DNA of 64,000 nucleotides from Candidatus Campbellbacteria bacterium GW2011_OD1_34_28 (GTDB taxonomy: Bacteria; Patescibacteriota; Minisyncoccia; Phycocordibacterales; UBA12079). The notes below the pieces were generated by a model. The model made no database searches. It was not told the DNA's origin and was given only the letters and a program-made list of their open reading frames with translations. The stretch spans positions 187,187 to 251,186 of the forward strand of contig CP011215.1 in NCBI GenBank assembly GCA_001029775.1, given 5' to 3'. Below, piece by piece: positions 1 through 64,000 of this stretch (position 1 is its first letter; every line of letters starts with the position of its first letter). The translations under genes were made by a program, and so were the position numbers.

Positions 1-5
1 TAATT

Positions 6-37
6 AAAAACAATCCGCCAACCGGTGGATTGTTTTT
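6..37. terminator. Bidirectional rho-independent terminator: hairpin CAATCCGCC/GGTGGATTG flanked by A5 and T5 runs.
   Basis: Inverted repeat at 11-19 and 24-32 with flanking A-run and T-run read directly; lies downstream of the minus-strand ABC ATPase gene. Confidence 0.5.
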
Positions 38-61
38 GTGTTCAAATCTTAAATATACACC

Positions 62-799
62 CTATTCTCCCAAATAAGCTTCTATAACATCTTTATTTTT
101 CAAAACCTTTTCTGGTTCACCCTCTGCCAACAACTTTCCGCTCTCCATTACAAAAACATAGTCACACAATTCACGAATCAAACCCATGTCGTGTTCTATC
201 AAAACAACCGTTTTCCCGTGCGTTCTCAATTCTTTGATTATCCCAGAAACCAATTTAACCATCTCTGGAAAAAGTCCGGCAAAAGGCTCATCAAAAAAAT
301 ATATTTCACTATTCATTGCCAAAGCTCGGGCAATTTCTAAAAGTTTTCTTTGTCCATAAGAAAGGTTGATTGCCAATTCATTTTTCTTTTCCCACAGACC
401 CACTCTCTCTAAAACTTCTTTTGCTTTTTCGTGATGAATTTTTTTGTGTCTTTCAAACAAAGCACTGACTATATTTCTTTCGGTTAAAACGACCAAAATA
501 TTATCCAAAACAGTCATTTGTTCAAAAAGACGGACATCTTGAAAAGTCCTCGTTATTCCAAAAGCAGGGATATCGTAGGATCTAATTTTTTTAATTCCAG
601 AAACACCATCAACAGCAACAAATCCTCCGTCAAAAGGAAACATCCCTGTTAACAAATTCATCAAAGTTGTTTTTCCAGACCCGTTTGGGCCAATCAAACC
701 TGTAATTTTTCCTTTTTCAATTTCAACAGACAAACCATCAACAGCTTTTACTCCGTCAAAATGTTTAATTATTTTTTTTGTTTTTAAAATTGAATTCAT
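62..799 (-). CDS. livG: Branched-chain amino acid ABC transporter ATP-binding protein (LivG/LivF-like).
   Basis: Walker A GPNGSGKTT, ABC signature LSYGQRKLLEIARAL, Walker B IYFFDEP; last gene of a permease-permease-ATPase operon on the minus strand. Confidence 0.8.
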   Translation of the reverse strand: MNSILKTKKIIKHFDGVKAVDGLSVEIEKGKITGLIGPNGSGKTTLMNLLTGMFPFDGGFVAVDGVSGIKKIRSYDIPAFGITRTFQDVRLFEQMTVLDNILVVLTERNIVSALFERHKKIHHEKAKEVLERVGLWEKKNELAINLSYGQRKLLEIARALAMNSEIYFFDEPFAGLFPEMVKLVSGIIKELRTHGKTVVLIEHDMGLIRELCDYVFVMESGKLLAEGEPEKVLKNKDVIEAYLGE

Positions 800-848
800 A
801 GACGACTTATTTATCTTTATAACTTTACAAACTTTTTACTTTAAACTT

Positions 849-1715
849 TTAAAGATCATATTCTCCCAAAAATCCTTTTGGTCTATAAAGCATCAACAAA
901 ACCAGAATCAAACCATAGACAACCTGTCGCATTTGAGCAGCGATATCAGACGGAAAACCAACAAATCTTAACGCCTCGGGCAACAAGATCAAAAATAGTG
1001 CTCCCAACAAAACACCTCTCATATTTGCCAATCCTCCGATAATAATAATTGTCAAAATAAAAATTGATTCTATTATATAAAAGGAGGACGGATCAATAAA
1101 TGTTATATAAGAAGCAAACAAAGACCCTGCGACAGAAGCCATCCCTGCGCTAATAACGAAAATCGCCAATTTGTAAAACTGTGTATTATATCCAAAAACC
1201 TGAATTGCTTTTTCATCTTCACGAATAGCTTTTAAAACACGGCCAAAAGAAGAATTTATTATAAATTTTGAAATAAAATATATTAAACCAGCAAAAAGTA
1301 TTGCTAAAACAAAATAAGAGATATTTGATGAAAAACTAAAACCAAATAATTCGGGTCTACTTATTCCAGGAATACCTAAAGGACCTTTGGTCAAATCCTG
1401 CCAATTTAAAAAAGCACTGAATACAATTATATTAAATCCCAAAGAAGCCAGTGCATAATAGTCATCTTTAAATTTGCTCAAAACAATCCCTACCAAAAAA
1501 GCCGTAATCATAGTTACAAAAATACCCAAAATAACAGAGCTAAAAAAACCAAACCCTGTTTGAGTTAGCAAAATTGCCGTTGTATAAGCTCCAATACCAT
1601 AAAAAGCTGCGTGAGTAACAGACAACAACCCTGTATATCCAACAAGTAAATTCAAACCAGCGCCAAGAATCACATATATGGCAAACAATATTCCTAAGTG
1701 TATAAAATAATCCAT
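849..1715 (-). CDS. livM: Branched-chain amino acid ABC transporter permease (LivM-like).
   Basis: Polytopic hydrophobic 288 aa protein lying between the LivH-like and LivG-like genes; typical LivM length and position. Confidence 0.7.
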   Translation of the reverse strand: MDYFIHLGILFAIYVILGAGLNLLVGYTGLLSVTHAAFYGIGAYTTAILLTQTGFGFFSSVILGIFVTMITAFLVGIVLSKFKDDYYALASLGFNIIVFSAFLNWQDLTKGPLGIPGISRPELFGFSFSSNISYFVLAILFAGLIYFISKFIINSSFGRVLKAIREDEKAIQVFGYNTQFYKLAIFVISAGMASVAGSLFASYITFIDPSSFYIIESIFILTIIIIGGLANMRGVLLGALFLILLPEALRFVGFPSDIAAQMRQVVYGLILVLLMLYRPKGFLGEYDL

Positions 1716-1796
1716 TGTTTTAAAAAATAATTTTTATTCTTTTTTCTTCTGATTCTTTCATAAATCCTAAATCTTACATCTTAAATCTTCTTATTT

Positions 1797-2708
1797 TTAT
1801 TTTTTGAATATCCCTCGTGGGCGGAATAGCAAGAAAAGTATCAACACAACAAAAGCAATCGCGTCTTTCCATTCACCCGACAATTTCCAGATTCCAAAAT
1901 TTTCAACAAATCCTAAAAATAATGCCCCCAACACTCCCCCGTAGACATTTCCGATTCCACCGATTATAGAAGCAATCACTCCTTTCAAAATAAGTTTAAG
2001 ACCCATTGTAGGTTCTATTCCTGTATCAAAACCAATCAATATACCTGCCAAGCCAGCGATCGCCGATCCAATAAAAAACACTCCGGCAATAATTTTGTTT
2101 GTATTGATACCGACTATTTTTGCGACCTCTTCATCATCACCAATAGCTTTCACAGCTTTTCCAAATTTTGTCTTGTTCAGCATCACTGTCAAAGCAATCA
2201 TAATAACAACAGCACAAATAAAAATAACAATTTGTGTTTGAGTAACTATCCCGCCAAAAATATTGTAAACATTTGCAGTAACACTTTGAGAAAGCGTCTT
2301 AAATTGACTCGAAAACAAAATTGCCGTCACTGCTTGCAACACTGTAAAAACACCCAGAGAAGCAATCAACAAAACCATATTAGATGCTTTTTTCTTGCGC
2401 AAATTTTGATAGACAAATCTATTGACCAGCAATCCCACAACACCAGCAGACAAAACCCCTAGAGCAGCAGCCAAGAAAATGTTTAATCCTATTATTTTTG
2501 TAAAATAAAATGTTGCATAGGCACCAATAACAATCATCGCCCCATATCCCAAATCAAAAAATTTTACAACTCCAAAAATAAGATTGAAACCAAGCGCAAT
2601 CAAAGCATAAATAGAGCCGGCTATTAAACTATTTAAAATTAACTGAATAAAAATCTCCATAATTATGAATATAAGTATAACAAATATAGATAAACAAACA
2701 AAAATCAC
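1797..2708 (-). CDS. livH: Branched-chain amino acid ABC transporter permease (LivH-like).
   Basis: 303 aa polytopic membrane protein, first gene of the permease-permease-ATPase operon. Confidence 0.7.
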   Translation of the reverse strand: MIFVCLSIFVILIFIIMEIFIQLILNSLIAGSIYALIALGFNLIFGVVKFFDLGYGAMIVIGAYATFYFTKIIGLNIFLAAALGVLSAGVVGLLVNRFVYQNLRKKKASNMVLLIASLGVFTVLQAVTAILFSSQFKTLSQSVTANVYNIFGGIVTQTQIVIFICAVVIMIALTVMLNKTKFGKAVKAIGDDEEVAKIVGINTNKIIAGVFFIGSAIAGLAGILIGFDTGIEPTMGLKLILKGVIASIIGGIGNVYGGVLGALFLGFVENFGIWKLSGEWKDAIAFVVLILFLLFRPRGIFKK

Positions 2709-2729
2709 CCGTACGGGTGATTTTTTGTT

Positions 2730-3464
2730 TTATCTCTCTGACGAACTTCTCCACATAACATCAAAAATACTTTTTAAAGAATCAAAAATATTTTTACTTT
2801 CTATAATAAGGCCTATCTCTTCTGTATAAGAAATAATATTTATTTTATTAGCCCCATAAAGAATTATTTCTACTTTAACATTGAAACCCTCATCGTCTAC
2901 AAACCTTGTTTCCTTCAAATATTTGGCGTCTTCTTTTGAAAGCTCTATATTAAATTTTGTTTTAGGTGCCAGTGCTTTTATCCAAATTTTATTCTTTACT
3001 CTTGCTGGCATATAGACTTCGGTAAAAAAATCCTTTCCCAGCCAGTAAACCTGATCTGGAAACCACCCCGCAAGCTCTGTTTTGGGGTATTTTAATGTTT
3101 CTTTAAAAACCTCTTTGATCCCCTCTTTTCCTTCAAAAAATCTTATTTTGGGTTTTTTATCAATCAAATTACTAAAAGACAACAATTCGGGCATTATTTT
3201 TTTTATTGTTTCTCTTCTTTCTTCCTCTTTTTCCTGAATTTTTCTTGGATCTTCTGCAAAAAACAATGTCTTATTTTTCCTTTTAATTGAACTTGCCAAT
3301 CCCTTTTCTTTCAAAGAATTAATTGAAAGATATACTGTCGTTCGCTTGACTTTTGACTTCTCAGAAATACGAGCAATTGTTGATTCGCTCAATTCCAACA
3401 ATGCCAAATATACCTTTGATTCATTCTCGGTTAAACCTATTTTCTTTAAATCATCATTAATCAT
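2730..3464 (-). CDS. TrmB-family winged-HTH transcriptional regulator (paralog 1). The true start is probably the ATG at 3464 (MINDDLKK), not 3515.
   Basis: N-terminal motif LTENESKVYLALLEL...TIARISEKSKVKRTTVY matches the TrmB wHTH. Paralogs at 6323 and 8388 align from this Met. Confidence 0.65.
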   Translation of the reverse strand: MINDDLKKIGLTENESKVYLALLELSESTIARISEKSKVKRTTVYLSINSLKEKGLASSIKRKNKTLFFAEDPRKIQEKEEERRETIKKIMPELLSFSNLIDKKPKIRFFEGKEGIKEVFKETLKYPKTELAGWFPDQVYWLGKDFFTEVYMPARVKNKIWIKALAPKTKFNIELSKEDAKYLKETRFVDDEGFNVKVEIILYGANKINIISYTEEIGLIIESKNIFDSLKSIFDVMWRSSSER

Positions 3465-3663
3465 ATAAATTTTGTTAGCATTTGTGTCAACAAATATATA
3501 GTAACAAAACCACAAAAAAAGTCAATATTAAAGCCATTTTAAATTGTTAGAAAGTAAAAATAATAAAAAAATTGACACAATTTATACCATACTTGACACC
3601 GTATGCTAAACTATTGTCAAGTTAATAACTTAAATTAGTAGTTAATAAATAAATACAAATTTT

Positions 3664-4818
3664 ATGAGTAACAAAATTAAATGGGTAATCGGAATAATTG
3701 TCTTAATTGCGATAGTTTGGTTTGGATATCTAAACAAGACAAACAATTCTGACACATCAAACGAAACAATTAAAATCGGCTATATCGGCCCTATGACAGG
3801 AGGAGTTGCAATATTAGGGACAGAAGCTCTTGGTTCAATAGAAGTTGCTGTTGAAAAAGCAAACGCAAATGGTGGTATAGACGGAAAAATGATAGAAATT
3901 ATTGCAGAAGATGATCAATACGACACAGCAAAATCTGTAACAGCATACGAAAAACTAACAAAGACAGACAAAGTTGAAACAATAATAATGTCTACTTATG
4001 GAGGAGTTATGGCAGTTGCAGAAAAAGCAAAAAAAGACAATGTTCTTATAATTGACTCTCTTGACTGTGACGAAGATATTGCAAATTTGAACGACAATAT
4101 ATTCTGTATAGCAAAGGAAACAAAAGACTTAGCAGATGTAATTGCTGACGAAGCAATAAAGAAAGGTTATAAAAACATTGCAATAGTTCACGCAACCAAC
4201 GACAATTTTATGCAAAGTGTCGCAGATGCATTTGTAAGCAGAGTAGGAAATAAAGCTGTTTTTCAAGTAGAAAGTTACACACCTCAAACAACAGACTTTA
4301 AAACACCTTTGTTAAAGATTAAAGATAAAAATGTTGATGCAGTTGTTTTCCTTGGATACGACGAAATAGGAATTGCAATAAAACAAGCAAAAGAATTAGG
4401 ATTGGACAAACCTTACCTTACAATTCCTTCTGTTGCGACAACACCTTCAATTCAAGACGCATCTAAAGGAGCAATTGATGGAATTTACTTTTCATTCTAT
4501 GCACCATTAGAAACAAATCCTGTTGCAACAAAGTTTTATCAAGATTTTGAAGCAAAATTTGGTCACACACCATACGTATTCGTTGCAAGTGATCAGGCTT
4601 ATGACACTGCTCAAATACTGATCAATGAAGTGTTACCAAAAGTTACAGGAAAAACACAAGAAAAGAGAATCGCTCAAAAGATTGATTTACTACAAGATGT
4701 AAAAAATTACAAAGGAGTAACAGGCAATCTAACAATGAAAGATGATGGAAGAATAAACGGAATTTTGATTAGATTGTTCCAACTTGAAAACATGACTCCA
4801 GTCTATGTAGGAAATTAA
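3664..4818 (+). CDS. Periplasmic/extracytoplasmic substrate-binding protein, Leu/Ile/Val-binding (LivK) family, N-terminally membrane anchored (SBP1).
   Basis: N-terminal TM helix, then IKIGYIGPMTGG...ANGGIDGKMIEIIAEDDQYD, typical of LivK/LivJ type I SBPs. Confidence 0.75.
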   Translation: MSNKIKWVIGIIVLIAIVWFGYLNKTNNSDTSNETIKIGYIGPMTGGVAILGTEALGSIEVAVEKANANGGIDGKMIEIIAEDDQYDTAKSVTAYEKLTKTDKVETIIMSTYGGVMAVAEKAKKDNVLIIDSLDCDEDIANLNDNIFCIAKETKDLADVIADEAIKKGYKNIAIVHATNDNFMQSVADAFVSRVGNKAVFQVESYTPQTTDFKTPLLKIKDKNVDAVVFLGYDEIGIAIKQAKELGLDKPYLTIPSVATTPSIQDASKGAIDGIYFSFYAPLETNPVATKFYQDFEAKFGHTPYVFVASDQAYDTAQILINEVLPKVTGKTQEKRIAQKIDLLQDVKNYKGVTGNLTMKDDGRINGILIRLFQLENMTPVYVGN

Positions 4819-4914
4819 AAACACAAAACAAAAAATCACCCGTAATGGTGATTTTTTGTTTAACATAAACTTTACGAACTTTATAAACTTTTAACTTTAC
4901 AAACTCTGTTCGTT

Positions 4915-6036
4915 CTATTTCAACACCTCTGCTTTTCCTCCTTTAATGATCATTACATTCGCCTGTGTTGTCTTTAGATCCCCTACCTCATCAAATTCAA
5001 TTGTTGGTGTAGAAATGCCTGGTATACTCAATTTAGACAAAGCAGTTTTAATATCTTCTTTGTTTGTTCCTGCTATTTTCATAGCACCTTCAAAAGCCTT
5101 AATCGTGTCGTATCCAATAGGAGCAACATTGTTTACTTCCATGTTTTCTTTTCCTGGCAAAGTTTTGATTTTTTGAACAAAATCTTCTGGTTTATCAAAC
5201 TTTCCCACTGTATACATCATACCTTCTGCTCCGGCACTACTCACAACCTCTTCTCCTGCAAGAGCATCAGCTCCAAGGACAGGAATACCCAAAGCCAAAT
5301 CTTTCATTTGTTTCAATCCTGCCACTGCATTTCCTGGATAACCCAAGAAATATAGGATTTCCGCTTCTGATGCTTTTACCTTACCAATTTGCGTTCTCAA
5401 ATCATTTGTATCTTGTGAAATACCTTCATTGTAAACGATTTGTCCTCCCAATTCTTCAAATCTTTTAATAAAAGATCCATCCAATCCTTGTCCCCAATCA
5501 TTCTTTACATAAATAATTGCTACTTTCTTTTTTCCTAGATCATTAAATACATAGTCTGCACCAAACTTTCCTTGGAAAGAATCTGATGGATATGTTCTAA
5601 AAATATAATCTCCGATGGCTGTTAAATCTGGAGCAGAAGCCAAGATTATAGAAGGAATCCCTTTTTCTTGTACTATCGGCAAAACTGGTCCACCAACAGA
5701 AGAACACACTGGTCCCGCAATAACATCTACTTTATCGATGTTAATTAGTTTGTTTATTGCGCTCACTCCTGCTGTTGAATCACATTGATCATCTTCAATG
5801 ACAAATTCAATCATACGACCATCAACACCCCCAGCGTCATTTATTTCTTTCTTTGCCAATTCAGCACCAGCCAAGAAATTTTCTCCCCAGCTAGCAGCTT
5901 CTCCAGAAAGAGGAGCCAAGATACCCACCTTTATTGGTCCGTCGTTCTCGTTTCCTTTGTTAAAAGAAGAATATCCAAACCAAATCACCGCAACCAAGAT
6001 AATTATTCCAACTATCCATTTCATTGTATTGTCCAT
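4915..6036 (-). CDS. LivK-family substrate-binding protein (SBP2), membrane anchored.
   Basis: IKVGILAPLSGEAASWGENFLAGAELAKKEINDAGGVDGRMIEFVIEDDQCD ... DVIAGPVCSS; classic LivK motifs. Confidence 0.8.
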   Translation of the reverse strand: MDNTMKWIVGIIILVAVIWFGYSSFNKGNENDGPIKVGILAPLSGEAASWGENFLAGAELAKKEINDAGGVDGRMIEFVIEDDQCDSTAGVSAINKLINIDKVDVIAGPVCSSVGGPVLPIVQEKGIPSIILASAPDLTAIGDYIFRTYPSDSFQGKFGADYVFNDLGKKKVAIIYVKNDWGQGLDGSFIKRFEELGGQIVYNEGISQDTNDLRTQIGKVKASEAEILYFLGYPGNAVAGLKQMKDLALGIPVLGADALAGEEVVSSAGAEGMMYTVGKFDKPEDFVQKIKTLPGKENMEVNNVAPIGYDTIKAFEGAMKIAGTNKEDIKTALSKLSIPGISTPTIEFDEVGDLKTTQANVMIIKGGKAEVLK

Positions 6037-6264
6037 ATTTTAAATTTTTTAAATAATAAAACTAATAATTTTCCTTAATAATAACAAGGTTTTTTGTTTT
6101 TACAAAAATACCCGTTGTTGTTATTCAAATTTTTAAATTTGAACGAAATGAAAAATCTGATTATTTTTCATTTATATTTATAATCTATCAAATAAAAATC
6201 ATAGTGTCATAATACAAAACATTGACAAACTATGTCGGGGTGTGTTGATTAAAATAATCAAAAA

Positions 6265-6293
6265 TTGACAAAAAATCCTTATTTTTATATGAT
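6265..6293 (+). promoter_or_regulatory. Sigma70-like promoter for TrmB paralog 2: -35 TTGACA, 17-nt spacer, -10 TATGAT. The motif AAAAATCCTTATTT recurs upstream of paralog 3 (8318-8331).
   Basis: TTGACA at 6265-6270 and TATGAT at 6288-6293 read directly, about 30 nt upstream of the start at 6323. Confidence 0.45.
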
Positions 6294-6322
6294 TAAAGTG
6301 TCGGTACAATTTCCACAACATT

Positions 6323-7087
6323 ATGTTAAACAAACTTTTTGAACAACTAAATTTTTCGGACAAAGAATCTCTTGTGTATTTGGCATTGTTAGAAATTTCT
6401 TCTGGAAAGGTCCGAGAAATCTCCAAAAAAACAGGTTTAAATAGAACCACAGTTTACGATATTTGCGATGCGTTGCTACAAAAAGGCCTTATTAGTAAAT
6501 ACAAAAAGGGTTCGGGAACTTATTTCAATGCCCTTGATCCAAAAAGTCTCCTTAATTATCTAGAAAGAGAAAAAGAAGAACATATTAAAAATACTGAGAA
6601 ACAAAAAGAAAAAGTATCCGAGCTTCTCCCCCAACTTATTTCTATTCAAAATATTTATAGCCAGACGAAACCTCGTGTTCAGTTTTTTGAAGGAGAAAAA
6701 GGAATTCGCGAGGCATATGAAAACACATTAACCAGTAGTGAAATTATTTTAGCCTTTGGAAATGCCGATACAATGCACAAAGGATTACCAAACTTTTTTC
6801 CGGAATATTACAAAAGAAGAGCAAAAAACAAAATTTTCATCCGCGCTGTCGTACCGAGAAACAAAATGTCTGTAGAAAGATCAAAACACAATCAAGAAGA
6901 AATGCGTGATACCCGTTTTTTACCTGAAAAAGAAATGACATTTTCACCTGAAGTAAATATTTATGACAATAAAATGTTAATTGTTTCTTGGGAAGAAAAA
7001 ATGGCAATTTTAATAGAATCAAAAGAGTTAGCTCACCTCCAAAAACTTACATTCAATTTACTTTGGGATACATTACCCAGAAATTAA
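6323..7087 (+). CDS. TrmB-family transcriptional regulator (paralog 2).
   Basis: NFSDKESLVYLALLEISSGKVREISKKTGLNRTTVYDICDALLQKGLI, a wHTH; paralogous to 2730 and 8388. Confidence 0.65.
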   Translation: MLNKLFEQLNFSDKESLVYLALLEISSGKVREISKKTGLNRTTVYDICDALLQKGLISKYKKGSGTYFNALDPKSLLNYLEREKEEHIKNTEKQKEKVSELLPQLISIQNIYSQTKPRVQFFEGEKGIREAYENTLTSSEIILAFGNADTMHKGLPNFFPEYYKRRAKNKIFIRAVVPRNKMSVERSKHNQEEMRDTRFLPEKEMTFSPEVNIYDNKMLIVSWEEKMAILIESKELAHLQKLTFNLLWDTLPRN

Positions 7088-7180
7088 AATTGTAGGCGGT
7101 CCGACCGCCAAAAAAAGAATCGCTTTTTTTAATCTTTTTAGATTGGTGTATTGGAAATTTTTAAACTAAAATGACAAAAT

Positions 7181-8236
7181 TTATGGTTGTTTTACAAATC
7201 TTCCATCTATGACTTTAAACACATCGTACTGTATTCCCGACCTATCCCCATCTTCATCAAAAATAAATTCACCACTAACACCAGAAAAATTTATATCGGC
7301 TAAACTTTTTTTCTCTTCAACAGACTTTATCAAAGCTATCGCACCATCATAGGCATAAATACTATAAGCAGAAGGTTCTACTCCAAACATATCCTTGTAT
7401 TTTTTATCAAAAACACTAGTATCGGGAGAATTCGCCAAAAAAGTAATGACTCCTTCTGCAAGATCACCGGAATTATTTAAGATTTTATCATCTTTAAAAG
7501 TTTCAGAGGTTATTATATTTGCATCAATATTTAATTCGTGTATTTGTTTCAACAACAAGGGATATTCATTTTCTCTAGCCACTAAAACAATTGTATCTGG
7601 ATTAACACTTTTTATTTTTAAGAGACTTGTCCTAAAATCGCTTGTTCCCGGTTTAAACAACTCACTTTTTAAGCTATTGGTATTATTTTCAATAATCTCT
7701 TTTATCCCAATTCCATAAGTTTCATTCACATACAAACCAACAACCCGTTCTGATTCAAGAACATTATTGATATAATCGACCATCTTTACACCTTGGTATG
7801 AATCAGAAGGAACTGAACGAAAAATGTAATCATTATTTTTTGTAAGATTTGGTGCAGAAGCCAAAGTAATCATTAAAATTTTCTCTTTATTTTTTACAAC
7901 AGGAATAATTGAAGAAGTTGCTCCACTTCCCTGTGCCGAAAGAATATAATTTACCTTATCAATATCTATTAATTTATTTATAACAGAAACCGCTTTTGAG
8001 GATTCCGCCCCATCGTCTTCATAAATTACTTGATATTTTTCTTTTTGAGGATCTTTTTCACTAAAAGCCAGTTCAATGGCATTTTTCATGGGAACACCAT
8101 AACTAGCATAGTCTCCACTAAAGTGACCTGCAACACCTATTTTAATAACACTTTCATCTTTAGTCTGAATCAACAAAAAGGTAGCAAATACGATCAAGAT
8201 CACCATTAATAATATTTTTAGAGATTTATTTAACAT
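7181..8236 (-). CDS. LivK-family substrate-binding protein (SBP3), membrane anchored.
   Basis: IKIGVAGHFSGDYASYGVPMKNAIELAF...YEDDGAESSKAVSVINKLID; same fold family as SBP1 and SBP2. Confidence 0.7.
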   Translation of the reverse strand: MLNKSLKILLMVILIVFATFLLIQTKDESVIKIGVAGHFSGDYASYGVPMKNAIELAFSEKDPQKEKYQVIYEDDGAESSKAVSVINKLIDIDKVNYILSAQGSGATSSIIPVVKNKEKILMITLASAPNLTKNNDYIFRSVPSDSYQGVKMVDYINNVLESERVVGLYVNETYGIGIKEIIENNTNSLKSELFKPGTSDFRTSLLKIKSVNPDTIVLVARENEYPLLLKQIHELNIDANIITSETFKDDKILNNSGDLAEGVITFLANSPDTSVFDKKYKDMFGVEPSAYSIYAYDGAIALIKSVEEKKSLADINFSGVSGEFIFDEDGDRSGIQYDVFKVIDGRFVKQP

Positions 8237-8387
8237 AAAATAATTTTGTTAATATTTATAAAGATATTCAAATAATAAGAAAATACAAGGAATTGTAAAT
8301 ATTTATAAACATTATTTTTTTAAAAATCCTTATTTGTCAACATATTTAAAAGATGTTAAAATAACTGTAAATAATTTTTACAACAAC

Positions 8388-9113
8388 ATGATAAAAGAAA
8401 TTGTAGAAAATTTTGATTTAAGCGAGAAAGAAGCCTTGGTTTATTTGGCGAATCTTAAAAAAGGTAAAAGCAAAGTAAGTGATATTGCGAAGGAATCTGG
8501 CTTAAACAGGATTACAACTTATGAAATATTAAAAAGACTTTCACAAAAAGGGCTAGCAAACGGAATAACTTATAATAAACTTACCTATTTCAAAGTAATA
8601 GACCCTGAATCTTTTCTGATAAAAAAAGAGCGACAGATATCTTTGGCAAAAAAATTTATACCTCAATTAAAAATACTTAAAGATTCCAAAACTAAAAAAC
8701 CAAAAATAGACTTTTTCACAGGAATAGAAGGGATAAAATCGATTTATGAGGACACTCTTAAATCAAAAAATAAAGTTATTTATAATGTTACAAATGTAAC
8801 TAATCTAACAGATATTTTGGATCATGATTTTTTAAATGATTATTTCAAAAAAAGGACAAAAAGAAAGATTAAGGTTCGAGTGCTCATTTCGGAAGAAGGT
8901 GCGAACAAAGAATTGTTAGAGGATAGTAAAAAATTACTAAGAGAATATAAAATATTTGACAGTAAAAAACATAAAATTCCAAATGAATTGATGATATATG
9001 ATGACAAAGTTGCTATTCTTTCGTTTTCTGGACAAATAGGTATTTTAATAGAAGATGAAGAAATAGCAAAATCTATGTATTCAATATGGGAAATAATGTG
9101 GGAAAATTTATAA
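8388..9113 (+). CDS. TrmB-family transcriptional regulator (paralog 3). The ORF track starts at TTG 8334, but the paralog alignment supports ATG 8388 (MIKEIVENFDLSEKEALVYL).
   Basis: wHTH EKEALVYLANL...VSDIAKESGLNRITTYEILKRLSQKGL; C-terminus aligns with paralog 2. Confidence 0.6.
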   Translation: MIKEIVENFDLSEKEALVYLANLKKGKSKVSDIAKESGLNRITTYEILKRLSQKGLANGITYNKLTYFKVIDPESFLIKKERQISLAKKFIPQLKILKDSKTKKPKIDFFTGIEGIKSIYEDTLKSKNKVIYNVTNVTNLTDILDHDFLNDYFKKRTKRKIKVRVLISEEGANKELLEDSKKLLREYKIFDSKKHKIPNELMIYDDKVAILSFSGQIGILIEDEEIAKSMYSIWEIMWENL

Positions 9114-9230
9114 TTTCTCAAAAAAATTTTCCTTTATCAAAACTTCAACACCCTAGAGAACCAAAACTTTTTCCACCTCCAAAAACTTACATTCAATTTA
9201 CTTTGGGATACACTGCCCCGAAACTGAAAT
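9114..9230 (+). pseudogene. Start-less relic of a fourth TrmB-like gene 3' end (encodes ...HLQKLTFNLLWDTLPRN*).
   Basis: 9174-9212 is identical over 39 nt to 7034-7072. The next 18 nt differ only by synonymous changes (TTA>CTG, AGA>CGA, AAT>AAC, TAA>TGA). There is no in-frame start codon back to the stop of the preceding gene. Confidence 0.5.
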
Positions 9231-9286
9231 AATGGAAAAATTTAAAAAAACTGCTATAATACAACCTATTAAATAAACACAAATAT

Positions 9287-9359
9287 CGGAGTGTGGTGTA
9301 ACGGCTAACATGCCTGCTTTGGGAGCAGGTGACTCCGGGTTCGAATCCCGGCACTCCGA
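9287..9359 (+). tRNA. tRNA-Pro (anticodon TGG), no encoded CCA.
   Basis: Acceptor CGGAGTG/CACTCCG, anticodon stem CCTGC/GCAGG with loop TTTGGGA, T-arm GGGTTCGAATCCC. Confidence 0.85.
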
Positions 9360-9410
9360 CAATAATAAAAAGATCCAATATCAAATTGGGTCTTTTTATT
9401 ATTTATCTAG

Positions 9411-9555
9411 GTTGTTCGGGATTCGAACGGAACTTTTAAAAAACAAACTGCTTTGTTTTTTAAAAGTCCGTGGCTTTGGAGGAGAAGTGAGTGATGTGAG
9501 GATTTTAATCCGAACCAGCGAACGACGGAGGAAAAGGAATCCCGGCACTCCGACA
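9411..9555 (+). repeat. tRNA-Pro 3'-end-associated element. It has an inverted partial T-arm copy (GTTGTTCGGGATTCGAACGG), a 15-bp perfect internal palindrome, and an exact 19-nt direct copy of the tRNA-Pro 3' end plus 2 flanking nt (GAATCCCGGCACTCCGACA, 9537-9555; original 9343-9361).
   Basis: Direct and inverted matches read from the sequence; the same architecture recurs at the other two tRNAs. Confidence 0.6.
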
Positions 9556-9622
9556 AAAACAAACTGCACAAAAAATTCCTGACATTAATCAGGAATTTTT
9601 TGTTTTGTATAAAAGACACTTT

Positions 9623-10042
9623 TTAAAGGACAATATTTTCTAACAATTCAACTTTTGCAGTTTTGTCCTTTATGTTCAAATACACTATTACTGCTAAAAA
9701 TTTCCATTCTTTTTCCAAGTTATATCTAAAAATATAGCTTTGTATCGTTCTGGCCAGTCTTTTAAGCTTCCACGGGTGCAAATTATCCGCTGGATTACGC
9801 TGGTTTGTTACATGTGAAACGTTTTCAAAGTGCTTGCCTGCCGATAGGTAGGTTCCACGTGTAACACTTTTTACCTCAACAAAGTAAACAATGCCCTGTT
9901 TTTCAGCAATAATATCTATTTCTCCCCAAGGTTTCCAATAATTTTGCTCGATAATCTTAAAACCTTTGTCTTTCAGGTAGTTACAGGCGATACCCTCGCC
10001 TAAATCCCCTATTTTTCTTTTTTTAGTTTTCACGTGTAACAA
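9623..10042 (-). CDS. yraN: YraN/UPF0102-family predicted endonuclease (PD-(D/E)XK fold) with an internal insertion.
   Basis: GEIDIIAEKQGIVYFVEVKS core motif. The insertion (TRGTYLSAGKHF...) is encoded by DNA that contains the intergenic repeat TTCCACGTGTAACACTTTTTACC (9853-9877, identical to 11161-11183). Confidence 0.6.
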   Translation of the reverse strand: MLHVKTKKRKIGDLGEGIACNYLKDKGFKIIEQNYWKPWGEIDIIAEKQGIVYFVEVKSVTRGTYLSAGKHFENVSHVTNQRNPADNLHPWKLKRLARTIQSYIFRYNLEKEWKFLAVIVYLNIKDKTAKVELLENIVL

Positions 10043-10500
10043 TTATATCAAAAACAAATAAGTAGATATAAACATTTCACGTGAAACACCTTACTTTATC
10101 TTAAATCACAAAAAACACCGTATTTTCTGGATTCCTGCCTGCCGGCAGGCAGGGCTTCGCTATCGCTCGCAAAGACAACGAAAAAGCTTTGCTTTTTCTC
10201 AAATTCTTTTTTCTTTCAGAAAAAAGCGTCGTCGACAACTTCGCTGTCGTCTTCGCGAACAAAGTGAAGCGATCCACGAAACAATTGTGAGTTTCGTAAC
10301 TTAGAGTATAAAAACATTACAGACTGCAGAGGTTTAACTTCTGCAGTTTTATGTGTTTGTTACTTAGTAACACTACAATATGTTACACGTGGAACATATT
10401 TATACCAACGGTAACAACTTATAATTGACTTTACCCACCATTTTCATTATTCTAATTAAAGAAAAATAAAGATTTTCAATAATACTTATAGGAGAAAAAA

Positions 10501-10953
10501 TTGAAAACTATTCTTATAAAAGGTTCTGGCGACGTTACAGAGAGACAGGAATTTCTCGACTTTATCACCGAAAAATCAAAAAAAGATTATGTTGTTGTAA
10601 TATGTGGAGGAGGATCAAAGATAAATAAAGCGTTAAAAGAAGGAGGATATTCAGTACAATTTGATGATTCTGGACGAAGAATAACAAAAACCCAGGAAGA
10701 AAAGACAATTGCTCGTAATATACTTGAAAAAGAACGCAATATTCTTCAAGATAAATTTTATACCAAAAATGTTTTTGTTTTATCGCCAATTCTTTACGCA
10801 GGAGCAGTTATTTGCCACATAAATGGTGACGATCTCGTAAAAGCGTATGAATTAGGTTTTGATGAAATATTTATTTTTACAAAAGAAAAAAGAATAGAAA
10901 AGAAAAAACTTATTTTTAAAAATAATCCCAAAGTCACAATAATAGGAGTTTGA
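10501..10953 (+). CDS. Short amino-acid-kinase-fold protein (150 aa, possibly truncated), TTG start.
   Basis: N-terminal ILIKGSG ... VVVICGGGS glycine-rich nucleotide-binding motifs typical of the carbamate/acetylglutamate/aspartate kinase superfamily. It is much shorter than family members. Confidence 0.4.
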   Translation: MKTILIKGSGDVTERQEFLDFITEKSKKDYVVVICGGGSKINKALKEGGYSVQFDDSGRRITKTQEEKTIARNILEKERNILQDKFYTKNVFVLSPILYAGAVICHINGDDLVKAYELGFDEIFIFTKEKRIEKKKLIFKNNPKVTIIGV

Positions 10954-11529
10954 AAAACATTACAAATACCGCCATTAGGCGGTATTTTTTAATAATTTTG
11001 TTCCACGTGAAACTTTACTTGGTTGTTTCATAAATAACACAACACTAGGATTTCACGTGAAACCTGACAAATATGCCTAAAAACTAAAACCTGCCTACCG
11101 TGTCGTTGCTTTTCTTTCAGAAAAGAGGCAGGACTAACGACTAAAAACTGCTTATTTTGTTCCACGTGTAACACTTTTTACCATGTTTCTCGGTATAAAA
11201 TGTTACTACGTAACATTTTTCTGTGTATAAAGGACGTTTTTTAACATTTTTGTCCTTAAAACGCTTTTTGTCCGAAAAACCCTTATTTTAAGCCCTATAT
11301 TAACCAAAAATATGCCTAAAAATGACTAAAAATGACTTTTATAAGCAATTTTTTGAGCCTTATACACAAAGTTATCCACAGTTTTGATGTAATATAATCC
11401 GAATCTACAAATTTATCCGAATACTTCAAATTAACTGTTATTCGGACCATATAAATAATGTTGTTTTTTAATAAAATAAGTCTATACTGAGAATAGAAAA
11501 CATCTAAAATTCAAACAAAAGGATAAAAA

Positions 11530-12045
11530 ATGGATGAAAATGAGACTTTTGTAGAAGGCGTCTGTTGTTTTTTTAATTGTGGTTTTAAAACCATTCTCGC
11601 TAAAAAAACAAGAAAAATAGGTGTTGGACTTTGGAACGGTTACGGAGGAAAGAAAGAAGGAGATGAAACTCCCGAAGAAACCTCTATTAGAGAACTTTAC
11701 ACAGAGGCAGGTGTTTGGATAATACCAAAACATCTTAAAAAAGTTGGTGAAATATATTTCCATAACATGAAAAATGGAAGAACTATTTTTACTTTCAAGG
11801 TTCACATCTTTTTTGTTATTCAATGGGGTGGGGAAGTAACGGAGTCCGAGGAAATGGCAACCCCGACAGAATTTCTAAAGGACAATTTGCCTTACGACGA
11901 AATGATGCCTGCCGATGCAGAGTGGCTGCCTTTTATAATGAGAGGAGAAAAAATAGTTGCTCATGTTTTTCAAGACATTGAGAACAATATAAAAACAGGA
12001 GCAACAATTGTAGAAACGGTTGAATCCTTTGAGAAGGCCTGCTGA
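11530..12045 (+). CDS. NUDIX hydrolase.
   Basis: Nudix box GGKKEGDETPEETSIRELYTEAGV (GX5EX7REUXEEXGU). Confidence 0.65.
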   Translation: MDENETFVEGVCCFFNCGFKTILAKKTRKIGVGLWNGYGGKKEGDETPEETSIRELYTEAGVWIIPKHLKKVGEIYFHNMKNGRTIFTFKVHIFFVIQWGGEVTESEEMATPTEFLKDNLPYDEMMPADAEWLPFIMRGEKIVAHVFQDIENNIKTGATIVETVESFEKAC

Positions 12046-12111
12046 TGCGGGTCTTTTTTTGTTTTCAAATTTTAATTTATATGCTAGTATTTAGCTTGTA
12101 AATTTATATAT

Positions 12112-12182
12112 GCGGGTGTGGTTTAGTGGTAGAATATCTGCCTTCCAAGCAGAGGACGAGAGTTCGATTCTCTCCACCCGCA
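12112..12182 (+). tRNA. tRNA-Gly (anticodon TCC), no encoded CCA.
   Basis: Acceptor GCGGGTG/CACCCGC, anticodon stem TCTGC/GCAGA with loop CTTCCAA, T-arm GAGTTCGATTCTC. Confidence 0.85.
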
Positions 12183-12228
12183 CAAAAATGTAAAACCGAA
12201 GCGAGCAGCTTCGGTTTTACTAATTTTT

Positions 12229-12405
12229 GTAGTGGGTGGAGGGAGTCGAACCGAGCGAAGTATGGAGGAGCAGAGCGACGAACACGAGCCTGCCTGCCGG
12301 CAGGCAGGCGAGCGGGGGTCGAGAGTTCTTAACAAAAATGATTCCGAATTTATTGAGGATGAAATTTTTGTTTAGAACTGGCGACCGATTCTCTCCACCC
12401 GCACA
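12229..12405 (+). repeat. tRNA-Gly 3'-end-associated element. The left end GTAGTGGGTGGAGGGAGTCGAACC is an inverted, imperfect copy of the tRNA-Gly 3' half. It has an internal CCTGCCTGCCGGCAGGCAGG palindrome (12289-12308). The right end is an exact 19-nt direct copy GATTCTCTCCACCCGCACA (12387-12405; original 12166-12184).
   Basis: Read directly. It is preceded by the terminator hairpin at 12191-12220. It shares GTAGT, GGGAGTCGAA, GGAGG, GGGTCG-GAGT and GACCGATTC blocks with the tRNA-Arg element. Confidence 0.6.
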
Positions 12406-12664
12406 TAATTAAAACGACCCAGTGAAACTAGGTCGTTTTAATTTTTTCTACACCCTAAACCTGCCTGCCGTGTCGTTGCTTTTTTTTCAGATCAGAAAAG
12501 AGGCAGGCGCTATACCCTAAACCCTATTTAATTATATCTTTTCCAAAATATGTGTGTTACAATATTTTCAAATATTTACTCTGTTTGGCGTCGTAATTTT
12601 TTAATCGTTCAAGGGGTTTGTGTTTGTATGGTCGTAATTTAAAAAGTTAAATAAACAAATCAAA

Positions 12665-12943
12665 ATGAACGAAAATCGTCAAATGTTTAGTGGAAATTGG
12701 TCATGTGCTGATTGTGGTAAAGCCATAACAGAACTACCTTTTGAACCAAGAGATACTAGCAATCTTTCATGTTTCGACTGTCACAAAGCGAAAGCTCCAA
12801 AGAGAAACAACAATTTTGAAAGAAAAATGTTCAATGGAAATTGGACATGTGCTGGTTGTGGAGGATCAATTACACAATTGCCTTTTGAACCAAGAGATAC
12901 TTCAAACTTGAAGTGTAGAGATTGTTTCAAGAACAACAAATAA
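12665..12943 (+). CDS. Small protein with a tandemly duplicated C4 zinc-ribbon module (2 x MF-GNW-C-x2-CG...LPFEPRDTSNL-C-x-DC).
   Basis: Two near-identical ~45 aa halves, each with a CxxC-x17-CxxC pattern; lies between tRNA-Gly and tRNA-Arg. Confidence 0.5.
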   Translation: MNENRQMFSGNWSCADCGKAITELPFEPRDTSNLSCFDCHKAKAPKRNNNFERKMFNGNWTCAGCGGSITQLPFEPRDTSNLKCRDCFKNNK

Positions 12944-13017
12944 CAAATTTAAAAATCCGCCTTTGGGCGGATTTTTAAATTTGCCCCGCAACACTTAATA
13001 TCATATACTTTCGTTAT

Positions 13018-13089
13018 GTTCCCATGGTGAAATGGATATCACGACGGTCTTCGGAACCGTCATTGGGGGTTCGAGTCCCTCTGGGAACA
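13018..13089 (+). tRNA. tRNA-Arg (anticodon TCG), no encoded CCA.
   Basis: Acceptor GTTCCCA/TGGGAAC, anticodon stem ACGGT/ACCGT with loop CTTCGGA, T-arm GGGGGTTCGAGTCCCTC. Confidence 0.8.
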
Positions 13090-13135
13090 CAAAAATAATG
13101 GAAAAAATGCGATAGCATTTTTGCATTATATTTTT

Positions 13136-13315
13136 GTAGTCCCCAGAGGGATTCGAAAGACGGAGGCGGTATACAAGATAAATTTTCTGAAAGAAATTTA
13201 GGCTTGTCGCCGAGTCGGGGTCGCGAGTACTTAGCGGATTTGAGCCCGAAGGGCGAAAAATACGCTTAGTAACTTGTGACCGAATCCCTGCCTACTGGCA
13301 GGCAGGAACACAAAA
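13136..13315 (+). repeat. tRNA-Arg 3'-end-associated element. The left end GTAGTCCCCAGAGGGATTCGAA is an inverted copy of the tRNA-Arg 3' half. It has an internal CCTGCCTACTGGCAGGCAGG palindrome. The right end is GAATCCCT...GGAACACAAAA (exact 11-nt direct copy of 13084-13094), followed by hairpin CCCCGCGACGAAGTGTCGCGGGG.
   Basis: Read directly; homologous internal blocks with the tRNA-Gly element. Confidence 0.55.
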
Positions 13316-13469
13316 CCCCGCGACGAAGTGTCGCGGGGCAGTATTTAACGAGAAATAAAAGTACTTTCTTTTAAAAAAATCCTTGGAAAAAGTTTTCTCT
13401 TTCTGAACCCAAGAGCCTCAAGATTTATCTTTTTTAAATCAAGCTTTCTTTTCTTTTTTGCTTTTCTTT

Positions 13470-14099
13470 TCAAGATAACCTCCTCTTTCCTTTCATCTTA
13501 AAAACAAGTCTCTTCCTTCTGTCCAAAATTTCCTCAGGTGTCGCCCACGGAAAAAGTTTTGATTTACCCCAAACAGGAATGGGCGGGGGAAGTGGTGGAA
13601 TTAAAAAACAAAAAATATTTTTGATGTTTCTAAAAATAAAATTAATTATCATAGCGTGTATCACCTTAGGTAGTGAAAATTAATCTCAAAGATTTAAAGA
13701 TTAATTTCATTTGCCAAAAACGCTCAACCCTCGGCATCGCCTCGGGAATAAATTCGCGCTCGGGAACATTCCATTCGGGGAAAGCCCAAACCTTCATTCC
13801 ACCCTTACTTTTTTTCTTTCGCTTATCTTTTTTCGGAAGTCTCTTTCCTGACATAAGCACCTCTCTTAATCAAGGATTATTGTTTTTGAATTGTGCCACG
13901 ATCTCATTTTTGCTATATCAAGTTTTTTTATTGCGCGTTTTAATTTTTTATCATGATATCGCATAATCCGACGAACATGTTCTTTTGTTAAAGAAATTGG
14001 AACAAAAGACTTATTTTTTCTCATTTTTTTCAAAGCAACCACAAAACCCCCCTTTTGAAGAATTGTTTTTATTTTCCAATTTAACACTATCACAACCAA
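13470..14099 (-). pseudogene. Possible decayed gene: three abutting short minus-strand ORFs in three different frames (14099-13866, 13860-13666, 13664-13470). They are basic (KKDKRKKKSKGG), with no recognisable family.
   Basis: End-to-start abutment of ORFs in shifting frames between the tRNA-Arg element and cca. No homology recognised, so this could equally be non-coding. Confidence 0.2.
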
Positions 14100-14134
14100 T
14101 GCAATAAAACAAAAATTTAGCTATAATCTAAGCA

Positions 14135-15601
14135 ATGAAATTCAACATTCCAAAAGAAGTTTCCCAAGTAACAGAAACTTTGAATAACGCAGGTTTTGAA
14201 GCCTATCTGGTAGGGGGTTGTGTTCGCGACCTTATTTTAGGCAAAGAACCAAAAGACTGGGATGTTACAACAAACGCCACACCCGAACAAATTCAAAAAA
14301 TCTTTGAACATACTTTTTATGAAAATACTTTTGGAACAGTCGGAGTAGTAAATGACGAAACAGAAGATCTAAAATTAAAAACAATAGAAGTAACTCCTTA
14401 TCGTCTTGAGTCAGAATATTCCGATTCTCGAAGACCAGATTCTGTAAAATTTAGCGACAAACTAGAAGACGATTTGAAAAGACGCGACTTTACAATGAAT
14501 GCAATCGCTTATGACCCAATTAAAAACGAATTGGTTGATTTGTATGACGGACAAAAAGATATAAAAAACAAAACAATAAAAGCAGTAGGGGGGCCAGAAG
14601 AAAGATTTGGGGAAGATGCTTTGAGAATTTTGAGAGCGGTTAGGTTCAAAGCCGAACTTGGTTTTGAAATAGAAAAAGAAACAGGAAAAGCTATCCAAAA
14701 AATGGCAAGCAAACTGGAAAAAATTTCACAAGAAAGAATTCGCGATGAATTTGTTAAAATCGTGATGTCTGAAAATCCTATGAAAGGTATTGAACTAGCT
14801 CACGAATTGGAAATATTAAAATACATTGTTCCAGAATTGGAGGAGGGAATAGGCAGTGATCAAAAAGGGGCACATATCTATACTATCTGGGAACACAATT
14901 TGCGCGCTGTTCAACACTCTGCTGACAAAAACTGGCCTTTGCATGTACGGTTGTCGGCTTTGTTACATGATGTAGGAAAACCAGCGACAAAAAGATTTGA
15001 TAAAATAAAAAAAGAAAATACTTTTTATGGACACGAAGTAGTGGGAGCAAGAATGACAGAAAAGATTCTAAAAAGATTAAAATTTCCAAATGAAATTGTA
15101 GAGATAGTTACAAAATTGGTAAGAAATCATTTATTCTTTTCTGATGTAGATAAAATAACTCTCTCTGCAGTGAGAAGAATAATTGCCAATGTTGGTGCGG
15201 ACAGAGTTTGGGAGCTTATGGATGTGCGTTCCTGCGACAGAATAGGCATGGGTGTAGCAAAAGAAACTTCTTATAGATTAAAAAAATATCATTCTATGAT
15301 AGAAGAGGCAATGAAAGATCCTGTTTCTGTGGGAATGTTAAAAATAAATGGTAACGACATAATAAAAAATTTGAAGGAAAAACCTGGCCCAAAAATTGGA
15401 TTTATTTTGCATGCTCTTTTGGAAGAAGTGTTGGATGATCCAAAATTAAACACAAAAGAATATTTGGAAAAGAGGGCAGATGAGTTACTAAAATTGCCCG
15501 AAGAAGAATTAAAAAAATTAGGAGAGGCGGGGAAAGAGAAAAAGGATGAAGAGCAAGAGAGAGAAGTGGGAGAAATCAGAAAAAAATTTGGCGTTAAATA
15601 A
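14135..15601 (+). CDS. cca: CCA-adding tRNA nucleotidyltransferase with C-terminal HD domain.
   Basis: GGCVRDLILGKEPKDWDVTT polymerase-beta-like head, RRDFTMNAIA, HD motif LLHDVGKP. This fits the observation that none of the three tRNAs encodes CCA. Confidence 0.85.
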   Translation: MKFNIPKEVSQVTETLNNAGFEAYLVGGCVRDLILGKEPKDWDVTTNATPEQIQKIFEHTFYENTFGTVGVVNDETEDLKLKTIEVTPYRLESEYSDSRRPDSVKFSDKLEDDLKRRDFTMNAIAYDPIKNELVDLYDGQKDIKNKTIKAVGGPEERFGEDALRILRAVRFKAELGFEIEKETGKAIQKMASKLEKISQERIRDEFVKIVMSENPMKGIELAHELEILKYIVPELEEGIGSDQKGAHIYTIWEHNLRAVQHSADKNWPLHVRLSALLHDVGKPATKRFDKIKKENTFYGHEVVGARMTEKILKRLKFPNEIVEIVTKLVRNHLFFSDVDKITLSAVRRIIANVGADRVWELMDVRSCDRIGMGVAKETSYRLKKYHSMIEEAMKDPVSVGMLKINGNDIIKNLKEKPGPKIGFILHALLEEVLDDPKLNTKEYLEKRADELLKLPEEELKKLGEAGKEKKDEEQEREVGEIRKKFGVK

Positions 15602-15605
15602 AATG

Positions 15606-15632
15606 GAGGACGTCCGACGTCCTCCATTTTAT
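15606..15632 (+). terminator. Rho-independent terminator of cca (GGAGGACGTC CGAC GTCCTCC + T-run).
   Basis: Perfect 8-bp stem plus ATTTTATTT read directly. Confidence 0.6.
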
Positions 15633-15639
15633 TTGTGAA

Positions 15640-16000
15640 TTTACTTGCACAAATATTAAAAATAAGTAATATAACAGCAGGCAAAGAGTATTGAAACAAC
15701 GATAGTTTGGAACACGTCAGTAGTCTTTGGATTATCTTGCTTGCCGAGGTAAACCAAAGGACGACTGGGGTTCGAGGCCCCTTTATCGGTCTTGTTGAGA
15801 GGTTTCGGAGAATGTAGAATAGGCGGGAGGCGATGACATTTTGGCGCCAGCAAAAATCGAGCCGTCGGTGCAATACCGCTTACCGAAACCATCAGGAGTT
15901 ATTCGCTTTCGCGTTTAACTAACAGCTATCTAAATCTCAGGAGATTGTTTGCTCTTTGCCTACTGGACCCATACCCCTTGAAAAAGGTATGGGTTCTTTT
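15640..16000 (+). ncRNA. Candidate structured non-coding RNA of unknown class (~350 nt), ending in a strong terminator hairpin (CCCATACC...GGTATGGG + T7). It contains a tRNA-like T-arm, GGACGACUGGGGUUCGAGGCCCCU.
   Basis: GC-richer than its surroundings, with no credible ORF (the antisense ORFs 15289-15873 and 15656-15892 are low-complexity). The T-loop-like GGGGTTCGAGGCCCC and the terminator at 15967-16000 are visible. Class assignment to tmRNA, RNase P or SRP was attempted by eye and failed. Confidence 0.3.
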
Positions 16001-16397
16001 TTATTTAAATGTTTAAGTGCTTAAATTTTTAAAATTAAAAAACCACCCAATCGTGATTTGTATATAACAACGGTTAAATATTTGTAAATGGCAGAAAACA
16101 AATAAGTGACTTTATGTTAAAGAGTGATCGAAAAGGAGAGTGATCACAAAAATAAAAAATTATTACGATAAAGGTGGTTTATAAAAAATGTCTCTAGTGA
16201 GACAACAAAATTTCAAAGAACACAAAGAACAAATTGTTTTTTATAAAGGCCTCCCGTAAAAGACATTTCTAATAAAACATTAACCTAACTAATATTGTAC
16301 TATATAAAGGACAAAATAAAAGACATTCTGTGGATAACTAAAAAGTGTCTTTTACGCATAAAAGACACTTTTTAGTTATCCAAATTTAAAATTATTT

Positions 16398-17168
16398 TTA
16401 GATATTTATATCTAAAAATATTGGCGCATGATCAGAACCAAGTATTTCATCTAAAATATCCGCATTTTTTACCTGTGAAACCAAATCATCAGATACAAAA
16501 AAATAATCAATTCTCCAACCAACATTTCTATCTCTCGCTCTAGTCTTCATATCCCAATAAGAATAAGTATTTATCTTGTTTGGATTCAGATGACGAAAAA
16601 TATCAACATATTTGTTTTCAATCACTTTATCAATCCATGCTCTTTCCTCGAGCAAAAAGCCTGTATTTTTTTCATTTTCTTTTGGTCGTGCCAAATCTAT
16701 TTCTTTGTGAGCGGTATTTACATCTCCACAGAAAATAACACTGTAACCATCTTTTCTCAATTTATTTATATGATTCAAAAAGGTTTCATAGAACTCCATT
16801 TTATATTTCAATCTGTGCGGACCCATCCCTCCGTTTGGAAAATAACAGTTAATCAAAACAATTTTGCCAAAATACATAGCCAAAAAGCGTCCTTCTTGAT
16901 CAAATTCCTCTACTCCCATTCCATATTCCACATTGTCAGGTTTTGTTTTTGTGTAAATCGCGACACCACTATAACCTTTTTTAACTTGTGAAGAAGAAAA
17001 ATATGCATAATATCCTTGCACACTCAGCAAATCTTCTGGCAATTGTTCTGGATGTGATTTTGTTTCTTGAATACAAAAAATATCAGGGGTTTCACGTTTC
17101 ACCCAATCCAAATTGCCTTTCTTATACCAAGCCCTTATTCCATTTACATTCCAAGAAATTATTTTCAT
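16398..17168 (-). CDS. xth: Exodeoxyribonuclease III / AP endonuclease.
   Basis: MKIISWNVNGIRA...IFCIQETK...SDHAPI EEP-family motifs. Confidence 0.9.
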   Translation of the reverse strand: MKIISWNVNGIRAWYKKGNLDWVKRETPDIFCIQETKSHPEQLPEDLLSVQGYYAYFSSSQVKKGYSGVAIYTKTKPDNVEYGMGVEEFDQEGRFLAMYFGKIVLINCYFPNGGMGPHRLKYKMEFYETFLNHINKLRKDGYSVIFCGDVNTAHKEIDLARPKENEKNTGFLLEERAWIDKVIENKYVDIFRHLNPNKINTYSYWDMKTRARDRNVGWRIDYFFVSDDLVSQVKNADILDEILGSDHAPIFLDINI

Positions 17169-17252
17169 ATATTTATATTAAAAGTATAAACCAGAGTTTT
17201 GATAGTAGAAAGGGCCCATCCTGTTGTGAAACAAGACGGGCCCTTTAGACGA

Positions 17253-17744
17253 TCAGTGTTGATTGAACAACCCCGAGATCGCCGCTGTTATCGCTCCGCG
17301 ATAAGTGCGAAACCTCTCTCTTTCGTTGTAATAATTATGCCGGTAGTGGTCCGGCATATAAGTGCTTTCTCCGATAGAGGTGGCAACTGTGTCGCCGGAT
17401 GCGATATTTACCACCGTGATCGTGACGACCTTGCGGTCTTCGTAATCACTGGCGGACACCAGCGCCCAGTACTCGGCTCTGTCCCGTTGCGACGGAACAA
17501 CACCCCACCGCATAAACTCGGTGGTGAGCAAGGCATGGTAAGTCGGGTCTCTCTGAAACTCGTGTTCCGCGTTTTCGTCAACGCTGAACGAAAGCCTTTT
17601 CCCGCTAAGCCACCTGTTGGCCTCGGCGGGAGCGGAGCTGTCCACTCGGACAACCCCGTAGGAACTGGATGTCTTCACTCCGCACCCGCCAAGCGAAAAC
17701 GCAACAACCAACGATACCAGAAAAAAACCAATTGTCTTTTTCAT
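17253..17744 (-). CDS. Lipoprotein of unknown function, encoded in a GC-rich island.
   Basis: Signal peptide plus lipobox LGGCG. The coding DNA is about 55% GC versus about 30% around it. It is followed by the GC-rich terminator GGGCCCATCCTG...GACGGGCCC (17212-17246). Confidence 0.6.
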   Translation of the reverse strand: MKKTIGFFLVSLVVAFSLGGCGVKTSSSYGVVRVDSSAPAEANRWLSGKRLSFSVDENAEHEFQRDPTYHALLTTEFMRWGVVPSQRDRAEYWALVSASDYEDRKVVTITVVNIASGDTVATSIGESTYMPDHYRHNYYNERERFRTYRGAITAAISGLFNQH

Positions 17745-17882
17745 AAAGCACCTCCTAAAAAAATTTATATTAAAAAGCTATTATTTCCTGCAAAAATAAT
17801 ACAGGAATTAGAGCCTTTTGTCAACCCTACATAAAAAAATAATACCGCTCGGGAAACCGAGCGGTATAGGAATTGTTGGCGA

Positions 17883-18698
17883 TTAAAGTTCAACAATCAT
17901 AAAATCATTACATTTGATGGAAAGACCCGATTTTGCCAAACGAGGATTGACCCATCCCTCCACAAGCTTTTTAAAATCGGCCTGTTGTTTTGAATCAAGG
18001 TAGTTGTAAAACTCACTTATTTTTTTTGAATTGGCTTCGTTAAATTCAAGAAGATGATACTTGGCCAAATTAGTAACAACAGATACAGACGCTCCGGGGA
18101 AATTTCCATTCTCAAAGTACTGAGTAAATTTTCCCTCTTTTGCCTCGGGAATTTCTGTCACAAATTTTTTTTCGTCCACAATGATTATCTTGACCGAATA
18201 TTTCAACGGCCTAATTTTCGGATTTGAAGTTACGGGACTCACCGAAGAAAAACCGATCAATTCTGTGGATGGAATATTAAAACAGTCTTTATTATCCAAA
18301 CAAAATTTCCCTATCGGATACTTTACGATAATGCCGTCAGCTTTTTGACTCGCCACATACGAAAGCCCCCAATTGGGATATTCATAATAAAACGGCGAAA
18401 GGCCTACAACGACAACTGTTAAAAAAAGAACCTGAAAGTGATTTATCTTTTTATCCTTTATCAGATAATTAAAAGATTCTTTAGAGAAAGTAAACCAAGG
18501 GAAACAATCCTTAAAATATTTTTCAAGTATTTTCTTTACCGAAAACCACGCCAGAAAAATACAAAGTCCCCATAAAACAAATGCCATAAGAAACCCCCTT
18601 CTCATAAATTGAATTGATATAGAACACCTGTCGTTATTTATAATATAACGAAAAATAATAAGCAAGCACAAACAAAAAACCATACCGTCATTTTGCAA
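17883..18698 (-). CDS. Hypothetical membrane protein.
   Basis: Long ORF with N-terminal hydrophobic helices; no family recognised. Confidence 0.4.
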   Translation of the reverse strand: MQNDGMVFCLCLLIIFRYIINNDRCSISIQFMRRGFLMAFVLWGLCIFLAWFSVKKILEKYFKDCFPWFTFSKESFNYLIKDKKINHFQVLFLTVVVVGLSPFYYEYPNWGLSYVASQKADGIIVKYPIGKFCLDNKDCFNIPSTELIGFSSVSPVTSNPKIRPLKYSVKIIIVDEKKFVTEIPEAKEGKFTQYFENGNFPGASVSVVTNLAKYHLLEFNEANSKKISEFYNYLDSKQQADFKKLVEGWVNPRLAKSGLSIKCNDFMIVEL

Positions 18699-18721
18699 AA
18701 TGACGGTATGGGTTTAATTCG

Positions 18722-18770
18722 TATCTATTCGTATTATTTGTATCATTCGTATATTGGTATGTTTATCTTC
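18722..18770. repeat. ATTCGTAT tandem-octamer cluster (left copy). It forms a ~36-bp inverted repeat with 19709-19746, so the two copies bracket the recombinase gene. Further clusters lie at 19790-19850 and 32278-32320.
   Basis: The reverse complement of 19709-19746 (CCATTTGTATTATTCGTATCATTCGTATATTGGTATGT) matches 18733-18770, including an exact 20-mer. Confidence 0.55.
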
Positions 18771-19665
18771 TTTTTTTACCGTGAAAATTTTTGTGAACTT
18801 CACGAAGTTGTTTATCGGTGATGTGTGTATATACCTGAGTTGTTGAAATATTGGAATGTCCCAACATCATTTGCACCGCTCTCAAGTCTGCGCCGTTTTG
18901 TAACAAGTCGGTTGCAAAAGAGTGCCTGATAACATGGGGGGTAACCTTTTTTGAAATACCCGCTTTAATTGCATAATATTTTACGATTCTTTCTATTGAA
19001 CGCGGTGTCAATCTTTTTGTTTCTCCGTTTTTGCTAAAACTTACAAACAGGGCATCCTCCATATCTTTTCTATTATCCAAATATTTTTTCACAGCCCCTT
19101 TTGAATCTTCTGACAAAAAAACAACCCTCACTTTTTCGCCCTTTCCACGAATTGGCATTTCATCTTTTTTCAAATCAATATCACTATTCAGCGAGCAAAG
19201 CTCGGAAACACGCAACCCTGTTGAAAAAAACAATTCCAATATTGCTTTGTCACGCAGACTTTTTAAATCATCCCCATCAGGTGCATTTATCAAACGCAAC
19301 AATTCATCACTGGAAATAAGATCTAGTGATCTGTCGGACACTTTTGCCAATTCTATTCTCTCTGGGGCAAGAGATTTAATTTCTCTTTTTGCCAAATATT
19401 TTAGAAAAACACGCAAAGCAATTAGGTGATAATTTTGAGTTTTCTTTTTTAGGTTGCCGTTGTTTTCTACCCCCGGTTGTCTATTCAACCAAAGACGAAA
19501 TTCTCGCACTGTGCTATCTGTTATTTTCCCAGTATCATTTATATTCGCAAAATCAAAAAATCGTTTTAGATATCTATCATAATTTTCAACTGTTTTAAGA
19601 CTTCGTCCTTTTTCTATTTCCAAATATTCCAAAAATTCCTTTTTTAGATTCTTTAAATCTGACAT
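18763..19665 (-). CDS. xerD: Tyrosine site-specific recombinase, XerC/XerD family.
   Basis: C-terminal catalytic motifs HVIRHSFATDLLQNGADLRAVQMMLGHSNISTTQVYTH and R...HxxR...Y; N-terminal core-binding domain. Confidence 0.85.
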   Translation of the reverse strand: MSDLKNLKKEFLEYLEIEKGRSLKTVENYDRYLKRFFDFANINDTGKITDSTVREFRLWLNRQPGVENNGNLKKKTQNYHLIALRVFLKYLAKREIKSLAPERIELAKVSDRSLDLISSDELLRLINAPDGDDLKSLRDKAILELFFSTGLRVSELCSLNSDIDLKKDEMPIRGKGEKVRVVFLSEDSKGAVKKYLDNRKDMEDALFVSFSKNGETKRLTPRSIERIVKYYAIKAGISKKVTPHVIRHSFATDLLQNGADLRAVQMMLGHSNISTTQVYTHITDKQLREVHKNFHGKKRR

Positions 19666-19888
19666 AAACAGATTATATCACGAAAAATTGTGCGACACGG
19701 GGAGATGGACATACCAATATACGAATGATACGAATAATACAAATGGAAACAAATGAACATTGTTTCAAATTACAATCAAAAATCAGAGATTTTATTCGTA
19801 TCGCATTCGTGTTATTCGCATCATTCGTATATTAGTATATTTAATTCAAACCTTGATTTTTATGGGGTGGTGTGCTAGTATTCTAGGC

Positions 19889-20158
19889 ATGTTAACAAAG
19901 ACAAAGAAGGCAAATGCCATCAAAAAAACACAAATTCACGACACAGATACAGGCTCTCCCGAAGCTCAAATTTCTGTTTTAACTAAAAAAATTGACGAAT
20001 TAGCAGAACACCTAAAGAAAAACAACAAAGACAATCACTCAAGAAGAGGTTTACTACAAATGGTAGACGACAGAAGAAAACACCTTAAATATCTAAAGAA
20101 GAAAGATGAGAAGAGATACAAGGATGTTAACAAAAAATTAGGACTAAAGAACAAATAA
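19889..20158 (+). CDS. rpsO: 30S ribosomal protein S15. The start is probably the ATG at 19889; the upstream extension to 19760 is not conserved.
   Basis: HDTDTGSPEAQISVLTKKIDELAEHLKKNNKDNHSRRGLLQMVDDRRKHLKYL matches the S15 consensus. Confidence 0.85.
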   Translation: MLTKTKKANAIKKTQIHDTDTGSPEAQISVLTKKIDELAEHLKKNNKDNHSRRGLLQMVDDRRKHLKYLKKKDEKRYKDVNKKLGLKNK

Positions 20159-20178
20159 TTTTAAAATCGGCGATCTAC

Positions 20179-20240
20179 TTCGTCGACTACAAGAAAAAGC
20201 CCTTCGTCGTATATTGAATACGCCTCAGGGCTTTTTCTTT
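20179..20240 (+). repeat. Conserved hairpin element, copy A: CTTCGTCGAC ... stem GAAAAAGCCC / loop TTCGTCGTATATTGAATACGCCTCA / stem GGGCTTTTT.
   Basis: Same loop motif as at 52391-52433 and 53647-53693, with different but self-complementary stems. Confidence 0.55.
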
Positions 20241-20497
20241 TGTCTCCTCGTATATCATCCAATTTTAAAATTATTTAAAATAAAAATTATAAATTAATTT
20301 TTAATGTTTTAACCTGCCTCTTTTCTGAAAGAAAAGCAACGACACGGCAGGCAGGTTTTCATTTTTCGACTATTTGAGATACACTTTATATTGATACTAA
20401 AAGTATCAATTTTCATACATCATTATCAATCTATTTTAATATTTAAAAAGCTTTATTTAATTCGTACTTTACGAACTTTATAAACTTTATAACTTAT

Positions 20498-21043
20498 ATG
20501 TCAATTATCAAACACAAAGAACAACGCGTTGGTGTTTTTATAGATGCACAAAATCTTTATCACAGCGCAAAAAATCTGTACCACGGAAAAGTAAACTTTC
20601 AACAAATAATGAAAGATGCTGTCGGAGACAGAGCACTGATCCGAGCAATCGCCTATGTGATAACAACAGAATCTGGGGAAGAATCTAGTTTCTTTGAAGC
20701 ATTAGGAAAACTTGGAATTGAAACAAAAACAAAAGATTTGCAAATCTTTTTAGGCGGAGCAAAAAAAGCCGACTGGGATGTTGGACTTGCGATAGATGCT
20801 GTTAAGATGGCGCCAAAATTGGACAGTATTATTTTGGTTTCAGGAGACGGAGATTTTATTCCTCTGGTTGAATATCTTCAAACAAACGAAGGTTGTCAGG
20901 TAGAAGTGGTTTCATTCGGAAGATCTTCTTCTTCAAAACTAATGGAAAAGGCGGACGACTTTATGGATTTGGATAAAGAATTCAAAAAATATCTTATAAT
21001 GCAGAGAAGGCCTGGAAACAAAAAAAGATCAAACAAAAACTAG
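20498..21043 (+). CDS. NYN-domain (LabA/DUF88-like) protein.
   Basis: VGVFIDAQNLYHSAK ... ILVSGDGDF motif pattern of NYN/PIN-like ribonuclease domains. Confidence 0.6.
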   Translation: MSIIKHKEQRVGVFIDAQNLYHSAKNLYHGKVNFQQIMKDAVGDRALIRAIAYVITTESGEESSFFEALGKLGIETKTKDLQIFLGGAKKADWDVGLAIDAVKMAPKLDSIILVSGDGDFIPLVEYLQTNEGCQVEVVSFGRSSSSKLMEKADDFMDLDKEFKKYLIMQRRPGNKKRSNKN

Positions 21044-21045
21044 TT

Positions 21046-21663
21046 ATGAAAAAAGCATTTATTTTTGATTGGACAGGAACACTCAGCGACAATTTTCACT
21101 GCTTTAAAAAAGTGTGTGATTCTATTTTTCAAGAATTTGGCAAAGAAATACTTTCTGACGAAGAAATAAGAATGAGCTTTACCACGCCCTATATGAATTT
21201 TTGGAACAAATATATTCCAAATATATCAAAGACCGAAATGGAACATTTATACGAAAAACATATTCAAAAAGCTGGCGAGCCGAATCTGTTTGACGGGGTA
21301 AAAGAAACAGTTGCTCATCTAAAAGAATTGGGCTTTGAAATGTTTGTCGTCAGCCTTGATCCAAAATCAAAACTGGCCATAGAAACTGAGAGGTCAGGAA
21401 TTTCTCATTTTATGACTGAAATAATTGGAGGGGTAGATCACAAAAAAGAAGATTCTATAAATTACTTGATAGAAAAATATAATTTGGACAGAAACAATAC
21501 TTATTTTATTGGAGATACAACAGGGGATATAGTTTCTGGAGAAATAGCAAATATAAAAACAATCGCAATCACTTGGGGAATCCAACACGAAAAAACCCTC
21601 TCCAAAGCAGGCGCTGATTATATAATCGATGATATAATTGAAATCAAGAATATTATAAATTAA
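21046..21663 (+). CDS. HAD-superfamily hydrolase (phosphatase).
   Basis: Motif I FIFDWTGTL, motif IV GDTTGDI. Confidence 0.7.
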   Translation: MKKAFIFDWTGTLSDNFHCFKKVCDSIFQEFGKEILSDEEIRMSFTTPYMNFWNKYIPNISKTEMEHLYEKHIQKAGEPNLFDGVKETVAHLKELGFEMFVVSLDPKSKLAIETERSGISHFMTEIIGGVDHKKEDSINYLIEKYNLDRNNTYFIGDTTGDIVSGEIANIKTIAITWGIQHEKTLSKAGADYIIDDIIEIKNIIN

Positions 21664-21751
21664 AAAAGTATTTAGTAATAAATGTTTAGGAACTATACCC
21701 TAAACCTGCCTGCCGGCAGGCAGGCCCTATACCCTAAACCCTAATAAAAAT

Positions 21752-22009
21752 ATGCAAACAATAAAAGTTGTAAATATGAAGTGTGGTGGTTGTGAAAAAA
21801 CTGTGACAACCGCTTTAGAAAAAGAAGGTTTCACAAATATTTCTGTAAAAGCACCGGAAGGGATAATCTCTTTTGATGATGGGAATATGGAAAAGGCGGA
21901 AAAAATTTTGAGTAAATTGGGATATCCAAAAGAAGGAACACCAGAAGCGGAAAGTGTTTTGAAAAAAGCAAAATCATATGCTTCGTGTGCAATTGGAAAA
22001 ATGAAATAA
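21752..22009 (+). CDS. copZ: Heavy-metal-associated (HMA) domain metallochaperone, CopZ-like.
   Basis: MKCGGCE metal-binding motif in a ~70 aa ferredoxin-like fold with a C-terminal extension. Confidence 0.7.
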   Translation: MQTIKVVNMKCGGCEKTVTTALEKEGFTNISVKAPEGIISFDDGNMEKAEKILSKLGYPKEGTPEAESVLKKAKSYASCAIGKMK

Positions 22010-22034
22010 AAAAATAAATTTATAAACAACACTT

Positions 22035-22457
22035 ATGTTAATTCACACAATTGGAATATTTATAGTCATGGGCATTATAACTGCCTTTGTTTCACAATTA
22101 TCAGAAATACCTGTTTTAGATATTATTTTATTATCGACGATTTTGTCGCCATTAGCTCTTCTTCAAAAAGGGTTGCATGGAGAAAAACAAGATTTTATCT
22201 ATTCAGGATCTATAATTTTTAGAAAATATAGCTGGCTTTTTCGTTTATTCTCATTAATTTTTACAATTATTTTTTTTGTAACTCTTTACTATTATGGTCA
22301 AACTAATGGCTTTGGTGTAACAATAATTCTTTTCTTCACCGCCTCAATTGTGCAAGGGGCTTATTATGCACTTATAAAATCAATAGTTCCCGGAGAAGTA
22401 TTTTTAATTCCACTTGAAATAATTGGATTAATTTTGTTTCACACACTTGTACTGTAA
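22035..22457 (+). CDS. Hypothetical small membrane protein.
   Basis: Four predicted hydrophobic helices; no family recognised. Confidence 0.4.
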   Translation: MLIHTIGIFIVMGIITAFVSQLSEIPVLDIILLSTILSPLALLQKGLHGEKQDFIYSGSIIFRKYSWLFRLFSLIFTIIFFVTLYYYGQTNGFGVTIILFFTASIVQGAYYALIKSIVPGEVFLIPLEIIGLILFHTLVL

Positions 22458-22546
22458 ATTATTTTCATTTTTTAAAGGAAAAATATTTAATATGCTTACT
22501 CCTATTATTAATTAAAAAAACAATTTTACTAAAATAAGCAAAAATT

Positions 22547-23446
22547 ATGGGAGAAATAACAAACAAAAAAAGACTAAATTTCAAATTTTGGAATCGTGAA
22601 CGGGATTTGAAAATTTTAAAACAAATTGCTATATCTGCTGTAATTTTGGCATCTTTGATTATTATTAGAGATGAAGTTTTTTGGCAAATTGATTCTTCTA
22701 TATCAGAAAATGATTATTCAGCCGATAATAATTACACAGAAGAAGCGGTTTGCAATGTATTAGGTATTGAATTGCATGGTGAACTAACCACATATATTCC
22801 ACCAACAAGCACGGATGAAGAGGGTTTCGCCCTGATTGACTCAACTGCCTCAGAAAATATTGTTTATTTTATTGACGATGCAGAAAATGACAAAACCATA
22901 AAAGCAATAATTTTAGAGGTTGATTCTTATGGTGGCTATCCCGTAGCAGGAGAAGAAATAGCAGTCGCCTTAAAAAACGCAAAGAAGCCAACAGTTGCTT
23001 TAATAAGAGAAGGCGGTGCATCAGCCGCCTATATGGCCGCTAGTGGTGCTGATATAATTTTTGCCTCGGCAAATTCCGATGTTGGTGGTATCGGGGTTAC
23101 TATGTCGTATTTAGATTATGTTCAACAAAATCAAAAAGAGGGTTTGGCTTATGTTCCTCTCAGTTCGGGAAAATTCAAAGATACTGGCGACCCAAACAAA
23201 CCATTATCGCAAGAAGAGAAAAATCTTTTAATGCGAGATATAAATATAATTCATAAAAATTTTGTCAAAATGGTTTCAGAAAATAGAAACTTGGATATTA
23301 AGAAGGTGGGGGAATTAGCAGACGGATCAACCATGCTTGGTGAAATGGCACTACAAAATGGGCTAATTGATCAGATTGGTGGAATGTTTGAGGTCAAAGA
23401 ATATTTAAGAAAAAAAATTGGAGAGGATGTTGAAATTTGCTGGTAA
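22547..23446 (+). CDS. sppA: Signal peptide peptidase SppA (S49 family, 36K type).
   Basis: ILEVDSYGGYPVAGEEIAVAL...ASAAYMAASGADIIFA...GGIGV, typical of the S49/ClpP-fold SppA. Confidence 0.7.
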   Translation: MGEITNKKRLNFKFWNRERDLKILKQIAISAVILASLIIIRDEVFWQIDSSISENDYSADNNYTEEAVCNVLGIELHGELTTYIPPTSTDEEGFALIDSTASENIVYFIDDAENDKTIKAIILEVDSYGGYPVAGEEIAVALKNAKKPTVALIREGGASAAYMAASGADIIFASANSDVGGIGVTMSYLDYVQQNQKEGLAYVPLSSGKFKDTGDPNKPLSQEEKNLLMRDINIIHKNFVKMVSENRNLDIKKVGELADGSTMLGEMALQNGLIDQIGGMFEVKEYLRKKIGEDVEICW

Positions 23447-23477
23447 AAGTTTAGATAAAATATTTTAACTAATAAAT

Positions 23478-24017
23478 ATGCTCACAGAAGAAGATAAAAA
23501 AGAAATTGAAAAAATAAGATTTATGTCTGAAATCAAATCTGAGATACGAGATTTAGACTTCCAGCGTAATAGAATTTTTGAACCTTTCCCAAATAATGAT
23601 CCCAAAAGACCTAGGCCAACACATGACGCAGATTTTTACATGGTTTTATTAAGACGTTTATATCGCAGAATTGAGAATGAGCAACATGATTCCCGAGTTG
23701 GAAATTTAAAAGGAAAATTTAACGGAATACACAAAAAAATCAAAATCCGAGATCATTATGAACATAATATAAATTATGAAACATTTCCGCAAACAACACC
23801 TGGTATAATAATGATTGGCTGTGTTGTAATAAATGAAACAAATCCTCATATCGTATCAGGAAATCAGCAATGGCTACTAAAAGAAGATCATGAAAAATTC
23901 AAGAAATTACTCTTAGAATTTGCGGAACTTTATCCGTTTGAACCAAAGCCTAAACAAAAACAATCTTTAGTTTGTAACATTATAAAAAAACTATTTAACA
24001 AATATTGTAAAAAATAG
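23478..24017 (+). CDS. Hypothetical protein.
   Basis: ORF only; no recognisable motifs. Confidence 0.35.
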   Translation: MLTEEDKKEIEKIRFMSEIKSEIRDLDFQRNRIFEPFPNNDPKRPRPTHDADFYMVLLRRLYRRIENEQHDSRVGNLKGKFNGIHKKIKIRDHYEHNINYETFPQTTPGIIMIGCVVINETNPHIVSGNQQWLLKEDHEKFKKLLLEFAELYPFEPKPKQKQSLVCNIIKKLFNKYCKK

Positions 24018-24259
24018 ATATCATATCGAACAACATAACGCATCTGCAAAGACTAAAATCACATTTTGTTATAAAAAATACCACGGCCTTGCCGTGGTAT
24101 TTTTGTTTTCCTTGCATAAAACAACAAAATATCTATAATCAAAGTAGTCGAATTATTAAAAAAATTAATTGTTTGGTTTTTGGATAGGTAGATTTGAAAA
24201 ATCAAATTTTCAGGTCTAAAATTCAAAAATCAAACTTATATATTTTGGGTTATTTCGGG

Positions 24260-24430
24260 TGCAGTTGCTATACTCCGGATTACGAAACTCGTAATCTTGT
24301 CCTGGATTGCTTCGGACTTCGTCCTCGCAAAGACGAATTTCCTTCGGAAATGAACAGCCTTTGGCTGTTCGTCTTCGCGAGCGAAGCGAAGCGATCCAGG
24401 ATTTTCATAATTCAGAGTACTATAAGCTAT
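24260..24430. repeat. Composite CGCAAAGACG-hairpin repeat element (ACGAAACTCGT / GATTGCTTCGG / CTCGCAAAGACGAA...TTCGTCTTCGCGAG / CGAAGCGATCC). Related copies lie at 10150-10290 (inverted), 26735-26830 and 28765-28810.
   Basis: Shared sequence blocks and nested inverted repeats read directly; the copies flank pnp on both sides. Confidence 0.55.
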
Positions 24431-24480
24431 AGGCTATCAGCTATAAGCTTCTCGAAAAAACAACCTAAATAAAAAGTAAT

Positions 24481-26661
24481 ATGAAAAGTAAAGAATACAC
24501 ATTAGAAATCGGAGGACAAATAATGACTGCCCAATTCACCGACTTGGCCGACCAAACAAATGGTTCGGTTATCTTGCGTTATGGAGACACTACAATATTG
24601 GCAACCGCCGTAATGTCTAAAAATAGAAAAGAAGGTGCAAACTGGTTTCCCCTGACAGTTGATTACGAGGAGAAATTTTACGCAGCAGGGCAAATTCTTG
24701 GAGGTCGCTTTATGAAGAGAGAAGGAAAGCCATCTGACGAAGCTGTTTTGGGCGGTCGTGTAGTAGACAGAACAATTCGCCCTCTTTTTGACCAATACAT
24801 CAGAAACGAAATACAGGTAATCATCACAGTTCTATCTTTGGGAGATTATGATCCAGATGTCTTGGCGGTAAATGCAGCCTCTCTTGCTTTGGCAGTATCT
24901 GACATTCCTTGGAACGGTCCAGTAAGTGCTGTTAGAATTGGAAAAAATGGAGACTACAAAACAAATCCGACTTATGAATTTATCAAAGACGGTGCTTTGG
25001 AAATGGACCTGGTTGCTTGTGGAAAAGACGGCAATATAAATATGATTGAGGTTGGATCAAAAGAAATCTCAAACGAAACAATCAACGAAGGACTTAGAAG
25101 AGCGTCCGAAGAAATTGAAAAAATACAAGAATGGCAAAAGAAAATAATTTCAGAAATCGGAAAAGAAAAAAAGGTTATGGAAAAAGCACAACTGCTTCCA
25201 GAAACAATTGAACTATTTGAAAAAGAAATTACTCCAAAATTGGAAAGTGCTATTTTTAGTGGCCCCGGAAAAAAGAATATCGAAGAATTGAAAGAAGAAT
25301 GGCAAAAAATATTTACCGAACAAATTCCCGATGAAAATCTTTCTCTGGCATTGGATCACTACGAAGAAACAATTGACGAAATCCTTCACAAAGAAGCAAT
25401 TGAAAACAACAGAAGAGCAGACGGCAGGGGGATGGAAGAAGTCCGTCCTTTGTATGCCCAAGCAGGTGGTATTTCTCCAATCATTCATGGATCAGGAATA
25501 TTCTACCGAGGAGGAACTCACGTTTTTTCAGCCCTAACATTGGGTGGTCCAAAAGATGCACAATTAATTGAAGGGATGGAAGAACAAAGAGAAAAGAAAT
25601 TTATGCACCACTACAACTTTCCTCCCTTTTCATCTGGAGAAACAGGAAGAATGGGCGGAGTAAATAGAAGAGCAGTAGGACACGGAGCATTGGCAGAAAA
25701 AGCATTACTTGCTATTTTGCCAGATAAAGAAGCTTTCCCTTATACAATCAGAATTGTTTCCGAATCAATGGCATCAAACGGATCAACATCTATGGCATCT
25801 GTTTGTGGAAGTACCCTTGCCCTAATGGACGCAGGTGTTCCTATCAAAGCGCCTGTTGCTGGTATTGCTTCTGGATTGATGATGCACGACGAAAACAATT
25901 ACAAACTGCTTACAGATATTCAAGGCCCAGAAGACCATCACGGTGATATGGACTTTAAAGTTGCCGGAACAAGAAGTGGAGTTACCGCAATTCAGATGGA
26001 TGTAAAAGTAGCTGGTATTCCTTTGAAAATTTTGGGTGAAGCATTGGTAGCGGCAGAAAAGGCCAGATTACAAATTCTTGATGTTATAGAAAAAGAAATT
26101 TCTGCACCTCGTCCAAAAATTTCTCCAAACGCCCCTGAAATTTTGATCATCAAAATTAAACAAGATCAGATCGGTGGAGTGATTGGATCAGGAGGAAAAA
26201 CAATTAAAGATATCAAAGAAAAAACAGGTGCCGAGATAGATATTGAAGATGATGGAACTGTTTATATCACAGGAAAAAACGGTTCGGCCCAAGAAGCTAA
26301 AAGAATTGTTGAAGCTATGACACACGAATATGTGGCTGGTGAAAAATTTGAAAAAGCCGAAGTAGTAAAGATCATGGAATTCGGCGCATTTGTCCGAATA
26401 GCTCCTGGAACAGATGGGTTGGTTCATGTTTCAGAAATTGCTCCTTTCAGAGTTGATGATGTTTCAAAAGTATTGAAAGAAGGTCAAATCGTTCCTGTCG
26501 TAATCAAAGAAATTGACGGACAAGGCAGAATGAAACTTTCTATCAAAGCGATAGATCCAAAATTTATTCCAAATCCAGCAGGGGCTGTACCAGCAACACC
26601 GGTACCTCCTGTATCATCTACACCGGACGATTCCAAAACAGAAGAACCAAAACAGGTGTAA
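24481..26661 (+). CDS. pnp: Polyribonucleotide nucleotidyltransferase (PNPase).
   Basis: Two RNase PH domains, a KH domain (GSGGKTIKDIKEKTG) and an S1 domain (GEKFEKAEVVKIMEFGAFVRI). Confidence 0.95.
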   Translation: MKSKEYTLEIGGQIMTAQFTDLADQTNGSVILRYGDTTILATAVMSKNRKEGANWFPLTVDYEEKFYAAGQILGGRFMKREGKPSDEAVLGGRVVDRTIRPLFDQYIRNEIQVIITVLSLGDYDPDVLAVNAASLALAVSDIPWNGPVSAVRIGKNGDYKTNPTYEFIKDGALEMDLVACGKDGNINMIEVGSKEISNETINEGLRRASEEIEKIQEWQKKIISEIGKEKKVMEKAQLLPETIELFEKEITPKLESAIFSGPGKKNIEELKEEWQKIFTEQIPDENLSLALDHYEETIDEILHKEAIENNRRADGRGMEEVRPLYAQAGGISPIIHGSGIFYRGGTHVFSALTLGGPKDAQLIEGMEEQREKKFMHHYNFPPFSSGETGRMGGVNRRAVGHGALAEKALLAILPDKEAFPYTIRIVSESMASNGSTSMASVCGSTLALMDAGVPIKAPVAGIASGLMMHDENNYKLLTDIQGPEDHHGDMDFKVAGTRSGVTAIQMDVKVAGIPLKILGEALVAAEKARLQILDVIEKEISAPRPKISPNAPEILIIKIKQDQIGGVIGSGGKTIKDIKEKTGAEIDIEDDGTVYITGKNGSAQEAKRIVEAMTHEYVAGEKFEKAEVVKIMEFGAFVRIAPGTDGLVHVSEIAPFRVDDVSKVLKEGQIVPVVIKEIDGQGRMKLSIKAIDPKFIPNPAGAVPATPVPPVSSTPDDSKTEEPKQV

Positions 26662-26996
26662 GGAGTAAGGAGTAAGACAACAAAACAAAAAAGACAGAGG
26701 CAAGGCTTCTGTCTTTTTTGTTTTTAAAACTCTTAACTACGAAACTCGTGGATCGCTTCGCTAAAGCTCGCGAAGACGAAATTGAGCAAAGCCCAATTTC
26801 GTGACGAATTTCCTTCGGGAATTCGTCTTTGCGAGGAGGGTAATATTTTTGTTTTTGTTGTAAAAACAAAAACATTATCTAACGAAGCAATCCATAATAG
26901 ACATTCATCGTTTCTGTTAACAACACTTTAAACTATTTTCCACTCTCTACCCTCTACTTTCTACTTTCTACTCTCTAATATATAATAAACTTAATT

Positions 26997-28160
26997 ATGC
27001 CCGAGGAACCAACAAACAAAGAAGAATACAACGACGAGCCACGAGATAAAGTTATTGAAATATCTGGTGATTCTATTAAGGAACTGGAACCAGAAGGAGA
27101 AAAAACACCGACAGAAATAGTTTCTAAACCAACAGCAGAGGAAATGTTGTTGGAAAAAACCAGTCAGCCAGAAGAAAAAATTGTGGAAACACCCAAAAAA
27201 GAAGCCCTGCCACAAAGTGTTGTTTTTGAACCAGAAAAAGAAGAGATCCAAGACGATTTGAAAGAAAAGGAGGAGAATTCTTTGATGAAAACAATCCGAA
27301 CATACAAAAGTGATGTTGTAGAAGAAATGAAAAAGCAAAAATCGTCTATAACATCGATGGTATTAGCAGAAAAAGATAGACAACAAAAACAAGGAAAATT
27401 TGTTCCAAAAATAAAACCAAATAAAAAAATATTTATTCTATTTGGCGGAACATTTTTGGTACTAGCAATTGGTTTTGCTGGATACTTATTTATAAAACCA
27501 AACACAGGAAATGAAAATCAAGAAATAACAGTTCAACAAATCTCTACCCTTATCCTACCAAACTACAAAAGAGAAATTTATGTAGATAGGGTAAAAAGAG
27601 ATAGCATAATTACAGCCCTACAAAAAGAAAAAGCGGAAACATCAATACCTTTGGGATATGTTATTCAATTTTTCCTAACCACCGAAGACAAAACAAAAAG
27701 TTTTGTTATAGAAGACGAGCCAGATTACAAGCTATTGGTAACAACAGAATCATTTTTTGACGGGATAGAATCAAAAATTCCAAACTCTCTGACAAGAAAT
27801 TTGGGGCAAGAATTTATTTTTGGATATCACTCTTCTCTTGGAAACAATCCTTTTCTAATTTTGAAAGTAAAATCTTATAACAGTGTTTTTGCTGGAATGT
27901 TGGACTGGGAAAAAACAATATACAGAGATCTTTCTCCTGTCTTTGTAAAAGACGATTCAAAAATGTCTTTGGATAACAATCCTTTTCAAGACATTGTTGT
28001 CTCAAACAAAGATGTTCGTGCTATCTTGAATGAAATGGGAAAAATAGAATTGGCATATTCTTTTCCAAATCCAGAAACTTTGATAATTACCAACAACGAA
28101 ACCACATTGCAAGAATTGTATAGAAGAGTGACGAATGCGAGATTGGAGAGAAAGGATTAA
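26997..28160 (+). CDS. Hypothetical protein with an acidic N-terminal region, one TM helix and an extracytoplasmic domain.
   Basis: TM segment ILFGGTFLVLAIGFAGYLFI; preceded by a pyrimidine-rich CTACTTT tandem repeat (26941-26990). Confidence 0.4.
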   Translation: MPEEPTNKEEYNDEPRDKVIEISGDSIKELEPEGEKTPTEIVSKPTAEEMLLEKTSQPEEKIVETPKKEALPQSVVFEPEKEEIQDDLKEKEENSLMKTIRTYKSDVVEEMKKQKSSITSMVLAEKDRQQKQGKFVPKIKPNKKIFILFGGTFLVLAIGFAGYLFIKPNTGNENQEITVQQISTLILPNYKREIYVDRVKRDSIITALQKEKAETSIPLGYVIQFFLTTEDKTKSFVIEDEPDYKLLVTTESFFDGIESKIPNSLTRNLGQEFIFGYHSSLGNNPFLILKVKSYNSVFAGMLDWEKTIYRDLSPVFVKDDSKMSLDNNPFQDIVVSNKDVRAILNEMGKIELAYSFPNPETLIITNNETTLQELYRRVTNARLERKD

Positions 28161-28230
28161 AAAACAAGCTTATAGCCAATAGTTGATATAGACGATTTGG
28201 TTTTTAGTTTTTAGTTAATTGTGATAATAT

Positions 28231-28593
28231 TTGAATATGGATACAAAAATTTACAAAGAAAAATTGGAAGCAGAATTAAAAACATTAGAACAAGAGCTTC
28301 AAAGTGTTGGTATAAAAGATCCCAACAACCCACAAGACTGGATCGCTGTTCAACCAGAAGAAAATATTTCTCCCGCTGACGAAAACGAAGTAGCCGACAC
28401 AATTGATGATTTTGAAAACAACCGAGCAATTTTGAATGATTTAGAAATCAAATATAACGATGCAAAACTTGCTTTGGAAAAAATTGAAAATGGAACATAC
28501 GGAATGTGCGAGACAAACAATCACCCTATTGATGAAGATAGATTGATGGCAAATCCTTCGGCAAGAACTTGTAAAGAACACATGAATCAATAA
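28231..28593 (+). CDS. DksA/TraR-family-like protein (coiled-coil plus degenerate C-terminal zinc-finger region).
   Basis: C-terminus GTYGMCETNNHPIDEDRLMANPSARTCKEH resembles the DksA/TraR finger YGxCexCgxxIpxxRLxaxPxaxxC, with only two Cys. Confidence 0.45.
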   Translation: MNMDTKIYKEKLEAELKTLEQELQSVGIKDPNNPQDWIAVQPEENISPADENEVADTIDDFENNRAILNDLEIKYNDAKLALEKIENGTYGMCETNNHPIDEDRLMANPSARTCKEHMNQ

Positions 28594-28889
28594 ACAAAAA
28601 AACAGCCCTCACGGGCTGTTTTTTTTGTTTATTGAATTTTCATTTACCAACCTGCCTGTCGGCAGACAGGTTTTCAGTTTCTAATAAATAATTATAATAT
28701 TTTAGTTTGAATTACAAAATGTACTGGATTTATTGCTCCGAATTTTTTGCCTAAAAAATCCAAAGTTCGCTTTGCTCGCAAAGACGACGTCTTTGCGAGC
28801 AAAGCGAATCAATCCAAAAAAATATAATTTATATTTTTTCCACCATTACTTTATAGACTTTAAAAACTTTCAACTTTATACTTAATTGT

Positions 28890-30416
28890 ATGTCATTCTC
28901 CAAAATTTATTCCGCCCAAACAAATTTATTAAATGCTCATATTATTGATATTGAAATAGATATTCTCTCCAGTAATCTTTACAATTTTTCTGTTGTTGGA
29001 CTTCCTGACAAAGCAGTTGAAGAATCTCGCGACAGAGTATCGGCCGCAATAAAAAATTCTGGATTTAAATCACCTAAACAACAAGGACAAAAAATTGTCA
29101 TAGCTCTTGCTCCAGCAAACCTTAAAAAAGAAGGCCCAAATTTTGATTTAGGAATAGCTTTGTCATATCTACTAGCAACAGACGAAATAACCTTTGATAC
29201 AAAAAACAAAATATTTTTGGGCGAATTGGCGCTGGACGGAAAATTGAGAAAAACAAAAGGAGTGTTACCGTTGGTTAGAGAAGCAAAAAAACAAGGCTTT
29301 GAAGAAGTTTATCTACCGTGTGAAAATGTATTGGAAGGAGCACTGATAGAAGGAATAAGAGTATATGGAGTAGAAAGTCTCTCTCAACTACTTGATCACT
29401 TGGACGAAAACAGCCCAGAAAAAATAATACCCCAACCAACCACAAAAATAAAACTTTCAAAACAAGAATACAAAATAGATTTTTCTGACATAAAGGGCCA
29501 AGACCGTGCTAAAAGGGGATTGGAAATAGCAGCTGCTGGCGGACACAATATTGCAATGTATGGACCCCCAGGAACAGGAAAAACAATGCTTGCAAAAGCT
29601 TTTTGCCACCTCTTACCACCACTTTCCTTTGAAGATATTTTAGAAGTGACATCTATTCACTCTGTTGCAGGTACTCTCACAAAAGGGATAATCACCGAAC
29701 CACCTTTTAGGGCACCACACCACACGTCTTCTCATATTTCTGTTGTAGGCGGAGGGACATTTCCAAAACCAGGAGAAGTGACATTGGCACACAAAGGAGT
29801 GCTTTTTGTGGACGAGTTCCCAGAATTTGAAAGAAGAGTAATTGATTCTTTAAGACAGCCTTTGGAAGACAAGGTGGTTAGTATTTCACGAGCAAAAGGA
29901 TCCGCAATCTTTCCCGCCAACTTTATTTTGATCGCCACAATGAATCCTTGTCCTTGTGGAAATTACAAATCAAAAAAACCATGTATTTGTAATCAGGCAA
30001 GTATCCAAAAATATCAAAGAAAAATTTCTGGTCCTATTATTGATAGGGTGGATATGTGGGTAGAGGTTTCTTCTATTGATTACAAAGATCTTTCAGACAA
30101 TAAGCCTTGCGGAGAAAAAACAGATTTAATAAAAGAAAAAGTATTAAAAGCGAGAAATATCCAAATAGAAAGATTTGGCAAAACAAAAACAAACGGAGAT
30201 ATGTCCTCAAAAGATATTGAAAAACACATCAAAATGAATAATGAAGTAAAAGGAGCAATAAATGAATATGCAGAAAATTTAAATCTCTCTGCTCGCGCTT
30301 ATCACAAAGTAATAAAGCTTGCTCGCACAGTTGCTGATCTAAAAAACAAGCAAGATATAGACAAAGATGATATTTTGGAAGCCCTATCATACAGACCAAA
30401 AGAAAATAGTCTCTGA
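28890..30416 (+). CDS. comM: YifB/ComM-family Mg-chelatase-like AAA+ ATPase.
   Basis: N-terminal Lon-like domain, Walker A GPPGTGKTML, Walker B VLFVDEFPEF, C-terminal Cys cluster CPCGNY. Confidence 0.85.
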   Translation: MSFSKIYSAQTNLLNAHIIDIEIDILSSNLYNFSVVGLPDKAVEESRDRVSAAIKNSGFKSPKQQGQKIVIALAPANLKKEGPNFDLGIALSYLLATDEITFDTKNKIFLGELALDGKLRKTKGVLPLVREAKKQGFEEVYLPCENVLEGALIEGIRVYGVESLSQLLDHLDENSPEKIIPQPTTKIKLSKQEYKIDFSDIKGQDRAKRGLEIAAAGGHNIAMYGPPGTGKTMLAKAFCHLLPPLSFEDILEVTSIHSVAGTLTKGIITEPPFRAPHHTSSHISVVGGGTFPKPGEVTLAHKGVLFVDEFPEFERRVIDSLRQPLEDKVVSISRAKGSAIFPANFILIATMNPCPCGNYKSKKPCICNQASIQKYQRKISGPIIDRVDMWVEVSSIDYKDLSDNKPCGEKTDLIKEKVLKARNIQIERFGKTKTNGDMSSKDIEKHIKMNNEVKGAINEYAENLNLSARAYHKVIKLARTVADLKNKQDIDKDDILEALSYRPKENSL

Positions 30417-30463
30417 TTTAATGTTAAAATATATATAATTAAAAATATTTAATAATAAAAAAT

Positions 30464-30754
30464 ATGTTAGACGCAAACAAACTAAAAACGGATATTGAAA
30501 GGTTAAAAAAAGAAATACAAGAAAATTCTACAAAACTAAACCAAACAGAAACAGATTTAAAAAATTTACAAACAGAACAACAACAAAAAAGACAAACAAA
30601 ACAAAAACTTGAAATGGAGCTTCGAGAGAATGAAACAAAAACAAGACTAACAATGAACGAAATATCCAAACTAAAAAATCTAAAATTTTCAAGAGATCGT
30701 GAATTATTCAAGATGGAAACAGAATACAAAAACATATCAAAAAAAACTCTCTAG
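30464..30754 (+). CDS. Small coiled-coil protein, hypothetical.
   Basis: Heptad-rich, K/E/Q-rich, 96 aa. Confidence 0.35.
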   Translation: MLDANKLKTDIERLKKEIQENSTKLNQTETDLKNLQTEQQQKRQTKQKLEMELRENETKTRLTMNEISKLKNLKFSRDRELFKMETEYKNISKKTL

Positions 30755-30837
30755 AAAAATCGCCCTATGGGCGATTTTTTACTTACTACTTATTATTTAA
30801 CCCTTACTCCTTTCTTCTTACACCTCACTACTAGCCA

Positions 30838-30899
30838 AAAATCCATTTTAAAAAAACACCCCACGGGGTGTTTTTTTAAAATGGATTTTTGGCTCCACG
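30838..30899. terminator. Bidirectional terminator: a 29-bp perfect inverted repeat, GCCAAAAATCCATTTTAAAAAAACACCCC / GGGGTGTTTTTTTAAAATGGATTTTTGGC.
   Basis: Read directly. The right arm overlaps the last 8 codons of the convergent M23 peptidase gene. Confidence 0.55.
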
Positions 30900-31895
30900 A
30901 ATCTCAAAGTGCAAGTGTGGTCCTGTTGATTTTCCTGTATTACCACTGTAGCCGATTACCTGTCCTCTCACAACAACTTGTCCGGCAGAAACAATATTTT
31001 GACTCATGTGAGCATACAAAGTCTGTGTTCCATTATCGTGCTGAATTACAATATAACTACCATAACCACCATTCCATCCGTAATCACGGCTAATGATTAC
31101 TTTTCCAGAAGCAGAAGCGACAACAGAAGTTCCAACAGGTGTTCCTATATCTATAGCGTTGTATCCGTGAATACCTTGTGTTCTTACACCTGTAACAGGT
31201 CTTATGTAATAACCAGAAGTTGATGGTGTTGTTTTTCCAGAAGAACTTCCTGTCTTTGAAGATTTATAAACAAATGAACCCATATCACCGTCTGGAATAA
31301 TAACAATATCACCAACAGCTAGTGTTTCATCTATTAGATTATTAAAACTCTTTATTTCATCTATATCTCCTTTATATTTATTTGCAATACCAGCAAGAGT
31401 TTCTCCTTTCTTAACAGTATGTCTTACACCTGTTACCGGTAATATAACAAGGGTTTGTCCTTTTGTAATTATTCCATTTTTTAGATCGTTCGCCCAAATA
31501 ATAGTATTATTTGAAACACCAAACATTTTTGAAATCTGTGACAAAGAATCTCCCTCTCTTACAACATAAACACTGATCTTGTCGCTGTTTGTTTTTTCAC
31601 TTATATCAACCATACTTCCGGAAGGCCCTGTCTCAGACAAAAGAGCAACATCACCCACTATTGTAATATCACCACCTCCTTTAGCTGGATTTGGATCAAA
31701 ATTAACAGACGCTTGTAGTAAATTTATATTTTGTGAATTTATAGAAATATCCTCATTCACTGTTTCTTCTTTTGCAAACAAATTAGTAACACTTGCAACA
31801 AAAGACAAAGCACCAGCCTGAGCATAAGAAACAGGTGTTCCAAAGAATGCCAAAGCAAAAACAACCCTTATAACAAAAAGGTTCCTAAAAATCAT
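30876..31895 (-). CDS. Secreted LysM-domain M23-family peptidase (peptidoglycan endopeptidase). The start is probably the ATG at 31895 (MIFRNLF... signal peptide).
   Basis: Two LysM-like repeats (DSLSQISKMFGVS, ETLAGIANKY) and a C-terminal M23 motif HxxxD...HLHFE (GPHLHFEIR). Confidence 0.8.
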   Translation of the reverse strand: MIFRNLFVIRVVFALAFFGTPVSYAQAGALSFVASVTNLFAKEETVNEDISINSQNINLLQASVNFDPNPAKGGGDITIVGDVALLSETGPSGSMVDISEKTNSDKISVYVVREGDSLSQISKMFGVSNNTIIWANDLKNGIITKGQTLVILPVTGVRHTVKKGETLAGIANKYKGDIDEIKSFNNLIDETLAVGDIVIIPDGDMGSFVYKSSKTGSSSGKTTPSTSGYYIRPVTGVRTQGIHGYNAIDIGTPVGTSVVASASGKVIISRDYGWNGGYGSYIVIQHDNGTQTLYAHMSQNIVSAGQVVVRGQVIGYSGNTGKSTGPHLHFEIRGAKNPF

Positions 31896-32334
31896 TTTTA
31901 CCTTCTGATTCAACACTTTTTTAGACGAATCAGAATCCTTTGGGGTAAGTAAAATAAGCCGAAATTTTAAGTTGATAACCGAATCTCTGTGGTGAATTCC
32001 GCTTAAAAGCGGTTTCATCTGCCTTTCCAAAATACAACAATGTCAGAAATTGTATATTTATTCACAATGAAAGTCAATGGCTTTGACCTTGTTAATTTAT
32101 ATACAACTTCTACTATAATTTTATCAAAATGAACACCTTGGTCAATCAATATGTGGATAAGAAAAGAAGGGGTAAGGAGCAAGGATTAAGGTGTAAGGGT
32201 AGAGGGGTAATATTTAAAAGACAAATATTACCAAACAAAAAATCCTAATTTATACCAATAATAACAACATTTGTATTGCATTCGTATAATTCGTAATATT
32301 CGTATATTCGTATATCTAATGTTAAAATAGCTCA

Positions 32335-34308
32335 ATGCACGAACATCTAAATGAACTAAATTCAAATCAAAAATCAGCAGTCGTTCAAAAAGATGGGCCT
32401 GTTTTGATAATAGCAGGAGCAGGAGCAGGAAAAACAAAAACAATCACACACAGAATACTCCATCTTATAAATGAAGGGGTGGCTCCTTCATCAATACTGG
32501 CGGTGACATTCACAAACAAAGCTTCAAAAGAAATGAAGGAAAGAGTAGAAAAAATGTTATCCTCAGACGGAAAAATAAATTTTCCTATTTCAAACCAAGA
32601 AAAACCTTTTATCAGTACATTTCACTCTTTGGGTGTCTATATAATAAAAGAAAATTCTCACAAACTGGGATTAACCAGACATTTTAATATATTTGATAAA
32701 AACGATTCAAAAAGAGCTGTGAAAGAAGCTCTTATTCAAAACGGTTTAGACCCAAAACAATTTGATCCTGCAAAAATAGTTGGTTTTATATCCAAACAAA
32801 AAGGAAATTCTATAAGTTACGAAAAATTTAAAGAAAACACGGGAAATGATTATTTTTCTCAAATTGTTTCAAAAGTTTGGGACGGTTACGAAAAAACACT
32901 AAAGAAAGAAAAGGCTCTTGATTTTGATGATCTTCTTTTAAAAACATCTATTCTTTTAAGAGAAGATTCTGGTGTTAGAAATTATTATCAAAATAAATGG
33001 CAGTATGTTCATATAGATGAATATCAGGATACAAACCGTGTTCAATATGAAATATCAAAATTGTTAGTTGGAAAAAAACAAAATATTTGTGTTGTCGGCG
33101 ATGCTGATCAATGTATTTACAGTTGGCGTGGTGCAAATCATAAAAATATATTAAATTTTGAAAAAGATTTTTCCAATGTAAAAACTGTTGTTTTGGAAGA
33201 AAACTATCGTTCTACAAAAAATATTTTATCCGCTGCCAATGATGTTATAAAGAAAAACAAAACAAGAAAAGAAAAAAATCTTTTTACAAACAATGCGGAA
33301 GGAGAAAAAATAAGTCTTTTTTCAAATTATACAGAAAGACAGGAAGCAGATAATGTTGTTGGAAAAATTCAAGAATTATTAGTAAAAGGAGCAGATCTAA
33401 ATGAAGTTGCTGTTTTATATAGAGCAAATTTTCAATCTCGAGCTTTGGAAGAAGCTTTTCTTATGGCAGGAGTTCCTTATCAAGTATTGGGAACAAAATT
33501 TTTTGATAGAAAAGAAATTAAAGATATTATTTCTTTTATAAAAGCATCTTTAAATCCAGACAGTCTAACTGATATAAAAAGAATAATAAATGTACCACCA
33601 AGAGGAATAGGTGAAGTTACTTTGTTAAAAATATTTAACAATAAAAAAGAAGAATTAAATCCAAAAACAAGAGAAAAGGTTGATAATTTTTATCAAATGC
33701 TGGAAAAAATAGGAGAAAGTTGTTTAAAAGATAAACCTTCTGATGTTATTAAATTTATAATGAAAATAACAGGAATTGAAGCAAAATTAAGTCCGTCAGA
33801 TGGTAGTGGAACAGAAGAAGATAAAGAAAGACTGGATAATATTAAAGAAATGGTTACTTTGGCGGTAAAATATGATTATTTTGTTGTTTCCGAAGGTTTG
33901 GAAAAAATGTTGGAAGATTCTGCTTTGGCTACAGATCAAGATGAAATTGATAATAAAAATAAAAAAGACGCTATAAAATTGATGACTGTTCACGCCTCTA
34001 AAGGTTTGGAATTTGATTATGTTTTTATAACAGGACTAGAAGATTCTCTTTTTCCAAGTAAAAGAAACAACAACCAAACTGAAGATGAAAAAGAGGAAGA
34101 AAGAAGATTATTTTATGTTGCACTAACTCGAGCAAGAAAAAAATTGTTTTTATCATATGCCTCAATAAGAATGATTTTTGGATCAAAACAAATGAATCCT
34201 CCTTCAGAATTTATCTTTGATATAAAGGACAATTTAATAGAAGATGAATCTTACAAAAGGACAGAAAATTATGGTAATAGTGAGAAAATTATTTATTTAG
34301 ATCTATAA
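32335..34308 (+). CDS. pcrA: ATP-dependent DNA helicase, UvrD/PcrA family.
   Basis: Motif I AGAGAGKTKT, motif II HIDEYQDTN, motif VI VALTRARKKL. Confidence 0.9.
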   Translation: MHEHLNELNSNQKSAVVQKDGPVLIIAGAGAGKTKTITHRILHLINEGVAPSSILAVTFTNKASKEMKERVEKMLSSDGKINFPISNQEKPFISTFHSLGVYIIKENSHKLGLTRHFNIFDKNDSKRAVKEALIQNGLDPKQFDPAKIVGFISKQKGNSISYEKFKENTGNDYFSQIVSKVWDGYEKTLKKEKALDFDDLLLKTSILLREDSGVRNYYQNKWQYVHIDEYQDTNRVQYEISKLLVGKKQNICVVGDADQCIYSWRGANHKNILNFEKDFSNVKTVVLEENYRSTKNILSAANDVIKKNKTRKEKNLFTNNAEGEKISLFSNYTERQEADNVVGKIQELLVKGADLNEVAVLYRANFQSRALEEAFLMAGVPYQVLGTKFFDRKEIKDIISFIKASLNPDSLTDIKRIINVPPRGIGEVTLLKIFNNKKEELNPKTREKVDNFYQMLEKIGESCLKDKPSDVIKFIMKITGIEAKLSPSDGSGTEEDKERLDNIKEMVTLAVKYDYFVVSEGLEKMLEDSALATDQDEIDNKNKKDAIKLMTVHASKGLEFDYVFITGLEDSLFPSKRNNNQTEDEKEEERRLFYVALTRARKKLFLSYASIRMIFGSKQMNPPSEFIFDIKDNLIEDESYKRTENYGNSEKIIYLDL

Positions 34309-34548
34309 AGGACTGTTAATAACTTGTTGAATATGGGTATAATAAACAAACAATAAAAGTTTAATAATGTTTGAAATATTTTTTAAATTTATACTTACAA
34401 ACATTCCATTAAAAAATATATACAAATTGTTACTAAAAAATATTTGTAAAAACAGTTATTTAAATTGACTCAAAAATAGTTATCAACATATCCACAGCGT
34501 ATAATATATTAAATAGTTTATATATATAATATAAGTTAATAGTTATAT

Positions 34549-35352
34549 ATGAATATAAAACCAAAAAAATCACTAGGACAAAACTTCTTAAAGACAAAAG
34601 AAATATTAGATATAGTAATTCAAACAGCTAATATAAAAGACAAAGATATTGTTTTAGAAATAGGTCCAGGGAAAGGAGCTCTCACTGAAAAACTTTTAGA
34701 AAAAGCAAAAGAAGTTATTGTTGTTGAAAAAGATAATCGCCTAATAGAATTTTTAAATGAAAAATTTGAAAGTGATGTAAAAACAAAAAAACTAAAAATA
34801 ATTGAAGGAGATATATTGGATATTGATATTTGTGAGGTGTTGGACACTTTACAATACAAAGTGGTTGCTAATATACCATATTACATAACAGGTCAAATAA
34901 TAAAGAAATTTTTATCTGAAGAAAAACAACCAAGTGATATAGTTTTGATGGTTCAAAAAGAGGTGGCAGAAAGAATTGTTGATAAACCGGAAAGTATATT
35001 ATCGCTAAGTGTAAAAGTATATGGAACACCTAAATATATAAAAACCGTTAAAGCAAAGCATTTTTCTCCTCAACCAAAGGTGGATTCGGCTATTTTGTTG
35101 ATAAAAAATATATCAAAAAATGTTTTTATTGAAAATAATATAAAAGAAAATGATTTTTTTGATCTTGTTAAAGCCGGTTTTTCTCACAAAAGAAAGTATT
35201 TATTAAACAATTTGGAGACAAATTGGATTTTAATGAATAAAAATAAAGAAAAATTAAAAGATATTTTGGAAAAATCTGATATATCTTTAAAAATTAGAGC
35301 AGAAAACCTTTCTTTGGAAGATTGGATAAATATATTGAAGCATAATTTTTAA
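34549..35352 (+). CDS. rsmA: 16S rRNA (adenine1518/1519-N6)-dimethyltransferase RsmA/KsgA.
   Basis: SLGQNFL motif, SAM-binding EIGPGKGALT, NIPYYIT. Confidence 0.9.
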   Translation: MNIKPKKSLGQNFLKTKEILDIVIQTANIKDKDIVLEIGPGKGALTEKLLEKAKEVIVVEKDNRLIEFLNEKFESDVKTKKLKIIEGDILDIDICEVLDTLQYKVVANIPYYITGQIIKKFLSEEKQPSDIVLMVQKEVAERIVDKPESILSLSVKVYGTPKYIKTVKAKHFSPQPKVDSAILLIKNISKNVFIENNIKENDFFDLVKAGFSHKRKYLLNNLETNWILMNKNKEKLKDILEKSDISLKIRAENLSLEDWINILKHNF

Positions 35353-35434
35353 TTTTTATTTACTACTTAATTTAATACTCTTTTATCCACATAAAATATT
35401 AAATTTTAATTGTTTTTGTTGATATAATTATCTC

Positions 35435-36373
35435 ATGGACAAAAGTTGGCTCCCGAGTAAAAAATTAGTCCTATCTTTTAGTACCCTAGCAATTTTATTG
35501 TTGGGGAGTGTTGCTGTTTCTGAGTTGTTTAATAAGCAAAATGTTTATTTAGGAGAAAATAATAGTGTAAAGGTAGCAGAACTAAGAGGTAGTTTTTCAG
35601 AAAAAGACACGGATGGGGATGGTTTGATGGATTGGGAAGAGTCTCTTTGGAAAACAGATATAAATAACACCGATACAGACGGAGACGGAACAAATGATGG
35701 CGATGAAATACTACAAAAAAGAAATCCTGTTGTCGCTGGACCAGATGATTTATTGAAAGGAGAAATTTTAAGCGATGATAATTTTTTTAAGTACACTGAT
35801 GAAGAAAATTTGACCGAAACAGATAAATTATCAAGAGACCTTTTGGTGGGTTATTTGAGTATGAAAAAAAATGGTTCTTTTGAAGAAAATAAAACACAAT
35901 TTATTCAGTCTTTGTCACAAGATGTTACAGAAATATCAAAAGAAAAATCGGGCAAATTTTATACATCTACAGATATAAATATTATAGATAATAATAAAAA
36001 ATCTGATATTGAAACTTATAAGAAAAATTTTATAGGTATAATGATGTTTAGTAATGATCCAAGTCAAGATATTTCTATATTTAGAGATGCTTTACAAAAT
36101 GAAAGTAGTAAAGAAATATCAAAACTAGATTCAAGTATTTCTTTATATGAATATATGATGGAAAAACTTTTAGATATAAAAGTTCCTTCTTCTTTGCTAC
36201 AATCGCATTTAATAATAGTTAATTCTTTTGATGATATGATAGAGGGAACAAAAAAAATGAGAAATGTTATGATTGATCCTATTGGAGGTCTCTCAGGAAT
36301 AAATTTAAGAATTGCGTCAGAAGAAGTTTTTTTGGTTGGTTTAAATAAATTAAATGATATTTTAGAAAAATAA
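35435..36373 (+). CDS. Membrane-anchored protein with two dockerin/EF-hand-like Ca-binding repeats (DTDGDGLMDWEE / DTDGDGTNDGDE). First gene of the T4SS-like block.
   Basis: N-terminal TM helix; duplicated DxDxDGxxDxxE motif. Confidence 0.45.
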   Translation: MDKSWLPSKKLVLSFSTLAILLLGSVAVSELFNKQNVYLGENNSVKVAELRGSFSEKDTDGDGLMDWEESLWKTDINNTDTDGDGTNDGDEILQKRNPVVAGPDDLLKGEILSDDNFFKYTDEENLTETDKLSRDLLVGYLSMKKNGSFEENKTQFIQSLSQDVTEISKEKSGKFYTSTDINIIDNNKKSDIETYKKNFIGIMMFSNDPSQDISIFRDALQNESSKEISKLDSSISLYEYMMEKLLDIKVPSSLLQSHLIIVNSFDDMIEGTKKMRNVMIDPIGGLSGINLRIASEEVFLVGLNKLNDILEK

Positions 36374-36374
36374 A

Positions 36375-38612
36375 ATGTTTTCAAATAAATTTAAAAAAAC
36401 AACAGCTCTTTTTTTAACGGTAGTTATTATTTTTGTTTCCAGTTTTTCTTTAAAACCACAAAAAACAGAAGCCATTATTGGTTTTGGAGATACTGTTATT
36501 GAAGTAGGAGCGAATCTTTACGCTAACATGACAAAAATGGTAAAAGAAATAGCACTTGATACAATAGCTTGGGCAATTAAGGATAGAATAATTAGACAAA
36601 TAGTCAACTCAACTGTTACATGGATAAATAGTGGTTTTCAAGGCTCTCCGGCATATATAACAGATTTTGAAGGTTTTTTGACTGATGTAGGAGACGATAT
36701 AACGGGAATAATAATAAACGAAACAGGTTTAAACTTTCTTTGTGATCCATTTGCTTTAGATATTAGATTGGCTTTAGAAAATCAATTTATGGAAGGTGAT
36801 GATCTTGATTGTAAGTTGTCCGATGTCACCGACAATATTGGAGGTTCAATAGAGGATATTTCAAATACAATGGGAGAAAATTGGGATTGGGGTGCTTGGG
36901 TACAGATTACCCAAAACACAAGCAATAACCCTTTTTCTTCTTACATAGATGCAACAGTTAGAATTCAAAATACAATTTTTGAAAAAGAACAACAACAGTC
37001 AACCCAGATACAGTGGGCAGATGGTTATATATCAATTCCTTTTTGTGAAACAAATACGGTTGAAGAAAATGGAACTGTTCATTACGATGAACAGTGTAGA
37101 ATTGAAACACCAGGAAAACTTATTTCAGAATCTTTAAACGAACAACTAAGTTGGGGAGGAAAAGAGTTAATATCTGCCGATGAAATAAACGAAATTGTTT
37201 CAGCTTTGTTTGCACAACTAATTAATCAGGTATTTCAAGAAGGCCTTCGTAGTGTAAACGACGATGGATATATGGATGACATGGTGAATGATGATAGTGT
37301 GTGGGAAGGAAGCACTAGGGAAATAATAGGGCAAATTGAAAGAGATATAAAAGAAGAGCAAGCATATTTGGATGTTAAAAAAATGACACTAGAGTTGTTG
37401 TTGTCTACTAAAGAACTTTTGGAAACAATGAAGGAATTTTGTGCGGATGAAGAACTTAATGGTTGGATTAGTAATAAAATAATAACAAAAATTAATCCTT
37501 TGATTGAAAGGATTCAGGCGGACATAAATGTTTCACAAGGAATGATTGACCGTTTGTATGAAATCATTAATAAATTAAGAGCTCTTGTTGATGGAGATTC
37601 TTCAAATCCAGATCCAGATCCTCAGCCAGATCCAGACCCTCAACCAGACCCTTCTGCAAGTTATTCTTGTGAAAAAGTAATTGCACCTAGCTATACAGAC
37701 GGATTTTTCTCTTTGGCGTCATTTAAAAATGTATTATATGCAGGAGCCTTTGGATATGGTCTTGAAAATCAAAGCATGATGTTTGGTGTGGGAGGAGCTT
37801 TCCAACCTGGAATAAAAAATATAGGAGAAAGTGTTTGTGCAATGGAAGAATTTGATGGTTTTCTTTATGCAAATACAGAAAACAGTGGAAAGGTTTATCG
37901 TTCTCAAGACGGTAAAAATTGGGTCACTGTACACAGTTTGGGCCAACCAACAGGTTGTGCTATGGATGTTCACAATAACAACTTGTTTGTTGTTGGTGCA
38001 AATGCTTTTGCTGGATTAAGAAAGTCTGTTATTTATAGATTTACTGGTAAAGTAGGGTGGCAATCTGTATATAGTGACGATTTGTATATAAGAGATATTG
38101 TTTCTTACAAAGGTAGAATATATGCTTTTGGTATTGATAATAGTGGTCAAGGTTATGTTATAAGTTCTGATAATGGTGTTACGGATTGGAGAAAACAACA
38201 GGTGGACAGTCGTTTTTTTAGAGCAACTGTTGTAGATGATACTCTGTGGATAGGGTCTTCTATGAAATATAGTAAAAATAATAAATCTGGAATTTTCAAA
38301 TATAATGGAAATACCTTTGTAAATGTTTATAATACAAATATTTATGAACACATAACCTATGTTAAGGGTTGGGAAGGTGCTTTGTTTGCAGGAACAACAA
38401 AAGGTTTCAAAGTAAAAATGGATGGAACAAATGCAAAGGGTCCAACACAGCTTTTGGTTTCAGCAGACAATGGAACTTCTTGGAAGACAGCATGTACGGT
38501 TCAAGAAGAGGGTATTTGGGATATTATGGAAAACAACGGAAAATTATATATAGCTACGATGAGTTATAATAATGCTACGGGTGGTTCTGTTTATGAGGTA
38601 AAGAAAAAATAA
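36375..38612 (+). CDS. Large secreted/anchored protein (745 aa) with a PDPDPQPDPDPQPDP linker and a C-terminal beta-propeller-like repeat region.
   Basis: N-terminal hydrophobic anchor, low-complexity PD/PQ linker, and repetitive G/Y/W-rich C-terminal blades. Confidence 0.45.
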   Translation: MFSNKFKKTTALFLTVVIIFVSSFSLKPQKTEAIIGFGDTVIEVGANLYANMTKMVKEIALDTIAWAIKDRIIRQIVNSTVTWINSGFQGSPAYITDFEGFLTDVGDDITGIIINETGLNFLCDPFALDIRLALENQFMEGDDLDCKLSDVTDNIGGSIEDISNTMGENWDWGAWVQITQNTSNNPFSSYIDATVRIQNTIFEKEQQQSTQIQWADGYISIPFCETNTVEENGTVHYDEQCRIETPGKLISESLNEQLSWGGKELISADEINEIVSALFAQLINQVFQEGLRSVNDDGYMDDMVNDDSVWEGSTREIIGQIERDIKEEQAYLDVKKMTLELLLSTKELLETMKEFCADEELNGWISNKIITKINPLIERIQADINVSQGMIDRLYEIINKLRALVDGDSSNPDPDPQPDPDPQPDPSASYSCEKVIAPSYTDGFFSLASFKNVLYAGAFGYGLENQSMMFGVGGAFQPGIKNIGESVCAMEEFDGFLYANTENSGKVYRSQDGKNWVTVHSLGQPTGCAMDVHNNNLFVVGANAFAGLRKSVIYRFTGKVGWQSVYSDDLYIRDIVSYKGRIYAFGIDNSGQGYVISSDNGVTDWRKQQVDSRFFRATVVDDTLWIGSSMKYSKNNKSGIFKYNGNTFVNVYNTNIYEHITYVKGWEGALFAGTTKGFKVKMDGTNAKGPTQLLVSADNGTSWKTACTVQEEGIWDIMENNGKLYIATMSYNNATGGSVYEVKKK

Positions 38613-38615
38613 AAT

Positions 38616-39608
38616 ATGAAAAATATTTATAAATTTATTTTAATATTGGTTGTTGTAGTAGGAGTTTCATTTTATTTTGGAAACTCTCCTGCTGAAAACA
38701 TTTCGGCCGCGAACAATGAACATGCCGGAGATGTTAGTGGTTGTAGTGTTACAGCAACAACACTGACTGGCGCAAAGGAATATGGAGAAGATCAAGGTAG
38801 AACAAATGGATGTAGACCAACATTTTTCTTTGATATGTCTGGAGACGGATATTGTCCAGGAGGAAAATGTTCTGTTGATATAAGTTGTGAAGACGGTGAT
38901 GCCGAGACATACACATTTGATAATCCAGGTGTTCCTCCAGGGGAATGTCCTCCTGGTGCAAATTGGAATGGGGCGGTTGGAAATAGTCCTGGAAGATACC
39001 CTCTCGTTTACTGGGATTTGGAAGGATTTCTTTGGAAATCAAAAGGAAATACATATTGTAAATTGGTTGTCTATTTGCCACAAAAATTTGGAACAGGTGA
39101 ATGTGAGCCAGATTTTCAGGGGAGTCCAGCAAGCCCTGCAGATCCTGCAGAAACTTTAATGGATCTTGTTAATGAATGGAGAGATATTTCTGAAAAAATA
39201 CACAGATCGGGTGATTTAGCAGCAGCTCAGGATGAATATGATGAAATAAAAGCCGAAATGGATGCTATAAAAAAAGAAGCTCTTCAAATTGTACCAGAAG
39301 GAAGTTGTGACTATATTATTTACGGAGACGATCCTGGTTTTCATCACTACAATCCACATTCTTTTGATTCAGCAAAATCAGCAATTGTTTTATGTCCACT
39401 TTCACCAGAACTTGTTAGTTGTACGGGTTTTGTTCCTAATATAAATCCACTAACAGGCAAAATGTGGCCAGATAAAAATAGACAGATATTTATACAAGGA
39501 ACACCAAAAAGTGGTCCTTTGACGATAAATTGTTTGGGCAAAGATGGAGAAACTTATAGTTATAGAATTAATGATGGTAATACATACACAAACGGCGTGT
39601 GTCAGTAA
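38616..39608 (+). CDS. Secreted Cys-rich hypothetical protein.
   Basis: Signal/anchor helix; about 14 Cys spread through the mature part. Confidence 0.4.
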   Translation: MKNIYKFILILVVVVGVSFYFGNSPAENISAANNEHAGDVSGCSVTATTLTGAKEYGEDQGRTNGCRPTFFFDMSGDGYCPGGKCSVDISCEDGDAETYTFDNPGVPPGECPPGANWNGAVGNSPGRYPLVYWDLEGFLWKSKGNTYCKLVVYLPQKFGTGECEPDFQGSPASPADPAETLMDLVNEWRDISEKIHRSGDLAAAQDEYDEIKAEMDAIKKEALQIVPEGSCDYIIYGDDPGFHHYNPHSFDSAKSAIVLCPLSPELVSCTGFVPNINPLTGKMWPDKNRQIFIQGTPKSGPLTINCLGKDGETYSYRINDGNTYTNGVCQ

Positions 39609-39666
39609 AAGATAAAAGTTGCTTTTAAATATCTTTTTAGAAAGATGTTTAAATAAAAAATTATAA

Positions 39667-41691
39667 ATGGCGAAATTGTTAAAATTTAGAAAAATAATAT
39701 CTTTCTTTTTTGGAATGGTTGTTTTGTTCGGAGGTATTTTTTCTCCGGTTGGTTTTGATATTCAAAATGGAGGAAATCTAACAATAGATGTTGCAAGTGC
39801 TGCAAATCAAACCGGTACCAGTGTTTCTTGGGAAGATTTTATTGAAAGTGAAGGATATTCTTGTAATATAGCATCATGGAATTTCACTTTCGGCGGTTGT
39901 ATGGTTTTGGTACTAAAGGATGTATATGCGGTTGTTGCTTTTTTGTTGGTTATATTTGCAAAATTTTTTGATGTTCTTCTAATGTTTTCTATTAGTGATA
40001 AATTTTTAGACCAAGAATTTATTGGACCAGCATGGACGGCATTGAGGGATGCTGCCAATATGTTGTTTATTTTTCTGTTGGTAATTATTTCCATATCAAT
40101 AATACTGGATTATGGAAGTTTCAAATCAAAAGAATTGATAGTAAAAGTAATAATGATTGCAATTGCTATCAATTTTAGCTTGTTTGTTTCAAGGGTGGTC
40201 ATAGATGCGGGAAATATTTTCACGGTTGGTTTTTATGATGCGATAGGTGCAAAAGATATGGAAGATACATATATTGCAGGTATTATTCCAAAAGAAATTT
40301 CTAGTGGACTGATGTCTATGTTTAATCCAGTAGAGATGATGGATCAGGAGGCTTTTCATAAATGGGTGGAAGGTGAGGGAGATAAGACCGCTATTATGAT
40401 TGTTATTTTTTTGGTTGCTATTGCAATAGCTTTTTATACGGCGTATGTGTTTTTTATGGCTGGCTGGACATTTATTGGTAGGGTTATTTATCTTTGGATG
40501 TTGATGGTTCTTTCTCCTCTTGCTTTTATGTCTTATGCTATTCCTGGAATGGGATCGTATTTTACAAAATGGTGGCAAAAGTTATTGGATAAATCTTTTT
40601 GTGTAGTAGTATTTCTTTTTATCCTGTGGTTGTTGTTCTTAATAAATGATAATGGACTTTTTGCCTCAAATAATTTTGTTGAAGGTGATAATATTTTAGG
40701 ACAGATATTGGTAATTCTAATGAAAGCAATGATTGTTTTTGCTTTTATGAGAACAGCATTATCTGAATTAAAGAAAAAATGTGATGACGGTGTTATTGGG
40801 GATAGTATATTAAAAGGTGTGAAAGGAGCTGTTGGTTTGGCTGGTATTGCAACAGGAGGTGCTTTGGTGGGTGCAGGAGCAAAAGCATTGGGCGGTAATT
40901 TGATGAGAGGAACGGTTGGACGAGCTGCACAACGCGGTGCGGAATATATGGAAAAGAAAGGTGGGGGTACATCAACTATGGGTAAATTGGGATTGAAAAC
41001 ATTAAGAAATGTTGGAGATTCAAAATTCGGAATGGCAAAAGAAAGTTTCAAAGCCAGAGAAGATAGTAAAGTAAAAGATCATCATGCTTATGCAAATACT
41101 TTGTCAAAAGAAAAGAATATTACAGCAAACGAATTAGATGCCAAAGGAAAACCTGTAAGAGATGCACAGGGAAATATTAAGAAGACAAATATTAGTGCTC
41201 AGGATCAGTATTATAGAAATATTTCAAAATCAAAAATTTCTAATACCGTTGCAGCAACCGCTGGTGCGGCAACAGTTGCAACAGGAGGTGTTTTGGCACC
41301 TTTAACTGTTCCTCTAGCGGATTATATGAGAACTCGTGCAACCACTGGTGCAAAAGCAGCTGAACAACAAGGAAAGATAAGTAAATTAAATAAAGATAAA
41401 GAAATAGAGAGGGAAAAATTCAAACTTGAAATTGAGAAATTAAAAAATGAAGAACTTAGAGAAGCTGAAATTCATTTGCAAGAAGCAAAAGATGATTTGG
41501 AGAAAGCAAAATTAGCAAAACAACCAGAAAGTGCGCTAAGTATTTATAGGTCTGGTGTTGGAGATGCACAGGTTACTTTGTCAAAAGCTAATTCAGAAAT
41601 AAAAAAGAAAGAAGAAGAACTAAAAGAAAAATTGAAAAAGTATGATGAGGATATTAAGAAAGCGAGAGAGGATATGAAAAAAAATAAATAA
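39667..41691 (+). CDS. Polytopic membrane protein, VirB6/TrbL-like, with a Gly-rich segment and a long C-terminal coiled coil.
   Basis: At least 6 hydrophobic helices followed by GAVGLAGIATGGALVGAGAKALGG and a K/E-rich coiled coil. Assigned to VirB6 by topology and context only. Confidence 0.35.
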   Translation: MAKLLKFRKIISFFFGMVVLFGGIFSPVGFDIQNGGNLTIDVASAANQTGTSVSWEDFIESEGYSCNIASWNFTFGGCMVLVLKDVYAVVAFLLVIFAKFFDVLLMFSISDKFLDQEFIGPAWTALRDAANMLFIFLLVIISISIILDYGSFKSKELIVKVIMIAIAINFSLFVSRVVIDAGNIFTVGFYDAIGAKDMEDTYIAGIIPKEISSGLMSMFNPVEMMDQEAFHKWVEGEGDKTAIMIVIFLVAIAIAFYTAYVFFMAGWTFIGRVIYLWMLMVLSPLAFMSYAIPGMGSYFTKWWQKLLDKSFCVVVFLFILWLLFLINDNGLFASNNFVEGDNILGQILVILMKAMIVFAFMRTALSELKKKCDDGVIGDSILKGVKGAVGLAGIATGGALVGAGAKALGGNLMRGTVGRAAQRGAEYMEKKGGGTSTMGKLGLKTLRNVGDSKFGMAKESFKAREDSKVKDHHAYANTLSKEKNITANELDAKGKPVRDAQGNIKKTNISAQDQYYRNISKSKISNTVAATAGAATVATGGVLAPLTVPLADYMRTRATTGAKAAEQQGKISKLNKDKEIEREKFKLEIEKLKNEELREAEIHLQEAKDDLEKAKLAKQPESALSIYRSGVGDAQVTLSKANSEIKKKEEELKEKLKKYDEDIKKAREDMKKNK

Positions 41692-41701
41692 TTTATAAAC
41701 T

Positions 41702-42349
41702 ATGGAATATACACCAGAACAAATTGAAAATAGACTAAATTCGCTTCCTGCTGATATCAAGCAGGCGATGTCAGAGGTTGATACAACCACAGCTATTTTA
41801 AATGTGGGAAAGAAAAATGGACTTCATGTAGATCAGATGGGAGAGCTTCTCTATTGTGTTGGCCTTGTGATGCTCGGCCTCGAACATTCTCAACGCTTTG
41901 CAGACATTATTATTGAAAAGGTGGGCGTTTCCCCTGAACAAGCAGAAGTGATAACCGCCGATATAAACAACGAGGTTTTCTTAAAATTGAGAGAGTCTAT
42001 TAAAAAAATTCACGAACAGCACTCTTCTCAAAATACAGAAATAGATAATAGGCCTTTGGCAGAGAAAATGAATCCTTTTGAACAAAAACACGAAGGAGAG
42101 GTGTTGGATAAAGACAAAATTTTGGCAGAGATAGAAAACCCTGAAAATATTATAGAAAACAAGGTTTCAACACCTTCTGTAAATATAAACGTTCAAATTC
42201 CTGTGATTGAGCCTCCTATGCCCGCAGAACCTTTTAAAATGAATATTATGGAGAGTAAATTGGGTGGAGTAACAAAATTACCTATGCAAGAGAAAAAGGT
42301 AGAAGAATCAGGAGTAAAGATAGATCCGTATAGAGAACCAATTGAGTAG
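41702..42349 (+). CDS. Hypothetical protein in the T4SS-like block.
   Basis: ORF only. Confidence 0.35.
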   Translation: MEYTPEQIENRLNSLPADIKQAMSEVDTTTAILNVGKKNGLHVDQMGELLYCVGLVMLGLEHSQRFADIIIEKVGVSPEQAEVITADINNEVFLKLRESIKKIHEQHSSQNTEIDNRPLAEKMNPFEQKHEGEVLDKDKILAEIENPENIIENKVSTPSVNINVQIPVIEPPMPAEPFKMNIMESKLGGVTKLPMQEKKVEESGVKIDPYREPIE

Positions 42350-42378
42350 AAAGTCGAAAGTTTGTAAAGTTATAAAGT

Positions 42379-42723
42379 ATGAAAATAGAAAGATTTGAAG
42401 ATATAATATCATGGCAAAAAGCTGAAAAATTAACCCTAGATATTTATAACATTTTTAGAAATATTAATGATTTTGGTTTTAAAAATCAAATACAAAGATC
42501 TTCTGTTTCTATAATGAATAATATTGCCGAAGGGTTTGAAAGAAAGGGAAATAATGAATTAAAGTATTTTTTGTTCGTTGCAAAAGGATCATGTGCTGAA
42601 ACCAGATCAATGTTGCACTTATCATTACAGTTGAAATATTTAAAAGAAGATCAATATAAAAAATTAAACGAATTATCAATAGAAATTTCAAAATTATTAT
42701 CAGGTTTAATCAAAACTTTATAA
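42379..42723 (+). CDS. Four-helix-bundle protein, 23S-rRNA-intervening-sequence / DGR Avd-like family (paralog 1).
   Basis: ~115 aa, motifs IAEGFERKGNNELKYFLFVAKGSCAETRSML typical of the TIGR02436-type bundle. Confidence 0.6.
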   Translation: MKIERFEDIISWQKAEKLTLDIYNIFRNINDFGFKNQIQRSSVSIMNNIAEGFERKGNNELKYFLFVAKGSCAETRSMLHLSLQLKYLKEDQYKKLNELSIEISKLLSGLIKTL

Positions 42724-42755
42724 ACTTTAAACTTTATAAACTTTAAACTAATATC

Positions 42756-43181
42756 GTGCATTTCGAAGTACCACAATTTATAGATATAGAAGACAAAATA
42801 GTTGGACCCCTAACTATCAAGCAGTTTATTTTCGTTGCCGGAGGAGCAGGAATTTGTTTTGCTATCTATTTTTTTCTTAAAAGTCTATTTTTCACTCTTC
42901 TTCTAGGGGCTCCTTTTATAGCTCTTTCTCTTTCTCTTGCTTTTTATAAACCAAGCGGAAGACCTTTTATTTTAGTTTTGGAATCAGCCTTTTGGTTTTT
43001 CTTGAAAAGTAAATTATATATTTGGAAAAAAGAACCAAAGAAAGTTCAGAAAGGAGTAGAAAAAGAACCCGATTTGGTGGCTCAGATGAATGTACCAAAA
43101 TTGTCAGATAGTAAATTATCAGATTTGGGTTGGAGTTTGGATATAAAAGACAAATTGGAAGATAATATGAATAATAATTAA
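42756..43181 (+). CDS. Small two-TM membrane protein, VirB3/PrgI-like.
   Basis: Two adjacent hydrophobic helices in a 141 aa protein, two genes upstream of the VirB4 ATPase. Confidence 0.35.
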   Translation: MHFEVPQFIDIEDKIVGPLTIKQFIFVAGGAGICFAIYFFLKSLFFTLLLGAPFIALSLSLAFYKPSGRPFILVLESAFWFFLKSKLYIWKKEPKKVQKGVEKEPDLVAQMNVPKLSDSKLSDLGWSLDIKDKLEDNMNNN

Positions 43182-43207
43182 TAAAAATTCAAAATTGAAA
43201 TCTCAAA

Positions 43208-43579
43208 ATGCAAAATGAAAAAGAAAAATTTAAAAATGAATTTAAGAAAAGATTGTATACATGGACACTAAGATTAATAAAATTTATTGATAAATTAAAT
43301 AAAGATTCTGTCTGTAATGTAATAGGAAAACAATTATTGAGAAGCGGAACAAGTATTTTATCAAACTATGTTGAAGCGGGATCTGCTAGTTCGAAGAGAG
43401 ATTACATTAATTTTTTTACATATTCTTTAAAATCATCCAATGAATCGAAGGTGTGGTTGTCTTTGTTGAGGGATACAAACAAGGGGGATAAAAAAGAATT
43501 AGAGTGGATGTTATGTGAATTACAAGAAATATCAAACATCATTGCATCTGGTATAATAACAATGAAAGGGAAAAGATAA
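43208..43579 (+). CDS. Four-helix-bundle protein, Avd-like / 23S rRNA IVS family (paralog 2).
   Basis: GKQLLRSGTSILSNYVEAGSASSKRDYINFFTYSLKSSNESKVWL, same family signature as paralog 1. Confidence 0.6.
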   Translation: MQNEKEKFKNEFKKRLYTWTLRLIKFIDKLNKDSVCNVIGKQLLRSGTSILSNYVEAGSASSKRDYINFFTYSLKSSNESKVWLSLLRDTNKGDKKELEWMLCELQEISNIIASGIITMKGKR

Positions 43580-43635
43580 TTTTTATTTTTAAACTGTCAT
43601 TTTTAATTTTGAGATTTTAATTTTGAATTTGAAAC

Positions 43636-44265
43636 ATGGAAAAAACATCAGCAACACAAGGATTTGTTCCTATCAAAGAAATAAGAGATGGTGTAATTGT
43701 TCTTAAAGATAATTCTCTAAGGGCTATTTTGATGGTTTCTTCTTTAAATTTTTCTTTAAAATCCTCAGATGAACAAATAGCAATTATTTATCAATTTCAA
43801 AATTTTTTAAACTCTCTTGATTTTTCTACTCAGATTTATATTCAATCAAGAAAGTTGGATATTAGGCCTTATATCTCAGTTATGGAGGAAAAATACAAAG
43901 CTCAAACAAATGATTTGATGAAAATTCAAACAAGAGAATATATAGAATTTATAAAGAAATTTACCGAGAGTGTAAATATAATGACGAAAAACTTCTTTAT
44001 AATTGTACCTTACACACCTTCTTTTCTAGGAAACTCCTCGAAAGGCCCCCTCGGTCTTGGTGGAGGGAAAAAAAATACACAAATTTTGGAAAACGATTCT
44101 TTTGAAGAGAGTCGTTCACAGTTGGAACAAAGAGCCAATGTCATAGAACAAGGGTTATCAAGGTCTGGTTTAAGGGTTGCCAGATTAGGAACTGAAGAAT
44201 CGGTAGAATTACTTTATAAAATATTTAATCCAGGAGAATCAGAAAAACCAATTCAACTAAATTAA
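43636..44265 (+). CDS. VirB4/TraC/CagE-family N-terminal domain, encoded as a separate ORF that ends 4 nt before the ATPase ORF.
   Basis: 209 aa + 604 aa equals a typical VirB4 length. The N-terminal GFVPIKEIRDGVIVLKDNSLRAIL resembles the VirB4 N-terminal motif. Confidence 0.45.
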   Translation: MEKTSATQGFVPIKEIRDGVIVLKDNSLRAILMVSSLNFSLKSSDEQIAIIYQFQNFLNSLDFSTQIYIQSRKLDIRPYISVMEEKYKAQTNDLMKIQTREYIEFIKKFTESVNIMTKNFFIIVPYTPSFLGNSSKGPLGLGGGKKNTQILENDSFEESRSQLEQRANVIEQGLSRSGLRVARLGTEESVELLYKIFNPGESEKPIQLN

Positions 44266-44269
44266 AAAT

Positions 44270-46084
44270 ATGAGCATTTTTGATAAAATTTTAGGAAAAA
44301 AAGACGAGGGTCCGGGTATCACACCCACATTGCCACAGGAAATTTATGAGACTGGTGTTTTGGAATTGCAAGATATTATTGCTCCTTCTGCTCTAAAGAT
44401 TTCTCCTAACAATATTAACCTCGGTGGTAAAATAATGAAAACATTTTTTGTTATTTCTTATCCAAGATTTTTATCTGACAATTGGTTTTCTTCTGTAATT
44501 AATTTAGATAAAGAATTTGATGTATCTATTTTTATTCATCCGATTGAGACAGAAAAAGTATTGCGACAATTTCAAAAGAAAGTAGCCGAGGTTCAAAGCC
44601 AAATAATGACAAGAGAAGAAAAGGGATTTGTTAGAGACCCGGGTTTAGACGCTGCTTATCAAAATCTCGAAGATTTGCGTGACAAATTGCAACAGGCACA
44701 GGAAAAATTGTTTGATGTCGGTGTTTATATTTCTATTTATGGAAAAGATGATGACGAATTGAACAAACTTGAATCAGAGATTCGTTCTATTTTGGAATCA
44801 AAACTTATCTACATTAGACCATCTCTTTTCCAACAAGAACAAGGTTTTAGAAGTATTTTGCCATTAGGAAATGATCTTTTAAATGTTCACTCAAAGCTTA
44901 ATTCCGCCCCTCTTTCCAGTATTTTTCCTTTCGTTTCTTTTGACCTAACATCTGATAAAGGAATTTTGTATGGAGTAAACAGACACAACTCAAGTTTGAT
45001 AATTTTTGATCGTTTTTCTTTAGCAAACTACAATTCAGTTACTTTTGCAAAATCTGGAGCAGGAAAATCTTATGCAATCAAATTGGAAGTTTTGAGATCT
45101 CTAATGTTTGGTGTAGAGGTTATGGTAATAGACCCTGAAAGAGAATTTGAATATTTGTCCGAGGCAGTAGGGGGAAGATATTTTAATATTTCTTTGTCGT
45201 CCGAACACCATATCAATCCTTTTGATTTACCAGCTCCAAGACCAGACGAATCACCTTCAAATGTTTTGCGATCACATATTGTCAATTTGGTAGGGCTTTT
45301 TAGAATTATGTTGGGAGGGTTATCACCAGAAGAAGATGCAATAGTGGACAGAGCTATTTCGGAAACTTATGCCTTGAGAGATATTACACCCGATTCCGAT
45401 TTTACAAACATAGAACCACCTCTTTTGTCAGACTTTGAACTTGTTTTGGCGGGAATGGAAGGAGCCGATGTTTTGGTTCAAAAAATATCAAAATATACAA
45501 AAGGTACATGGTCTGGATTTTTGAACAAACCAACCAATGTGGATATAAATAGTAAATTTATTGTATTCTCTATTAGAGACATGGAAGATGAGTTGCGACC
45601 GGTGGCAATGTATATTATTACCCACTATATTTGGAATGCGGTTAGAAAAGAATTGAAAAAAAGATTGTTTGTTATCGACGAAGCATGGCAAATGATGAAA
45701 TCAGAAGACGCTGCCTCTTTCTTGTTTAGTATGGCAAAAAGAGGAAGAAAATATTATTTAGGATTGGCAACAATTACCCAAGACATCAACGACTTTCTTC
45801 CTTCTCCGTATGGACTGCCCATTATCACCAACTCTTCTATTCAGGTGTTGTTGAAACAGTCTCCTACAACAATAGACGCTGTTCAAAAAACATTTAACCT
45901 TACAGATGAGGAAAAATATCTTCTTTTGGAAGCGGGTGTAGGGGAGGGAATTTTCTTTGCTGGACTAAAACACGTAGCAATAAAAATAATTGCATCATAT
46001 ACCGAAGATCAGATTATTACATCGGATCCATCACAGGTTTTGGCCATTAAACAAGCAAAAAGAGATCTGGAAGCATCTGAATAA
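44270..46084 (+). CDS. virB4: VirB4/TrbE/TraC-family type IV secretion ATPase (C-terminal ATPase portion).
   Basis: Walker A FAKSGAGKSY, VMVIDPEREF, Walker B LFVIDEAWQMM, and conserved C-terminal motifs. Confidence 0.75.
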   Translation: MSIFDKILGKKDEGPGITPTLPQEIYETGVLELQDIIAPSALKISPNNINLGGKIMKTFFVISYPRFLSDNWFSSVINLDKEFDVSIFIHPIETEKVLRQFQKKVAEVQSQIMTREEKGFVRDPGLDAAYQNLEDLRDKLQQAQEKLFDVGVYISIYGKDDDELNKLESEIRSILESKLIYIRPSLFQQEQGFRSILPLGNDLLNVHSKLNSAPLSSIFPFVSFDLTSDKGILYGVNRHNSSLIIFDRFSLANYNSVTFAKSGAGKSYAIKLEVLRSLMFGVEVMVIDPEREFEYLSEAVGGRYFNISLSSEHHINPFDLPAPRPDESPSNVLRSHIVNLVGLFRIMLGGLSPEEDAIVDRAISETYALRDITPDSDFTNIEPPLLSDFELVLAGMEGADVLVQKISKYTKGTWSGFLNKPTNVDINSKFIVFSIRDMEDELRPVAMYIITHYIWNAVRKELKKRLFVIDEAWQMMKSEDAASFLFSMAKRGRKYYLGLATITQDINDFLPSPYGLPIITNSSIQVLLKQSPTTIDAVQKTFNLTDEEKYLLLEAGVGEGIFFAGLKHVAIKIIASYTEDQIITSDPSQVLAIKQAKRDLEASE

Positions 46085-46108
46085 TTTATGTTAATATAAA
46101 TATAATAA

Positions 46109-47176
46109 ATGAAGAAAGTATTTAATAAAAAAATAAAAGTTTATTTGGGGGTACTTTTCGTTTTTTCTTTTGTTTTTGTTTCTTTTGCTGATGCTGTTGA
46201 AACAGATATAGAAAGTTATGTTTTTGGTGGTAGTGGTATTGGTAGTTTACCAGAATTATTAACTATGAAGCTAAGTAATAGAATACCCAGTCCAAACGAA
46301 GAAATTACAATATCTTTGGAAAATTATTCAATAGATTTGTATACATCACAGATTTCTTGGTATAAAAATGATTCTTTGGTAGAGAGAGGTCTTGGAAAAA
46401 AAGATTTTACTTTTAATGTGGGAGGTTTGGGTACATCTGACACAATTACCGCAGTTGTTTTAACAAAAAATGGTGAACAAATTTCAACTAGCAAAACTTT
46501 TTCTCCTGCAGAGGTTGATATTGTGTGGGAGGGAGATGTTTATACACCACCTTTTTATAAAGGAAAGGCACTCGTCTCACATCGTTCTGTTGTAAAAATA
46601 GTCGCAATTCCAAATTTTATTGGTTCTAACAAATCAAAAATAAGTGACGATAAATTGATGTATGTTTGGAAAAAGAATGGAAATATTATAAATGGATCAC
46701 AAGGGATGGGCAAAAATATGTTGTATTATGATATGGAGAAAAATTTTAGAGACAGTGTTTTGACAGTCGAGGTTTCTAATAGCGACGATTCTATAAAAGC
46801 AAAATCTTCTGTCAGTATAAAAGAGATCAAACCAAAGATAGTGTTTTATGAAAACGACCCTCTTATGGGAATAGTTTTTGAAAAAGCATTAAATAAAAAA
46901 ACCGACTTGTTAAAAGAAGAAATAACTGTAACCGCGCAACCTTTCTTTTTTTCAAAAGATGATATAAAAAATGAGAAACTTGAATATAAATGGAAACTTA
47001 ACAATAAAATATTGGATGATGTCGTTGGAGATTTTATAACCTTGAAAAAAGGTGAAGACAAAGGTACCGCAAATTTAAGTCTGAATATACAAGATAAAAA
47101 TAGAGTAATGCAGTCAGCGACAAACATTTTAAATATCAATTTTGATGATGAGAGAGCATCGTTATTTAATTTTTAA
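46109..47176 (+). CDS. Secreted hypothetical protein (T4SS-like block).
   Basis: Signal peptide; repetitive beta-rich sequence. Confidence 0.4.
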   Translation: MKKVFNKKIKVYLGVLFVFSFVFVSFADAVETDIESYVFGGSGIGSLPELLTMKLSNRIPSPNEEITISLENYSIDLYTSQISWYKNDSLVERGLGKKDFTFNVGGLGTSDTITAVVLTKNGEQISTSKTFSPAEVDIVWEGDVYTPPFYKGKALVSHRSVVKIVAIPNFIGSNKSKISDDKLMYVWKKNGNIINGSQGMGKNMLYYDMEKNFRDSVLTVEVSNSDDSIKAKSSVSIKEIKPKIVFYENDPLMGIVFEKALNKKTDLLKEEITVTAQPFFFSKDDIKNEKLEYKWKLNNKILDDVVGDFITLKKGEDKGTANLSLNIQDKNRVMQSATNILNINFDDERASLFNF

Positions 47177-47179
47177 TAT

Positions 47180-47593
47180 ATGATAAATTTTTTAAAAAAT
47201 AAAAAAATACAAATCGTTTCATCAGCTGCTTTTCTTTTTTTTGTTTCTTTCTCTGTTTCTTTCTCTGCAGTTGAATATAAGATGCTTGAAAAATTGCCCT
47301 ACATCAATCCAAATGGGGAAGCTGTAGATCTTACAACATATCTTTCAGGAGCGTTTAGACTGGCTTTTGGTGTTGCTATTCTTTTAGCGGTATTTCAACT
47401 ATCATTTGCTGGTTTCAAATATCTAACAGAAGAATCTTTTACTGGAAAAACAAATGCAAAAAGTAAAATCAACAACGCGATTTTTGGACTTGTCCTTATT
47501 TTTGTTTCTTATTTGTTGTTGAATTTTATCAACCCAGATTTGGTGAATATTCAATTTGAAATTCCTAAGGTAGGTAAGTCTAATGGGTCATGA
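47180..47593 (+). CDS. VirB2/TrbC-like pilin candidate.
   Basis: 137 aa, a cleavable-looking leader, then two hydrophobic helices (AFRLAFGVAILLAVFQLSFAGF and IFGLVLIFVSYLLLNFI), the typical VirB2 topology. Confidence 0.4.
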   Translation: MINFLKNKKIQIVSSAAFLFFVSFSVSFSAVEYKMLEKLPYINPNGEAVDLTTYLSGAFRLAFGVAILLAVFQLSFAGFKYLTEESFTGKTNAKSKINNAIFGLVLIFVSYLLLNFINPDLVNIQFEIPKVGKSNGS

Positions 47594-47631
47594 GCAAGTG
47601 GAGGTTGGTAAAAATATAACAATAATATAAT

Positions 47632-48906
47632 TTGGTTTATTTTATGACAAAAAAGATTTTAATAATATTGATAATAATATTGATACTCGCAGTTGTTGGA
47701 GTGTTTATTTTTTATTTTGCATTTTCAAAAAATAATCCAAATTCTGATCAATTTGATGGATCTCCGTTGGGATTTATTTTTGGTAATTTTGGTGGAGGAG
47801 GAAATAATTTAGATGAAGATGTAGACAATGGACCAGATATTACAATTGGAGAAGAAAAACCACTTTTGAGATTAAGAAAAATTTCTGAAACTCCAACCGC
47901 TGGTTTTGTTGTTTTCCAAAACGAAGACAAAGAAGTGACTGTCAGATATACAGAAAGATCAACGGGGCATATTTTTGAAGCAAGCACAGTTCGTCCAACA
48001 ATAAAAAGAATCTCAAATACAACTATTCCAAGGATTTATGAAGCGGTTTGGGTAAATAGTGAAGAATCTGTAATGAGATATTTAGATGAAGATAATAATA
48101 TAAAAAGTTTTTATGCAAAAATAATAAAAAATGATGCAGACAGCACAGAAGAAGGAAAAACAGAAGGTGTATTTTTGAGAGATAACATAAAAGATGTCTT
48201 TTTGTATGGAAAAAAGATCTTAAATATTTATAACGAAGCAGGATATTCTCAGTTTGTGATTTCCGATGTTGATGGAAGTAATTCTTTTGAAATATACGAA
48301 TACCCTCTTGAAGGATGGTTGATTCAGTCTCCAAAAACAGGAATGTTTGCTCTAACAATAAAGCCAACATATGATAATTTTGGATATTTGTATTTTTTGG
48401 ATATAAATTCAAAAGAAAAAACAAAAATTTTATCTAAAGTTGTTGGATTAACGACGCTGACAAGTGGTGATGCAAACAAGGTATTGTTTGCAGAAAAGAT
48501 AAAACTTTCTTCTTATGATGTTGATAATAAAGAAACAAAAAAGATGGATGTTGATACACTTCCTGAAAAATGCGCGTGGTTTAATGATTCTATAAGTGTT
48601 ATTTGTGGTATTCCAAAAAATACATTGGGTGGAAAGTATCCAGACGATTGGTATCAGGGGATATATTCGTTTTCTGACGATATTTATATATTGGATGTAG
48701 ATGGAGGATTTTCTGAGTTGATTATTTCACCAGAAGAATTTTCTGGAGAAAATATTGATCTAATAAAACCAATTTTTAGCTCGGATGAAAAGTTTTTGTT
48801 CTTTATAAACAAAAAAGATCAATCGTTATGGAGTTTGGAGATATCACCAGAAATTAAAATTAAAACAGAAAATATAGAGACAGCAACAACAACGAGTGAA
48901 AACTAA
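47632..48906 (+). CDS. N-terminally anchored extracytoplasmic hypothetical protein (last gene of the block).
   Basis: One N-terminal TM helix; no family recognised. Confidence 0.4.
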   Translation: MVYFMTKKILIILIIILILAVVGVFIFYFAFSKNNPNSDQFDGSPLGFIFGNFGGGGNNLDEDVDNGPDITIGEEKPLLRLRKISETPTAGFVVFQNEDKEVTVRYTERSTGHIFEASTVRPTIKRISNTTIPRIYEAVWVNSEESVMRYLDEDNNIKSFYAKIIKNDADSTEEGKTEGVFLRDNIKDVFLYGKKILNIYNEAGYSQFVISDVDGSNSFEIYEYPLEGWLIQSPKTGMFALTIKPTYDNFGYLYFLDINSKEKTKILSKVVGLTTLTSGDANKVLFAEKIKLSSYDVDNKETKKMDVDTLPEKCAWFNDSISVICGIPKNTLGGKYPDDWYQGIYSFSDDIYILDVDGGFSELIISPEEFSGENIDLIKPIFSSDEKFLFFINKKDQSLWSLEISPEIKIKTENIETATTTSEN

Positions 48907-48964
48907 AAAAATATTGAAACAAATTTAAAAACTAAAAAAAGCGGGTAATCCCGCTTTTTTTAAA

Positions 48965-49450
48965 TTAAAAACTATTTTTGTTTGATTTGTATTTGATACA
49001 AACTTTTCTAAATGCTCCCACTCCAGATGATTCTGTTTCTATGTTTTCTTGATCTGCCAATACAGAGTGCACGATCATTCTCTCAAAAGAAGACATTGGA
49101 TCCATCTCTACATCTCTTTTAAAGAAGACTGCTTTTTCTGCCATTTCCAAAGCTTTATTTTTTATCTTTTCTATATTTTTTGTTTGATAGTCATTTACAT
49201 CAATAAAAAAGTTTATATTTTTTATATCTTCGTCTTTTCCTCCTTTGACAATTTGTTTAACGAGATAGTTGAGAGCTTTTATATTGTTTCCTTCATTTCC
49301 AATCAAGATGCCAGAGTCAGAAGATTTTACTGCAAATCTAAAATTATCATTTCCATCGTCGCAAATTGTAACATTTTCAAAATTAACAGTAAGCCTGCTT
49401 AACATTTCCTCGATAATTTTCTTTATTTTGTTATTTGCTTCGTTTTCCAT
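48965..49450 (-). CDS. jag: Jag/SpoIIIJ-associated KH + R3H domain RNA-binding protein.
   Basis: Conserved position downstream of yidC; KH-like GILIGNEGNNIKALNYL and C-terminal R3H-like region. Confidence 0.7.
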   Translation of the reverse strand: MENEANNKIKKIIEEMLSRLTVNFENVTICDDGNDNFRFAVKSSDSGILIGNEGNNIKALNYLVKQIVKGGKDEDIKNINFFIDVNDYQTKNIEKIKNKALEMAEKAVFFKRDVEMDPMSSFERMIVHSVLADQENIETESSGVGAFRKVCIKYKSNKNSF

Positions 49451-49452
49451 AA

Positions 49453-50193
49453 TTATTTGTTTTCTGCTTTGACGGTTTTTCTAATATATAATTCTTGAAC
49501 TATCATAAACAGGTTGCTTGTTATCCAATATAATGCAACAGCGGAAATTAGTCCATAGGCAATAATAAAAATTATTACAGGCATTACATATTTCATTTGT
49601 AGTTGCATATTTTTAACCAAATCGTCTTTAAATGTATTTTGATCGGCTGGTTTGTCATTCTTTTTTTGTCCTGACATAACCAGTCTTATTTGGAAAAATT
49701 GAGAAATTCCAGCAAGCAAAGCCAAGATAAAGCTTTTTTGAGTTATATCAAAAAATCCTAAAAATGTGACATTATCAATATGTGCGGGTGCTTTTATGAA
49801 AGAATATAAAATATCAAAATTTACATCAGGCAGACCTCCTTTCAAGAAAACAAAATAAAGAGCAAATAGAATAGGGAGTTGGACCAAAATAAGAAAGAAA
49901 CTCGCAAAAGGATTTATTTTGTATTCTTTATACAAATCCATTATTTTTCTTGCTTGAGTTTCTTTATCTTTTTCGTATTTTTTTCTGATTTCATTTACAA
50001 GAGGGTCTATTTCCTTAACCTTTAATTGGGTTTTGATGGATTCTTTTGTAAGTGGAAAAACAATCAATTTTACTACGAGAGTTACTATAACTACCGCAAT
50101 TCCCAAATCCATCCAAGGAAAGAAAGACACTAAAAATACCAATCCATTATAAATTGGATTATAAAAAATTGTGTGAAATATATAAGAAAACAT
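49453..50193 (-). CDS. yidC: Membrane protein insertase YidC (short form).
   Basis: LILVQLPILFALYFVF and five-TM core; rpmH-rnpA-yidC-jag synteny. Confidence 0.85.
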   Translation of the reverse strand: MFSYIFHTIFYNPIYNGLVFLVSFFPWMDLGIAVVIVTLVVKLIVFPLTKESIKTQLKVKEIDPLVNEIRKKYEKDKETQARKIMDLYKEYKINPFASFFLILVQLPILFALYFVFLKGGLPDVNFDILYSFIKAPAHIDNVTFLGFFDITQKSFILALLAGISQFFQIRLVMSGQKKNDKPADQNTFKDDLVKNMQLQMKYVMPVIIFIIAYGLISAVALYWITSNLFMIVQELYIRKTVKAENK

Positions 50194-50228
50194 GAACCTA
50201 TTCTATATTAATAGGTTGTTAAAATCAA

Positions 50229-50558
50229 TCAAAAATATTTTTCGATGATATTTTGAATATCTTTTTCTGTTTCTTGAAAATTTATATTCTCACCTTCTTT
50301 TTTTAAAAAGAAAATAATAGAAACTCCGTCGGGAATATTTTCTAGAGAGTTTCTTATAATAGAGTAGACCCTTCTTTTTAAAAAGTGTCTTTTTATTGAT
50401 CCTTTGATTATTTTTTTAGATACAGCAAACGCAAATTTTTTTTCAGAATTGTCTGTCTTTAATATTTTTATATTAAAATAATTAGAATTTTTAGATGCAC
50501 CATTTTTAAAAACGATATCAAATTCTTCTTTGGTGAGTCTGTTTTTTTTATTTAACAT
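50229..50558 (-). CDS. rnpA: Ribonuclease P protein component.
   Basis: 109 aa basic protein immediately downstream of rpmH; RNR-like motif IKRHFLKRRV. Confidence 0.8.
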   Translation of the reverse strand: MLNKKNRLTKEEFDIVFKNGASKNSNYFNIKILKTDNSEKKFAFAVSKKIIKGSIKRHFLKRRVYSIIRNSLENIPDGVSIIFFLKKEGENINFQETEKDIQNIIEKYF

Positions 50559-50625
50559 AATTAAAGTATAAGGGATTTAAAAAGCGTTTGTCTATAGACA
50601 AACGCTTTTTTAAAATAAATTTATA

Positions 50626-50760
50626 TTAAACAGATAGCTTTGCTCTACCTTTTCTTCTTCTGTTAGCCAAAACCTTTTTGCCTCCGGGAGTAGATGTTCT
50701 AACCAAGAAACCATGGGTCTTTGCTCGTTTTCTTTTTTTAGGTTGGTATGTTTGTGACAT
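50626..50760 (-). CDS. rpmH: 50S ribosomal protein L34 (44 aa; not in the ORF track because it is under 60 aa).
   Basis: Manual translation gives [44 protein letters not shown], matching the L34 consensus. It is followed by the terminator hairpin at 50582-50612. Confidence 0.85.
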
Positions 50761-50887
50761 AATGGAAAAGAATACTATATTGGGGATAAAAATGCAAATC
50801 TATACGGATACCACTTGTATTGAAAAAGAATTGTGGTGCTTGATGATTTTGTTTCTTTACATTAATGAAAATTTGGATTCTAATAAG

Positions 50888-50896
50888 TTATCCACA
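50888..50896 (+). promoter_or_regulatory. Perfect DnaA box TTATCCACA in the AT-rich rpmH-dnaA intergenic region (candidate oriC). A one-mismatch box, TGGGGATAA, lies at 50781-50789.
   Basis: 9-mer read directly, between divergent rpmH and dnaA. Confidence 0.5.
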
Positions 50897-50995
50897 CGTT
50901 AATAACATATTAACTAACTCATATCAAGTTTTATATTCCACAAATAGGAATATAATATGAAGTATCAATTTTTTATTCCTAAATAAATAAAAGCC

Positions 50996-52351
50996 ATGTA
51001 TATAACAACTCTCGAAGATAACAAGAAGATCTGGGAAAAAGTTTTGTCGGACGTTGAAATGAGTGTTTCCAAAGCAAATTTTAATACATGGTTTAAAGAC
51101 ACTGATATTATCAAATATGAAAACGGAACGATCTACTTGAGTGTACCAAACGAGTTTGTTAAAAATTGGCTTTCTGAAAAATATCACAAATTTATCCTCA
51201 AATCTCTTAGAGGAATCCAAGAAAACATTAGAAATGTTGATTACATCGTTGTTAGTGGTGCAAAAAAGAAAGAGTTGTCCATGTTAAAGCAATCTATGTC
51301 CATTAATAACGAACTTCCTCTTAATGATTTTTATATAAACAAAGACGACAATTTGAACCCAAAATATATTTTTGATTCTTTTGTTGTGGGTACCTTCAAT
51401 GAATTGGCTCACGCAGCATCTCAGGCAATTATCAAGAAGCAGGGAATTGTATATAATCCTCTTTTTGTATATGGAAATACCGGTTATGGAAAAACACACC
51501 TTATTCAGGCAATTGGAAACCATTTAAAAACATCCGATGATAAAAAAGTTTTTTATGTAACTTCCGAAAAATTTTCTGTTGATTGTGTTAATTCTATTCA
51601 GCAAAATAAATTGAATCAATTTAAAGAAAAATATAGAAAGTATGATGTCTTGATAATGGATGATATTCAATTTATTTCAAACAAGGAAAGATCTCAAGAA
51701 GAGCTATTTCATTTGTTTAATACTCTTTATGATGGAAACAAACAAATTATTTTTTCTTCAGATAAACATCCAAGTTATATTCCAGGATTGGCAGATAGAT
51801 TAAAATCAAGATTTAGCCAAGGAATGATTGTCGATGTTCAAGCACCGGATGCGGAATCTAGAATGGAGATATTGAGAAACAAGTCAAAAATGAACAATTT
51901 TTATTTGGCAGAAGATATCATCAATTTTATTGCAATATCCGTACAAGGCAATATTAGGGATTTAGAGGGTATTTTAAACTCGGTTATTTGCCAGACTCAG
52001 TTGAAGGGAAGAGACTTGAATATGTCAGAAATCAAGAATTTGTTGAAAAACAATGTAAAGCCAAAGAAAAATGTATCCGTTAAAGAAGTGGTAAAGATTA
52101 TTGCGAGCTTCTACAATCTAGAAGAAACTACTATTTACGAAAAGACAAGAAGAAAAGAAGTGGTAAAACCTCGTCAGGTTATCATGTATATTCTGAGAAA
52201 AGATTTCAATGTTTCTTATCCATCAATTGGAGAAAAATTGGGAGGGCGAGATCACACAACCGTTATTCACTCTTGCAAGAAAATAGAAGATGAGTTGAAA
52301 GATAATAATTTGTTGGAACAGGAGTTAGAACAGATTCGCTCAATGTTTTAG
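50996..52351 (+). CDS. dnaA: Chromosomal replication initiator protein DnaA.
   Basis: Walker A GNTGYGKTHL, Walker B LIMDDIQF, sensor/box VII motifs, C-terminal DNA-binding HTH (DHTTVIHSCKKI). Confidence 0.95.
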   Translation: MYITTLEDNKKIWEKVLSDVEMSVSKANFNTWFKDTDIIKYENGTIYLSVPNEFVKNWLSEKYHKFILKSLRGIQENIRNVDYIVVSGAKKKELSMLKQSMSINNELPLNDFYINKDDNLNPKYIFDSFVVGTFNELAHAASQAIIKKQGIVYNPLFVYGNTGYGKTHLIQAIGNHLKTSDDKKVFYVTSEKFSVDCVNSIQQNKLNQFKEKYRKYDVLIMDDIQFISNKERSQEELFHLFNTLYDGNKQIIFSSDKHPSYIPGLADRLKSRFSQGMIVDVQAPDAESRMEILRNKSKMNNFYLAEDIINFIAISVQGNIRDLEGILNSVICQTQLKGRDLNMSEIKNLLKNNVKPKKNVSVKEVVKIIASFYNLEETTIYEKTRRKEVVKPRQVIMYILRKDFNVSYPSIGEKLGGRDHTTVIHSCKKIEDELKDNNLLEQELEQIRSMF

Positions 52352-52374
52352 AAAGTTTTAAAATTAGCAAATTT

Positions 52375-52470
52375 CTTCGTCAATTTTATAAAAATAATTT
52401 TCGTCGTATCTGAAATACGCCTCAAATTATTTTTACAAAATTTCCTCGAACTTTATCTAATTTAAAAACT
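52375..52470 (+). repeat. Conserved hairpin element, copy B: CTTCGTCAAT ... stem AAAATAATTT / loop TCGTCGTATCTGAAATACGCCTCA / stem AATTATTTT, then TCCTCGAACTTTATCTAATTT.
   Basis: The loop is identical to copies A and C. The enclosing stem differs in sequence but stays complementary. Confidence 0.55.
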
Positions 52471-52502
52471 TTTAAATATTTAAATCTTTAAACTATAAAA
52501 AA

Positions 52503-53600
52503 ATGAAATTGGAATGTTCAAAAGAAAAATTGGTGAGAGCAATCTCAAAGGCCGAAAAAATAACTGGTAAAAATTTATCTTTACCTGTTTTGAGTTGTGT
52601 TTTGTTGGATGCAAACAACGGTAACCTAAAAATTTCTTCTACTAATTTAGATTTGGGAATAGAAATAAATGTTCCTGCTAGAGTAGACGAAGAAGGAATC
52701 ACAGCTGTTTCTGGATCTGTATTAGGCAGCCTTTTGTCGAGCGATTTTAAAAGTGAAAAAATAAAACTGGAAACAAAAAATGAAAATTTAAATGTTTTGT
52801 CAGATAGTTATTCAACAATAATAAAATCACAAAATAGTGAAGATTTTCCGACCATTCCTCGTTTAAAGAAAGACAAGGTGATCAACATCGAAAGTAAAAA
52901 ATTGGTTAAGGGATTAAAATCTGTTTGGTATAGTTCTTCAACATCAAATATCAAACCAGAATTATCTAGTATTTTGATCTGTTCAGAATCAAACACAATT
53001 GTTTTTGTTGCGACCGACTCTTTCAGATTGGCAGAAATGAAAATAGACTTCAATTTAGAGGATTTTGAACAAATATTGATACCTTTCAAAAACATACCTG
53101 AAATTTTGCGAGTATTTGATGATGTGGATGGAGATATAAAAATGTACATAACCGAAAATCAGATTGCTTTTGAATATGAAAACATTTATCTCACATCTCG
53201 TGTGATTGACGGAATTTTCCCAGATTATAAACAACTACTTCCAAAAGAATTCAAAACAGAAATTACTGTCTTAAAAGAAGATCTGGTTAATGTATTAAAA
53301 GTAAGTAACATTTTTTCTGACAAATTTAATAAAGTGAGTTTTAGCATCAGTCCCAAAGATAAAAAGTTTGAGATTAGAGCAGTAAATAGTGATGTAGGAG
53401 AGAATGTAAACAGGGTAGATGCTGTTTTGAAAGGGGATGACATCGAGATAAATTTTAATCAAAAATATATAATGGATTGTTTCCAGTCTATTACCACAGA
53501 CAGTTTGGTTTTAAAATTTAATGGTTTGAATAAACCGATGGTCATCAAGAGTGTGCCAGATACTCAGTTTACTTATCTTGTGATGCCAATGAATAAATAA
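52503..53600 (+). CDS. dnaN: DNA polymerase III beta sliding clamp.
   Basis: Three-domain 365 aa protein directly downstream of dnaA; N-terminal MKLECSKEKLVRAISKAEKITGKN matches the clamp consensus. Confidence 0.9.
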   Translation: MKLECSKEKLVRAISKAEKITGKNLSLPVLSCVLLDANNGNLKISSTNLDLGIEINVPARVDEEGITAVSGSVLGSLLSSDFKSEKIKLETKNENLNVLSDSYSTIIKSQNSEDFPTIPRLKKDKVINIESKKLVKGLKSVWYSSSTSNIKPELSSILICSESNTIVFVATDSFRLAEMKIDFNLEDFEQILIPFKNIPEILRVFDDVDGDIKMYITENQIAFEYENIYLTSRVIDGIFPDYKQLLPKEFKTEITVLKEDLVNVLKVSNIFSDKFNKVSFSISPKDKKFEIRAVNSDVGENVNRVDAVLKGDDIEINFNQKYIMDCFQSITTDSLVLKFNGLNKPMVIKSVPDTQFTYLVMPMNK

Positions 53601-53630
53601 ATTATTTAAATAATCCCAAATTTAGCGTAC

Positions 53631-53735
53631 TTCTTCGTCACAATTCGCAAAATTTTGTTCGTCGTATCTAAAATACGCCTCACAAAATTTTGCTCTTGTT
53701 CCTCGAATTACATCTAAATTTGAAATTATTTAAGA
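53631..53735 (+). repeat. Conserved hairpin element, copy C: CTTCTTCGTCACAA ... stem GCAAAATTTTG / loop TTCGTCGTATCTAAAATACGCCTCA / stem CAAAATTTTGC, then TCCTCGAATTACATCTAAATTT.
   Basis: Read directly; it shares the extended 3' block with copy B. Confidence 0.55.
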
Positions 53736-53802
53736 ATAAAAATCTGCGTCAGACTTTTAAATAATTTTAAAAATTTAAATCTTTAAAATTACAATTTAAA
53801 AA

Positions 53803-53833
53803 ATCCCAGTTCATGCTGGGATTTTTTGTTTTT
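53803..53833. terminator. Bidirectional terminator AAAAAATCCCAGTTCATGCTGGGATTTTTTG.
   Basis: 9-bp stem, 4-nt loop, flanking A-run and T-run. Confidence 0.6.
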
Positions 53834-53836
53834 AAA

Positions 53837-53989
53837 TTATCTGCATGCAGTGCAGGCGGTACAAGCACAGCAGGCGCTAATTTTGTCAAGATTTTTTGGT
53901 ATTACCTCGAGAGAATGTTTTTCAAAAGGTTTTGTAAAAGCTGAAAAAATTTCTATCCTTGGGTTAAAAATTTTCTTTTCTTTTTTCAC
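53837..53989 (-). CDS. Candidate small ORF (50 aa, GTG start, GGAGG 6 nt upstream) encoding a peptide with a Cys/Thr/Ala-rich C-terminus, ...DKISACCACTACTACR.
   Basis: Manual translation of the minus strand: VKKEKKIFNPRIEIFSAFTKPFEKHSLEVIPKNLDKISACCACTACTACR. The stop abuts the terminator 53803-53833. It is too short for the ORF track, and no modification enzymes are adjacent. Confidence 0.3.
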   Translation of the reverse strand: MKKEKKIFNPRIEIFSAFTKPFEKHSLEVIPKNLDKISACCACTACTACR

Positions 53990-54131
53990 AACACGCCTCC
54001 TATGTTTTATTGTGTAACATGAAATACCTTAAAAATCAAAAAAGATCAATATTTACATTTATTATAACAAAGTTATTTTTGGGCACAAACAATAAGTTTT
54101 ATTTTTTATGGTAATATTAAAATAAAGTTTT

Positions 54132-55520
54132 ATGAAATATATTATAGTTAAAAATATCAATAAGAATAATTTAAAGAATTTTTCTGTAAAAATACCACTC
54201 CAAAAATTGGTGGTTATTGTTGGTCCGAGCGGTAGTGGTAAATCAACATTGATTCACGAAGTTTTGTATAAAAATACGATTAAAAAAGAGTGGAATATTA
54301 AAAATTTACCAGAAAAAATTGATATTCTTGAACAAAAAGTTATTTTACCAAAGGATACTAAATTAAGTTTGGGAGAATTTAATTTAAATAAATTAAAAAC
54401 AAAACTTTCAAAGATACAAAAAAATGATTTATTTGTGGTTGATGAGCCGTGTGCAGGATTCTGTAAAAAAGAGAGAGAAAAAATTTTAAAAATGTTGCGT
54501 GAAAAAGTTGATGTAGGATATTCTATAATTGTTGTTGAACACAATAGGGAAATAATTGAAAATGCCGATTATGTTATAGAGCTTGGGCCTGGTGCGGGAC
54601 GTTACGGAGGAAAGTTGATTTTTGAGGGAGATAATAAAAAGTTTAAAAAATCAAAAACAATTACAGCTAAACATATTTTTTCAAAAAGAGAAAAAGAGTC
54701 AGTCCAAAAGGATTTTAGTAAAGAAAAAATAATAACAATTTCAAAAATAAAGAATGATTGTTTTAAAAATTATACTTTTAGTTTTCCTCTAAATAATATT
54801 GTATGTTTGACAGGTTGTTCAGGAGCCGGTAAATCAACTTTGCTAGATGTTGTATATAGAGCTTTGTTTAAAGGAAAAAATGCATGGAAAATAAGATTAA
54901 AAAGTGTAAATATTAATGGAAAGACAAATGTTCGCAGATCATTTATTGTGCCACAGTCTCCAATAGGCAATCACCCATCTAGTACTCTCGCGACTTATAC
55001 AAAAGTTTGGGATAATATCAGAACAATTTTTTCTGATCAAAAAACTTCAAAAAATTTAGGTTTAAAAAAATCAGATTTTGTTGTCTCAAAAAAGATTTTG
55101 GAAGGAAATGCTGATTTTTCAAAAGATGCTTTAAGAGTTTCTTTTCAGGGGAAAAACATTAAAGATGTTTTAAATTTAACTATTGATGAGGCGTTGGAAA
55201 TATTCAAGACGGATACTCTTATAGTAAGAAAACTTAAATTTTTAGAAGAGGTTGGTCTTGGATATTTGGTACTTGGACAAAAATCTGGATCGTTGAGTGG
55301 GGGAGAGGCACAAAGAGTAAGAGTGGCAAATATACTTTCAAAAAAATTAGGAGATAGGTCTGTATATGTTTTTGATACACCTTCTCGAGGTTTGCATCTT
55401 AAAGATATTCCTGTCTTGATTGATGTTTTTAAAAAAATTGTTAATAAAAATAATACTATTCTGATTGCGGATAACAGAGAAGAAATTTTTGATTATTGTG
55501 ATTATAAAATAGAAATTTAA
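54132..55520 (+). CDS. Soluble tandem-NBD ABC ATPase, UvrA-like architecture without zinc-finger or insertion domains.
   Basis: Walker A1 GPSGSGKST, Walker B1 LFVVDEP, Walker A2 GCSGAGKST, signature LSGGEAQRVRVANIL, Walker B2 VYVFDTPSRGLH. No TM segments. A UvrA-like N-terminus on a 462 aa protein. Confidence 0.5.
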   Translation: MKYIIVKNINKNNLKNFSVKIPLQKLVVIVGPSGSGKSTLIHEVLYKNTIKKEWNIKNLPEKIDILEQKVILPKDTKLSLGEFNLNKLKTKLSKIQKNDLFVVDEPCAGFCKKEREKILKMLREKVDVGYSIIVVEHNREIIENADYVIELGPGAGRYGGKLIFEGDNKKFKKSKTITAKHIFSKREKESVQKDFSKEKIITISKIKNDCFKNYTFSFPLNNIVCLTGCSGAGKSTLLDVVYRALFKGKNAWKIRLKSVNINGKTNVRRSFIVPQSPIGNHPSSTLATYTKVWDNIRTIFSDQKTSKNLGLKKSDFVVSKKILEGNADFSKDALRVSFQGKNIKDVLNLTIDEALEIFKTDTLIVRKLKFLEEVGLGYLVLGQKSGSLSGGEAQRVRVANILSKKLGDRSVYVFDTPSRGLHLKDIPVLIDVFKKIVNKNNTILIADNREEIFDYCDYKIEI

Positions 55521-55609
55521 AACAAAAAAACTCTCGGAATTTAATTCCGAGAGTTTTTGTTTTGTTTGAAAATTGAAAATTGGTAAATGAAAATTTTATT
55601 AATTTAAAA

Positions 55610-58147
55610 TTAAATCTTTAATTTTAAATTAATAATTGCTTCTCCTTTGTTGTAAAGGCTATCAAAGCCAATTACTTTTAATTCATTGTTGTCTTTAACA
55701 CTATCTATTTCACTAGGTAAAAATGAAAATACATTATTTATTGATGATCCAATCATTTGACCATTTAAGTAGTAATTTACTTTCACTAACGGCACATTGT
55801 TATCATTATTGATAAGAATATTTATTTTTTCATTTGGATCATAAACAGTGTCTTGTCTTGGGGAAATAATACTTATTCTAGGCGCTGTCTCTTGGGTGTG
55901 AATATTGTCATATTCTGTCGGTATATATCCAGAACCATTTGTAAGACCATGTGATGCTACCCATTTTTGAACACCATATTCCCATCGTGAGAATTGTGGA
56001 TCGTTGTAAGCGTTTGAAGGTTTTGGTCCTAAAGGATCATCTTTATCTACCCAATAAAGGATTGAGTGATATTCTTCAATTACTTTTTCCTCTCTAGTTT
56101 CCTCAGGAGTAAATTCTGTTGCTAATTTTCCAGACATTTTGTCTATTATATAAGTTGTTCCTCCTTGCCAAATTCCTCGCATAACAGGTTTCAAAGATTG
56201 GTCATATTTTAAAGGAGGTTCTCTAAAATCTTCGTTAGGATATTTTTTTAGAACTTCTTGCATAAATGCGTTCCAAATAGGAGTAACAATAAATCCAGCA
56301 ACTTTTTTCTCCATCGATGTGTTGTCGTTGTTTCCTGCCCAAACACCTACTGCTACTTGGGGGATATATCCAACCGTCCACGCATCTTTGTAGTCGTTTG
56401 TTGTTCCTGTTTTGCCTGCTACGTCTCTTCCTCCAAAATAAAGAGGAGAGTTTGCTCCGAAAGCAGGAGTTCTTGCTTCATTATCAGACAATATGTTTGA
56501 GATATATAGGGCACTTTTTTCGGGAAGAACTCTTTTCGATTTATCCTCAAATTCTTCCAAAATATTTCCATTTTTATCTTCAACTTTCAAAATTGCCGTG
56601 CTTGGATTTCCTATTCCTTCGTTTGCAAAAACAGTGTAAGCCGTCGTCATATCCAATAGAGAAACCTCTCCACCTCCCAAAACAAGAGTAAGCCCATATT
56701 GTCCTACATTTGTTAGGCTATTTATTCCCATATCTTTTGCTGTCTTAAGAGAATCTTTCAATCCCGCCAAATACAAAACTTTTACAGCGGGTACGTTTAA
56801 TGACTGAGCCAAAGCACTTCTAAATGTCACAGGTCCTCTATAAATGTTGTCGTAGTTTACAGGAGAATAACATCTGTCCGCATATTGAGAGGATGTTGGT
56901 GTTCCATCTGAATTACAATAGGTCGAGAATTCTGTTTTTACGTCAAATACAACAGTGTCTGGTGTGAATCCTTTGTTAAATGCAGTTGCATAAACAAACG
57001 GTTTAAAAGAAGACCCTGGTTGTCTATGAGCTGTAGCCACATTAAAGTTCCCATCTATATCTTCATCAAAGTAGTCTCTTGATCCAACCATTGTGAGAAT
57101 TTGTCCTGTCTTTGCTTCTACCGCAACCAAAGAGGCGTTTTCTGCGTTATAATCTTTTTCGTTTTGAAGAGCCTTTTCTTTTACAATAATCTCAGCTTTT
57201 TCTTGCAAATCGTAATCCAGAGTAGTTATTACCTTGTATCCTCCTGTTGTCAGTACATCTTCACCATATTTTTTCGATAGATATTCTCTAACATACATAA
57301 CAAAGTGGGCTGCTTTTATCCCTTTTGTTTGTTTTGCTCTGAAGGTAATTTTTTCATCTTTTGCTTGGTTATGTTCTTCCTCTGTTATGAATTTATTTTC
57401 AAGCATTTTTTGGAGAACAAGATTTTTTCTTACCTCAAGTCTTTCAGTGTTTTCTCCATAAGGAGAATAGAATGTTGGTGCTTGGGGGATGGCTGCAAGA
57501 TAAGCTGATTCTGCTAGTGACAAATCAGCGGCACTTTTTCCAAAGAAAGATTGACTGGCCTCTTCAACTCCATAAAGATTTCCTCCATAAGGAGCCTCAT
57601 TTAAATAGAGAGTCAAAATATCTTTTTTGGTCAACATTTTTTCTAGTTTGATTGCCAAAACCCACTCTTTTATTTTTCTGGAAATTTTCTTTTCTTTAGT
57701 AAGCACAGAATTTTTAACAACCTGCTGTGTGATGGTAGATCCTCCTTGACTGAAATTTCCTGAAAGAATGTTTGCAAAAATAGCTCTGATAAATGAGGTT
57801 GGTTTTATTCCAGAGTGTTCATAAAATTCTGCATCTTCTATCGCGATTGTTGCATTTTTTATATGATGAGAAATTTCTTCATAAGGGATGATTGTTCTTC
57901 TGATATCTTCGTGCACATCATAAAGCAAAATTTCTCCTGTTCTGTCATAGATTTTTGTTGATTGAGTAACTATTCTTTCTTCAAAGTTGTTTAAATCTGG
58001 TATTTTGAATGTCGAAATCCAAAACATTATTAATGCCGATAAAAGCATCGCTACTGCTAACGATATTAAAATTGTTTCTCTTTTAAAATTAAGGTATTTT
58101 TTTATCTTCATAACATTAAGGATACTAAAAAAAAAGTAACTATACAA
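55610..58147 (-). CDS. mrcA: Class A penicillin-binding protein (PBP1A-type glycosyltransferase + transpeptidase). An alternative start is at 58111 (MKIKKYL).
   Basis: GT51 motifs EDAEFYEHSG and GGSTITQQVVKN; transpeptidase SxxK (SSFKPF), SLN, KTGT. Confidence 0.9.
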   Translation of the reverse strand: MYSYFFFSILNVMKIKKYLNFKRETILISLAVAMLLSALIMFWISTFKIPDLNNFEERIVTQSTKIYDRTGEILLYDVHEDIRRTIIPYEEISHHIKNATIAIEDAEFYEHSGIKPTSFIRAIFANILSGNFSQGGSTITQQVVKNSVLTKEKKISRKIKEWVLAIKLEKMLTKKDILTLYLNEAPYGGNLYGVEEASQSFFGKSAADLSLAESAYLAAIPQAPTFYSPYGENTERLEVRKNLVLQKMLENKFITEEEHNQAKDEKITFRAKQTKGIKAAHFVMYVREYLSKKYGEDVLTTGGYKVITTLDYDLQEKAEIIVKEKALQNEKDYNAENASLVAVEAKTGQILTMVGSRDYFDEDIDGNFNVATAHRQPGSSFKPFVYATAFNKGFTPDTVVFDVKTEFSTYCNSDGTPTSSQYADRCYSPVNYDNIYRGPVTFRSALAQSLNVPAVKVLYLAGLKDSLKTAKDMGINSLTNVGQYGLTLVLGGGEVSLLDMTTAYTVFANEGIGNPSTAILKVEDKNGNILEEFEDKSKRVLPEKSALYISNILSDNEARTPAFGANSPLYFGGRDVAGKTGTTNDYKDAWTVGYIPQVAVGVWAGNNDNTSMEKKVAGFIVTPIWNAFMQEVLKKYPNEDFREPPLKYDQSLKPVMRGIWQGGTTYIIDKMSGKLATEFTPEETREEKVIEEYHSILYWVDKDDPLGPKPSNAYNDPQFSRWEYGVQKWVASHGLTNGSGYIPTEYDNIHTQETAPRISIISPRQDTVYDPNEKINILINNDNNVPLVKVNYYLNGQMIGSSINNVFSFLPSEIDSVKDNNELKVIGFDSLYNKGEAIINLKLKI

Positions 58148-58206
58148 TAAAGAAATAGAAAAAGAAAGGCTTGAAATTAAAAATAAAACTAAAATGAGAT
58201 GTTATA

Positions 58207-59715
58207 ATGGTATTTATGGATAGTAATAGATTTTTGTTTTTGATTGCGTTTATTGTTGGTGTTTCTGTCATGGCGATGGAAATAACTGCTTCAAGGATAT
58301 TAGCCCCTCATTTTGGGACATCTATTTTTGTTTGGACAAATATAATTGGTGTAGTGATGATGTCTTTATCTCTTGGATATTGGTTGGGTGGTAAATTGGT
58401 TGATAAAAATCCAAGATTGGAATTGTTGTTGAAAATTATTTTAGGAGCGGGTTTGTTTTTTTTGGGGGTTCCTTTTTTATCAAATAATTTAATAGAGATG
58501 ATATCAGAAAATATTTTATTTTTTGATTCTGGAGTGACAATTTTATTTGTGGGTTCTTTTCTTTCAGCTTTTATTTTGTTTGGCTTTCCTATGTTTTTAC
58601 TTGGAATAACTAGTCCTTTTTTAATAAAACTATACTCTGTTAATAATAAAGAACACGAAGGTGAGACTTCGGGAACCATTTTTGCGATTTCTACGCTGGG
58701 GAGTATTTTTGGGACATTTTTACCATCTCTTGTTCTGATTCCCTTTATAGGAACAAAATTTACAATTTATTTATTTTCCTGTATTTTAATATTTTTAGGT
58801 GTGGCGGGTGTTTTTAGTTTGAAAAACAAGTTTTTATTTTTGATTATTCCTTTTATTTGTTTTTTTTCTTTAAATCCTTCCATTTCAACAAATGCCAGCA
58901 CTGTTATAGAAAAGGAATCTATATATCAATTTATAAATGTTACTAGTTACGACAATAGAAAATATTATATTTCTTACAACGAGGGTAGGGGAACTCAGTC
59001 CATTTTGGATAAAGATAATTTTTTAACAGGCCAATATTATGATTATGCTTCACTTTTACCATTAATGAAAGACTCTGGCACACTAGAATATTTACTTGTC
59101 GGTTTGGCGGGAGGAACAATAGTAAATGCCCTAGACAAGATTTATGGTAAAGATATCAATGTCACAGCGGTTGAAATAGACAAAGATGTAATAGAAATTT
59201 CAAATAATTTATTGAATTTAGAAAATTCATCTTTGAATGTTGTAAATATGGACGGGAGAATGTTTTTAAAATTTAACAAAAAGAAATACGATTTTATTTA
59301 TATAGATGTTTATATTAATGAGATGTATGTGCCTTGGACATTTTCAACTTCTGAATTTTGGAAGATTGTGAAAAATTCTCTAAAAGAAGATGGCGTTGTT
59401 GGAATAAATTTGTTTTCTGGCGGTGAAAATACTGATTTTTTGAAAATTTTTTCTAACACAATTGCAAAAGAATTCAGTCATACTTATGGTTTGTGGCCGA
59501 TAAAGAATGGCTCTTATAATTATGCTGTTTTTGCATCAAATGAGAGCATCAATTTTGATAAAATGAAGCAAAAAAAAGAATATAAAGTGTTGAGTGATCA
59601 GATTGATTATTTTTTAAACAACTATATTGATATTAATTATTCTGAGGATATAAAAGTATTTACCGATGATTGGTGCCCCGTTGAGTTTTTGACAGATAAA
59701 ACAATTTTTAATTAA
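58207..59715 (+). CDS. Fusion of an N-terminal polytopic membrane domain with a C-terminal spermidine-synthase-like (SpeE-fold) methyltransferase-type domain.
   Basis: About 7 hydrophobic helices, then LLVGLAGGTIVNAL...VTAVEIDKDVIE...YDFIYIDVY, typical of polyamine aminopropyltransferase. Confidence 0.55.
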   Translation: MVFMDSNRFLFLIAFIVGVSVMAMEITASRILAPHFGTSIFVWTNIIGVVMMSLSLGYWLGGKLVDKNPRLELLLKIILGAGLFFLGVPFLSNNLIEMISENILFFDSGVTILFVGSFLSAFILFGFPMFLLGITSPFLIKLYSVNNKEHEGETSGTIFAISTLGSIFGTFLPSLVLIPFIGTKFTIYLFSCILIFLGVAGVFSLKNKFLFLIIPFICFFSLNPSISTNASTVIEKESIYQFINVTSYDNRKYYISYNEGRGTQSILDKDNFLTGQYYDYASLLPLMKDSGTLEYLLVGLAGGTIVNALDKIYGKDINVTAVEIDKDVIEISNNLLNLENSSLNVVNMDGRMFLKFNKKKYDFIYIDVYINEMYVPWTFSTSEFWKIVKNSLKEDGVVGINLFSGGENTDFLKIFSNTIAKEFSHTYGLWPIKNGSYNYAVFASNESINFDKMKQKKEYKVLSDQIDYFLNNYIDINYSEDIKVFTDDWCPVEFLTDKTIFN

Positions 59716-59750
59716 ACAAACCCGCTTTTTAGCGGGTTTGTTGTGTCTTT

Positions 59751-59987
59751 TTAAAACAAGTCGTCTTCTGGTTCTACATCGTCGTACAAATCTTCTGCTC
59801 CTAGATCATCTCCATCTTCTTTGTTTGCCACACACACATCGCAGTCTCCACAAGTACATTCTCCATCCTTGGCAATACATTCTTCACACTCTCCACAACT
59901 GCAGATATCTGGTTCAACATCTCCTCCAATAACAGCATCTAAATCCTCATCAGCCAAGACACCTTCGTTTATATTTTCTTCTTCCAT
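59751..59987 (-). CDS. Double-glycine-leader peptide precursor. The core is highly acidic and has 8 Cys: DVEPDICSCGECEECIAKDGECTCGDCDVCVANKEDGDD...
   Basis: The leader MEEENINEGVLADEDLDAVIGG matches the GG-leader consensus at -12 L, -8 D/E, -7 L, -4 V/I, -2 G, -1 G. It is followed by the terminator AAACCCGCTTTTTAGCGGGTTTG (59720-59745). Confidence 0.55.
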   Translation of the reverse strand: MEEENINEGVLADEDLDAVIGGDVEPDICSCGECEECIAKDGECTCGDCDVCVANKEDGDDLGAEDLYDDVEPEDDLF

Positions 59988-60109
59988 TTTATTTTTTTAA
60001 ATTGGTTTTTAAAATTGACCATTAAAAGTTTCACAACTTTGATTTAACCCATTTTTATCAAATTTAAACAGTTTGTGCAATATAGACTTATCCCCAAAAA
60101 GAATGTGTG

Positions 60110-60215
60110 GTCTATAAATCCTACTTACCCCTTACACCTCTCTCCTTACCCCTCACACCTTACCCCTTACACCTCTCTCCTTACCCCTCACACCTCACAC
60201 CTTACACCTTAATCC
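60110..60215. repeat. Minisatellite of about 12 tandem 8-9-mers (CCTTACCC/CTCACACC; purine-rich GGTGTAAGG/GGTGTGAGG on the minus strand), upstream of the GG-leader peptide gene. A related GTAAGG-rich tract lies at 32165-32212.
   Basis: Tandem periodicity read directly. Confidence 0.6.
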
Positions 60216-60691
60216 TAATTTCTGTGACTCGCTAAATGAGTAAGCCCAACCGCGATAGCATCGTATTCGTCATCATGTTTTATTTCCTTTTCTATCTTGA
60301 TAAGACGGAGAACCATATCAGTTACTTGTTTTTTGTCGCTTTTTCCATATCCAGTAACGGCTATCTTTATTTGTAGGGGAGTGTATTCAAAAACTGGAAT
60401 TTTGTTCAACATCGCCTGATACATTATTACGCCTCTTGCTTCTGATACACCCATAACTGTTTTTTGGTTGTTGGTAAAAAATAATGTTTCTATGGCGAGT
60501 GCTTTTGCACCGTACTCTCTTATTATCTTATTTATTTCTTGCCCAATTAAAAATAGTCTTTCTGTAAGGGGAAGTTTCGGAGATGTTTTAAAACAATCAG
60601 AATAAATCAATTTTTCTTTTTGTCCGCCCTCTTTTTCTATAATAGCAATCCCTACTCTTTCGTATCCGGGATCAATAGATATTATTTTCAT
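60215..60691 (-). CDS. ruvC: Crossover junction endodeoxyribonuclease RuvC. The start is probably at 60691 (MKIISIDPG).
   Basis: IISIDPGYERVGIAIIE (catalytic Asp) and RNase-H-fold motifs; about 158 aa. Confidence 0.85.
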   Translation of the reverse strand: MKIISIDPGYERVGIAIIEKEGGQKEKLIYSDCFKTSPKLPLTERLFLIGQEINKIIREYGAKALAIETLFFTNNQKTVMGVSEARGVIMYQAMLNKIPVFEYTPLQIKIAVTGYGKSDKKQVTDMVLRLIKIEKEIKHDDEYDAIAVGLTHLASHRN

Positions 60692-60784
60692 AATATCAAG
60701 TATAAAGTAGCCAGTATAAGAGAGCAAGAAATGAAAAACCCCGATTGCTCGGGGTTTGGGTGTTTGGCGGATAGAGAGGGGTTT

Positions 60785-61138
60785 TTAAATTTTTTTGCCG
60801 CCCTCTTCTTTTTCAGGAAGTTTTATTTCTGGAAATTTAATTTCTCGAAAATCGATATCAAGACTTCCATGTAGGGTAGCTGATATCATAAATTTTTCCG
60901 TCTGAAATAGTTTGGTCAGTAAATAAATTTCATCATCAGAAATTATTGCTTCATCTTTCATTTTTATACTAACTACTCGATTTCCCCAATCTTCTTGGAT
61001 TTCTTTAATCTTTTCGTAAAGTCTTTCTGACAAGCGAAGCTTAACTTCTTTGCTTGCTAAAATATTTCCCCAAAAAGTGTTGCAATTCATTCTTGCCTCC
61101 TCCTTTCTTTTTATCTTGTCGATATTCTCATCTTTCAC
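60785..61138 (-). CDS. Small protein with an N-terminal ribbon-helix-helix-like segment (KEVKLRLSERLYEKIKEI); hypothetical.
   Basis: The RHH beta-strand/helix pattern resembles CopG/ParD-type DNA-binding proteins. It lies between yebC and ruvC. Confidence 0.35.
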   Translation of the reverse strand: MKDENIDKIKRKEEARMNCNTFWGNILASKEVKLRLSERLYEKIKEIQEDWGNRVVSIKMKDEAIISDDEIYLLTKLFQTEKFMISATLHGSLDIDFREIKFPEIKLPEKEEGGKKI

Positions 61139-61245
61139 TAGACTATCTTAAAATATTTCAAAAATCAACATATTAAAATTATTTAGAAATTAGATATTAG
61201 TAATTAGAAATTAAACGCAGAAAACAGGAGTCGAGCCCCTGTTTT

Positions 61246-61776
61246 TTATTCTGCGTTTGTATAAACTTCCTGCACATCCTCATTTTCTTCAAATTCTTCA
61301 ATTAATTTGTTCAATTTTTCTCCATCCTCTTCAGAAATTTTGACCATTGTATTAGGAATATATTCTGCCCCTGTTTTTGTGAAAGCCCATGAAGCAGATC
61401 CTGTCGCTGCCAAAGAAAAACCATTTCTAGTCAGAATATGCCTGATTTCCTGAGCAGTTTTGTTTTTGTTGTCTGTTAATCCATCTATTATAAGAGCTGT
61501 TCCTCCAGGGCCATAAGCTTCGTAAACAACCTGCTCCATATTTGTTGAATTTGATTCCGCCCCTTTTTTTATTGCTCGGCTGATGTTGTCAGAGGGCATA
61601 TTGGCCGCTTTGGCTTTTTCAACAGCTGATTTCAGGCTGGGTGAGTCAATGTTTCCTCCAGAAGCCTTTGATTCGTTTTGAATAAGTTTTACAAGTTTAG
61701 AAAAAATCTTGCTTTTTTGAGCATCGCTGGCTTCTTTTTTGTGTTTAATTTTTGACCATTTATTATGTCCGGACAT
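61246..61776 (-). CDS. yebC: YebC/PmpR (TACO1) family protein, short form.
   Basis: N-terminus MSGHNKWSKIKHKK...KSKIFSKL; conserved yebC-ruvC neighbourhood. Confidence 0.75.
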   Translation of the reverse strand: MSGHNKWSKIKHKKEASDAQKSKIFSKLVKLIQNESKASGGNIDSPSLKSAVEKAKAANMPSDNISRAIKKGAESNSTNMEQVVYEAYGPGGTALIIDGLTDNKNKTAQEIRHILTRNGFSLAATGSASWAFTKTGAEYIPNTMVKISEEDGEKLNKLIEEFEENEDVQEVYTNAE

Positions 61777-61867
61777 AAATTTGAGTTGTTAGTATTAAGT
61801 AATAAGTAATAAGTTAACGATATTATAAAAACATAATTTAATCAAGAATGTTTACTTTTTTAGTCGG

Positions 61868-62308
61868 ATGTGTATTATAGAGAAAGGAAATTTTGTTGAT
61901 AAATCCATTAAACGAGGTGTTTTTATGATTACAAACGAGAAGTTTCACGAATTGGCTTATGGTAGTACGCTTATTGAATTGATTTTGTGTGTACTTCTTT
62001 CTGAGGATTTTGTAAACCCATCAAATTACATGAAAGAAGGGGCAATATCGCTGGATTATACATTGAGTAATTACGAAAAAGCTCTTTTCACTTGCATGCA
62101 GAGGTTTTTTAAAATATCAGGCGAGATGGAGACGATCGCATCAATAACAAACGGGGAACAGATGAACGACGCGATAAGACAAATGAATTTTGCTTCTCAA
62201 AATTACAATGCTTGTCGTCACTTGCTTTGGTGTGAATATCAAAAACGATTTCCCCATCTTGAACCGCTAAATTTGTCGGTGGGCAGTAATTTTCAATTGT
62301 TCGTTTAA
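61868..62308 (+). CDS. Hypothetical protein with one hydrophobic segment.
   Basis: ORF followed by the terminator hairpin at 62328-62360. Confidence 0.35.
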   Translation: MCIIEKGNFVDKSIKRGVFMITNEKFHELAYGSTLIELILCVLLSEDFVNPSNYMKEGAISLDYTLSNYEKALFTCMQRFFKISGEMETIASITNGEQMNDAIRQMNFASQNYNACRHLLWCEYQKRFPHLEPLNLSVGSNFQLFV

Positions 62309-62393
62309 TAATTTTATTATCAAAAAACCCCGACCTGTCTAGGTCGGGGTTTTTAAATATCTAATTTTTATAGAACCTGTTTTTAAACGGAAT

Positions 62394-62978
62394 GTGAATA
62401 TTAGGTGTGGCGGTATTTACTTTTTTAGGAGTGTGGCGTATTCTGTCTTTAGATTTGAGGCTAAAAACTTTATTTTTTACAACAGAGAGGATATTATTAT
62501 GCTTATGAAAGAATTGGAAAAATTTATGAGTCTTCGCAGAAATAATTTTGTTGAAAGAATGAAAAACGCTACAGACGAAGATTGGAATCTTTTGGATGAG
62601 GCATTAAAGATAAAAAATTATCCCGATAATAATATTGTGTTTTGGGCATTGCAAGTTATTGGTGATAGGACAGAAACAGACGAGAAACTTGTCGATACTG
62701 CCTGCTCTATTTTATACAAAGTTTATTCTGATTCCGTGGTAGACGAAGTTCCTGAAAAAATTGTAAGCAACTTAATAAAAATATATTCAGACAAAAAATA
62801 TGAATATGCACGATTTCGTTCAGCCTGCGTAGTTTATCTTTTAGGAAAAAGTGAATCACCTGTAAGGGGTGTTATTAAATCAGAAGTTGATTTTTATAGT
62901 GCGCTAGATGTTATAAAAGAATTTTACACCAAAGACGATAGCTTGCGAGACTTTATCGAAAACAAAGTCCTTGCATAG
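62394..62978 (+). CDS. Hypothetical protein (start probably an internal Met, MLMKELEKF).
   Basis: ORF followed by the terminator at 62985-63015; no family recognised. Confidence 0.35.
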   Translation: MNIRCGGIYFFRSVAYSVFRFEAKNFIFYNREDIIMLMKELEKFMSLRRNNFVERMKNATDEDWNLLDEALKIKNYPDNNIVFWALQVIGDRTETDEKLVDTACSILYKVYSDSVVDEVPEKIVSNLIKIYSDKKYEYARFRSACVVYLLGKSESPVRGVIKSEVDFYSALDVIKEFYTKDDSLRDFIENKVLA

Positions 62979-63032
62979 AATATAAAAATCCGTAGCGAAA
63001 GCTACGGATTTTTTAAATTCTAAATTCTATTT

Positions 63033-64000
63033 CTAAATTCTGTCATTTGGGTATTTTATACCCAAATGACCGTAGGCTTTTTCTGTAGCGGTTCTTCCGC
63101 GTGGTGTTCTCTCCAGTAGTCCTAATTGAATTAGATATGGTTCGTTTACTTCTTCAATTGTTGCCGATTCTTCCGATAGGGCGGCACCCAATGTTCCAAG
63201 TCCTACAGGACCTCCGTTGAATTTGTTTATTATTGCATCTAGCAATTTTCTGTCGGATTCGTTTAGACCCAATTCGTCTATTCCTAAAAGTAACAATGTT
63301 TTATCTACAATATCTTTACTCAAAGATTCTTTGTTTACTTGGGCAAAGTCACGACATCTTTTCAAAAGAAAGTTTGCTGTTCTTGGTGTAAAGCGACTTC
63401 TCTTTGCAATCTCCAATGCTGTTTCATCTGTTACTTCTATGTTCAAAATTTTTGCCGATCTTTTTATTATTTTTGCTATCTCTTCATTTTTGTAAAATTC
63501 CAATCTAAATGTTCCTCCTGAAAAACGAGAGCGAAGAGGGGAGGACATCAGAGCAATTCTGGTTGTGGCAGATATCAAAGTAAAAGGAGGCAGTTCCAAC
63601 TGGATGGTTCTGGCGGAAGGGCCTTTTCCGATGATGATATCCAAACTACCCGATTCCATAGCAGGATACAAAATTTCCTCAATATTTTTATTAAGTCTGT
63701 GAATTTCATCTATAAAAAGAATATCTCCGTTTGAAAGGTTTGTCAGAATTGAAGCGAGGTCGCCGACTTTTTCAATTGCAGGACCAGATGTTACTTTCAT
63801 CTGTGCTCCGATTTCTTTGGATATCAAATGGGCGAGAGTAGTTTTGCCAAGTCCGGGTGGTCCATAAAAAAGAATATGTTCTGGTTGATGATTTCTTTCT
63901 CGGGCAGCGGTTAAAAGTATTTTCAAATTGTCTTTTATTTGTTTTTGACCAATATAATCATCCCACTCGCTTGGTCGTAGAGCGTTATCAAGAAATAGTT
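63033..64000 (-). CDS. ruvB: Holliday junction branch migration helicase RuvB (N-terminus extends beyond the window end).
   Basis: [12 protein letters not shown] upstream of the listed Met, Walker [12 protein letters not shown], Walker [11 protein letters not shown], sensor and winged-helix C-terminus. Confidence 0.9.

Follow-up and report, generated by a model that had tools for sequence, protein, structure and literature searches.

The 78-amino-acid cysteine-rich protein encoded on the minus strand of the 64-kb window (the whole stretch of DNA analyzed here) belongs to a small family conserved in one narrow clade of ultra-small CPR bacteria. We propose that it is a cytoplasmic, zinc-knotted polyanionic adaptor or inhibitor, expressed from a lineage-restricted gene that is possibly controlled by DnaA, and we put the probability of this reading at roughly 0.5. 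If the reading is right, the protein represents a compact unannotated family, billions of sequences having yielded about 16 members. It would also join the few bacterial zinc-knuckle mini-proteins known to regulate DNA enzymes, and its gene would be a candidate member of the DnaA regulon in CPR bacteria, a group in which cell-cycle control has hardly been described. The features of the locus are listed in Table 1.

Table 1. Features of the peptide gene and its surroundings (window coordinates)
Feature	Position	Strand	Description	Basis
Intrinsic terminator	59715–59742	.	Bidirectional; 12-bp GC-rich hairpin, T-runs on both strands	Terminator scan and RNA fold
Peptide gene	59751–59987	-	78-aa polyanionic mini-protein with eight Cys (Cys8); stop codon 59751–59753	ORF, homologues, and selection
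C-terminal motif	59754–59795	-	Acidic-hydrophobic, EDLYDDVEPEDDLF (aa 65–78); putative partner-docking tail	Family alignment
Cys core	59832–59903	-	24 residues, CSCGECEECIAKDGECTCGDCDVC (aa 29–52); two CxCGxCxxC half-sites, putative two-metal site	12-member alignment
VIGG	59922–59933	-	aa 19–22; supposed double-glycine cleavage site	Lineage-specific, unconserved
5' UTR	59988–60045	-	~58 nt, A/U-rich, no Shine-Dalgarno; hairpin AAAGTT-GTGA-AACTTT at 60025–60040	Inferred from -10; UTRs of 11 loci, centroid fold
Sigma-70-type promoter	60052–60080	-	-35 TTGCAC (60075–60080), 17-nt spacer, TG (60059–60060), -10 TAAAAA (60052–60057)	11 loci
DnaA-box-like 9-mer	60088–60096	-	TGGGGATAA (reverse complement TTATCCCCA), 7 nt upstream of -35	11 loci
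Heptamer array	60126–60216	-	13 heptamers AGGNGNR (AGGATTA AGGTGTA AGGTGTG x2 AGGGGTA AGGAGAG ...)	C-free, 52% G, 80% purine
ruvC	60215–60691	-	158 aa; upstream neighbor	Pfam RuvC, E = 1e-41

A conserved family of small cysteine-rich proteins

The minus-strand ORF was recovered with the same sequence as in the initial annotation, and the exact 78-aa protein is annotated on many contigs (GCA_000990765.1 among them). The peptide had been regarded as an orphan; it is instead a member of a small conserved family of approximately 16 distinct homologues, 60–90 aa in length, all derived from a narrow clade of Paceibacterota-type CPR bacteria (Parcubacteria). The homologue set consisted of P0001–P0012 and L013–L017; 12 members were aligned, 13 distinct loci were recognized, and 11 loci entered the promoter comparison. 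Across the family, the Cys core and the C-terminal tail are invariant and the N-terminus is variable, with a weaker motif of the same acidic-hydrophobic type. All eight Cys residues, G47, D48, and D50 are unchanged in the 12 aligned members, and the pattern C.C..C..C.{6}C.C..C..C fits 11 of 11 loci. Within the C-terminal motif (EDLYDDxEPEDxx), E65 and D70 are invariant, D66, D69, and E74 are nearly so, and the C-terminal end is hydrophobic in nearly every member. When the 24 codons of the Cys core were compared between the window and L013, eight synonymous and no non-synonymous differences were found, and the pooled pN/pS of the core was 0.16. Judging from these comparisons, the reading frame is real and under strong purifying selection.

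The description of the core as anionic with eight Cys was borne out by counting: the core has eight Cys in 24 residues, and the protein has 30 Asp/Glu against two Lys/Arg, with a net charge of about -28. No signal peptide was found in the family members. No model in Pfam, NCBIfam, or PADLOC matched the peptide above threshold (PADLOC gave no match at all), and an NCBIfam hit to hit_Bd0108 (E = 0.19, four members) was treated as noise. The AlphaFold2 model based on the 12-sequence family alignment (pLDDT 54, pTM 0.22) was uninformative and no structure was read from it; a Foldseek search of the model against the PDB gave no match. In one homologue (P0012, locus L023), the core and a PilB-like fragment form an in-frame fusion, but this was dropped as Rosetta-stone evidence because it is confined to a lone contig of 3.1 kb, where the start codon is TTG and a further ATG occurs internally at the core. 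Literature searches on CPR cysteine-rich small proteins and on prokaryotic CXXC domains yielded nothing relevant.

The double-glycine motif

The N-terminus had been interpreted as the double-glycine leader of a RiPP or bacteriocin precursor, and it does agree with the ComA-type consensus, Leu(-12)-X3-Glu/Asp(-8)-Leu(-7)...Val(-4)...Gly-Gly (PMC6363468), in which respect the window protein alone resembles double-glycine/PCAT substrates and TIGR04149 targets. The regular expression L...[DE]L..[VILM].G[GAS] found this peptide as its sole match when the window was searched in six frames (128,000 residues), and it matched 77 of 200,000 shuffled versions of the peptide (4e-4). Together with a weak match to TIGR04149 (GG rSAM target; E = 0.05), this fit would suit a precursor that is cut after Gly22, has its Cys core cross-linked by thioether or disulfide bonds, and leaves the cell through a C39-peptidase ABC transporter whose gene lies elsewhere. 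The alternation of Cys with Asp/Glu is likewise reminiscent of ranthipeptide and QhpC chemistry.

However, the GG site occurs in only 2 of the approximately 16 distinct members, the window protein and P0001. The 14 without it include L013, which is 89% identical and reads VIGD; P0002 (67% identical) reads LIPE(D), and the remaining members do not have the segment. In the window protein, positions -4, -7, and -12 are hydrophobic and -8 is acidic, but this acidic-hydrophobic pattern also runs along both termini of all family members lacking GG, and is hence undiagnostic. The TIGR04149 score (13.5 bits) is below the cut-off of 25, and only the GG-bearing pair among the 12 members matched this model. 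The statement that no C39 exporter or radical-SAM maturase lies nearby held for the 64-kb window plus ~10 kb per side (roughly 84 kb). C39/PCAT, ABC exporter, rSAM/SPASM, LanB/C/M, and YcaO genes were absent from this region and from the other 12 distinct loci. Moreover, the gene is surrounded by core housekeeping genes, and a variable N-terminus combined with a conserved C-terminal tail is the reverse of leader/core logic. The conservation pattern appears to largely refute the interpretation as a RiPP precursor, which we consider very unlikely, and suggests that the VIGG “leader” is a chance elaboration of the acidic-hydrophobic N-terminus of the family in one sub-lineage. For genome mining, the lesson is that chance can give a disordered acidic-hydrophobic arm a near-perfect double-glycine match, which close homologues readily reveal.

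Putative metal binding by the cysteine core

Metal binding, which the initial annotation had offered as a fallback, appears to be the most plausible chemistry of the core. The best profile match in the PDB was the CXXC finger of CFP1 (3qmb; E = 0.04), with both CGxCxxC motifs (CGECEEC and CGDCDVC) aligned, and hhalign against CXXC repeats gave a probability of 51% over 26 ungapped columns with identical spacing. Pfam zf-CXXC (PF02008) was the sole family match, a weak one found for 6 of the 12 members (8.7 bits against a gathering threshold of 26.5; best member E = 0.55). Among 1.8 billion representatives, the sole match outside the family was a eukaryotic CXXC-repeat protein (P0013), the CxxCxxC-x8-CxxCxxC spacing of which is identical to that of the core. 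PDB matches to TAZ and ferredoxin structures (E > 0.2) were treated as noise.

The likeness to the eukaryotic CXXC zinc finger (PF02008; CFP1, MBD1, and DNMT1) consists of the two CGxCxxC motifs and the total of eight Cys. In contrast, every score is below threshold and the peptide is bacterial, common ancestry being conjectural; the peptide has neither the KFGG loop nor the two distal C-terminal Cys (Cys7 and Cys8), its acidic tail being free of Cys, and carries an extra Cys two residues before each CG. Whereas the CXXC finger binds unmethylated CpG via a basic surface, the peptide is strongly acidic and therefore cannot bind CpG DNA. Any Cys-rich spacing could produce the CXXC likeness.

Cys makes up 33% of the core, which contains CxC and CxxC motifs, is flanked by many carboxylates, and has no homology to any partner-binding family; this would be in keeping with a metallothionein-like buffer or store in which the Cys8 core and the carboxylates sequester Zn, Cu, or Cd with no protein partner. 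The metallothionein-type Cys density (about 30%) and motifs are confined to the 24-residue core. However, no metal-responsive regulator or transporter is encoded in the window or its flanks, and the Pfam metallothionein families gave no match. Such a buffer would also leave unexplained the conserved C-terminal motif, the DnaA-box-like promoter element, and the invariant Gly, Asp, and Glu residues between the Cys, and we regard it as doubtful. Alternatively, the peptide might be a very small iron-sulfur or redox protein resembling a minimal version of the acidic clostridial ferredoxins, in which the two CxxCxxC triads and the two extra Cys hold one or two [4Fe-4S] or [2Fe-2S] clusters; its eight Cys in two CxxCxxC motifs, its small size and high acidity, the presumably anaerobic host, and the weak ferredoxin match in the PDB (E = 0.72) would agree with this. 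Nevertheless, the CxxCxxCxxxCP form is missing (Cys-Pro does not occur, the fourth Cys lies 6 residues off, and the motifs are 8 residues apart), and the 24-residue Cys region is nearly free of the hydrophobic residues that could bury a cluster. Pfam Fer4 was not matched and the neighboring genes have no redox function, leaving a cluster-binding protein quite improbable.

A putative Zn(Cys)4 site in the peptide would be ringed by Asp/Glu with a single Lys nearby, an electrostatically unusual setting that counts against a zinc knot.

Transcription unit and DnaA-box-like element

The promoter layout, TTGCxx, 16–17 nt, and (TGn)TAAAAA/TAAAAT/TAGAAT, was found at 11 of 11 loci despite diverged flanks; a simple promoter scanner missed it because its rule demands that the sixth base of the -10 hexamer be T. 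At all 11 of these loci, the sequence TG[TG][GT][GA]A[AT]AA sits 5–7 nt upstream of -35, and at two of them (L004 and L017) it is a perfect TGTGGATAA. The consensus of the DnaA box is TTATCCACA, and DnaA acts as a transcription factor with sda in its regulon (PMC8203912). The strict form TG[TG]GGATAA occurs seven times in the window, always in intergenic DNA, which makes up 16% of the window; two of the seven sites are in the rpmH–dnaA spacer, in front of dnaA. A degenerate DnaA-like motif is weakly enriched in intergenic DNA (14/50, p = 0.02). The promoter element suggests control by DnaA; another transcription factor could bind the DnaA-like motif.

The lack of a Shine-Dalgarno sequence is normal for this genome, with 0 of 30 genes here having one. 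An Rfam search of positions 59650–60300 in E-value mode returned only terminator-driven noise and no family, and a search of the whole window at the gathering score returned only three tRNAs, located elsewhere; the fold of the whole mRNA was unremarkable (z = -1.4). The terminator is common to the peptide gene and the convergent gene at 58207–59715, and at every homologous locus a hairpin and T-run come directly after the stop codon. On these predicted signals, the gene has a private promoter and its own intrinsic terminator and is separately transcribed. It lies directly downstream of ruvC at 12 of the 13 distinct loci. Since the order ruvC–peptide gene–PBP1A is seen where the RuvC proteins are 72–98% identical, this synteny may reflect descent rather than function. 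Read-through from ruvC into the peptide gene is possible because ruvC has no hairpin terminator of its own, and the intervening heptamer array, being C-free, cannot form a hairpin.

The heptamer array upstream of the promoter

Approximately 12 repeats of 8–9 nt had been reported at 60110–60215. The spacer from the ruvC stop codon to the peptide gene does contain a tandem repeat, but its period is 7 nt and it comprises 13 units with the boundaries given in Table 1, the first unit overlapping the ruvC stop codon. The heptamers make up a 35-nt higher-order repeat (2.5 copies, 96% match), reflecting a recent 35-nt duplication. Two arrays of this kind were found in the window, against a mean of 0.01 in shuffles, and the second (32168–32209) precedes a uvrD-like gene. 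The STRR heptamers of heterocystous cyanobacteria are likewise intergenic 7-nt arrays of about 10–20 units, the number of which differs between strains. The copy-number comparison proposed in the initial annotation showed that the units differ between strains: the window has 13, L022 has about 11 together with a 230-nt insertion, L013 has 9 different units, and L012 has about 2 (two AGGATTT units only). The array was identical in three assemblies of the same organism and absent from L004, L009–L011, and L014–L017. A metagenome scan with the promoter flank added one strain only, and the population-level repeat sample is thin.

The array might be a contingency locus, its copy number tuning the expression of the peptide or ruvC via slippage or via G-quadruplex/R-loop insulation after the terminator-less ruvC. 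The variation in unit number and composition between close strains, the recent duplication, the highest G4Hunter score in the window (1.72) in a C-free tract, the second array before the uvrD-like gene, and the precedent of the hmw1A heptamer tract of Haemophilus (PMC12721329) would fit such a locus. However, the array sits upstream of the box, -35, and -10, and outside the ORF, the -35/-10 spacer, and the 5' UTR, so the classic spacer-length switch does not apply. Because it is 30 nt upstream of the DnaA-like box, changes in its length leave the promoter geometry intact, and the L022 promoter is unchanged even though the insertion parts it from the array. Most family loci have the same promoter with no array, the three assemblies of the organism are identical, and many other short tandem repeats occur in intergenic DNA, suggesting a general mutational property; we consider a contingency function unlikely. 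The hmw1A/hmw2A heptamers of Haemophilus influenzae (PMC12721329, PMC8262952) are comparable as intergenic 7-nt arrays of about 10–20 units with a strain-variable number. Nevertheless, the hmw tract is part of the 5' UTR and it pairs with an arm rich in G, whereas the array described here precedes the promoter, provides the G-rich strand itself, lacks a complementary partner in its vicinity, and consists of heterogeneous units. The array is a separate, fast-evolving G-rich simple-sequence tract in the ruvC–promoter spacer of this species group, outside the conserved gene unit. With the other intergenic tandem repeats, it points to unusually repeat-prone intergenic DNA in a Shine-Dalgarno-less genome.

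Proposed role and comparison with known systems

In the zinc-knotted adaptor or inhibitor that we propose, the eight thiolates would chelate metal, in the simplest case two Zn(II) ions. A CxxCxxC triad together with one of two extra Cys would hold each Zn, an arrangement like that of the cross-braced CXXC finger, and the core would thereby fold up as a very small knot. Both polyanionic arms would be disordered and may mimic a nucleic acid or an acidic protein tail, and the conserved C-terminal motif may dock into a pocket of a partner protein, on which the peptide would act as a stoichiometric adaptor or inhibitor, with YacG as the mechanistic analogue and with DnaA control as for Sda in Bacillus. 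Because the promoter element suggests control by DnaA, a partner in replication, recombination, or repair is the best guess. The C-terminal tail of SSB is DDDIPF and the beta-clamp motif is QL[SD]LF; only some family members end in DLF or LLF, and none has the Pro-Phe or Gln. Mimicry of these motifs was kept as a possibility and is not claimed.

Among the systems compared, YacG, an endogenous zinc-finger inhibitor of DNA gyrase (PMC2490753, PMC4083091), is our working model. It is a small cytoplasmic bacterial protein of about 65 aa with a Cys4 zinc module and a flexible acidic tail, the hydrophobic residues of which dock into pockets of DNA enzymes. The two proteins differ in that there is no sequence similarity and no YacG match in Pfam or NCBIfam, and YacG has one treble-clef Zn site and Trp tail anchors, whereas the peptide has eight Cys and Leu/Tyr/Phe. 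Small proteins such as Sda that belong to the DnaA regulon (PMC8203912) share with the peptide their size, a promoter with DnaA-type boxes, and, putatively, a tie between a regulatory mini-protein and replication status; however, Sda has no Cys cluster and no homology to the peptide, for which DnaA binding is deduced from a single conserved 9-mer. The haloarchaeal zinc-finger micro-proteins, such as Brz (PMC2253796, PMC10117724), are also acidic, 60–90 aa long, and contain little beyond Cys pairs surrounding a metal, their action being mediated by protein or regulatory interactions; they belong to another domain of life, have CPxCG pairs rather than CxCGxCxxC, and show no detectable homology to the peptide.

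A more specific proposal, which we offer tentatively and think improbable, is that this undescribed, DnaA-controlled CPR family combines a two-zinc “mini-CXXC” knot with polyanionic arms and, as a mimic of a nucleic acid or an acidic tail, throttles an enzyme of replication, recombination, or repair. Candidate targets would be RuvC, the constant neighbor, or proteins of the clamp, SSB-partner, or topoisomerase type. If true, the family would be a bacterial counterpart of YacG and Sda, built on a minimal double CGxCxxC knuckle that is otherwise known only from eukaryotic CpG readers.

Conservation of the peptide gene

Of the 78 residues of the minus-strand protein (the peptide), 30 are Asp or Glu, 8 are Cys, and 2 are Lys or Arg. 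An identical peptide was called on contigs from 46 blocks of the public collection, including assemblies GCA_000990765.1 (contig LBQI01000001.1) and GCA_003489565.1. Approximately 16 distinct homologues, none of them annotated, emerged when 5.8 billion proteins, 185,000 species genomes, and, with the family profile, 1.8 billion cluster representatives were searched; the titles of related loci were Candidatus Paceibacterota and Campbellbacteria. No curated family covers these proteins. In the 24-codon Cys core, the pooled pS was 0.76 and the pN 0.12 (11 loci with DNA), and the window differed from the related locus L013 by eight synonymous and no non-synonymous changes, indicating that the frame is translated and strongly constrained. 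The ORF is a real gene.

At 12 loci, ruvC (72–98% identity) was directly upstream on the same strand, with PBP1A next in nine of them, but because the genomes are closely related, this synteny is weak evidence of function. The sole locus without upstream ruvC, L023, is a short contig (3.1 kb, metagenomic), the one source of a protein (P0012) with an odd in-frame PilB-like N-terminus. In P0012, the Cys8 core and tail follow a fragment, AQRLVRILCSTCKE, that looks like the initial CxxC of the zinc site in PilB/GspE; the fusion may be real, through rearrangement, or an artefact of chimeric assembly.

Features of the window and of related loci (L, P: loci and proteins of relatives)
Feature	Position	Strand	Details
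Peptide ORF	59751-59987	minus	78 aa; MEEENINEGVLADEDLDAVIGGDVEPDICSCGECEECIAKDGECTCGDCDVCVANKEDGDDLGAEDLYDDVEPEDDLF
ruvC, neighbour of peptide gene	60215-60691	minus	Pfam RuvC, E=1e-41
Membrane protein gene	58207-59715	plus	spermidine-synthase-like domain; convergent to peptide gene
Bidirectional terminator	59715-59742		12-bp hairpin
-10	60052-60057		family (TGn)TAAAAA / TAAAAT / TAGAAT
Spacer, -35 to -10			family 16-17 nt
-35	60075-60080		family TTGCxx
Gap, 9-mer to -35			family 5-7 nt
DnaA-box-like 9-mer	60088-60096		family TG[TG][GT][GA]A[AT]AA; window copy TGGGGATAA
TG[TG]GGATAA copies	11372, 16329, 32152, 35383, 50781, 50888, 60088
Heptamer array	60126-60216	minus	13 units: AGGATTA, AGGTGTA, AGGTGTG (twice), AGGGGTA, AGGAGAG, and so on
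Array of L022			~11 units, without the 35-nt duplication; peptide and promoter as in the window, RuvC 98% identical
Array of L013			9 AGGNNNN units, different from the window's; peptide 89% identical
Array of L012			AGGATTT (twice); peptide 93% identical
L004, L009-L011, L014-L017			more distant loci; no array
Perfect DnaA box	32152		TGTGGATAA
Second array, same family	32168-32209	plus	6 AGGNNNA units; adjoins perfect DnaA box
9-nt tandem repeat	32280-32314		ATTCGTATA, 4 copies
UvrD-like helicase gene	32335-34308
Dispersed 9-nt repeats	18717-18760, 19711-19745, 32280-32314; 816-853, 4867-4905, 42713-42749		ATTCGTAT(T/A), both orientations; AAACTTTA(C/T)
Repeat-dense intergenic region	10953-11482		530 bp, near tRNA genes; 18-, 10-, and 19-nt tandem repeats
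Type IV secretion-like cluster	~35435-48906		PrgI, TraC-like, TraG P-loop ATPase, T4SS pilin
Transporter and regulator region	1-9100		four genes for TrmB-family regulators, in alternation with several for periplasmic-binding proteins (Peripla_BP_6); branched-chain amino-acid ABC importer
P0012	2859-3089 of L023
Palindromic element	7810-7860, 8300-8350 of L004		AAAAGTGTATAAAA..CGACCG..TTTTATACAC

Elsewhere in the window, the type IV secretion-like cluster is interleaved with several large proteins without a Pfam match and two 23S_rRNA_IVP-family proteins, and is followed closely by the yidC-rnpA-rpmH/dnaA-dnaN origin region. The TrmB/Peripla_BP_6 expansion is unusual for such a small genome.

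Promoter module and upstream heptamer array

A promoter module was common to all 11 loci with upstream DNA, and its flanking sequence had diverged. Its 9-mer, read in reverse complement, corresponds to the DnaA-box consensus, TTATCCACA (PMC8203912), and the promoters of L004 and L017 carry a perfect box. All seven TG[TG]GGATAA copies in the window fall in the 16% of its length that is intergenic. The rpmH-dnaA spacer contains two, oriented towards each other, and within the window the TGGGGATAA variant is limited to this spacer and the peptide promoter. The copy at 16329 belongs to a long inverted repeat (TGGATAACTAAAAAGTGTCTTTTA...TAAAAGACACTTTTTAGTTATCCA).

The A/U-rich 5′ UTR, approximately 58 nt in the window and 36–155 nt at other loci, contains a small hairpin but no Shine-Dalgarno sequence, as is normal for this genome: such a motif occurred within 20 nt of the start codon in 0 of 30 long genes of the window (for example, starts at 14135, 19665 [minus], 26997, 35435, and 50193 [minus]). 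Several long genes have a TATAAT-like box just 5–10 nt ahead of the ATG, unlike the peptide gene with its ~58-nt UTR; translation in this genome may be Shine-Dalgarno-independent and partly leaderless. Directly 3′ of the peptide stop codon, every locus has a hairpin and T-run.

Upstream, the initial annotation had recognized a tandem array, which stands, although its units are 13 heptamers rather than 8–9-nt repeats. The array starts inside the ruvC stop codon and ends approximately 30 nt ahead of the DnaA-like box; it includes 2.5 copies of a 35-nt superunit (96% match). It lacks C altogether and is 80% purine, with 52% G against a genomic GC content of 33%; its G4Hunter score, 1.72, is the window maximum. 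The organism's three assemblies, which may share source data, were identical across 14 kb including the array. The suggested comparison of copy number across strains gave approximately 11 units in L022, 9 in L013, and 2 in L012, versus 13 in the window; L022 also has a 230-nt insertion ahead of the peptide promoter. The tract is therefore a genuine simple-sequence repeat that evolves fast; it lies outside the conserved promoter module, and the gene family can dispense with it. Whether it regulates expression is a separate question. The array could act in the manner of the hmw heptamer tract (PMC12721329), or as a G-rich insulator after ruvC, which lacks its own terminator; however, the location outside the module and the dispensability make such a role distinctly unlikely.

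Short tandem repeats are unusually abundant in the intergenic DNA of this genome. The second array, with its DnaA box and 9-nt repeats, occupies the promoter region of the UvrD-like helicase gene, and ACTTTATGG-type repeats also occur in the ruvC-peptide spacers of L012 and L022. Three DnaA-box-like sites lie in the repeat-dense region at 10953–11482, a long way from dnaA (50996); this may be an iteron region, either origin-like or derived from a plasmid or phage. In L004, which has no heptamer array, palindromic copies flank the peptide gene, one after ruvC and one after the peptide terminator, suggesting a small dispersed REP/MITE-like hairpin.

The double-glycine motif

The initial annotation described the peptide accurately and read it as a double-glycine-leader peptide that could be a RiPP or a metal-binding peptide. 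The N-terminus does fit the ComA-type consensus, Leu(-12)-X3-Glu(-8)-Leu(-7)...Gly-Gly (PMC6363468), and was its sole regex match among 128,000 six-frame residues of the window; 77 of 200,000 shuffled peptides also matched. However, VIGG (aa 19–22) was confined to the window protein and P0001 (93% identical); L013 (89%) reads AVIGDAEPD and P0002 (67%) ALIPEDTEPD at this position, and other members have shorter, acidic N-termini without the Gly pair. TIGR04149 (NCBIfam) weakly matched the two GG-bearing sequences only (13.5 bits, cut-off 25). Conservation is the opposite of that in a leader/core peptide, with a variable N-terminus and an invariant core and C-terminal tail. As the initial annotation had noted for processing and export partners, Pfam detected no Peptidase_C39, Radical_SAM, SPASM, lanthipeptide, or YcaO domains in any called gene of the window and ~10 kb on either side, nor beside the homologues; the only ABC proteins in the former region were a branched-chain amino-acid importer and a UvrA-like protein. 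With the Gly pair lost at 89% identity and these genes absent from the neighbourhoods, a GG-leader RiPP is highly improbable. The L...DL portion of the "leader" is the general acidic-hydrophobic N-terminal pattern of the family (MEDEILxxDxΦL), and the peptide is a cautionary case for motif-based RiPP mining.

Conserved protein features and proposed function

The invariant residues are C29, C31, C34, C37, C44, C46, C49, and C52, together with G47, D48, and D50, in the pattern CxCG[ED]CxxC-I-x3-G-x-CxCGDC[DE]xC, which comprises a pair of CxCGxCxxC half-sites. An acidic linker, short and variable, leads to the C-terminus, E-D-[LVA]-[YF]-D-D-Φ-[EDN]-P-E-D-Φ-Φ, and the peptide has no hydrophobic signal sequence. 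The sole Pfam match, zf-CXXC, was weak (window protein, E=2.3; 6 of 12 members, best E=0.55). A PDB search with the family profile ranked the CFP1 CXXC finger top (E=0.04), with both CGxCxxC motifs aligned, and the single non-family match among the 1.8 billion representatives was a eukaryotic protein with five CXXC-type repeats (hhalign: 51% probability, 26 ungapped columns, common CxxCxxC-x8-CxxCxxC spacing). In contrast to the peptide, CXXC fingers have a KFGG loop and two distal Cys and are of opposite charge, and the likeness is treated as structural analogy, not family membership. AlphaFold2 was uninformative (pLDDT 54), and Foldseek found no match for the peptide.

What these loci show is a conserved gene, transcribed as a separate unit, whose product is a polyanionic Cys8 protein of the cytoplasm. 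We propose that the eight Cys bind two Zn(II), each through a CxxCxxC triad that C29 or C44 completes, cross-braced much as in CXXC fingers; the acidic arms would mimic nucleic acid or an acidic tail, and the C-terminal EDLYDDxEPEDΦΦ motif would dock on a partner. The protein would thereby act on a DNA-handling protein as a stoichiometric adaptor or inhibitor, with expression tied to DnaA. The probability of the general mechanism is about 0.5, and its DNA-metabolism and DnaA specifics are doubtful. Alternatively, the Cys-rich protein could be a metallothionein-like buffer, which is unlikely, or a mini Fe-S protein, which is less likely still.

The peptide represents a small-protein family of CPR bacteria that is tidy and amenable to testing, with a function that is only proposed. 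Small Cys-rich metal-binding regulatory proteins are a known kind; the doubled CxCGxCxxC architecture, in combination with extreme acidity and a DnaA-box promoter, is new. The proposed adaptor or inhibitor role is likened to that of YacG, which combines a zinc finger with a tail and occludes the gyrase DNA site (PMC4083091), and the proposed DnaA-linked expression to that of sda, which is tied to DnaA (PMC8203912).
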